From the IMG/VR virus record IMGVR_UViG_2879736954_000010: a DNA stretch of 49,784 nucleotides. One strand, given 5' to 3'. A model generated the notes under the pieces. That model did not search any database. It saw only the letters and a list, made by a program, of their open reading frames with translations, and had not been told where the DNA came from. Below, one piece after another: positions 1 to 49,784 of the stretch (positions within the stretch are counted from its first letter, which is position 1; each line of letters opens with the position of its first letter). The position numbers and the translations under genes were made by a program. Source of the stretch: a virus (taxonomy: Duplodnaviria > Heunggongvirae > Uroviricota > Caudoviricetes).

Positions 1-10545: not shown

Positions 10546-11244
10546 TTACTGAGAAAGTTTATTGATGGAAAGGAAACCGCCGAAATTACCGGTATTGTTG
10601 CGCAACTCACACCCGCGCATACACTTGCTGCATTTGTCCTTCCGGATATCCGTTGTTGGTTTGTCGAACTCGTCAGCCACTGCCCTGCCCGTGTAACCAC
10701 ACTCATCAGAACGGTAAGTCCACATACAGGTATTCGCCAGCATGATACGCCCCGGGAAAACCGCGCCATCCGTCTCCGTTGGTGTGGCCAGCACAAAAGA
10801 GGCACTGACCGCGCTCAGTTCGCTGCACTGCTCGATGCGCCAGCGGCTGATCACCTCCTGTTCCGGATCGGCGTCGCTGTTTCCGTTGACGAAGTTCACC
10901 GCATCCAGAAAACGGGCGTAAACCTTACGCCGGACCACCGTTCCGCCGACCAGACTCTGCAGATCTTCCGCCATCCCGGTGACCATGCCGTGCAGGTTAG
11001 AGACCGTCAGTGTCGGACGGGCAGCACAGCCCCTGCCGTTCAGTTCAAACCCCGACCCCTGAATGGGGTATGCCTGATACTGCCGCCCCTGCCAGGTGAC
11101 CGGCTCACCTTTTTCGTTCTGCTCATTACAGAAAAAATAACGCTCACCACCGACCTCTGTCAGATCGATTTCCCAGAGCTCCACCCGGGCTGACTGCTCC
11201 GCACGGGTGCATTCATTCAGTGTTTCCTGCCGGATATCCTGCAT
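10546..11244 (-). CDS. L: Tail tip assembly protein L
   Basis: 232 aa, MQDIRQETLNECTRAEQSARVELWEIDLTEVGGERYFFCNEQN... as lambda gpL. Confidence 0.9.
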   Translation of the reverse strand: MQDIRQETLNECTRAEQSARVELWEIDLTEVGGERYFFCNEQNEKGEPVTWQGRQYQAYPIQGSGFELNGRGCAARPTLTVSNLHGMVTGMAEDLQSLVGGTVVRRKVYARFLDAVNFVNGNSDADPEQEVISRWRIEQCSELSAVSASFVLATPTETDGAVFPGRIMLANTCMWTYRSDECGYTGRAVADEFDKPTTDIRKDKCSKCMRGCELRNNTGNFGGFLSINKLSQ

Positions 11245-11573
11245 CAGTTCACCACCTGTTCAAAATCGGCCGTTACAGTCACCCATAACGCCCCCACGCT
11301 TGCCGACCATTTACGACAAACCACCCTGATCAGTTTCCAGTCATAAGGTGGCGTCCACTGAAATGCGCGGACGCCACCGTGCCGTTCCAGAAAGGCTTTT
11401 AAAGATGGGTGTTCACCTTTACGAACACGTATCGTCACGCTGTAAGTCGACAACTGGTTATTCAGTCCCGCCGCACGACGCTGTTCATAACCATCGCCCA
11501 GCTTCACTGTCACCACTTTCGGCTCTGATACCACATTCATATCCGGGCGCACTTTCCAGTGAAACGTCTCCAT
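11244..11573 (-). CDS. M: Minor tail protein M
   Basis: 109 aa, METFHWKVRPDMNVVSEPKVVTVKLGDGYEQRR... as lambda gpM. Confidence 0.9.
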   Translation of the reverse strand: METFHWKVRPDMNVVSEPKVVTVKLGDGYEQRRAAGLNNQLSTYSVTIRVRKGEHPSLKAFLERHGGVRAFQWTPPYDWKLIRVVCRKWSASVGALWVTVTADFEQVVN

Positions 11574-14500
11574 TACCGGTATGCTCCACTTAACCGGCCA
11601 CCATCACGGGCCTGCTGTTGCATAAAGTCCGCGGCCGCTTTTTTCCCGAGGTCATAAACCACCTTCAGGGCAGCCGGACCTATCTGCCCGTTCGTGCCGT
11701 CGTTATTGATCTCAATGTTGTACTGCGGGGCAAACATCACCATGCCTGAACCACCAGTATCCGCCACAACCCCCAGCTTACCATCAGCACCGCGACGCAG
11801 TGGCAGAATGGCTTCAGGTCCCGCTTCCCCCATCACACCCGCGCCTTTTGCAAAAGCAAAAAACGTCGGACGGTTAACCACCGTGCCACTGTAGCGACTC
11901 AAATCAGCAGACTGGTAAACACCGCCATCAGCATTAGTCGTGAAGCCGAATAAAGAACCGACGCCCTTTACCGCCTGCATCATGGCCATCTGTGCCATAA
12001 TTCTGGCCATATCTGACAACAGGGAAGAGGTGAAGGATTTAAAATTCAGCTTACCGGTGGTACAGAATGTCGCCAGTGCATTACCGGCACTGCTGAATGC
12101 CACTGTAAACATCTGTTCTGCCGTTCCCGCCGCATTATCCGCATCCGCCGTAAAATTCTGAAACGCCCGCATGGCACCGTTTTTCCAGTCGCCCTGCGCC
12201 ACTTCCAGTTCCTGCCAGTAGCGTTTGTTTTCATTCAGTTGTCGCTTCAGGCTCCCCTTCAGCACCTCCTCAGCCCTCCGGTAGTCCTCCGTCCCGTAAG
12301 TGCCTTTCTGGCGACTGTCATTCTCAAGCTGTTGCAACTGTTGCCGGTATTCCTGCCGGATGCGCAACTGTGCCTGGTAGCGCTGCCGCTGCTTATCCCC
12401 CATACCTGCAGTGGCAATATCCAGATTGTGCTGCTCACGCAGTGCACGTTCTTTGTCTGCCAGCTGGCTGGTCAGCTGAACCGTTTTTTTTCTCAGGTCG
12501 TTAAGCGCTGTCTGTTTCTGCAGCTCCTGCTGTTTCACATCCAGCAGCGTCAGCGCCTGAATCAGCTCATTCTTACGGGCCAGCACACTCTTTTCATCTG
12601 CCGTCAGCTTTTTCCCGTCCAGGTCGCTGATGCGCTGCTGCAGGGCCAGAAGCTGTTTATGCGCTTCAGTCATCCTTTCAGTGGCAATGCCTGCTGACTG
12701 TCTGGCAGCAGCAATCTGCCCTTCCACCTGTGCCTGCTGCTGACTGTACTGCAGCAATAACCAGGTGGCCTCATCATTACGGGTTGCCCGTGTATTTTTC
12801 TTAATGGCTTTTTCGTAACGTTCATTTTCACGCTGTATCGCCGCATCCCTGACAGCCTGGTCGGCGTACTGCATGGCATTAATACGCGCAATTTCCCGCT
12901 GATGTCGTGCAGCTTCCGTTTCATTCATCCGGTTCAGCGCGGCATTTTCAGCATTCCGGCGTTTCTGTTGCTCCTGGTAATTCCGTTCTGCCTGCGCTTT
13001 TGCATCCTGCAAATCCTTCCGGCGTTTTTTCTCCTGAAGATCGTTAAGACGCTGCTGATCGTACTCCACCTGTGTGGAGGCGTTTGTCCACGGATATTTT
13101 TTCGCGCGCTGAATTTTTTCCTGTAACGCATCAATCTGCGCATCCAGCGAGTCTTCACGACCAATATTCATGGCCGCATCCCAGAACTGCTTCCACCAGT
13201 CAGACAAGGTTTGCAGCGTACTACCCAGCGCATTGAGATTATTATCAATATCAGATGTGCGTTTACCGGTTTCCTCTGCCAGCGCAGACATGGCGATCCG
13301 GGCCGCATCACTGGACCGCCCCTGCTCCCCAAGGACGCGTATCTGCTCAAGCTGAGTGGCATTCAAAAAATGCAGCGCATTGTCCAGCGCCTTCGCGGCA
13401 TTTACAGGATCATCCTTCAGCCGCTTAAACTGATTTATGGTATCGCTGACCGACTGGCCAACCGATCGCTCCATCTGTGCGGCAGCTTTCGCCACCATAC
13501 CAATATCGTTTCCATGAAATGCCCCACTGCCCACCACCTGTGCCAGCGCACCGGCTGCCGCATGTTGCGTGATACCATTCCCGGATATGGCCCGGCTGAG
13601 TTTCCACAACTGCCCGACAGTGACACCGGCATAATGTCCCGTCAGCGCCAGCTGACGGTTAAATTTCTCGCCCTCCTTCCGGCCGTCATGCCAGGCTTTA
13701 CCCAGACCCAGGACCGCCGCGACAAGTCCGCCAATAACGCCGCCAGTCATCATGCCTTTCGGCGACATCAGTGCGCCTGTCCATCCGGCACGGTTAGCCA
13801 GCGTTATCCCGGATCCCCTCAGCGCACCAAAATTGCCTCGCGCCATCTGACTGATTAACACCCCCAGCTCCCGCCGGGCTGCCGCACTTTTCAGCCCCAG
13901 CGAATGTGTGGCTTTTCCTGCCCGCTCCATTTTGCGGATATACACTTCTGCAGCACTGCTTACCCCCAGCTGAGCCGCCCTGGCGCGAAGCAACTCAGAA
14001 GACGACAGATTCTGGCGGGTTGCCTGCTCTTTAAGCTGGCGGATAAACGCCGCTTTCTGCCGGGTGGCCTGTTCCTCTGCCTGCGTCAGGGCACGGGTTT
14101 TCGCCGTGATCTCCGAAATCAGCGCCAGATAATCCTGCTGACCAACCCCGCCACTGTTTCTGGCCTGTCGGATCTGCTGCTGAATACGCTGTAATTCCTG
14201 AAGCCCCGCACCGGCCTGTTTCACACTGTCAATCTGGCGATAAAAGGCGGCAGCCGCTTTATCCTGCGCCTCCGCCAGTGCCCTGGCCTGCGCCTGTTCC
14301 TCGCGCATTTTCTGATTCAGGGCATCCACGCGCAGACGGGTTTGTTCCACCTCACGGGCCATGCGTTCATGAGCCCGTGCATTCTTCTCCACCGTCTGCG
14401 CATGGGCTGATGCTGCTGTTGCAGCCGAAGAAGCCGCCTGCATTGTCTGCCGGGCCGCCTGAGTCTGACGCTCCATAAAACGCTGCATACGGGCAGAAGA

Positions 14501-14644
14501 CCGTTCTGCATCGCTGGCTGCACCATTCAGAAGGTTTTTGATACGGGGAATTTCATTTTTAAACTCTGCCGCATCAATCCCCAAATCAATGACCAGGTTG
14601 GCTATCTGGTCCATAACGCACACCTCCGGAAATACCTTCCCCAA
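11573..14644 (-). CDS. H: Tail tape measure protein H (1023 aa)
   Basis: Long coiled-coil-rich protein between G/T and M; C-terminal region resembles lambda gpH. Confidence 0.9.
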   Translation of the reverse strand: MGKVFPEVCVMDQIANLVIDLGIDAAEFKNEIPRIKNLLNGAASDAERSSARMQRFMERQTQAARQTMQAASSAATAASAHAQTVEKNARAHERMAREVEQTRLRVDALNQKMREEQAQARALAEAQDKAAAAFYRQIDSVKQAGAGLQELQRIQQQIRQARNSGGVGQQDYLALISEITAKTRALTQAEEQATRQKAAFIRQLKEQATRQNLSSSELLRARAAQLGVSSAAEVYIRKMERAGKATHSLGLKSAAARRELGVLISQMARGNFGALRGSGITLANRAGWTGALMSPKGMMTGGVIGGLVAAVLGLGKAWHDGRKEGEKFNRQLALTGHYAGVTVGQLWKLSRAISGNGITQHAAAGALAQVVGSGAFHGNDIGMVAKAAAQMERSVGQSVSDTINQFKRLKDDPVNAAKALDNALHFLNATQLEQIRVLGEQGRSSDAARIAMSALAEETGKRTSDIDNNLNALGSTLQTLSDWWKQFWDAAMNIGREDSLDAQIDALQEKIQRAKKYPWTNASTQVEYDQQRLNDLQEKKRRKDLQDAKAQAERNYQEQQKRRNAENAALNRMNETEAARHQREIARINAMQYADQAVRDAAIQRENERYEKAIKKNTRATRNDEATWLLLQYSQQQAQVEGQIAAARQSAGIATERMTEAHKQLLALQQRISDLDGKKLTADEKSVLARKNELIQALTLLDVKQQELQKQTALNDLRKKTVQLTSQLADKERALREQHNLDIATAGMGDKQRQRYQAQLRIRQEYRQQLQQLENDSRQKGTYGTEDYRRAEEVLKGSLKRQLNENKRYWQELEVAQGDWKNGAMRAFQNFTADADNAAGTAEQMFTVAFSSAGNALATFCTTGKLNFKSFTSSLLSDMARIMAQMAMMQAVKGVGSLFGFTTNADGGVYQSADLSRYSGTVVNRPTFFAFAKGAGVMGEAGPEAILPLRRGADGKLGVVADTGGSGMVMFAPQYNIEINNDGTNGQIGPAALKVVYDLGKKAAADFMQQQARDGGRLSGAYR

Positions 14645-14915
14645 GATGCATCAGTTCTTCGTCCGTTCGCTCCGGTATCCCGTTCTCTTCCGGTAAAAGG
14701 CTGAAATCAGCCACCGCAGCATCGCTGCTGCCGGACACCATTCTCACGATCAATGCCTTCAGCGAGGCAAACTGCGCATCCATCCACACATCACTGAAGC
14801 TCTGCATCCGGAAATAATCGCCCCACTCACCAAGCTCAGTGGCCGACATATCCGACAGCATCCGCCGCCAGTCTGCCCGCCGGAACTCCCGGGCAAGCCG
14901 CATGACAAACTGCAT
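14586..14915 (-). CDS. T: T portion of tail assembly chaperone G-T (expressed by -1 frameshift from G)
   Basis: ORF in -1 frame relative to G, open only from 14948 downstream; position as lambda T. Confidence 0.7.
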   Translation of the reverse strand: MQFVMRLAREFRRADWRRMLSDMSATELGEWGDYFRMQSFSDVWMDAQFASLKALIVRMVSGSSDAAVADFSLLPEENGIPERTDEELMHLGEGISGGVRYGPDSQPGH

Positions 14916-14923
14916 TTCCCGCG

Positions 14924-15313
14924 TCAGGACTTTTCCGGCGTCAGCGCCTCATGATCATCATCCCCGGCATTCTCAATGGTCCCCATACCGCTCAGCGACA
15001 GAACCCTCTCCGCCCCCGCGCCCAGCGCATCATACGACCATGTTGTCATAATGGATGCGCAAAGCGTCTCAACATCCTGAGACTGCTCAGCATTCCACAG
15101 TGAGCGGGAAACCAGCCAGGCATTGATATCCATTCCCATACGCAGAAAAGCAATCTGTCGTTCAGCCTCCGGCAGTTCTCCCTCCTGTGCATCAAACTTT
15201 GCCGTTCGCTGCTGAACAAACGTCAGATATTCAATTCTCTGCAGCCCGGACAGCTCACTGAGCACCACGGACTGTTTTTCATAATTAAACGTATCCTGTT
15301 TCAGAAACATCAT
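14924..15313 (-). CDS. G: Tail assembly chaperone G
   Basis: MMFLKQDTFNYEKQSVVLSELSGLQRIEYL... parallels lambda gpG (MFLKTESFEHNGVTVTLSELSALQRIEHL...); start chosen at the MMFLK methionine. Confidence 0.8.
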   Translation of the reverse strand: MMFLKQDTFNYEKQSVVLSELSGLQRIEYLTFVQQRTAKFDAQEGELPEAERQIAFLRMGMDINAWLVSRSLWNAEQSQDVETLCASIMTTWSYDALGAGAERVLSLSGMGTIENAGDDDHEALTPEKS

Positions 15314-15368
15314 GTTCTCCGGATGCAAAAAGCCCCGGATAACCGGGGCAATGATGAGTATCGTCCTG

Positions 15369-16109
15369 TTATGGTGCGCTGACGGTCACCGCAGCCACTG
15401 CCACAAACTCTCCGTCAGAGGTCATGCCCACGATGCTGACACTGCCCTGCTTCACGCCTTTCACCGTGGCCACAAGCCCGCTCAGGGTCACCGAAGCAGT
15501 CTGAGGATCTGACGAATGCACACTGATCGCTTTGTCACTGGCCCCGTCAGGTTTTACTGTAAAGGTCAGTGTGGTGGTTGCTCCCGCTTTGACACTGACA
15601 GATGCCGGTGCCACCGTCAGTCCGGTAACACCCACGGTTTCAGTGCCTTCCTCTGCCAGATACGGACGCCCCACACCGCTGATTTTCACAGTGCGGGTCA
15701 TCACGTCTTTTGAGGCAATGGTTTTACCCAGTGAGCTCAGCCAGCCGCGGAAAACATCAACAGTGCCGTTGGGATATTTGATACGAAACGCGCAGACTTC
15801 ACCGGAGTCGAACAACTGAACCAGTTTTTTCTGCCCGCTGTCACCCGGACGCCAGGCCAGCGTCGCCGAAGTATCACCAACGGATTTCTGCCCCTGGGTT
15901 GTCGTTTTCCAGTCTGCATCTTCATCATCGAGATAAGTGTCATCTTCTGCATCAGCGGTCATTTCGCCAGGTTGCAGATCCTTCACCATCGCAAGACGCA
16001 GCCAGTCAGTGTCCGACAAAGGGTTCGCAAACGCATCGCCGTTGCCGGTATACATCCAGAACGTCGTCCCCGCACCTTTCGTCTTTGCCAGTGGATTTGG
16101 TGTGGTCAT
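15369..16109 (-). CDS. V: Major tail protein V with C-terminal Ig-like domain
   Basis: Start at internal ATG (MTTPNPLAKTKGAGTTFWMYTG...); 247 aa as lambda gpV. Confidence 0.9.
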   Translation of the reverse strand: MTTPNPLAKTKGAGTTFWMYTGNGDAFANPLSDTDWLRLAMVKDLQPGEMTADAEDDTYLDDEDADWKTTTQGQKSVGDTSATLAWRPGDSGQKKLVQLFDSGEVCAFRIKYPNGTVDVFRGWLSSLGKTIASKDVMTRTVKISGVGRPYLAEEGTETVGVTGLTVAPASVSVKAGATTTLTFTVKPDGASDKAISVHSSDPQTASVTLSGLVATVKGVKQGSVSIVGMTSDGEFVAVAAVTVSAP

Positions 16110-16119
16110 TACCACCTCC

Positions 16120-16521
16120 TTAATTCGTGTACGTGATCTGGTACGTGATTTCCGCCATCGCCCAGGTGGCCATCTCATTATCACGTTGATAGTTAAAACC
16201 GAGTGGGATCATGGTGTCGATGAGTCCGGAAAGCACCGGAATATCCTTCATGGCCGGAAATATGGTGTTCTCCATCCACGTATCCAGCTCAGAATCCGGC
16301 GCCTGTGCACGGACGAAAACGGCAATATGCAGAACAGCCTGCCAGTCGTCCTCATCCGTCATTTTTCCGGTGTACTGCGCATCACTCAGCCACACCGCCA
16401 CGGCGGGCAGTTCCTGCGCATCAATAAATGCCGGAAGCCCGTCAAAAAACGTGGCGCTGTCTCCACACTGTTCCCGAAGGCGTGCCAGCACGCTCTGACG
16501 GATTTGTGTGTGTCGGTTCAT
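16120..16521 (-). CDS. U: Tail terminator protein U
   Basis: 133 aa; ...ATFFDGLPAFIDAQELPAVAVWL...PDSELDTWME... parallels lambda gpU. Confidence 0.85.
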   Translation of the reverse strand: MNRHTQIRQSVLARLREQCGDSATFFDGLPAFIDAQELPAVAVWLSDAQYTGKMTDEDDWQAVLHIAVFVRAQAPDSELDTWMENTIFPAMKDIPVLSGLIDTMIPLGFNYQRDNEMATWAMAEITYQITYTN

Positions 16522-17105
16522 TTACTCAGATGTAACCTCAGTTGTTGTTTCAGGGCATACCCCAGCTGTTTCGGCATTTCCGCAGCAATGATGCGGTCGC
16601 GGGCATCTTCAAATGCCTGTGTCAGCGGTCCGGACATCGGGATTTTCACCACATCAATGGGGTAACGATTTTTGCCGTCAATACGCCGCATCACATGCCA
16701 GCGACCATTCGCCAGTTGCTGAATAAACGCATCCCGGAAAAGGTATTTCCCCACTTTCAGTACGCTGCCACGATGACGTGAGTTGCTGCCATGCCGGGAG
16801 CGGGCCAGTCTGACCTGTGCGGTACCCAGCTTAATGGCGGGCAGGTTACCCCGGTTAACACGCATGCGGGCATACATTTTTCCTGAGGGGCTGGCTTTAA
16901 GCAGCCTGACACGCTCCCTGACCGTTTTCAGGGGAATACCTTTCACCTGGTTATCCCCGGCAACGGTATTCTGCGCAACCTGCCGTGTGGCGACAGAAAC
17001 AATCTTTGCCGCCACACGGTTTACCGCCCATGCGCTGGTCTGTGGCACCATGCGGGTATCGAGGCTGTTCAGATTGCGGATGGCATTCTCAAGTCCCTTC
17101 ATCAT
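16518..17105 (-). CDS. Z: Tail completion protein Z
   Basis: 195 aa; position between FII and U. Confidence 0.8.
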   Translation of the reverse strand: MMKGLENAIRNLNSLDTRMVPQTSAWAVNRVAAKIVSVATRQVAQNTVAGDNQVKGIPLKTVRERVRLLKASPSGKMYARMRVNRGNLPAIKLGTAQVRLARSRHGSNSRHRGSVLKVGKYLFRDAFIQQLANGRWHVMRRIDGKNRYPIDVVKIPMSGPLTQAFEDARDRIIAAEMPKQLGYALKQQLRLHLSK

Positions 17106-17466
17106 ATCGCCTCATTCTGGCATTATTCTGTGGGGCAGGACTGCCCCGCCTTAACCGGATATAACAGCATCCCCCGTCATCCGGAGTAATACGATCCACA
17201 AAGAAAGAATCATCCCCGATAGTTAACGTATCCTGACGGCGTAACTGCGATATATCTGCCGTTTTCACAAACAGGCACGGTGAGGAATCCTCAAGCCGGA
17301 TCCCCCCGGCAACAAAAGAAATACTTTCGGGATCATCAAAAACCCCTGTCAGGTGTGTCCCCTCAAGTTCTCCGGACGTAATGACGGCGCTGATCCCCAT
17401 ATCACGGAGAATGACTTCATTGACACCGGCAAGCGCAGCATCAAACAGATTATCGAAACCGTCCAC
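17089..17466 (-). CDS. FII: Head-tail connector protein FII
   Basis: MDGFDNLFDAALAGVNE...GVFDDPESISF...DTLTIGDDSFFVDRITPDDGG parallels lambda gpFII. Confidence 0.85.
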   Translation of the reverse strand: MDGFDNLFDAALAGVNEVILRDMGISAVITSGELEGTHLTGVFDDPESISFVAGGIRLEDSSPCLFVKTADISQLRRQDTLTIGDDSFFVDRITPDDGGCCYIRLRRGSPAPQNNARMRRYDEGT

Positions 17467-17477
17467 GACATCTCCTG

Positions 17478-17864
17478 TTACTGCCTTTTTGCCAGACCAC
17501 CTGCCGCCATGCTGGCAGCCACCTCAGCAGAAACACGAAACGACGTTCCCGGTGAAACAAATATCACTGAACCATTACATTTTGTATGCAGTGTCGCCAG
17601 TGCCACCACCGTAACCTGCCCCGTTTCGTCTCCGGTAACAATGCCTGGCTGTTCAGGAACTGACTCGCCTTTATGCGCGGTCGGATCATCTTTCGATGGT
17701 GAGTACGTATCCGGCTCTGCGACCTCCCCCGCATCTCCAAGCTCTTCCTCCAGTTCCGCCACTCGCTGCGCAATATCTGCCGCACTACCGGAGACATCCG
17801 GTTCACGCCCCAGCCTCTCAGCCAGCTCACAAAGACGTTTCAGGTTTTCTTCTTTCGTAGCCAT
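17478..17864 (-). CDS. FI: DNA packaging protein FI
   Basis: C-terminal ...VTVVALATLHT...PGTSFRVSAEVAASMAAGGLAKRQ parallels lambda gpFI; start chosen at MATKEENL. Confidence 0.8.
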   Translation of the reverse strand: MATKEENLKRLCELAERLGREPDVSGSAADIAQRVAELEEELGDAGEVAEPDTYSPSKDDPTAHKGESVPEQPGIVTGDETGQVTVVALATLHTKCNGSVIFVSPGTSFRVSAEVAASMAAGGLAKRQ

Positions 17865-17915
17865 ACCCGCTCCTGATTGAATGAAAAACGGGAGCATTTA
17901 GCTCCCGCTCACGGA

Positions 17916-18944
17916 TTATTTCACCTGCACCACCACAAACTCATCCGGATCCGGCAGCACCATCAGCGGCGCGGACTGCGTCATGGTGAATTCACGCGCC
18001 GGATCACCCACGGTCAGCCAGTGTTTCGGATAACGGGAAGACGCCACCACGCCTTCAGACAATGCCTGCGCATCCTGAATGGCACCGTAGCAACGAATAC
18101 CCTCTGCGGCCGTATTTCCCAGTACCAGTGTGCCGTCCGGCAGATAACGTTTTTCGGTACCGTCCTCTGCCACATAGGACGTTTTTGCCACCACGATTGC
18201 CAGATCACCATAATACCCTTTGAAGGACACCACCGCCCCCAGGTCTTTCACTGCCGTTTCCAGCTGTGAATTTGAGCCACGACGGGTATCCAGTTTTTCG
18301 CGGAACAGCTTAAAGCCATTCAGCAGACGCCAGACCTTACCATCCATAATGGCAATATTGATGGTGCCGGAAGCAAAATCACAGTACGCATCCAGATCAT
18401 GCGTCGGATCAAAGGTATCGCGGTCCTGAGCGCTCCACTCCGTCCCTCCTGCCTGCGTAATGTTATTTCCCACCGACCGGCCAAAATCGACCTCAACAGT
18501 TTCAAACTGCTCTCCTTCCATGGTGTATTTGCCATACAGCACGGCATTCACCGCCTGCATCTCTTCCACCTGGACAATGGCGTGCTCTTCCTGTTTGAGG
18601 TTATCGGTGATGATACGCAGGCGACGGTAAGCCGGGCCGTTCAGCTGGGCCGGATCTTCACCGGGAAGACGCTCCACCGCCTGCTGGTAATTAAATTCGT
18701 GTTTCGGCTTAACGTAGCCCGGGCGCAGTACACGAGTTTCACCGCCACGGTGACGCAACACCTTTCCTTCAACAACCGGGGAGACATAGGCCGCCACCGG
18801 CGTTTTTCCGGTAATTTTGTCCAGCATTACCTCTTCGGTATGGAAATTCACCGTACGGCGGAAAAACAGCTCCAGAAACAGCGCACGAAATTTAACTTTT
18901 TGTTCGGTATAACCGAGTAACTGGCGGGTCGTAAACAATCCCAT
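17916..18944 (-). CDS. E: Major capsid protein E
   Basis: 342 aa; size and position match lambda gpE; typical C-terminus ...DPDEFVVVQVK. Confidence 0.95.
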   Translation of the reverse strand: MGLFTTRQLLGYTEQKVKFRALFLELFFRRTVNFHTEEVMLDKITGKTPVAAYVSPVVEGKVLRHRGGETRVLRPGYVKPKHEFNYQQAVERLPGEDPAQLNGPAYRRLRIITDNLKQEEHAIVQVEEMQAVNAVLYGKYTMEGEQFETVEVDFGRSVGNNITQAGGTEWSAQDRDTFDPTHDLDAYCDFASGTINIAIMDGKVWRLLNGFKLFREKLDTRRGSNSQLETAVKDLGAVVSFKGYYGDLAIVVAKTSYVAEDGTEKRYLPDGTLVLGNTAAEGIRCYGAIQDAQALSEGVVASSRYPKHWLTVGDPAREFTMTQSAPLMVLPDPDEFVVVQVK

Positions 18945-19001
18945 AAATCAGTTCCTTTCATTCAGAAATCAGTCAGGCTACCGCAGTGACCTGATAAAAT
19001 G

Positions 19002-19349
19002 TTACGGCAGCGCTGCGTGACTCAGGGCACTGCCGGCAAAGGCATTCGCCTTTTTGTGTGTATCCACTCTCTCAGGCCAGTGGATGGCCTCCGTCGCAAA
19101 GGTCCCCGACTTGTAATACGTCAGCACCGTCTCTGTACCTTCAAGCGGCAGTACCAGTATGCCAACCACATGGCCTGCCTTCTGTCCGTCCCAGACCACC
19201 AGTTTCCCGGTATCCTCATCCAGCATCAGGGGCGTCAGAGCCGGTGTTGCCGAGGAAATCCCGCTGCAGCCTGTGGCGGTATGGGCCGGATCATTACCGG
19301 CAAAAATACGTACTTCCGCACGCTGTTCAGTGATGGTTTTCGTTACCAT
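19002..19349 (-). CDS. D: Head decoration protein D
   Basis: 115 aa, position between C and E. Confidence 0.9.
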   Translation of the reverse strand: MVTKTITEQRAEVRIFAGNDPAHTATGCSGISSATPALTPLMLDEDTGKLVVWDGQKAGHVVGILVLPLEGTETVLTYYKSGTFATEAIHWPERVDTHKKANAFAGSALSHAALP

Positions 19350-19385
19350 ATTGTAAAAACCTCATATTGATGGTCAGCACTGACT

Positions 19386-20891
19386 TCATGGCATGGCCAT
19401 GAGCATTTTCACGTCCGCATCACCGTCTGCTGACGTCTGTGGCACGCCACCCTGTACCGCTGCCGGTGAATGGTTCGCCATGAAATGTTCAAACATGGCG
19501 GTTGTGGATGCAGAAACCGGTTCTGCCCTGCCTGAGGCTGCCGCCAGTACAGCCCGGGCATTCTCCACGGTCATCCCCGGACAGGCCGCCAGTTTTTCAG
19601 CCTGCGCCTCTGCCCCTTTTGCCTCATCCAGGGCCATAATCTGATCACGAAGTGAGGGTCCGGCATTCGCCTGCGGTGAAGCAGCCAGAATCGGACGGGC
19701 TTTTTCCACCGTCATCTCCGGCATCGCCGCCAGCGTTGCCGCCAGTTGTTCACGTCCTTTCGCCTCTTCACATGCCATAATGCGATCGGCTTCACTCTGC
19801 GCAGATACACCAGATTGTTGCGGTGCCGCCACGGCCAGAATCGCCCGGGCCTGCTCAACGCTCATACCCTGTTGCCCTGCCAGCATCGTGGCCAGTTGTT
19901 CACGTCCTTTCGCTTCCTGACACGTCAGGATCCCCATCACTCGCTGGTTCTCCTGCGCGGCAGCCTCCGTTGCAGTTAATTGCGGCATAGTGCCTCCTGT
20001 ATCGTGTGTGTTCAGCGTCGCAGCCATCACGCTGATGGCGTCCGACGCATTGATTAATTCATCCGCCAGTTCGGCCTCAATACCGGACTGACCTTCAAAA
20101 ACGGCGGCCTCTGTTCCCATAACCGCATCCACAGATAAACCGGTATACATCGCCACTTTTTCAGCAAACATCCGGCGCGCCGCATCAATGCGCTGCTGCA
20201 TGTCCTGGCGAACCTTTGCTGGCAGGGATTCAAACTGATTGCCATCCACCTTGTGCGATCCGGCGTAAATCAGCGTGATATCCACACCGGCCTGTGCCAG
20301 ATGACCGGCATAGCTGACATGGCCCATCATCACCCCAATGGAGCCGATACGGGATGTCTGGGTAACCAGCCGTCGGGAGCAGGCCGATGCCAGTAACATG
20401 GCGGCTGAACAGGCCGTGTCATTGCACAGTGCCCAGACAGGCTTCAGCTGCCGGAGACGGTAAATCATGTCAGCGCAGTCAAACGCGCCGGTGGCCTGCC
20501 CGCCAGAACTGTCAATGTCCAGCAGTACGCCCCGTACCTGAGTGTCCGCCATTGCCTGCTGAAGACAGGCGACAATGCCGTCATAGCCAGTCATTCCGGA
20601 AAATGGCCGCATGCCACCCAGCCGGTGTACCAGCGTGCCGGTCACCGGCAGTACAGCAATACCGTTCACCACCCGGTAAACACGGGCAGGTCGTTTGCCT
20701 CCGGCCATGTACTCGTCCGTTTCAGCCAGCATCCCGGGAGCGTCAAGCTGTACCTGCTGTTGCGGTACCGAAAGGCTTGCTGCGCCCATCTCACGCCCGA
20801 GCGCGCAAAAGAAAACCCGCGCATAGGCGGGCTCCAGAAGCAGCGGCTCATTGAATGCCGCAGCGATAATATGTGAAAGATTACGTCTCAC
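19386..20891 (-). CDS. C: Prohead protease/scaffold C (S49 ClpP-like peptidase domain) with nested Nu3-like C-terminal region
   Basis: S49 peptidase-like N-terminal half; C-terminal half carries three about 50-aa tandem repeats (…EAKGREQLA…MxVExAR…); position between B and D. Confidence 0.85.
   Translation of the reverse strand: MRRNLSHIIAAAFNEPLLLEPAYARVFFCALGREMGAASLSVPQQQVQLDAPGMLAETDEYMAGGKRPARVYRVVNGIAVLPVTGTLVHRLGGMRPFSGMTGYDGIVACLQQAMADTQVRGVLLDIDSSGGQATGAFDCADMIYRLRQLKPVWALCNDTACSAAMLLASACSRRLVTQTSRIGSIGVMMGHVSYAGHLAQAGVDITLIYAGSHKVDGNQFESLPAKVRQDMQQRIDAARRMFAEKVAMYTGLSVDAVMGTEAAVFEGQSGIEAELADELINASDAISVMAATLNTHDTGGTMPQLTATEAAAQENQRVMGILTCQEAKGREQLATMLAGQQGMSVEQARAILAVAAPQQSGVSAQSEADRIMACEEAKGREQLAATLAAMPEMTVEKARPILAASPQANAGPSLRDQIMALDEAKGAEAQAEKLAACPGMTVENARAVLAAASGRAEPVSASTTAMFEHFMANHSPAAVQGGVPQTSADGDADVKMLMAMP
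19527..19946 (-). repeat. Three in-frame tandem repeats of about 150 bp inside C/Nu3
   Basis: Protein repeats RVMGILTCQEAKGREQLATMLAGQQGMSVEQARAILA / RIMACEEAKGREQLAATLAAMPEMTVEKARPILA / QIMALDEAKGAEAQAEKLAACPGMTVENARAVLA; DNA motif gccagttgttcacgtcctttcgc recurs at about 19741 and 19891. Confidence 0.7.
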
Positions 20892-22474
20892 GTGATGTTG
20901 TCTCCTCTTCCGGCCTGCGACTCTCCGCTATCTGCTGCTGATACGCCTGGGCTATCCACACCGGACGTGAGAGTCCGGCTTTTTCGCGCTCTGCGGATTC
21001 CCTGACCTGCTGGCGGAAAATGTCCTGATAATCTTCGCCCATCAGTGCCAGTTCTTTCTCATACGTGCTCAGTCCGGCCTCAATGCGCATCACCGATTCC
21101 TGGACCTCCTTGAGCCCGTCAATGGCCATTCTTCCGGAGCTAATCCACTCTGCCCGTGACCAGGCTGAACGCGCCTGGTAAAAATCAAAACGCGCCCGTG
21201 GCGGACGAATAATCCCCCGAAGAAGCGCCTCTTCCAGCCAGCAGGAAAACATCTGCGTGGCCAGCCGGGCCGCAATAAATTTTCGCCGCCCCATAAAATA
21301 GCGCCACGACTCATTGGCGGAGGCGCGGGCACTTGAGTAACTGACCTTCGAGTAATCACGGGACAACTGTTCGTAGGAAACGCCAAGACCGGCTGCAATA
21401 TACCGCAGCAGCGCCTGTTCAAGCGCCGAAAATCCATTGTCTGAATCCTGCGCTGTCTGCAGGTTCAGCGCATCGCCAGGAAAAAAGGTGCGGAATTTTA
21501 ACACCGCCCAGCGTCACGTTATTCGTGTCATACCAGCGGGTGAACTTCTCCAGAATATTAATAAGCGGATTATCCTGCTGACCTTGCGGTGCCCCCGCGA
21601 TATATTCAAATGCCTTTTCGGTATCAAGTTCACTTTCGATTGTGGCTGCATACATCGCCTTCACAATGGCCGACTGAAGCTGCGTGGCCTGCAGGGAGTC
21701 CAGCATCTTCATCCGCTCCATTACGCTGTAAAACTGATTAGCCCCACGGGTCTGCCCGTCCTCCACCGGCTCAAAAATATGCAGCATGGCCGGACGCCCG
21801 GTGGGAAGCTCACGCGGGATCCGCTCCCAGCGTCCGGCACCAGAGAACGGAAAATCATCCTCACAGATATGGTACGCAATCGCCCGCCCATACCGATCGA
21901 CCTCAACCCCGGCCCGCAGAAAGTGGTTCCCCATACCGTGTCCTGGCGTGTCCACCCGTTTCGGACTCACGGCTTTAAAACGCGTACGGAATAACTGCGT
22001 GGTTTCCGTATCCCAGACCGGCTGCACAAAGATTTCGCCGTTAAAGGCATGCACGCCCACCCCTTCACGGATAAATTCCGTAAACGTGCGTTTCCCTTCC
22101 ACGTCGATCTCGCCAAACATTCCTTCTGCGTATTCCGACCAGGCTGCTTCCACCTCCCCGACAAAACTTTTTGCCGTGGTCTCCCGCATCCCCAGCCAAC
22201 GCCAGTTCAGACGGTAGCTGATAAGAAACATGTGCCCGACGATATGATCCTTATGCAGGGCCACCGCATTAGCCGCGATACCGTTATTGCGCACCAGATC
22301 ATCTGCCCGGGCATTCCCCAGACGCAATGCAGGCAACAGGGCCGCATCGGCACTCTGCGCCGGTGGTAACCACTCTGCCATTTGCCCGCCAAATCCTGCG
22401 CCGCCTCCGTTGTAGCTGAGACTCTCACGAAGCGGAACGCCGTTCACATCAATCAGGACAGGCGTTCGTTTCAT
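20881..22474 (-). pseudogene. B: Portal protein B, frameshifted (two overlapping ORFs 21419-22474 and 20881-21504)
   Basis: N-terminal ORF matches lambda gpB to ...GGVKIPHLF, then leaves frame; second ORF resumes ...PGDALNLQTAQDSDNG.... Shift falls at a homopolymer run (plus-strand ggaaaaaagg, ~21479-21484). Confidence 0.8.
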
Positions 22475-22674
22475 AACCTCACTCCCAGCGGTCGGCGGCG
22501 TCGGGTCGTACCCAGAACCGACTCCGCATCGTTGATCGCACGGTTAAGCTCATTCAGGGACGCTGCCGTATATTCGATCCTGCGACCGTCTTTCTGTACC
22601 GACACAACCCGTTTACCGGTTAATAAATCAAGGCGCGCCTGACGCAGCGCCTGCAGTTCAGCGACTGTAACCAT
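22471..22674 (-). CDS. W: Head-tail joining protein W
   Basis: 67 aa, MVTVAELQALRQARLDLLTGKRVVSVQKDGRRIEYTAASLNELNRAINDAESVL... Confidence 0.85.
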   Translation of the reverse strand: MVTVAELQALRQARLDLLTGKRVVSVQKDGRRIEYTAASLNELNRAINDAESVLGTTRRRRPLGVRL

Positions 22675-24585
22675 TCACTCCTCCGGACAGCTTCGCTGCC
22701 AGTTCTTCAAGGGTCGGTTGTGCAGTTGCATCCTTGCGGGATGCAACTGCACAGCCAGATCAAGTTGCCAGCGTTGCACGGACACACGTAATGCCGCATA
22801 GGCATACACCAGGCAGTCCAGCGCTTCGTTACGCCGCTTTTTGTTATCCCACAACAGACGCATCTTTCCTTTTTCCCACTTTTCCACCAGTTCCTCCGCC
22901 ACCAGTTGTTGTGCCTCTGTCTGCGAAAAAATCTCCGGATTATCAGGAAAGCGGATGGCATACGATGTGGCCTCATTCACAGGGGTGGGATCGGCCTTCA
23001 TTCGGGCATAGAGAATTTCTTTTGCGGTATCCGTCCCCACCTCACACAGATACACACCCCGCTGATTGCGGGTTTTCGGCATGGTGATCACCGGCTTGCC
23101 ATAGACAGAGGCACCTTTTACCGGCAGTACCCGGAAAATACCGTGTTTTTTTGACCTCTGATACACGATTTCGCCATCGATCCCCCCGATATCCCAGCAG
23201 ACACGGGAAATGGTCATTTCGGTACCGTCTGCATGGCGGTATTTTTTATTGATCGCCGCATCCACACGTAACAGCGTCTCTTCCTCATCAGGACGTCCCA
23301 TGATGATGATTTTATCCACCAGAAAGGCTTCCTCTCCCGGAGCCCACCCCCAGACATACATCTCAAAACGGTTTCGCTGCGAGTCAATGCCCGCCGTCAG
23401 ATAAACCACCCGGACAGGCACCGTTGCCGTGTAAGGCACAACCTTATCCATCAGTACCTGGTGATCGAGTTTTTCGCCCACGGCCTCTTCCCAGGTCTCG
23501 CCCAGCGTGGTGTTCACAAAAGTTTTCACGCCGTTGGGATCTTTCAGTGCATCCAGCCAGTCACAGACTATCTGTACCCTGGTGGTGAACGGACTGTACG
23601 CCGTCCATATATGGAAAGTGATGGAGCGCGGCGGCGGAATTTCATTACCCGAAGCACTGAAAAACGTCAGACCGTCACACGTCCACATCCCGGTATTGTC
23701 ACAAATCCAGCGCCCCCCGGTCTGATCAAGTTCAGACTGACGGATCACGCAGCCATTATGTTCACACAGGTAATACACCGTTTCCGGTTTACCCTTCTCC
23801 CATTTCAGGCCAAACGACGTCGCATCATCGCCAAACTTCAGATACTGCTCCTCCCCGCAATGAGGGCAAGGGACATAAAACCGCATGAAATGCGCAGATT
23901 CATTCGCAGCTTTTTCAATCTGACAGGAGCCTTTAATTTTTGGCGTTGAACCGCGTATGGATTTTGGCCATACCGAACCTTCAATACGTTTATCGCCAAG
24001 CAGTGTTGGCGAACCTTCTTTTTCCACATCCGGTTCAAACGAGGAGAGTTCGTCATAGCAGACCACATCGACAGATTTTTCACGGTAGTTTTTGGCAGCA
24101 GCACCACCCAAACACCAGAACCCCACACCAGAGGAAAAACGCTTCAGTGTGAGCGTATTATCCCGGTGTTTCCGGCCCAGCCAGGGAGAAAGTTTTTTCA
24201 GGCAAGGAACATCACGAATTGTTGCTTCCACGTGAGACTTCATAAAATCTTCAGCAGCTGAGTCCGTCGGCTGAAAAAGAAGAGTGTTGCGGGATTTGTG
24301 CTCAATAAAATACCCGATCACACCAAGCACCATTTTTGTATAACCAACACGGGCAGATTTAATCAGGTTAACTGTACGAATCTCGTCATTGCCCATGCAG
24401 TTCATGATGGCGACCTGAAACTGCAGCGTTTTCCATTCCCCCTCACCGTATGACGATTCTTTAGGCAGGTAATAATTTTGATCGGCCCATTCTACAGCCG
24501 TCACCGGCAATACCCTGACCAGTGGCTGCAGTGCGATAGTGACTGCCACCATCATATTACTCAGTTGTTGTTCTGATATATTCAT
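22675..24585 (-). CDS. A: Terminase large subunit A
   Basis: Start at internal ATG (MNISEQQLS...); strong similarity to lambda gpA throughout (…KSARVGYTKM…HFMRFYVPCPHCGEEQYLKFGD…). Confidence 0.9.
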   Translation of the reverse strand: MNISEQQLSNMMVAVTIALQPLVRVLPVTAVEWADQNYYLPKESSYGEGEWKTLQFQVAIMNCMGNDEIRTVNLIKSARVGYTKMVLGVIGYFIEHKSRNTLLFQPTDSAAEDFMKSHVEATIRDVPCLKKLSPWLGRKHRDNTLTLKRFSSGVGFWCLGGAAAKNYREKSVDVVCYDELSSFEPDVEKEGSPTLLGDKRIEGSVWPKSIRGSTPKIKGSCQIEKAANESAHFMRFYVPCPHCGEEQYLKFGDDATSFGLKWEKGKPETVYYLCEHNGCVIRQSELDQTGGRWICDNTGMWTCDGLTFFSASGNEIPPPRSITFHIWTAYSPFTTRVQIVCDWLDALKDPNGVKTFVNTTLGETWEEAVGEKLDHQVLMDKVVPYTATVPVRVVYLTAGIDSQRNRFEMYVWGWAPGEEAFLVDKIIIMGRPDEEETLLRVDAAINKKYRHADGTEMTISRVCWDIGGIDGEIVYQRSKKHGIFRVLPVKGASVYGKPVITMPKTRNQRGVYLCEVGTDTAKEILYARMKADPTPVNEATSYAIRFPDNPEIFSQTEAQQLVAEELVEKWEKGKMRLLWDNKKRRNEALDCLVYAYAALRVSVQRWQLDLAVQLHPARMQLHNRPLKNWQRSCPEE

Positions 24586-24864
24586 CGAGTAAATCCGGTA
24601 ATTTATCCCCCGCACGCGCGCACTGATTCGCTCCCTTAGCAATAAGGATTTTCAGATGATCAATATGACGCGGCGTTAAATCCGGGAACTGTCGTTGCAT
24701 GGACAAAGGAATGGAGTCAAGCGTACTGGATAAAGCCATCGCCAGCTTACTAAGGGCAAAAATACAAAATCCGGTATCGATAAGATTTCCTTTTGACACC
24801 TGATTTTTTAACTGCTGTGCGACAGCCTGTTCTGCGGTCAGTTCCCATCTGGCAATGAGTAGTT
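24557..24864 (-). pseudogene. nu1: Terminase small subunit Nu1, 5'-truncated by IS600
   Basis: Remaining ORF matches only the C-terminal half of lambda Nu1 (...DTGFCIFALSKLA...IPLSMQRQFPDLTPRHIDHLK...LLDEYI...); the apparent start codon lies inside IS600. Confidence 0.7.
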
Positions 24865-24907
24865 TGAGGTGTACTGGCAATAGCGGACACTACCATTTGT
24901 TCTTTTT

Positions 24908-25726
24908 TTAAGCAGCCATCTGATGATATTTTTCCCTGAAGGCTGCAGGGGAGATATTCCCCAGACGAGAGTGACGACGCTGACGATTGTAGAAAATCTC
25001 AATGTATTCCCGTATTACTGAGATGGCTTCATCCCGGTTATTAAAACGATAGTGGCTCAGGCTCTCATTTTTCAGCGTTCCCCAGAAGCTTTCCATCGGA
25101 GCGTTGTCGTAACAGTTACCTTTACGCGACATTGATGTTTTCAGACCAGACTGCTCCTGTATGACCCGGTAATCGTATGCGCAGTACTGTGAACCTCGAT
25201 CAGAGTGGTGGATTAGCCCGGCAGGTGGGCGCTGGCTCCTGAGCGCCATAAACAGGGCTTTACCTGTCAGCTCTTTTGTCATGCGCTCTCCCATGGCGTA
25301 GCCGACAATTTCGCACGTATAAACATCTTTGATGCCAGCGAGGTACAACCATCCCTCCTGTGTGGCAACATACGTCAGGTCCGCCACCCAGACCTGATTT
25401 GGTGCTGTAGGAGCGAACGTCTGGTTCAGCAGATTTGGCGCAACTGGCAGATTGTGGTTCGGGTTCGTAGTCGCTCTGAACTTGCGTTTCTGCTTACAGC
25501 GTAGCCTCAGCTCCTTACGAAGACATGCCAGTCGGTCACGACCAACGATGATGCCATTCTCTGCCAGCTCCGTCTGGAGCCGCCGGGTTCCATATGTTTC
25601 GCGAGTGCGGATATGTGCCACCTTAATCTCCAGTTTTAGCCGCTCATCACTTTGTTTTCTGTCTGAGGGTTCATGCTGTACCCAGTTGTAATAACCGCTC
25701 CTGGATACACCAAATACCTGACACAT
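24908..25726 (-). CDS. IS600 transposase OrfB (DDE integrase domain)
   Basis: 272 aa, IS3-family OrfB with HSDRGSQY...D...E catalytic region. Confidence 0.85.
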   Translation of the reverse strand: MCQVFGVSRSGYYNWVQHEPSDRKQSDERLKLEIKVAHIRTRETYGTRRLQTELAENGIIVGRDRLACLRKELRLRCKQKRKFRATTNPNHNLPVAPNLLNQTFAPTAPNQVWVADLTYVATQEGWLYLAGIKDVYTCEIVGYAMGERMTKELTGKALFMALRSQRPPAGLIHHSDRGSQYCAYDYRVIQEQSGLKTSMSRKGNCYDNAPMESFWGTLKNESLSHYRFNNRDEAISVIREYIEIFYNRQRRHSRLGNISPAAFREKYHQMAA

Positions 25727-25761
25727 CGCTTCAATGGGAAATTGTTGTCGCCATTGTTCGA

Positions 25762-26064
25762 TTAACGCGTATTTTTCAGCGACTCCTGTGCAAAATACGC
25801 TGTTGCTTTTTTTAATATATCTCGCTCAAGGCGAGCTTCATTTAACGCCTTACGCAGTTGCAGAATTTCAGATTCCAGTTCAGCCAGCGTGCGGGAACCA
25901 GGAGTACCGAGCCCTTTTCTGGCGGCGGTAACCCATTGTCCTAAAGTGCCTTCAGGAAGAGATAATCGGGAAGCGCCTTCACTGATCGAAAGTTGATTTT
26001 CAAGAACCGTTCTGACAGCTTCGGCTTTGAACTCTTTAGAGTAACGTTGGGTTTTTCTGCTCAT
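25762..26064 (-). CDS. IS600 OrfA (HTH/leucine-zipper protein)
   Basis: 100 aa, IS3-family OrfA ending ...LKKATAYFAQESLKNTR. Confidence 0.85.
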   Translation of the reverse strand: MSRKTQRYSKEFKAEAVRTVLENQLSISEGASRLSLPEGTLGQWVTAARKGLGTPGSRTLAELESEILQLRKALNEARLERDILKKATAYFAQESLKNTR

Positions 26065-26115
26065 TATTAGCTCCTTCTGATGCCATTCTATTTCAGGAAG
26101 GAGTGTCCGTTAAAC

Positions 26116-26310
26116 TCAGGCTACCTCACCCGTCCCGGATACCGAGAACGTTTCGTCCAGCAACTGGAGAGAGTTCGACGGTGGCATCATTGCCCATGCC
26201 GGAGGCGCTGGAGGTTTCGGCTGAGGATGGCACAGGGCATTTTCCTTTGACGAGCACCCGACCACCATTATCAAGCTTGCGCCGAAGAGCATCATTTTCA
26301 GCTTTCGCAT
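26116..26310 (-). CDS. Rz1: Rz1-like o-spanin lipoprotein embedded in Rz (C-terminus replaced by IS600-derived codons)
   Basis: Signal/lipobox ...LIMVVGCSS followed by proline-rich [13 protein letters not shown], as lambda Rz1; ORF runs 12 nt into IS600. Confidence 0.6.
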
Positions 26311-26530
26311 CAGCTAACTCCTTCGTGTATTTAGCATCGAGTGCATCAGCATCACGCTGGCGCTGCTGCATGTCAGTAATGGTTGCGTTCGCCAGCTTCA
26401 GTTCTCCGGCGTTTTTGTCGCGCTGCTCTTTGTAGGTAATGGCGTTATCACGGTAATGATTAACAGCCCATGACAGGCAGACGATGATGCAGATAACCAG
26501 AGCGGAGATAATCGCGGTGACTCTGCTCAT
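26129..26530 (-). pseudogene. Rz: Rz i-spanin, 3'-truncated by IS600
   Basis: [34 protein letters not shown]...[17 protein letters not shown] matches lambda Rz; the C-terminal ~22 codons, present in the second copy at 33244-33489, are missing. Confidence 0.75.
26130..26305. repeat. 176-bp Rz/Rz1 segment, inverted-repeat copy A (partner 33244-33419)
   Basis: Encoded peptides (…[58 protein letters not shown]…) identical in both copies on opposite strands. Confidence 0.8.
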
Positions 26531-27060
26531 TGATCTATCCCCCAACAGGCTAATGCGCTTTCCTGGTCACGACGAATAACCTGTCCATAGCAGTTATTTG
26601 AACGTATGCGGCAATCGCGCCCAACATCTTTTATCCACCAGCGAATCGCCTCGCATGCGCCCTTACGATCACCGGCATTCAGCCGCTTATAAAACGTCGA
26701 CGGGAAACACTTACCGGGGCCAATGTTATAGGGGCAAAATGACGCTATACCCGCTTTCTGGGGTTCGGTCAGAGGTACTTTAATATTGCGCTCCACCCAT
26801 GCCAGCGCCTTATCACGTTCAATAGCGTTAACCTGGTCACATTTTTCCTTCGACAGCTTCATTCCCGGTATGACAGGCTTACCATCCACCATTGTGGCAC
26901 CACGACAGATGGTCCATATGCCAGAACCATCACGGTATGCCGTTGTGTGATTACCCTCTTTTTCGTTCAGAAACTGGTCAAGTATCTGGGGAGCAGACGC
27001 GCCTGCGGCAATCAGCGCCAGAACAGCAGCCGACAGGCCGTATTTGATTTTTGCGCTCAT
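26527..27060 (-). CDS. R: SAR endolysin (T4-lysozyme-like muramidase, phage 21 R-type) with N-terminal signal-anchor-release segment
   Basis: N-terminal hydrophobic stretch [15 protein letters not shown] followed by EGN[17 protein letters not shown], similar to P21 R (…[23 protein letters not shown]…). Confidence 0.85.
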
Positions 27061-27125
27061 GGATATTTATCAGGATTTATCGGCAACAAATAACGAGCCA
27101 ACTTATATACGCCTTTTAAGATAAG

Positions 27126-27755
27126 TCAGCCCCGGCTGGATCCAGTCATCAGGCTCTTTCTTAAAGGGGGAGTATTGAAATCACGAAGAAGAGCCTCCCG
27201 CACCGCAGCATCCATGTCTGCACCACTGGCAAGTGCTTCAATCTCTGCCGCCACCTGCAAATACCCCATGCAACGGCCAATGCGTTTCATAACTCTGGTG
27301 TTTTCGTCTTTCAGGCATCTGATAGCGAGATTAATAATTTTCAGGCAGTGATGATGCGATGCCCGGACAGGTTTTCCGTTCTCATAAACGACGAACTCAC
27401 CCTCTTCACAGGAAACCCTGAAAGGCCGATGGGGTTCCTGGTCTTTATCCGGTGCAGACGCAATAAAATCACTTTTATGCTCTTCCTCTCCGGCACTGTT
27501 AACCGTAATGACGTACTCAGGCCGCAGGTAAGCCGCCTCTTTTTCTGACAATGCGGCCGGTAAAAACTTTTCCTGCAAAAACTTCATAAAAGTCTCGTGA
27601 GCGACTTTGTGGCAGTAATCGTAAATCGCCGCATAATGCTCATCGCGGCGTTTGTTTTCATCTTCAGAACTCACCAACGCCGACAATTTTTTATTAAGCT
27701 CAGTGATTTCATTTTCCAGGTGATTGAATCGCTGATTCATTTCTTCATGCTTCAT
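27126..27755 (-). CDS. Hypothetical protein (209 aa) inserted between holin and endolysin; N-terminal coiled coil, Cys/His-rich C-terminal half
   Basis: Long ORF translationally coupled to holin stop; no family recognised by eye. Confidence 0.5.
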   Translation of the reverse strand: MKHEEMNQRFNHLENEITELNKKLSALVSSEDENKRRDEHYAAIYDYCHKVAHETFMKFLQEKFLPAALSEKEAAYLRPEYVITVNSAGEEEHKSDFIASAPDKDQEPHRPFRVSCEEGEFVVYENGKPVRASHHHCLKIINLAIRCLKDENTRVMKRIGRCMGYLQVAAEIEALASGADMDAAVREALLRDFNTPPLRKSLMTGSSRG

Positions 27756-27758
27756 TAT

Positions 27759-27974
27759 TTACTCTCCCCGTGCAGCCTTACGCTTGTCTTCTCTTATTTT
27801 GAAATACAGATTCGTCAGATAAGTCAGAAGCCCCAGAAGCAGACTTCCCAGCACACCAATCGCAGCCCACTGTGATGGCCTGACCTGATCCAACCACTGC
27901 AAAAACCAGTAGCCGGCACTGCCGGCGGAGGTGCCGTAGGCAATGCCCGTTGAAATTTTGTCCATGGATTTCAT
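27759..27974 (-). CDS. S: S21-type pinholin with dual-start motif (MKSM)
   Basis: [31 protein letters not shown]...[35 protein letters not shown] is nearly identical to phage 21 S as I recall it. Confidence 0.85.
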
Positions 27975-28266
27975 AGCCTCACCTCCGCAAATAACGGATG
28001 GCGTAGTTTTACACTGAGAAATGAAAGGGATTTGAAAAGAAAAAAACGCAAAAGCGGGCGAAACGATATATACAGTAAGGAAAGCACTCTATCCAACAAA
28101 CCACCCACAGTTAATCGGAATAAAAGCAGAGTGCTTATGAATGATCGCACGCCCGAAGGTTAGTATTTCTGCACAGCAATTTTGCAAAAAAAGGCGATCA
28201 TTCATAACTTAAACGTCTTTCAGTCACTCCGGGATTTCCCATCATCGCAGACTGAAAGACTCTGAC

Positions 28267-28342
<76 letters not shown>

Positions 28343-28345
28343 TAT

Positions 28346-28421
<76 letters not shown>

Positions 28422-28423
28422 CT

Positions 28424-28500
28424 GGCCCACCACCGAGGACTCGAACCTCGCACCGTCAACTTAGAAGGTTGATGCTCTATCCGGATGAGCTAGTGGTGGT
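28424..28500 (-). tRNA. tRNA-Arg (anticodon UCU)
   Basis: Reverse complement CCACCACUAGCUCAUCCGGAUAGAGCAUCAACCUUCUAAGUUGACGGUGCGAGGUUCGAGUCCUCGGUGGUGGGCCA; anticodon loop CUUCUAA; unusual C1-G72 start of acceptor stem. Confidence 0.7.
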
Positions 28501-28501
28501 T

Positions 28502-28578
28502 GGTGGCCCTTGCTGGACTTGAACCAGCGACCTGGCGATTATGAGTCGCTCGCTCTGACCAACTGAGCTAAAGGGCCG
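28502..28578 (-). tRNA. tRNA with CAU anticodon, ileX/ileZ-like (Ile2 or Met)
   Basis: Reverse complement GGCCCUUUAGCUCAGUUGGUCAGAGCGAGCGACUCAUAAUCGCCAGGUCGCUGGUUCAAGUCCAGCAAGGGCCACCA; very similar to E. coli ileX as I recall it. Confidence 0.8.
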
Positions 28579-28776
28579 GAGGCAGAATAATAACCATATG
28601 TCATCACATCTGCAAACTCATCTGACCACCAGCGTGTTTAACGTCCTGTACCGTTTTTCAGGCATAAAAAACCCGCCCGGAGGCGGGTTTAAGCTGTGTG
28701 GCGAAGCAACCACTCTTAACAGAATATCCCGTTTTTTACGTACGTAAAATATTTTCTAGAAAGTCGCCCCTTACCA

Positions 28777-29157
28777 TCAGGGATGTTCAATATATTTGTC
28801 CATTTCTAACCGGACACCCAACATCATCAACATTCCTTCCACCACCCCCTCGGCTTTTTGTAGCTTCTTTCCTATATAACCATCTGAGCATCCATGCTTC
28901 CGCGCCAGCGTCATGAATGTCATCCCAAACACGTAGTAGTCAACCAGCAAGTCATGTAGATCGTTGTTGTTCCGGTTAAGGCGGGCCATACACCCACATA
29001 TAACCATCGCGTCATCGTCACAGCATTGCGGGCGGGATTTTACTTTTGAAGGGATTAATCCCTTAAAACCGGCAGCAATGGACGACCAGGTCACATCCTC
29101 ATGATTATTAGCCACCCACGCGCCCCAGCGCTCAAGAACCTGCTGAATATCACGCAT
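28777..29157 (-). CDS. Q: Late antiterminator Q (QuuD/phage-82-type)
   Basis: [60 protein letters not shown]... closely matches DLP12 QuuD as I recall it; start at internal Met. Confidence 0.8.
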
Positions 29158-29353
29158 CACTGTCTTTACCCCTGTCCCATCCACGATGAACAATCAGAAC
29201 ACCATCAACAATGGCGTGCCCTTTGCCCTCTTTATCTTCAGCATATTTTCTTACCGTGGCGCGATTACAGTTCAGCATTCGTGAAACTTCGGTCATATTA
29301 CCTCGTGTCTGGATAAGCAGTTCCGGTATCGTTTGAATTTTGACGCTCATCAA
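29150..29353 (-). CDS. ninH: NinH-like protein
   Basis: 67 aa, ...[57 protein letters not shown]... parallels lambda NinH. Confidence 0.7.
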
Positions 29354-29444
29354 ATACTCTCCGGTTCGGTGATTTTTATCCCGGGCTTTCCACCAGGGAC
29401 ATAATGATCGCGCACAAGCCAGGGCAAAACAAACTCATGGCGCA

Positions 29445-29702
29445 TCAGCGCAGCGCCTCCTGCACCAGTTTTTCAAACTTTCCGACTCTGGTTTCCAGCT
29501 CTGCCACACAGTCCACCAGCTCATCTACTGCTTTCTGTGCGCGATGCTTCGCCTGCATCAGTTCCCGAAGCGCGGGTACCATATCTTTACGGATAGCATC
29601 TTTTGTTATGCCCGTTTTTTCGAGTTGTTCAGCATGACGCAGCATTTCCTGCGCGTGTTTACGCAATTGTTCAGGGGTAAAAGTCATTGTCTGGTTGTTC
29701 AA
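29445..29702 (-). CDS. Hypothetical coiled-coil protein (85 aa) in the nin-equivalent region
   Basis: ORF between dnaB-like gene and ninH; no family recognised. Confidence 0.4.
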   Translation of the reverse strand: MNNQTMTFTPEQLRKHAQEMLRHAEQLEKTGITKDAIRKDMVPALRELMQAKHRAQKAVDELVDCVAELETRVGKFEKLVQEALR

Positions 29703-31090
29703 AAGAAACGCTCCATCTTACTGCTGTCAGTTCGTTTATTACTGTATCTGCGCGGATTGCCGGGCTTCATGGGAGTGGAAAGCACCCGTGCACTTTCCTG
29801 GTCCACAGGCAGAAAATGTCCGTTATAAAAACGCCGGTAAATCGTTCCCAGAGAACCGTTACGTTGTTTCGTGATATTGATTTCTGCGATGCCCCTGGCC
29901 TGCGTATCCGGGTTGTACACTTCATCCCTGTAAAGCATCAGAATGATGTCTGCATCCGCCTCTATTTCTCCGGAATTTTTCAGGTCTGAGTTCATGGGAC
30001 GTTTATTGGGTCTGGACTCCACACCGCGGGAGAGCTGGCTCAGCGCAATCAACGGAAAACCACCGGATTTTGCCAGGCCTTTAAGCCCCTTTGAGATTTC
30101 ACCCACGGCAAGGTCATGACGCCCCGTGGTTCGGGTTTTTATCAGCCCGAGATAATCAACCACCACCAGCGCCGTTTCCGGATATTTAATCAGGTGGTGT
30201 TTCGTTGTTGCGCATATCTCATCAATGGCCAGGTTCGCCTGGTCCACCATCCAGATATTGCGCCCGGTCATCCGCCCCACCCCTTGTGAGAAACGCGTCC
30301 AGTCTTCATCTTCAAAGTGAGCCACAGATTTCAGGCGTGATACTGGCATCCCTCCAGCCGCAGACACCATACGTTCACCAATCTGGATGTTCGCCATCTC
30401 CATGGTGAACAGAAGCACACCATGCCCCTGCTCAGTCACCTTGTCGATGATGTCCAGCGCAAGTTCGGTTTTCCCCATCGAAGGACGGGCGGCAATGAAT
30501 ACCAGGTCTCCGGGCTCCATACCGCCTGTTTTTGCGTCCAGTTCATCAATACCGGTCATCAACGTCCTGGATTTCTCCAGCCCCTGATTCCGGCATTCAA
30601 CACGCTCAACCACTTCCGGAAGCACATCATCAATATGTACCGGCTGAATGACGCCCTTTCCTGTCGACAGTGTGACCATCATGTTCTGCGCATCCTTCAG
30701 GGCATCTTCAGCTGCTTCACAGGTATGCGCATCACGTAATTTCTGCAGCGCCTCATTCAGTGTTTTTTCTGCATCGCGCAGTGCGGCATTGCGCCGCAAC
30801 GCTGCAACATAGTGCTCCAGTGAAGACTTCACCCAGGTTTTACGCCCGGTATCAGTAATCACCGGGGCAAGTTCCGGCATCTCATTACACAACAGCACGG
30901 GGTCAATCACTCCTGAAACACGGGCCTGTCTGCAGATGCCTGTATAGATATCCTGATACGCTCGTACAGAAAAAACGTCCGCTGGCAGTGTGGCCAGAAT
31001 ATCCATCACTTCAGGATCTGCTCCGCGCAGAAAGAACGCGCCGATGACAGCGCCTTCAAGGTCATCGTTACGCCATACTGGAGTTGTCAT
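29699..31090 (-). CDS. Replicative DNA helicase (DnaB family)
   Basis: 463 aa; Walker A ARPSMGKTELALD, ...YRDEVYNP..., ...ITKQRNGSLG... characteristic of DnaB helicases. Confidence 0.85.
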   Translation of the reverse strand: MTTPVWRNDDLEGAVIGAFFLRGADPEVMDILATLPADVFSVRAYQDIYTGICRQARVSGVIDPVLLCNEMPELAPVITDTGRKTWVKSSLEHYVAALRRNAALRDAEKTLNEALQKLRDAHTCEAAEDALKDAQNMMVTLSTGKGVIQPVHIDDVLPEVVERVECRNQGLEKSRTLMTGIDELDAKTGGMEPGDLVFIAARPSMGKTELALDIIDKVTEQGHGVLLFTMEMANIQIGERMVSAAGGMPVSRLKSVAHFEDEDWTRFSQGVGRMTGRNIWMVDQANLAIDEICATTKHHLIKYPETALVVVDYLGLIKTRTTGRHDLAVGEISKGLKGLAKSGGFPLIALSQLSRGVESRPNKRPMNSDLKNSGEIEADADIILMLYRDEVYNPDTQARGIAEINITKQRNGSLGTIYRRFYNGHFLPVDQESARVLSTPMKPGNPRRYSNKRTDSSKMERFF

Positions 31091-31965
31091 GCAGCCACAC
31101 CTCTGATACGAGAACGGTAACTGGGCCAGTTAAACGACAACCAGTTGCGTCCCCCGTCTGTGATCCTGTCGGCAATTCGGGGACTGATGAACGCCCACAA
31201 CTCTTCCGGTGAGAGGTTACTGATCAGAATGGTGGGCAAGATACTTTCGTACCTGGCGTTGATAATTTCCTGCAAAATAGCCATTTCAGCCGCGCTGCCA
31301 AACTGAACGCCAACTTCGTCGATGATCAGCAAATCCATTGACGCATAACGCTCAATAACTTCATCCGCTGTTTTTTCGCTGTCATTCCGCCAGCAATTTT
31401 TCACAGCACGGGTAAGGCGCATCACGTCGGTGATCTCCACACTGGCCAGATAGTTACGGATGATGTGTTTTGCCATAGCCACAGCCAGATGATTTTTTCC
31501 GGTACCACAACTGCCGGTCATAACAAGACTGGTACCGTTCTCCAGCATATCTGGCCAGTTCTCCGCATAGCGGCGACAGGCCGCAAGATTTCTGGCTGCG
31601 CCAGGATTAACCTCCAGATAATTATCAAACTCGCAGTCCCGAAAACGCAGGGCAATTCCGGCGTTATCAGTCAGCTCTTCCGCCTTGATGGACGACAGCT
31701 CCATGGTCAAATCGTTGGCCTCAGCGATTAAGCAGTCAGGGCAGCATGAAATTTCTTCTCTGTCCTCGCCATTACGATCGCTCCACACCAGTATATGCGT
31801 GTGATATTCGCCATGTTTTTCGCAATATCCGCGACCTTCACGCATCAGGCAGGAACGATAAGGCCATGGCTTTTCGCCCTTCTGAGCAAATGCAATCTCT
31901 GCCCGTAACTCATCCATTCGCGCCTGTAGTCTTTTTTGTTGTTCACGCAGGTTAAACGTCATCAT
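31087..31965 (-). CDS. DnaC/IstB-like AAA+ helicase loader with N-terminal Cys/His cluster
   Basis: Walker A GSCGTGKNHLAVAMA and Walker B DLLIIDEVG; start placed at MMTFNL because upstream ORF codons lie inside the IS911 left end. Confidence 0.75.
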   Translation of the reverse strand: MMTFNLREQQKRLQARMDELRAEIAFAQKGEKPWPYRSCLMREGRGYCEKHGEYHTHILVWSDRNGEDREEISCCPDCLIAEANDLTMELSSIKAEELTDNAGIALRFRDCEFDNYLEVNPGAARNLAACRRYAENWPDMLENGTSLVMTGSCGTGKNHLAVAMAKHIIRNYLASVEITDVMRLTRAVKNCWRNDSEKTADEVIERYASMDLLIIDEVGVQFGSAAEMAILQEIINARYESILPTILISNLSPEELWAFISPRIADRITDGGRNWLSFNWPSYRSRIRGVAA

Positions 31966-32057
31966 CGCTGTCACCTCAGAATGTCTGAAGTGGCACACTG
32001 AATTTGGCCACCTGAACAGAGGTGATATGCTCACCTCAGAACAACACAGGTGCTCCA

Positions 32058-33226
<1,169 letters not shown>

Positions 33227-33243
33227 CCACTTCAGCCACTTCA

Positions 33244-33419
33244 AAAGCTGAAAATGATGCTCTTCGGCGCAAGCTTGATAATGGTGGTCGGGTGCTCGTC
33301 AAAGGAAAATGCCCTGTGCCATCCTCAGCCGAAACCTCCAGCGCCTCCGGCATGGGCAATGATGCCACCGTCGAACTCTCTCCAGTTGCTGGACGAAACG
33401 TTCTCGGTATCCGGGACGG
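33244..33419. repeat. 176-bp Rz/Rz1 segment, inverted-repeat copy B (partner 26130-26305)
   Basis: See copy A. Confidence 0.8.
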
Positions 33420-33445
33420 AATCATCAGCGACCAGACAGCATTGA
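33254..33445 (+). CDS. Rz1: Rz1-like o-spanin lipoprotein (apparently complete)
   Basis: [63 protein letters not shown]; lipobox plus proline-rich segment. Confidence 0.6.
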   Translation: MMLFGASLIMVVGCSSKENALCHPQPKPPAPPAWAMMPPSNSLQLLDETFSVSGTESSATRQH

Positions 33446-33577
33446 GAATGCTTCAGGAGTACATCAGGATCCAATGCCTTGGGGGGTAGCGGTAATTTTA
33501 CTCATTATCCTTCAAATCAGATTCTGTTGTCAGAGGAATGGGGGACGCTGGATTCGCAAGAGCTTTTTATGGGCAGT

Positions 33578-34090
33578 TTAGCTAAAAAAAGGCAACACGA
33601 AGCTAAAACTACCAACATAAAGTGCTGACCAGCTAGCAGCTGAAATCAGACTCACTGTATACACTTTCACTGGATGAAGTTGCAACATTCCTGCCACCAA
33701 AGGAGCAATGTAACGCAGCACGGCGATAAAGCGCGAAGTGAAAAGTATTGACACAGAGTTATTTTGCAACTGAAGGCGAACCCGTTCTATTGTATTGGAA
33801 CGGCTCGATATTATACATGCAAGTTGAGGGATATGCCCAATTATTATACCAAGATGGTAATTAACGATAGTACCGCACCATGCGCCACTCATGACCGTGA
33901 TTCCAGCTTCCCATGGTGAAAGAGTCGTCTTGCTGACTGTAATTACAGTGGCCATCATAATTGATGCTGGTGGCAATATCGCCGAAATGAGTAAAGTGGA
34001 TTTTGTGAACGCTATTATAAAAAGAAGCCCCCATAGGCGATATGGATGAAGTACAAAATAGTTCATCAAAGCATTTATCCACTCCATCAA
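33578..34090 (-). CDS. Hypothetical polytopic inner-membrane protein (170 aa), possibly DedA/VTT-like
   Basis: Four to five hydrophobic segments; occupies the bor-equivalent position after Rz on the opposite strand; family assignment tentative. Confidence 0.35.
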   Translation of the reverse strand: MMEWINALMNYFVLHPYRLWGLLFIIAFTKSTLLISAILPPASIMMATVITVSKTTLSPWEAGITVMSGAWCGTIVNYHLGIIIGHIPQLACIISSRSNTIERVRLQLQNNSVSILFTSRFIAVLRYIAPLVAGMLQLHPVKVYTVSLISAASWSALYVGSFSFVLPFFS

Positions 34091-34284
34091 TGTCTTTCCT
34101 TCTGTGAATTTTTCTTTGCTATTTAACCGTGATACGACTTAATTTAGGCTTAAACACCTTACATTTACAAGGTACTCCTGTGGGGGGCCCTGCCACGGAG
34201 CGTCGCAGGAGTGAGTGATGAGGAAGAATTAAAGCAACCTATTGTGACAGGCAGCGATAACAGTAAATCACAGGAAGCATAATC

Positions 34285-35049
34285 ATGGCAAAACCGGACT
34301 GGGAGGCCATCGAATCGGCATACCGGGCCGGAGTCCTTAGCCTCCGTGATATAGGCGAGAAATACGGCGTTACAGAAGGGGCTATCAGGAAGAGGGCCAA
34401 AAAGCTTGATTGGGCACGCAGTGGCGGTACGCAGGTTTGCAAAAATGGTACGCAAAAAAGGAAAGTGCGTACCAGCAGAAAGCCTGCCATTACTGGCCTT
34501 ACACAAAAAAGTACGCAACTAAAAACAGAATCTACACCGGATACGAAACCGATACGCGGAATGCGTACCGATCCCCCGACTAACCCATTCCAACCCGGTA
34601 ACCAGCAGGCATTAAAACACGGTGGTTATGCCCGTCGCCTTCTGCTCAAAGATGAGGTGATAGAGGACGCTAAAGCGTTGACGCTCGAGGACGAATTATT
34701 TCGCCTTCGTGCTAACAACCTTGTCGCTGCAGAGAATATTGGTCGGTGGTTGGTGTCGCTGGAAGATGCTAATGGGGACCAGGAAAGGAAGATGCTGATT
34801 GAAAATATCAGCGCCGCCGAGAAAGCAATGATGCGCAATACAGTTCGTATTGAGTCCATCGTTGGCACGCTTGCGACGGTAGGAAAAATATTTGCTGATA
34901 CAGCCTACCGCAAGGCCGCCACTGATAAGGTGTCTCTGGAGGCTGATCGTCTTCGCCGTGATGCAGGTATTGATGATGGCAATGGAGAGCGTGACCTCAA
35001 TGACTTCTACTCTGACATCCAAACCGACGCTGAATCCGGCTTTACGTAG
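34285..35049 (+). CDS. Putative terminase small subunit (N-terminal HTH)
   Basis: 254 aa immediately upstream of the terminase large subunit; N-terminal HTH-like segment LSLRDIGEKYGVTEGAIRKRAKK. Confidence 0.6.
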   Translation: MAKPDWEAIESAYRAGVLSLRDIGEKYGVTEGAIRKRAKKLDWARSGGTQVCKNGTQKRKVRTSRKPAITGLTQKSTQLKTESTPDTKPIRGMRTDPPTNPFQPGNQQALKHGGYARRLLLKDEVIEDAKALTLEDELFRLRANNLVAAENIGRWLVSLEDANGDQERKMLIENISAAEKAMMRNTVRIESIVGTLATVGKIFADTAYRKAATDKVSLEADRLRRDAGIDDGNGERDLNDFYSDIQTDAESGFT

Positions 35050-35758
35050 TTTCTGGACTATGCGGGCACGTAACAAAGTGCTTTATGGTGGTCGGTCATC
35101 GTCAAAATCATGGGATGCCGCTGGCATTGCCATATTTCTGTCGAATAAATACACCCTGCGTTTTTGTTGTGCCCGTCAGATCCAGAATAAAATCGAAGAG
35201 TCGGTGTATACCCTGCTCAAAATTCAGATAGACAGGTTTGGTCTGCGGCACCGTTTCCGTATTCTGAACAACAAAATCATTAACCGGGTTACTGGCTCGG
35301 AATTTGTTTTTTATGGATTATGGCGCAACATCGAAGAAATTAAGTCACTGGAGGGGATCGATATGTTGTGGTTGGAAGAAGCCCACGCACTGACGGAATA
35401 CCAGTGGAAAATTCTGGAGCCAACGATCCGTAAAGAGGGTTCGGAATGCTGGTTCATATTCAACCCCGGACTTGTTACTGATTTCGTCTGGCGCAACTTC
35501 GTTGTTGATCCGCCCGAAGGCACTCTCATCCGCAAAATTAACTATGACGAAAATCCGTTTCTGTCTGACACCATGCTTAAGGTTATCGACGCGGCGCGAC
35601 GCCGTGATCCGGATGGTTTTAAACATGTGTATGAGGGCGTTCCGGAGTCTGATGATGATGCGGCAATTAGACTGGCCCCCTGAATCTCCAGACAACCAGT
35701 ATCACTTATTTAAGTGATAGTCTTAATACTAGTTTTTAGACTAGTCATTGGAGAACAG

Positions 35759-36124
35759 ATGATTGATGTCTTAGGGCCGGAGAAACGCAGACGGCGTACC
35801 ACACAGGAAAAGATCGCAATTGTTCAGCAGAGCTTTGAACCGGGGATGACGGTCTCCCTCGTTGCCCGGCAACATGGTGTAGCAGCCAGCCAGTTATTTC
35901 TCTGGCGTAAGCAATACCAGGAAGGAAGTCTTACTGCTGTGGCCGCCGGAGAACAGGTTGTTCCTGCCTCTGAACTTGCTGCCGCCATGAAGCAGATTAA
36001 AGAACTCCAGCGCCTGCTCGGCAAGAAAACGATGGAAAATGAACTCCTCAAAGAAGCCGTTGAATATGGACGGGCAAAAAAGTGGATAGCGCACGCGCCC
36101 TTATTGCCCGGGGATGGGGAGTAA
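35759..36124 (+). CDS. insC: IS2 InsC (OrfA)
   Basis: [56 protein letters not shown]... Confidence 0.85.
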
Positions 36125-36987
36125 GCTTAGTCAGCCGTTGTCTCCGGGTGTCGCGTGCGCAGTTGCACGTCATTCTCAGACGAACCGATGACTGGATGGA
36201 TGGCCGCCGCAGTCGTCACACTGATGATACGGATGTGCTTCTCCGTATACACCATGTTATCGGAGAGCTGCCCACGTATGGTTATCGTCGGGTATGGGCG
36301 CTGCTTCGCAGACAGGCAGAACTTGATGGTATGCCTGCGATCAATGCCAAACGTGTTTACCGGCTCATGCGCCAGAATGCGCTGTTGCTTGAGCGAAAAC
36401 CTGCTGTACCGCCATCGAAACGGGCACATACAGGCAGAGTGGCCGTGAAAGAAAGCAATCAGCGATGGTGCTCTGACGGGTTCGAGTTCTGCTGTGATAA
36501 CGGAGAGAGACTGCGTGTCACGTTCGCGCTGGACTGCTGTGATCGTGAGGCACTGCACTGGGCGGTGACTACCGGCGGCTTCAACAGTGAAACAGTACAG
36601 GACGTCATGCTGGGAGCGGTGGAATGCCGCTTCGGCAACGATCTTCCGTCGTCTCCAGTGGAGTGGCTGACGGATAATGGTTCATGCTACCGGGCTAATG
36701 AAACACGCCAGTTCGCCCGGATGTTGGGACTTGAACCGAAGAACACGGCGGTGCGTAGTCCGGAGAGTAACGGAATAGCAGAGAGCTTCGTGAAAACGAT
36801 AAAGCGTGACTACATCAGTATCATGCCCAAACCAGACGGGTTAACGGCAGCAAAGAACCTTGCAGAGGCGTTCGAGCATTATAACGAATGGCATCCGCAT
36901 AGTGCGCTGGGTTATCGCTCGCCACGGGAATATCTGCGGCAGCGGGCTTGTAATGGGTTAAGTGATAACAGATGTCTGGAAATATAG
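36082..36987 (+). CDS. insD: IS2 InsD (OrfB transposase)
   Basis: 301 aa IS2 OrfB. Confidence 0.85.
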
Positions 36988-37731
36988 GGGCAAATCCAGC
37001 AATCATCAAACTGTCTTGGATAGAAGCCGCAGTGGATGCGCACAAAACGTTAAATTTCGAACCCAGTGGAAGAAAGCGTATTGGCTTTGACGTGGCTGAC
37101 AGTGGTACAGATAAGTGCGCTAACGTTTACCGTCACGGATCCGTTGTTTTCTGGGCCGACGAATGGAAGGCCAAAGAAGATGAATTACTGAAGAGCTGCC
37201 AGCGTACTTATCAGGCGGCGCTGGAGCGTGAAGCAGATATTGTTTACGACTCTATCGGTGTTGGTGCGTCTGCCGGTGCTAAATTCTCTGAAATTAACGC
37301 TGACCGGAAGAGCGAGAACGCATACGCGCGACGTGTGAATTACCAGAGGTTTAACGCCGGTGCTGGTGTGCATGAGCCAGATGACGAGTACAACGGCATC
37401 CCCAACAAAGACTTTTTCGCAAATCTTAAGGCTCAGGCATGGTGGCTGACCGTTTCAGAAATACGTTTAACGCCATTAACAACGGAGAACAGTATCCTGT
37501 GGATGAGCTGATCAGCATAGATTCTCGTTGTCCGTTGCTTGAAAAGCTGAAACTGGAACTGACAACACCTCATCGTGATTTCGACCGTAACGGACGTGTG
37601 ATGGTCGAAAGTAAAAAAGACCTCGCAAAACGCGAGATACCGTCACCAAACGTTGCTGATGCATTCATTATGGCCTTCGCGCCAATCGATACATCGCTGG
37701 ATATCTGGGAACAGCTGGGGAGACAGGCCTG

Positions 37732-39198
37732 ATGGCACGAAACAAACAAGCCCTGCGGCGAACTGTGCAGGCCACAGCTGATGGTTATGAGAATTTTATT
37801 GCCCGAGTAGGGATGCAGACACCTAACCAGCACTCAGCATCCACCTACCGGGCTAATTTCACCAGTCGTAACCGCATGCTGGTGGAATGGTCCTATCGTT
37901 CATCCTGGATCATCGGCGAAGCAGTCGATGCTATCCCGGATGATATGACCCGCAAAGGCATTCGCATCACTTCGGAAATTGATGCAAAAGATCGTGGCAT
38001 TCTCGAATCACAACTGGATGAGTTGCAAATCTGGGATGCGCTGAATGACGTGCTGAAATGGTCGCGCCTCTACGGCGGCGCGGTGGGTTTCATCATGATT
38101 GAGGGGCAGGCACCAATGACCCCGCTGCGACCCGAAACCATCGGTAAGGGCAAGTTTAAGGGGATTCTCCCGCTCGACCGCTGGATGGTCGACCCGGCAC
38201 TGACCCGCCGCATTAAAGATATGGGGCCGGACCTGGGTAAACCTGAGTTTTACGATGTGGTGACCACAGCAACGGGAATTCCTGCCTGGCGCATTCATCA
38301 CAGTCGCCTGATTCGCTTTGATGGCGTCACGTTGCCATTTCAGCAGAAGATGACCGAGAACGAATGGGGAATGTCGGTTGTAGAGCGTATCTGGGATCGT
38401 CTTACCGCGTTCGACAGCGCTACTGTCGGCGCGGCGCAGCTGGTCTACAAGGCGCATTTGCGTACCTACAGCGTGGAGAAGCTACGCGAGCTTATCGCAC
38501 TTGGTGGTCCTGCGTATGAAGCGTTGCTGAAGAATATCGACCTGATTCGACAGTTCCAGAGTAATGAAGGCATGACGCTCATGGACTCGCGGGATAAGTT
38601 TGAAACCCATCAGTACAGCTTCAGTGGTCTGGATGACATCCTTTCGCAGTTTGCAGAACAGATTAGTGGCGCTGTTGGTATCCCACTGGTGCGGTTGTTC
38701 GGACAGTCCCCGAAAGGATTTTCTACCGGTGATGCAGACCTTGCCAACTATTACGATCGCATCAGTTCGTTGCAGGAGAGGCGTTTACGTCTTCCGGTGC
38801 GGCGGATACTGGACATCATGCATCGTTCGGAACTTGGCAAGCCGCTGCCGGACGATTTCACGTTTGAGTTTAACCCGCTCTGGCAAATGTCTGATGTCGA
38901 TCGCTCAACGGTGGCGTTAAACACCACCAACGCAATCAGTACGGCGATGGGTGATGGTCTGATGACACTGAAAGCCGCTATGACTGATTTGCGAGAAAAT
39001 TCTGACGTAACCGGCATAGGGGCATCCATTACCAACGAGGACATCGAGAATGCCGAAGATGAAGCGCCGCCCGGCATCGGCGAACCTGATGACGAACCGC
39101 AGGAGCCGTCAGGCGGAAATCCGGTATCGAACCAGCCTACGCAGGATAGCGAGGGCGGTCGGAGACATCGTAAATGGTCGCTACGATGGTTCAAATGA
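37732..39198 (+). CDS. Phage portal protein (488 aa)
   Basis: Size and position directly after terminase; acidic C-terminus; start ATG overlaps terL stop (TGATG). Confidence 0.75.
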   Translation: MARNKQALRRTVQATADGYENFIARVGMQTPNQHSASTYRANFTSRNRMLVEWSYRSSWIIGEAVDAIPDDMTRKGIRITSEIDAKDRGILESQLDELQIWDALNDVLKWSRLYGGAVGFIMIEGQAPMTPLRPETIGKGKFKGILPLDRWMVDPALTRRIKDMGPDLGKPEFYDVVTTATGIPAWRIHHSRLIRFDGVTLPFQQKMTENEWGMSVVERIWDRLTAFDSATVGAAQLVYKAHLRTYSVEKLRELIALGGPAYEALLKNIDLIRQFQSNEGMTLMDSRDKFETHQYSFSGLDDILSQFAEQISGAVGIPLVRLFGQSPKGFSTGDADLANYYDRISSLQERRLRLPVRRILDIMHRSELGKPLPDDFTFEFNPLWQMSDVDRSTVALNTTNAISTAMGDGLMTLKAAMTDLRENSDVTGIGASITNEDIENAEDEAPPGIGEPDDEPQEPSGGNPVSNQPTQDSEGGRRHRKWSLRWFK

Positions 39199-39832
39199 CA
39201 GTATCACGGAAATTATTGCGGCGCTGGAGCGTTACAGTGAAATCATCACCCCCTGGGCGACAAAGGTCGCGGAAAACTTTACTGCGGACCTAACCCGGCA
39301 GAACGAGAAAGTTTGGCGGCAACACAGCAAGAACATCAGTCGCGAGCTCCGCAATCTTGTGGAAAGCGCTCCTGTGGGCCAGGTGATGCAATCCATCATC
39401 GCCGAACAGGTCAAGTACATCAAATCTCTGCCTCTCGAGGCCGCAGACAGGGTGTACGACATCCAGAACAAAGCGATAGAGGCTGTTGTCACCGGTGGTC
39501 GGGCGGAGCAGTTTGCTAAAGAGATTGCATCTACCGGCGATGTTGCTAAGTCTAGGGCCGATCTGATTGCCCGAACGGAACTGGGAAGAGCAACGGGCGC
39601 GCTGGATATGGCCCGAGCGATAGCTATTGGCTCGGATGGTTATATTTGGCGTACAGCCGATGATGGCGATGTCCGAGATTCCCACGATCACATGAAAGGT
39701 AAATTCGTCCGCTGGGATTCACCTCCAACTTTGGACGGCATGACCGGCCACGCGGGCGAGCTGCCAAACTGCCGCTGCTATAAAGAGATCGTGTTTGTTC
39801 GCGTTCCATTCGCAATGAAAAGGGCAGCATAA
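39050..39832 (+). CDS. Head morphogenesis / minor capsid protein (Mu F / SPP1 gp7-like)
   Basis: C-terminal ...YIWRTADDGDVRDSHDHMKGKFVRWDSPPTLDG...PNCRCY motif typical of Mu-F-like proteins; true start uncertain (ORF overlaps portal by ~150 nt). Confidence 0.65.
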   Translation: MPKMKRRPASANLMTNRRSRQAEIRYRTSLRRIARAVGDIVNGRYDGSNDSITEIIAALERYSEIITPWATKVAENFTADLTRQNEKVWRQHSKNISRELRNLVESAPVGQVMQSIIAEQVKYIKSLPLEAADRVYDIQNKAIEAVVTGGRAEQFAKEIASTGDVAKSRADLIARTELGRATGALDMARAIAIGSDGYIWRTADDGDVRDSHDHMKGKFVRWDSPPTLDGMTGHAGELPNCRCYKEIVFVRVPFAMKRAA

Positions 39833-39835
39833 CCC

Positions 39836-41056
39836 ATGAAATACTTTTTTGAGACCAGGCTCGGGGAAACCCGATACCGCCTGGCTGACGGCTCGTTGCT
39901 GTGCAAAGACGTGCCGATAGGACGAACAGGTAAGCAGCTCTATGGTGCTGATGACCTGCCAAAACTGAAACCCGATAAGTTCGTTGAAATAGTCGTCACG
40001 CGTTCTCCTGAGCAGGTATTCCATCCGGCCACGCTTGCCTCATTCGAAGGGATGAGCATCACGATCCTGCATCCTGAAGATGAAAACGGGAATGTGCGGC
40101 TGGTAAATCCCGAGAACTGGAAAGTGCTTGCTGTCGGGCACCTCCAGAATGTCCGGCGCGGGACGGGTGAGCAGTCTGATTTGATGCTGGCTGACCTTAT
40201 CGTCAAAGACGAAAGCGCCATTCAGCTTATCGAAGATGGCCTGCGCGAAGTGTCGTGCGGCTATGACGCGGAGTACGAGCAGACCGAGCCAGGTAAAGCC
40301 GAGCAGGTCGATATTACCGGAAACCATGTGGCTCTTGTCCCTAAAGGCAGAGCCGGAAATCGTTGTGCAATTGGAGACAGAGACACAATGGCAAATCAAA
40401 AGAAAAACTGGTGGAACCGCATGCGTGCGGCCATCAAGACAGGAGATGCCGACACCATGAACGAACTGGTGGAGTCGGCTCCCGCATCGGTTACAGGAGA
40501 TGAGGGGGATTTGCCGCAGGGCGTTAATCTCAACATCAACCTGTCCCCGCAGCAACCACTACCGGACAAAGCACCAGAGATGGGCGGAGATCCAACCGGC
40601 GACAGTGATGATGACCTCAAAACATTACTGAAAGCCCTGCTGGCTAAGCTGGAAAGAAATGCCACGGGCGATAACGATAATAAGCCTGACGATAATCCGA
40701 CCGGTGACGGCGAGGACGATGAAGAGGAAACCACGATTACTGGTGACTCAGCCTGGCGTGCCGAAGTTATCGTTCCGGGTATCGATCTGAGCCGTAAGAT
40801 GAAACCGACCGCGTTCAAACGCGAGGTTCTGGCTTCTGCTGACAAAACGCTGGTTCGCCAGATAGTCGGTGATGCGGATATCCGCAAATTACCGAAACAA
40901 TCGGTCGACATGGCGTTTAATGCCGTGTCTGAGGTTGCCAAAGGGCGAAACACCCGCGCCACCACCGGCGATGCACAGCGCCTAAACATGGGCATGACCA
41001 GTATCGCTTCCCTGAACAAACAAAACGCTGAATTCTGGGCAAACCGTAAAGGGTAA
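39836..41056 (+). CDS. Putative prohead scaffold/protease (DUF2213-like), acidic C-terminal region
   Basis: Position between minor capsid and major capsid genes; family assignment from memory only. Confidence 0.45.
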   Translation: MKYFFETRLGETRYRLADGSLLCKDVPIGRTGKQLYGADDLPKLKPDKFVEIVVTRSPEQVFHPATLASFEGMSITILHPEDENGNVRLVNPENWKVLAVGHLQNVRRGTGEQSDLMLADLIVKDESAIQLIEDGLREVSCGYDAEYEQTEPGKAEQVDITGNHVALVPKGRAGNRCAIGDRDTMANQKKNWWNRMRAAIKTGDADTMNELVESAPASVTGDEGDLPQGVNLNINLSPQQPLPDKAPEMGGDPTGDSDDDLKTLLKALLAKLERNATGDNDNKPDDNPTGDGEDDEEETTITGDSAWRAEVIVPGIDLSRKMKPTAFKREVLASADKTLVRQIVGDADIRKLPKQSVDMAFNAVSEVAKGRNTRATTGDAQRLNMGMTSIASLNKQNAEFWANRKG

Positions 41057-41059
41057 AAA

Positions 41060-41416
41060 ATGAATAATGTATTTCTGTACCGGATGCCTGTTGGCATTGC
41101 CGGGGCTGTCTCTCGCCCGCAGGACTTAACCGTCGAACCGGTGGTCCTTAAATCCGATAACGCCTTCGCTGCCTATGGCCTGGCTGGTAAATACGATGAT
41201 GACGGTTTTTTCGTGCCGCTGGCAGATGGTGATACCGCAGACAAGGTGAAGGGGATCTACGTGCGCCCTTATCCGACCACGTCGCAGCCGGACATGGTTC
41301 GCCAGGTGGGAACAGGCAAGAACTTCCCGGGCGACGCCATGAAGCGTGGCTACGTGACCGTTAATCTCGGTTCTGATTTTGATGCCAGCACTATCAAAAA
41401 AGGCGATCTCCACTGA
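41060..41416 (+). CDS. Hypothetical head protein (118 aa)
   Basis: Small ORF immediately upstream of major capsid gene. Confidence 0.35.
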   Translation: MNNVFLYRMPVGIAGAVSRPQDLTVEPVVLKSDNAFAAYGLAGKYDDDGFFVPLADGDTADKVKGIYVRPYPTTSQPDMVRQVGTGKNFPGDAMKRGYVTVNLGSDFDASTIKKGDLH

Positions 41417-41560
41417 TGAATCCATCAAAGTGCCTCTGGGTGGATTCATGTCCACGTCAGTCAGTGGCAAAAACGTGGTGCTGACCAACGCTGAATTCAC
41501 AGGTGCCGGTGATGCTGACGGCAATGCAGAAATTTCCTGGAAGATTTAAGGAACAGACGA

Positions 41561-49784: not shown

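Follow-up and report, generated by a model that had tools for sequence, protein, structure and literature searches.

The closest described counterparts of the locus analysed here are the losses of flanking DNA next to a retained IS629 in E. coli O157 (Kusumoto et al. 2011, summarized in bioRxiv 10.1101/2023.06.07.543989). For this IS3-family element, deletion by one-ended, 'sloppy' strand transfer has been proposed; the same source holds that copy-out-paste-in transposition alone gives no deleted donor and requires an extra resolving step (bioRxiv 10.1101/2023.06.07.543989). Recombination between two IS600 copies has been put forward for the loss of the tra region of pINV in EIEC and Shigella (PMC7283534). 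The prophages of S. flexneri are all cryptic, and each genome carries about 345-365 insertion sequences (PMC5596473).

The window, a 49,784-nucleotide stretch from IMG/VR record IMGVR_UViG_2879736954_000010, contains a lambdoid prophage in which IS600 lies between the spanin gene Rz and the small terminase gene Nu1. This arrangement is almost certainly the product of two steps, an IS600 insertion in Nu1 followed by a deletion, because the insertion-only allele survives in S. flexneri strains of serotypes 5a, 5b and Y.

Structure of the Rz-IS600-Nu1 junction

The features of the region are collected in Table 1. On the minus strand the gene order is S-(209-aa ORF)-R-Rz'-IS600-Nu1'-A-W-portal, as the first-pass annotation had read it, and the start of gene A overlaps the 3' end of Nu1. 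The orfA-proximal end of IS600 abuts Rz', and its orfB-distal end abuts Nu1'. The element shares 99.1-99.5% full-length identity with annotated IS600 copies of E. coli genomes and Stx phages, the E. coli copies being annotated as 'IS3-like element IS600 family transposase, programmed frameshift'. An A7G slippery site at IS600 positions 316-323 gives, through a -1 frameshift, a 385-aa OrfAB. The termini are TG...CA, and both ends begin TGAGGT..., within imperfect inverted repeats matching at 20/30 positions.

Table 1. Features of the lysis, IS600 and packaging region, in window coordinates.
Feature	Position	Strand	Basis or remark
Portal gene, split by +1 frameshift	20881-22474	minus	MAFFT alignment
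Terminase large subunit gene A, 636 aa, intact ORF	22675-24585	minus	Pfam GpA_ATPase, GpA_nuclease; gene calls elsewhere
Nu1', 3' part of small terminase gene, residues 69-169 and stop	24557-24864	minus	Pfam Phage_Nu1
Surviving copy of 3-bp target duplication, GTT (AAC in gene sense)	24862-24864		M90T/8401 comparison
IS600 (IS3 family), complete, 1264 bp	24865-26128	minus	End pattern at 24865; length and flanks measured
IS600 orfB, 272 aa, DDE/rve domain	24908-25726	minus	ORF list; Pfam rve, rve_3, HTH_21 on identical gene
IS600 orfA, 100 aa	25762-26064	minus	ORF list; Pfam HTH_Tnp_1 on identical gene in other loci
Embedded o-spanin gene Rz1	26116-26310	minus	Pfam Rz1 (PF06085), E = 4e-21
Untemplated single base at the Rz-IS600 joint	26129		C on plus strand, G in gene sense; templated by neither Rz nor IS600
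Rz', i-spanin gene truncated after codon 134 of 155	26129-26530	minus	Pfam Phage_lysis
Endolysin gene R, 177 aa, intact	26527-27060	minus	ORF list; Pfam Phage_lysozyme
Holin gene S, 71 aa, intact	27759-27974	minus	ORF list; Pfam Phage_holin_2_1

Both genes that border the element are incomplete. The Phage_lysis profile (PF03245) matches Rz' with E = 2e-23 over profile positions 1-104 of 126, and the reading frame, identical to the 155-aa allele of strain M90T as far as the joint, is closed by a TGA (26126-26128) that the IS600 terminus provides. The truncation had been put at about 22 codons; measured against the 155-aa allele, 21 codons and the stop are missing. The lost residues include the C-terminal Cys (…YIRTQCLK). 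The deletion also alters the embedded Rz1, in which the last 8 residues of the 68-aa M90T protein (ESSATRQH) give way to 4 residues (GEVA) reading into IS600. The two-component spanin layout is still recognizable, with Rz1 in the +1 frame of Rz, an N-terminal membrane anchor in Rz and the Rz1 lipobox ...MVVGC, and both subunits lack their intact C-terminal ends. In lambda, Rz and Rz1 interact through their C-termini, and the pair has probably been deprived here of these interacting parts.

On the other side, Nu1' is recognized by the Phage_Nu1 profile (PF07471) with E = 6e-19 over profile positions 85-163 of 164, and its translation lacks the N-terminal 68 residues of the 169-aa EIEC Nu1. The first-pass annotation described the N-terminal half as missing; the loss of this region stands, and its amount is 40% of the protein, residues 1-68 of 169. 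The N-terminal region of lambda Nu1 binds cosB, and its C-terminal region is the one that interacts with gpA. When the window was matched against the cos-containing segments of EIEC and M90T, neither a cos-like sequence nor a Nu1 5' end was found elsewhere in it, which bears out the loss of both cos and the DNA-binding region of Nu1 that had been proposed. In relatives, the retained segment contains a lambda-like cosN core (CACTATTTATGAAAATTTTTCGG) together with repeated ACCGGACAT-type sites. Its alignment with phage mEp460_4F5 (LR595868.1) extends up to the right-hand end of that record, and with the mEp460 records it comes close to the right end.

Ancestral, insertion-only and deletion states

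Window positions 9947-31985 are collinear, at 95-99% identity, with one prophage of EIEC O96:H19 CFSAN029787/EF432. Exactly at the position of IS600 this prophage carries 1207 bp in which the 3' end of Rz, a DUF4406 gene, cos and the 5' end of Nu1 are located. An intermediate state is preserved in M90T (CM001474; serotype 5a), 8401 (CP000266; 5b), 93-3063 (CP026768) and three NCTC assemblies, a set that also includes serotype Y. Here S, R and an intact 155-aa Rz come first, and 382 bp separate them from an IS600 in inverted orientation, which is flanked by a GTC duplication. The next 1505 bp, in which cos and the 5' end of Nu1 lie, lead to AAC-IS600-AAC and Nu1'-A. Identity of the flanks to those of the window is 99.7-99.8%, and the portal gene carries the same frameshift.

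Within M90T, one contiguous prophage holds a lysis cassette 99.84% identical and a Nu1'-A-W-portal block 99.7% identical to those of the window, and the two are separated solely by a segment that the window lacks. Segment 11627-14844 of locus L033 is missing from the window, and its unique parts occur nowhere else there. These alignments also bear on the possibility that the flanks came from different lambdoid prophages joined by IS600-mediated recombination. The genome does contain several lambdoid remnants, among them a second Rz fragment (33235-33489) that matches 26130-26305 at 100% over 176 nt, and the same prophage has undergone IS911-mediated rearrangement among strains. However, a single EIEC prophage is collinear with both flanks over 22 kb and M90T holds both blocks in one element, so that a chimeric origin is already contradicted and highly improbable.

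The joints of IS600 with its flanks distinguish the older from the younger event. The window reads ...GAGTAGTT before and CCCGTCCC... after the element, and direct measurement gave GTT and CCC, agreeing with the mismatched flanks and missing target-site duplication that had been reported. The 3-bp direct duplication absent from the window copy is present around the same copy in M90T and 8401, with AAC on both sides (...GAAGAGAAAC/TGAGG...CCTCA/AACTACTC). The GTT/CCC mismatch thus marks a secondary rearrangement and is no argument against the identity of the element as IS600. Since the sister strains share the IS600-Nu1' joint and have the matching AAC, GTT is the surviving half of a normal duplication; the Rz side is the later deletion joint, because on that side the sisters still carry an intact Rz, cos and the 5' end of Nu1.

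The IS600-Nu1' joint (...CACCTCA/AACTACTCATTG) does not differ among its 29 occurrences, in deletion-state and insertion-only loci alike. At the Rz-side joint the exact IS600 terminus is set against Rz codon 134, save for the one untemplated base: in gene sense, position 26129 is A in 12/12 uninterrupted Rz copies and G in 21/21 deletion-state loci.

The deletion state is that of a lineage of serotypes 2a, 1a and 4c that includes 2457T and the window. Short-read assemblies often break or misjoin at multi-copy repeats such as IS600, and an assembly artefact had been named as the condition under which the reported junction would fail. The same two joints recur in 16 or more independent S. flexneri assemblies, all complete or nearly so and finished genomes among them (2457T, AE014073; G1663; AR-0425; AUSMDU00008332), and the junction is for that reason not an assembly artefact, an explanation to which we give a practically negligible probability. 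The 50-nt joints of both sides were identical in 8/8 loci tested, the Rz'/IS600 joint was present in 21 fetched loci, and 311 blocks of the collection have an index entry for the truncated Rz of 134 aa. The accessions belong to S. flexneri (PMC9455713, PMC5429569).

Routes to the deletion

The first step was a simple insertion of IS600 at Nu1 codon 68 with duplication of AAC, the state seen directly in the insertion-only strains. In the second, the DNA between the orfA-proximal end of IS600 and codon 134 of Rz was removed, leaving IS600 and its Nu1' joint intact; the comparison shows that this DNA is gone, and the route by which it left is inferred. Gone with it are the final 21 codons of Rz, the C-terminus of Rz1, small accessory ORFs totalling about 1.1 kb, cosN and cosB, and Nu1 codons 1-68. 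The phage DNA lost adds up to about 1.95 kb; had an inverted second IS600 of the M90T type already been present, the deletion would measure 3.2 kb. The first-pass annotation had suggested an IS-mediated adjacent deletion; the anchoring of the deletion at an IS end holds, and its extent of about 1.95 kb of phage DNA exceeds the two gene ends and cos that had been listed.

The route we prefer, at roughly even probability, is an adjacent deletion initiated at an IS end by the IS600 transposase, which would join the end next to orfA to a target close by in Rz rather than to the other IS600 end. The one-ended strand transfer proposed for IS629 is a precedent for it. The need of copy-out-paste-in elements for a resolving step counts against this route, and the G at 26129 is not predicted by clean strand transfer.

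The same two steps may instead have been completed by RecA-dependent recombination with a second, directly oriented IS600 at Rz codon 134, a pathway that we regard as a serious possibility, albeit held with some doubt. Such an exchange would leave one hybrid IS600 with half of each duplication, a product indistinguishable from the complete element with non-matching flanks that is observed, and the two routes leave the same sequence. IS600 is locally dense, with two copies within 3 kb in the M90T interval, a third in one NCTC strain and a further copy in the window 18 kb from that at 24865-26128. Exchange between IS600 copies has been invoked to explain how EIEC pINV lost 23 kb (PMC7283534), and unaided adjacent deletions are not expected of copy-out-paste-in elements. 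On the other hand, recombination requires one additional event, a third insertion, and an Rz::IS600 allele was never seen, the other Rz copies in the fetched loci (12/12) being uninterrupted at the site. A clean insertion also fails to account for the extra G. The reciprocal joint (...CACCTCA followed by AATCATCAGCGACC) was absent from all fetched loci; it was absent too from genome and metagenome scans, which were almost powerless, as the positive control returned 2 and 0 relevant records. No trace of a hybrid element emerged when IS600 copies were compared by their SNPs, in a comparison that was itself powerless.

The untemplated G is better suited by error-prone joining than by either clean pathway. 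IS-independent illegitimate recombination or slippage, or error-prone end-joining or strand-switching during IS replication with a 1-nt scar, is nevertheless quite improbable as an explanation: the Rz site (GACGG/AATC) and the IS flank (GAGAAAC/TGAGG) share no visible microhomology, and an IS-independent endpoint within 1 nt of the IS600 terminus is very unlikely. A more specific reading, which we consider improbable, takes the window and its sisters as a natural before-and-after pair for a flanking deletion of an IS3-family element through an error-prone, IEE/PrimPol-like strand-switch or end-joining step in place of clean transposition or RecA recombination, because of the untemplated G at the Rz-IS600 joint and the preserved insertion-only alleles. 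If true, it would provide in vivo evidence for a pathway debated in copy-out-paste-in elements. Insertion-only M90T would be a convenient substrate for studying how IS3-family elements make flanking deletions.

Consequences and comparison with known systems

Lacking cos and the DNA-binding part of Nu1, the element is predicted to be neither cut nor packaged, even by a helper phage. The portal frameshift reported earlier was confirmed as a T-run that is longer by one T, at nucleotide 989 of the gene and near position 21486 (MAFFT against EIEC and E. coli 95_0274), and the 351-aa portal fragment is called in every S. flexneri locus. The early region of the prophage is broken by IS911. Together with the loss of cos, these lesions probably render the prophage immobile and confined to the chromosome.

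An ipaH effector gene adjoins the prophage in the chromosome, and an ipaH-adjacent element of the S. flexneri 2a/1a/4c lineage is one predicted to be neither packaged nor mobilized by a helper. A weaker variant of the improbable before-and-after reading given above would have the loss of cos selected, as a change that locked the ipaH-linked prophage in the chromosome and prevented helper-phage mobilization. The order of decay can be read from the alleles: strains of serotypes 5a, 5b and Y share the portal frameshift and the IS600 insertion, and cos was deleted afterwards. The three junction sequences are usable as lineage markers within S. flexneri. The case is one of ordinary IS-driven decay of a lambdoid cryptic prophage of S. 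flexneri, and its importance beyond annotation is slight.

The IS629 deletions of E. coli O157 are similar in several respects: the element belongs to the IS3 family and moves by copy-out-paste-in, the deletion runs exactly from one IS end into a prophage, the IS is kept and the duplication is lost. They differ in that IS600 of the window resides in Shigella rather than EHEC, the joint bears an untemplated base, and the insertion-only intermediate is kept in sister lineages. With the pINV loss the locus shares IS600, the group of organisms and the outcome, in which an element acquired horizontally is left without functions for its mobility, but a pINV relative shows both flanking IS600 copies, whereas only one of the two required copies is seen here and the second copy of the relatives is inverted and lies at another site.

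The order Rz-(accessory genes)-cos-Nu1-A-W-portal is that of the lambda/phage 21 cos-Nu1-A module, with the same Pfam families (Phage_Nu1, GpA_ATPase/GpA_nuclease, gpW and Phage_portal_2) and, in intact relatives, a lambda-similar cosN core. In contrast to lambda, the module of the window is broken, with cos and Nu1 residues 1-68 absent and the portal frameshifted, and Nu1 is here a 169-aa protein with a GTG start and only distant similarity to lambda Nu1. The window remnant resembles DLP12, Rac and Qin of K-12 and the IS-eroded prophages of Shigella as a defective lambdoid remnant missing what excision and packaging need while keeping some intact genes, namely those for holin, endolysin and terminase A and genes of the head and tail. 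It differs from these prophages in having a type III effector gene, ipaH, as its neighbour, and in belonging to a within-species allelic series that dates the steps of its decay.

An IS600 copy between truncated Rz and Nu1

The IS600 end sequence was matched twice in the window, the first copy starting from 24865 and the second from 42743. The first copy has 5'-TG...CA-3' termini, with imperfect inverted repeats agreeing at 20 of the first 30 positions, and carries an A7G slippery site from which a 385-aa OrfAB would be produced by -1 frameshifting. It is 99.1-99.5% identical to IS600 annotated in E. coli genomes and Stx phages. Its length, termini, reading frames, slippery site and identity mark it as a complete, apparently functional element. 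The first-pass annotation had described an IS600 without target-site duplication, and the flanks, read directly, agree with that description. A promoter scan found no outward IS600 promoter into Nu1'-A (the remaining 3' part of the small-terminase gene and the adjoining gene A); the sole site was the element's own promoter-like one, and the site number was not above that of shuffled sequence.

Relative to intact relatives, the truncated spanin gene Rz' lacks its final 21 residues (IISDQTALRMLQEYIRTQCLK), with Pfam Phage_lysis matched at profile positions 1-104 of 126; Rz1 has 4 residues in place of its last 8, and residues 1-68 of the 169 of Nu1 are absent. The portal gene carries a +1 frameshift (one extra T in a T-run at gene nucleotide 989, near 21486) common to all S. 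flexneri states, whereas the portal of the prophage of enteroinvasive strain EIEC O96:H19 CFSAN029787/EF432 has a different frameshift of its own, where a single G is missing at gene nucleotide 1257.

This EIEC prophage (locus L010), uninterrupted at the junction, is collinear with window positions 9947-31985 at 95-99% identity. The common order is tail, head, portal, W, A, Nu1, cos, DUF4406 gene, Rz, R, S, tRNAs, Q and DnaB-type replication genes, and both IS600 flanks derive from a single prophage. In L010, the left flank aligns to position 3000 and the right flank from 4208, and 1207 bp sit where the window has IS600: the 5' end of Nu1 (202 nt), an intergenic region (585 bp), the DUF4406 gene and the terminal 67 nt of Rz. 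Within the intergenic region lie a cosN-like core (CACTATTTATGAAAATTTTTCGG), similar to the lambda left end, and three ACCGGACAT-type repeats. No part of this segment occurs elsewhere in the window.

Features of the window
Feature	Coordinates	Strand	Remarks
ybcL-like PEBP gene	1-477		
ipaH, chromosomal	1060-2823	plus	587 aa; Pfam LRR_TTSS and NEL E3 ligase
Direct repeats, 94 nt	19543-19927		three, diverged; 66-73% identity to reference copy
Portal gene, split	20881-22474	minus	351-aa fragment called in every S. flexneri locus examined
Terminase A	22675-24585	minus	intact ORF, next after Nu1'; Pfam GpA_ATPase and GpA_nuclease
Nu1'	24557-24864	minus	Pfam Phage_Nu1 at profile positions 85-163 of 164 only
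IS600, first copy	24865-26128		exactly 1264 bp; flanks ...CAATGAGTAGTT / IS / CCCGTCCCGGAT...
IS600 orfB	24908-25726	minus	
IS600 orfA	25762-26064	minus	
Rz1 embedded in Rz'	26116-26310	minus	crosses the joint
Rz'	26129-26530	minus	134 codons; TGA from IS terminus
209-aa ORF	27126-27755	minus	between holin and endolysin genes; phrog_1085 (unknown function)
Four tRNA genes	28267-28577	minus	Gly-TCC, Thr-TGT, Arg-TCT, CAT anticodon; between Q and holin
IS911	31986-33234		cuts early region; beyond it, inverted piece of another prophage
Second Rz/Rz1 copy	33235-33489	plus	5'-truncated, inverted, 3' end intact; adjoins IS911
Second prophage remnant, pac-type	33578-42502		VTT-domain membrane gene, small terminase, large terminase, Phage_portal_3, Major_capside
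IS2	about 35668-36998		splits pac-type large terminase
IS600, second copy	42743-44006	minus	orientation as first copy, 5 mismatches to it
Mu-type transposase gene	44004-45638		C-terminus cut by second IS600
Mu-like remnant	44004-47209 region		transposase A, Ner-like HTH_35 gene, repressor-like gene
dpiA remnant	46907-47209		C-terminal HTH domain only; adjoins Mu-like remnant; then dcuC, pagP

Allelic states and a two-step history

Exact look-ups with gpW and the 209-aa protein led to other S. flexneri genomes with differing arrangements at this locus. In serotype 5a M90T (CM001474, locus L033), S, the 209-aa ORF, R and an intact Rz (155 aa) are followed by 382 bp, an inverted IS600 with a GTC duplication, 1505 bp ending in cos and the Nu1 5' end, a second IS600 flanked on both sides by AAC, and then Nu1', A, W and portal. 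The second IS600 is itself interrupted by another IS3-family element, nested at IS positions 181-184 (5a/Y-type strains; L033 12076-17452). This insertion-only state, in which Rz and cos are kept, is also found in 5b 8401 (CP000266), serotype Y 93-3063 (CP026768) and three NCTC assemblies. M90T and the window are 99.84% identical on the lysis side and 99.7% on the packaging side, with the 351-aa portal fragment in both. Free phages of the mEp460 group can be aligned to the segment retained in M90T; the alignment extends through the final base of the mEp460_4F5 record and comes within ~140 nt of the right end in mEp460 records, which places cos at about L033 14410-14415.

With a slash marking the joint, the insertion-only joints of M90T read ...GAAGAGAAAC/TGAGGTAGCC... 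and ...CACCTCA/AACTACTCATTG, and that of the deletion state, the window arrangement, reads CCGGGACGGG/TGAGGTAGCC. The IS600-Nu1' joint is identical in every state (29 occurrences) and the AAC duplication of the insertion-only state is perfect, so the first step was an ordinary IS600 insertion at Nu1 codon 68, and of this duplication one copy survives as the GTT at 24862-24864. Missing from the window state is L033 11627-14844, 3218 nt made up of 67 nt of Rz, 382 nt, the 1264-bp inverted IS600 and 1505 nt; the second step was therefore a deletion from the orfA-proximal IS600 terminus to Rz codon 134. The IS-mediated adjacent deletion proposed in the first-pass annotation is thereby supported, as the M90T comparison puts one deletion end at the IS600 terminus, and the same comparison sizes the loss at 1948 nt of unique phage DNA once the IS and duplicated triplets are subtracted, or 3218 nt if the inverted IS600 was already in place. 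The lost DNA also encoded small ORFs without an assigned function, namely phrog_26415, phrog_4439 and a weak anti-repressor-like match.

A third state occurs in CP026772 and CP097828 (loci L019/L017, 1361-3725), where Rz is intact and the stretch between two inverted IS600 copies, cos included, is lost with breakpoints at mirror-image IS600 positions. This loss looks like the excision of a snap-back structure.

Route of the deletion and the base at the joint

Two routes lead to an identical sequence. In the first, one-ended strand transfer, an IS600 end would have moved into nearby DNA; a 'sloppy' attack has been proposed for IS629-associated deletions, and copy-out-paste-in transposition requires an extra step for a deleted donor (review 10.1101/2023.06.07.543989). 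We slightly favour this route because of parsimony, giving it about an even chance. The alternative, plausible but less probable, is recombination between this IS600 and a directly oriented copy that sat transiently in Rz: IS600 density is high at this locus and IS600-IS600 recombination has been invoked for tra gene loss from pINV (PMC7283534). The hypothetical Rz::IS600 intermediate would read CAGTACACCTCA, then AATCATCAGCGACC within 0-4 nt; its reciprocal joint (IS600, then the Rz 3' end) was absent from the fetched loci, GTDB representative genomes and JGI metagenomes. The scan negatives are weak because, as a control search for the real joint revealed (only 2 records among GTDB representatives, 0 in JGI metagenomes), those collections hold almost no S. 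flexneri. Variable sites were compared, in a test for a hybrid element, among the two IS600 copies of the window, both copies of the M90T type and the equivalent copy from other assemblies; the pattern was noisy and differed from one assembly to another, which left the comparison no power. Flank exchange by inversion between the two copies of the window was rejected, since GTT/CCC and AAT/ATA do not pair.

Neither clean route, strand transfer or recombination, predicts the base at 26129, an untemplated G in gene sense. This position is A in 12 of 12 uninterrupted Rz copies, and C precedes the orfA-proximal end of both M90T IS600 copies. Apart from this base, the window matches CP026772/CP097828, where Rz is intact, throughout the 911 nt leading to the joint, and all deletion-state genomes have the G. 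Polymorphism was rejected as a simple source, the uninterrupted copies in hand all having A. The G is either a 1-nt scar left when the ends were joined or a substitution that fell on this base by coincidence, and it may have arisen as a later point mutation.

Distribution, neighbouring features and consequences

The exact 134-aa truncated Rz occurs in 311 blocks of a public assembly collection, 23 of them with contigs >1 Mb, and both 50-nt joints are identical in all 8 loci fetched with it. With additional loci obtained via the gpW and 209-aa lysis-cassette ORF look-ups, the joint is carried by at least 16 independent assemblies, including S. flexneri 2a 2457T (AE014073), G1663, AR-0425, AUSMDU00008332, 1a 0228 and a 4c strain (strain names from PMC9455713, PMC5429569). 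The junction is not an assembly artefact. The Rz'-IS600-Nu1' joint is present in none of 5,426 complete E. coli RefSeq genomes and in no phage-collection record; the best 'covering' E. coli matches were rejected as the same junction, with IS600 lying inside R (95_0274), upstream of the holin (O121:H19) or downstream of Rz (07_3986). Since named S. flexneri assemblies carry the joint, the window is an S. flexneri chromosomal segment, with ybcL and an ipaH gene at one end, dpiA', dcuC and pagP at the other, and prophage remnants between them. The 4.44-Mb CP178302.1 (loci L007/L035), 'Escherichia coli strain ECMA0423', has the Rz'-IS600 joint that is specific to S. flexneri and is therefore probably a Shigella-type genome deposited under an E. 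coli name. No usable earlier description of this lesion, or of 'ipaH islands', was found in the open-access literature.

The ipaH gene lies just past the tail-fibre end of the lambdoid remnant, and the 94-nt repeats lie inside a 501-aa S49 peptidase (head protease/scaffold) gene. The tRNA genes are 98.7% identical to those of the EIEC prophage, and for the CAT-anticodon tRNA ARAGORN gives Met and the EIEC annotation Ile; the 209-aa ORF, without a Pfam match, is lacking at this position in the EIEC relative. The second Rz/Rz1 copy, next to the IS911, matches 26130-26305 with 100% identity across 176 nt. On the far side of this IS911, 2457T and other strains have a Toprim_2 primase gene in its place, indicating that strains differ by an inversion mediated by IS911. 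The second IS600, between the pac-type major capsid gene and the Mu-type transposase gene, is likewise without a target duplication, its flanks being AAT and ATA.

Because cos and the N-terminal part of Nu1 are absent, terminase would be unable to recognise or cut the element, in cis or by a helper phage. Lambda spanin subunits interact through their C-termini, and the subunits encoded here have lost these ends, including the C-terminal Cys of Rz. Together with the portal frameshift and the IS911 cut, these losses argue for a fixed, immobile remnant. Overall, the initial observation is confirmed, and its interpretation is supported and sharpened. With about 345-365 IS per genome and all prophages cryptic in S. 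flexneri (PMC5596473), the lesion is a typical example; the event type is well known, public reference genomes have contained the junction for two decades, and of mild interest are only the 1-nt scar and the natural pair of alleles from before and after the deletion.

Follow-up and report, generated by a model that had tools for sequence, protein, structure and literature searches.

Gene content of the lysis region

The open reading frame (ORF) described here encodes 209 amino acids (aa) and lies in the lysis cassette of a tailed-phage genome. We use "the window" for the whole stretch of phage DNA that was analysed, 49,784 nucleotides in length. An earlier note on this DNA had reported a gene lodged between the pinholin gene S and the SAR endolysin gene R, and the gene is indeed found there, on the minus strand. 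In descending order of coordinates, the ORF and its neighbours are:

28777-29157, minus strand: late antiterminator Q, collinear with the L001 gene annotated 'antiterminator Q family protein'
28267-28577, minus strand: cluster of four tRNAs, between Q and S
27759-27974, minus strand: S21-type pinholin, 71 aa (PF04971, E 5.5e-35; PHROG holin), with an MKSM dual start (M1/M4)
27762-27769, minus strand: Shine-Dalgarno-like GGGGAGAG, within the last holin codons and upstream of the ATG of the ORF
27126-27755, minus strand: the 209-aa ORF (630 bp), ATG start, a short isoform without DUF1327 of the PHROG 1085 / long-YdfR family, with a frameshifted 3' end
26527-27060, minus strand: endolysin R, a lysozyme (PF00959, E 5e-24) with an N-terminal hydrophobic segment that is SAR-like by sequence
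26126-26530, minus strand: Rz i-spanin (PF03245), 134 aa versus 155 aa, shortened by an insertion sequence
26116-26310, minus strand: embedded Rz1 o-spanin, its C-terminal residues replaced by sequence derived from the insertion sequence
24866-26129, minus strand: IS3-family insertion sequence, 1264 bp, replacing the Rz 3' end, ParDE, KilA-N and neighbours of the E. coli relative

Q and the tRNA cluster mark where the late operon of the 209-aa ORF starts. The ORF begins 3 nt past the stop codon of the pinholin gene and ends 65 nt before the SAR endolysin gene; at the upstream junction, the TAA of the holin is followed by ATA and then by the ATG of the ORF. Because of this TAA-ATA-ATG spacing and of the GGGGAGAG element just upstream, the translational coupling to the holin stop proposed in the earlier note is plausible, and the 209-aa protein is probably co-translated with the pinholin. 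Its co-expression with the late genes, also proposed there, agrees with the embedding of the ORF in a Q-dependent late operon. The two peptides that the earlier note had quoted, MNQRFNHLENEITELNKKLSAL and HHHCLKIINLAIRCLKDENTRVMKRIGRC, are both present in the 209-aa protein.

From the replication genes through Q, the four tRNAs, S, the ORF, R and most of Rz, the window matches a prophage of E. coli CFSAN029787 at 99.7% identity; there, RefSeq calls the counterpart of the ORF a hypothetical protein. The prophage in the window is decaying, because the insertion sequence cuts Rz and Rz1. With Rz shortened and the C terminus of Rz1 replaced, the lysis cassette is already defective, and the prophage is no longer able to complete lysis normally. 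A second copy of the IS3-family element is located at 42744-44006.

Family assignment and homologues

The earlier note could not assign the protein to a family by eye, but an assignment can be made. It matches PHROG 1085, a family of unknown function, with an E value of 1.2e-73 over profile positions 117-288 of 296, and 16 of 16 diverse relatives match the same family. PHROG 1085 corresponds to the part outside DUF1327 of the proteins called 'YdfR family' by NCBI.

Our search of 5.8 billion proteins returned 132 homologues; wherever a source is named, it is E. coli or Shigella. A large group of them, 268-333 aa long, has PF07041 (DUF1327) at the N terminus and the name 'YdfR family protein'; by the member counts of the clusters, this group makes up about half of the homologues. 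It includes P0004, a 333-aa E. coli protein (the product of gene L010), which is 82% identical to the 209-aa query over 94% of its length. At least 1000 public contigs encode exactly this 209-aa protein, labelled for instance 'bacteriophage protein [Shigella flexneri]', so S. flexneri is the most likely source of the window. When 1.84 billion cluster representatives were scanned exhaustively with a profile, 42 reached E <= 0.001, and a second, word-indexed search found distant members, hypothetical proteins of Salmonella enterica with the same two-domain layout. When the E. coli and Salmonella long forms were compared profile to profile, they were collinear from the N-domain to the tail at 99.9% probability. 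We also surveyed 185,579 species, each represented by one genome, and obtained matches in three genomes: S. flexneri, E. coli and one other Escherichia species. The PHROG 1085 family is restricted to Escherichia, Shigella and Salmonella. Both the sequence and the family are already catalogued, and they have never been characterised.

The earlier note had also called the ORF a gene of uncharacterised function within the lysis cassette, and this description stands: its product is soluble and matched no characterised family, solved structure or recognisable fold. At E <= 1, PF07041 (gathering threshold 25 bits) gives no match to the 209-aa protein; for long relatives, the E value against the same profile is 6.6e-35. 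Searches of Pfam, NCBIfam, PADLOC and PDB sequences with the 209-aa protein yielded no match above noise, no family of the PADLOC-DB defence profiles reached E <= 1, and a search of the PDB with a profile built from 117 sequences likewise gave nothing above noise. Weak matches to EzrA, a relaxase hairpin, GCN4 fusions and HEAT_2 were rejected, as they reflect the composition that coiled coils and helical hairpins have in general. The exhaustive profile search also brought up two large repeat proteins, of HEAT/NACHT and LRR type, which we discarded as artefacts of repeat composition.

Long, short and complementary forms

In alignments, full-length members of the family begin with DUF1327 (about 75 aa) and a linker, followed by a coiled coil (…LENEIAELNKKLS…), an acidic linker of variable length and a C-domain of about 110 aa. 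Across the family the C-domain carries the motifs RPFxV…GK…H…AI..L, GRCMGYLQxAAEIEA and PPFKKxPxxWxxPGxxYLKxRI. From about codon 17 to past its stop, the ORF in the window shares 94.6% DNA identity (blastn) with the 3' two-thirds of the 333-aa gene L010, and at that level of identity a spurious homology to the long YdfR-family genes would be very unlikely. The first 16 codons, MKHEEMNQRFNHLENE, stand where the long form has about 390 nt for DUF1327 and the linker; these first codons, approximately 16 in number, are specific to short forms.

To place the short form, we examined 83 loci drawn from IMG/VR and from genomes, a sample that is biased toward relatives of the short query. The sample is rich in intact short forms, of 185/186, 213 and 218/223 aa, each starting 1-5 nt past the holin stop, and cluster member counts put short and long forms at approximately equal numbers. 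The 209-aa ORF is this common short isoform, consisting of coil, linker and C-domain. We rejected the reading of the short form as a recent deletion of the long form, as it has its own conserved 16-codon start and several intact lineages. Because intact short lineages are common and each has a conserved start after the holin, short forms are not debris. The possibility raised earlier, that the ORF is a degraded fragment of a larger gene, was partly borne out: it does correspond to the 3' two-thirds of a 333-aa gene, with a frameshifted tail, but short forms as such are intact and common.

Other genes are truncated in the complementary way. YdfR of E. coli K-12 (b1555, prophage Qin; DUF1327) occupies the same slot as the window gene, between the S21-type holin gene essQ and the lysozyme gene rrrQ, and belongs to the same modular family, in which long members join the YdfR domain to the sequence of the window protein. 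YdfR, at 103 aa, is the N-domain only, whereas the window protein is the complementary coil, linker and C-domain; residues 1-72 of YdfR, the part reported to bind RNase E, have no counterpart in the window protein. Like ydfR of Qin, the 104-aa genes of phages mEp460 and PhiR47_1 consist of DUF1327 alone and sit in the same slot. In two other proteins, P0118 and P0151, the coiled coil of the family is followed by an unrelated domain at the C terminus.

Among the long forms, gp05 of Stx2 phage 86 (268 aa) and P0004 share with the window gene the slot, the C-domain motifs and the late-operon context. They differ from it in having DUF1327 and an intact tail, where the window allele has the 16-codon N terminus of the short form and a frameshifted tail. 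Intact short forms of 185-223 aa, found in E. coli prophages and in the Stx2a phage Stx2_12E129, have the architecture and start of the window ORF at 50-89% identity. They keep the ...W..PG..YLK.RI tail, which the 209-aa lineage of the window lacks.

A frameshift at the 3' end

Comparison with the intact relatives located two features at the 3' end of the ORF:

27166-27170, minus strand: frameshift site, a run of five C (GGGGG on the plus strand) where the closest intact relative, L010, has six (ACTCCCCCCTTTAAG in L010, ACTCCCCCTTTAAG in the window)
27103-27165, minus strand: the conserved tail FKKEPDDWIQPGLTYLKRRI with its stop codon, in the -1 frame relative to the ORF (three-frame translation)

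Nearly all relatives end in …NTPPFKKEPDDWIQPGLTYLKRRI, whereas the window ORF ends in …NTPPLRKSLMTGSSRG. The closest intact gene reads ACT CCC CCC TTT AAG where the window reads ACT CCC CCT TTA AG, a loss of one C. Beyond the site, the frame of the ORF itself reads LRKSLMTGSSRG followed by a stop (27126-27164), and SPFKKEPDDWIQPGLTYLKRRI followed by a stop at 27103-27105 can be read in another frame; the stop of the ORF at 27126 is a product of the frameshift. The residues lost with the tail, K199, W205, P208, G209, Y212, L213, K214 and R216, are each conserved in 110-116 of 117 sequences, and several of them are invariant even in the Salmonella branch. The whole tail signature of the family, P-P-F-K-K-x-P-x-x-W-x-x-P-G-x-x-Y-L-K-x-R-I, is out of frame in the window allele. 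Fifteen of the 83 surveyed loci carry the tail-less 209-aa allele. All of them belong to one lineage, which occurs in Shigella flexneri and in a small number of E. coli. With the conserved tail out of frame, the copy in the window is most likely a crippled allele, with impaired or lost function. Against a loss of function, the frameshifted allele is common, on at least 1000 contigs, and is also present in an apparently intact E. coli prophage.

The same sequence might be read as a programmed -1 ribosomal frameshift, by which the locus would make both a 209-aa product and one of about 217 aa, the longer carrying the ...WIQPGLTYLKRRI peptide. The deletion has created an in-frame heptamer, C_CCT_TTA at 27160-27170, of the form X_XXY_YYZ, a -1 slip would restore the tail, and the conserved tail is still intact and readable out of frame. 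Against this, the other lineages of the family all carry the tail in frame, and the site is a lineage-specific loss of one nucleotide in a run of six C. C_CCT_TTA is not known as one of the efficient slippery sites of E. coli. Because every other lineage has the tail in frame, we consider programmed frameshifting very improbable.

Protein properties, predicted structure and selection

Three regions can be distinguished in the protein, and we estimated selection on each from pairwise dN/dS (Nei-Gojobori):

27564-27755, minus strand: residues 1-64, predicted alpha-helical hairpin or coiled coil (AlphaFold2 (AF2) helices 3-27 and 31-64), dN/dS 0.4-0.8
27435-27563, minus strand: residues 65-107, acidic linker of variable length, predicted to be disordered (pLDDT < 50 at 74-108), with indel-rich alignment columns
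27165-27434, minus strand: residues 108-197, conserved C-domain of three short strands plus helices, dN/dS 0.16-0.37

The linker has a pI of 4.45 and a dN/dS of about 0.9-1.9. These values agree with a real protein whose C-domain is constrained and whose linker is not. The core motif of the C-domain, G-R-C-M-G-Y-L-Q-x-A-A-E, falls at residues 160-171 of the window protein, and G160, L166, Q167 and A169 are invariant in 117 sequences.

Hydropathy predicts a soluble, cytoplasmic protein. Its maximum 19-residue Kyte-Doolittle value is 0.76, versus 1.75 for the holin, and the 19-residue scan found no membrane-spanning segment in the 209-aa protein. The N-terminal helices probably mediate oligomerisation. 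AF2 gave an unusable model for the window allele (mean pLDDT 52, alignment of 25 sequences). For an intact 217-aa relative that is 89% identical, an alignment of 117 sequences gave a model of moderate confidence (mean pLDDT 67) with a usable C-domain. That model has the helical hairpin at 3-64, disorder at 74-108 and, in the C-domain, strands within 112-130 and helices at 134-149, 155-176, 183-193 and 210-216, at pLDDT 72-84. Fold searches with the 217-aa model detected no relative in BFVD (best E 0.013, TM 0.15) or, with Foldseek, in the PDB (best E 2.1).

The region after the coiled coil had been described as rich in Cys and His. The cluster is present in the window protein, but it is not kept across the family: H136 is conserved in 116 of 117 sequences and C162 in 104 of 117, while C137 (23/117), C147 (22/117) and H135 (24/117) are poorly kept. 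A zinc-finger-like or metal-site reading of the cluster was rejected, as only H136 and C162 are conserved across the 117 sequences.

Position in the cassette and distribution

In about 80 of the 83 loci the family gene starts 1-5 nt past the holin stop, and because of this spacing we take the gene to be expressed together with the holin, from the late transcript that depends on Q. All E. coli and Shigella loci examined have it between S21 and R, as in K-12 Qin, where the order is essQ-ydfR-rrrQ. Relatives sit in the S-R slot of viable phages, namely mEp460, PhiR47_1 and Stx2 phage 86 (gp05), and RefSeq genomes and phage records contain annotated CDSs at the position of the ORF. The slot between S and R is a known variable slot. 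In contigs of Salmonella and related bacteria, the gene lies between Q and the holin, 0-2 genes from the latter, and one such locus has a terminator-like hairpin after the family gene. In all the cassettes that we inspected, the holin is of class II or P21 type and the lysozyme has an N-terminal SAR-like segment.

Most cassettes of this type lack the gene. Of 342 phage records, 241 had a single matched place covering at least 80% of the S+R concatenate, and a single-piece S-R junction was seen in 40 of 60 sampled rows, so the statement in the earlier note that S and R are normally contiguous is true as a majority rule. Any kind of tblastn match to the 209-aa protein was found in 20 of 50,697 phage records, and a megablast match in 92 of 5426 complete E. 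coli genomes. The family gene is dispensable and patchily distributed.

Possible functions

The explanation that we favour, by a little more than even chances when its functional guess is included, is that the ORF is a non-essential accessory gene of a lambdoid late operon, a member of the modular PHROG 1085 family most likely present here as a crippled allele. It is an ordinary leftover and not a new lysis component. In intact relatives, the N-terminal helices would provide oligomerisation, and the C-domain may be a protein-binding or effector module in the same pathway as the DUF1327 domain. We place it in that pathway because domains that are repeatedly fused usually act together. The family would then act late in infection, modulating RNA decay or other processes of the host, outside the lysis machinery. 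That the C-domain acts alongside DUF1327 on host RNA decay, or on a related late step of host takeover, is a tentative suggestion, and we think it rather doubtful.

The functional data come from YdfR. Two-hybrid and co-purification experiments are reported to show binding of YdfR, through residues 1-72, to the N-terminal catalytic half of RNase E, Strep-YdfR co-purified with RNA, and overexpression of ydfR changed few transcripts, with little effect on the transcriptome (PMC13232886). Because the DUF1327 domain is absent from the window protein, this evidence does not apply to it directly, and the link from RNase E to its module, made by the logic of domain fusion, is of low confidence. In the literature on YdfR, DUF1327 and genes between S and R, we found nothing on the C-domain, and the functional data were limited to interactors of RNase E. 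The coupling to the pinholin and the adjacency of a class II holin and a SAR endolysin fit a role in lysis at least as well.

Such a role, also a candidate in the earlier note, would be that of a lysis-timing regulator, a cytoplasmic protein that binds the cytoplasmic face of S21 or the membrane-tethered SAR endolysin and so advances or delays triggering. Besides the conserved start just past the S21 stop, this reading is favoured by the Salmonella-type loci, which have the gene just upstream of the holin, by the pairing of a class II/P21-type holin with a SAR-like lysozyme in all inspected cassettes, and by the nature of the protein, which is soluble with a predicted oligomerising coiled coil and a conserved binding-type domain. 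Its logic resembles that of cytoplasmic antiholin helpers. T4 RIII and P1 LydB are small soluble cytoplasmic regulators of lysis, encoded beside the holin and co-expressed with it. The comparison with the window protein is an analogy of the "works like" kind drawn from position, as we found no similarity of sequence or fold, and the gene is missing from most S21 cassettes. Neither the 209-aa protein nor the 16 relatives resemble a PHROG of the lysis category or a known lysis regulator, and most S21-R cassettes do without the gene. The same slot can hold DUF1327 alone, as in K-12 ydfR and mEp460, and the only reported partner of that domain is RNase E. In other genera, a terminator-like hairpin or other genes stand between the gene and the holin, and unrelated cargo also gathers between Q and the lysis genes. 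On balance, we regard a function in lysis timing as unlikely. It is unlikely, too, that the coil and C-domain module is a new class of cytoplasmic late-phase regulator in phages with a pinholin and a SAR endolysin, whether as a timing factor that would act on S21 or as the effector half beside an RNase E-docking DUF1327.

The earlier note had offered moron cargo as another candidate, that is, a gene for lysogenic conversion or defence expressed from the repressed prophage, for instance in superinfection exclusion or anti-phage defence. Related prophages do carry toxin-antitoxin, Bor and Tad2-like accessory genes around their lysis cassettes, and the gene is, as noted, dispensable and patchy. 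However, we counted four promoter-like sites versus 3.4 expected from shuffled sequence and two terminator-like sites versus 2.3 expected, and none of them bracket the ORF; its GC content (0.45-0.50) is the same as that of its neighbours, with no compositional break; it lies within the Q-dependent late operon and is coupled to it; and PADLOC gave no match. Because promoter and terminator sites occur at the level of chance and the GC content is like that of the neighbours, the ORF is a late gene embedded in its operon rather than a classical moron, and we judge the cargo reading highly unlikely. A last reading, that the ORF arose by chance or is debris with no coding history, draws on the frameshifted end only and has a negligible probability. 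It is ruled out by the 132 homologues, by purifying selection on the C-domain and by the conserved start after the holin, and annotated CDSs stand at the same position in RefSeq genomes and phage records.

Implications

The copy in the window is a poor one to study, because it is catalogued, dispensable, patchily distributed, frameshifted and part of a prophage with broken spanin genes. For experiments, an intact form, long or short, from E. coli or Stx2 phage 86 would be a better starting point. The PHROG 1085 family itself is a reasonable target for research on phage lysis or RNA decay, with the window allele as a degraded example of it. If the family does tune pinholin triggering or host RNA decay, it would represent a new accessory player in a well-studied lysis system, and it would supply a function for the K-12 y-gene ydfR and for its relatives in Shiga-toxin phages.

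Insertion sequences and remnants of the lysis genes

Two copies of an IS3-family insertion sequence lie in the window, in the same orientation and 99.6% identical to each other, and one of them interrupts the lysis genes. A partial second copy of the 3' part of an Rz gene is found elsewhere.

24866-26129, IS3-family insertion sequence, copy 1 (1264 bp)
42744-44006, IS3-family insertion sequence, copy 2, oriented as copy 1
33244-33467, + strand (opposite strand), second, partial copy of an Rz gene, 3' part, 96.9% identical to 7451-7674 of the near-identical E. coli CFSAN029787 prophage (L001)

The element carries orfA (100 aa) and orfB (272 aa), and its size and host fit IS600. Copy 1 truncates both Rz and Rz1 and stands in place of approximately 2.5 kb, which in E. 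coli CFSAN029787 encodes ParD/ParE, KilA-N and small ORFs. The second Rz fragment, on the opposite strand, overlaps sequence that the truncated Rz at 26130-26305 also contains, which suggests that it was left behind by another lambdoid prophage or arose in an IS-mediated rearrangement.

The 209-aa ORF has itself been altered by a 1-nt deletion, which left the following site.

27160-27170, - strand, zero-frame heptamer C_CCT_TTA

If the ribosome slipped by -1 at this heptamer, the conserved family tail would be restored.

Accessory genes around the lysis cassette

Four tRNA genes separate the Q antiterminator from the holin.

28267-28577, - strand, tRNA-Gly (TCC), tRNA-Thr (TGT), tRNA-Arg (TCT) and one tRNA with a CAT anticodon

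ARAGORN calls the last of these Met, whereas the RefSeq annotation of a near-identical copy gives Ile. Related loci carry further features.

L010 (E. coli) 5092-5613, L012 (related prophage) 5050-5343 and L001 7834-8368, accessory genes directly downstream of Rz
L008 (Stx2 phage 86) 2993-3307 and L003 (Stx2 phage 12E129) 3277-3591, 104-aa opposite-strand ORF that separates the family gene from R
L004 (Salmonella enterica contig) 4898-5015, GC-rich hairpin with a T-run after it (GCCGCACAGCGCGGCTTTTTCTTTTT), separating the family gene from the holin

The genes directly 3' of Rz are varied in kind (Tad2-like, Bor, and ParDE toxin-antitoxin), and the flanks of the lysis cassette form a hot spot for cargo. 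The opposite-strand ORF occurs in some Stx phages and has no counterpart in the window. Given the hairpin and T-run, the Salmonella gene may lie upstream of a late-operon terminator and outside the lysis cassette.

Alternative C-terminal domains

In some E. coli prophages, two proteins (P0118 and P0151) share the N-terminal coiled-coil module of the 209-aa ORF, with or without DUF1327, but end in an entirely different domain (…GSFTKIGPFFLKVER), which has no match in Pfam. Since one coiled-coil module is thus fused to unrelated C-terminal domains, the slot between the holin and R is one in which alternative C-terminal 'heads' are carried on a common stalk.
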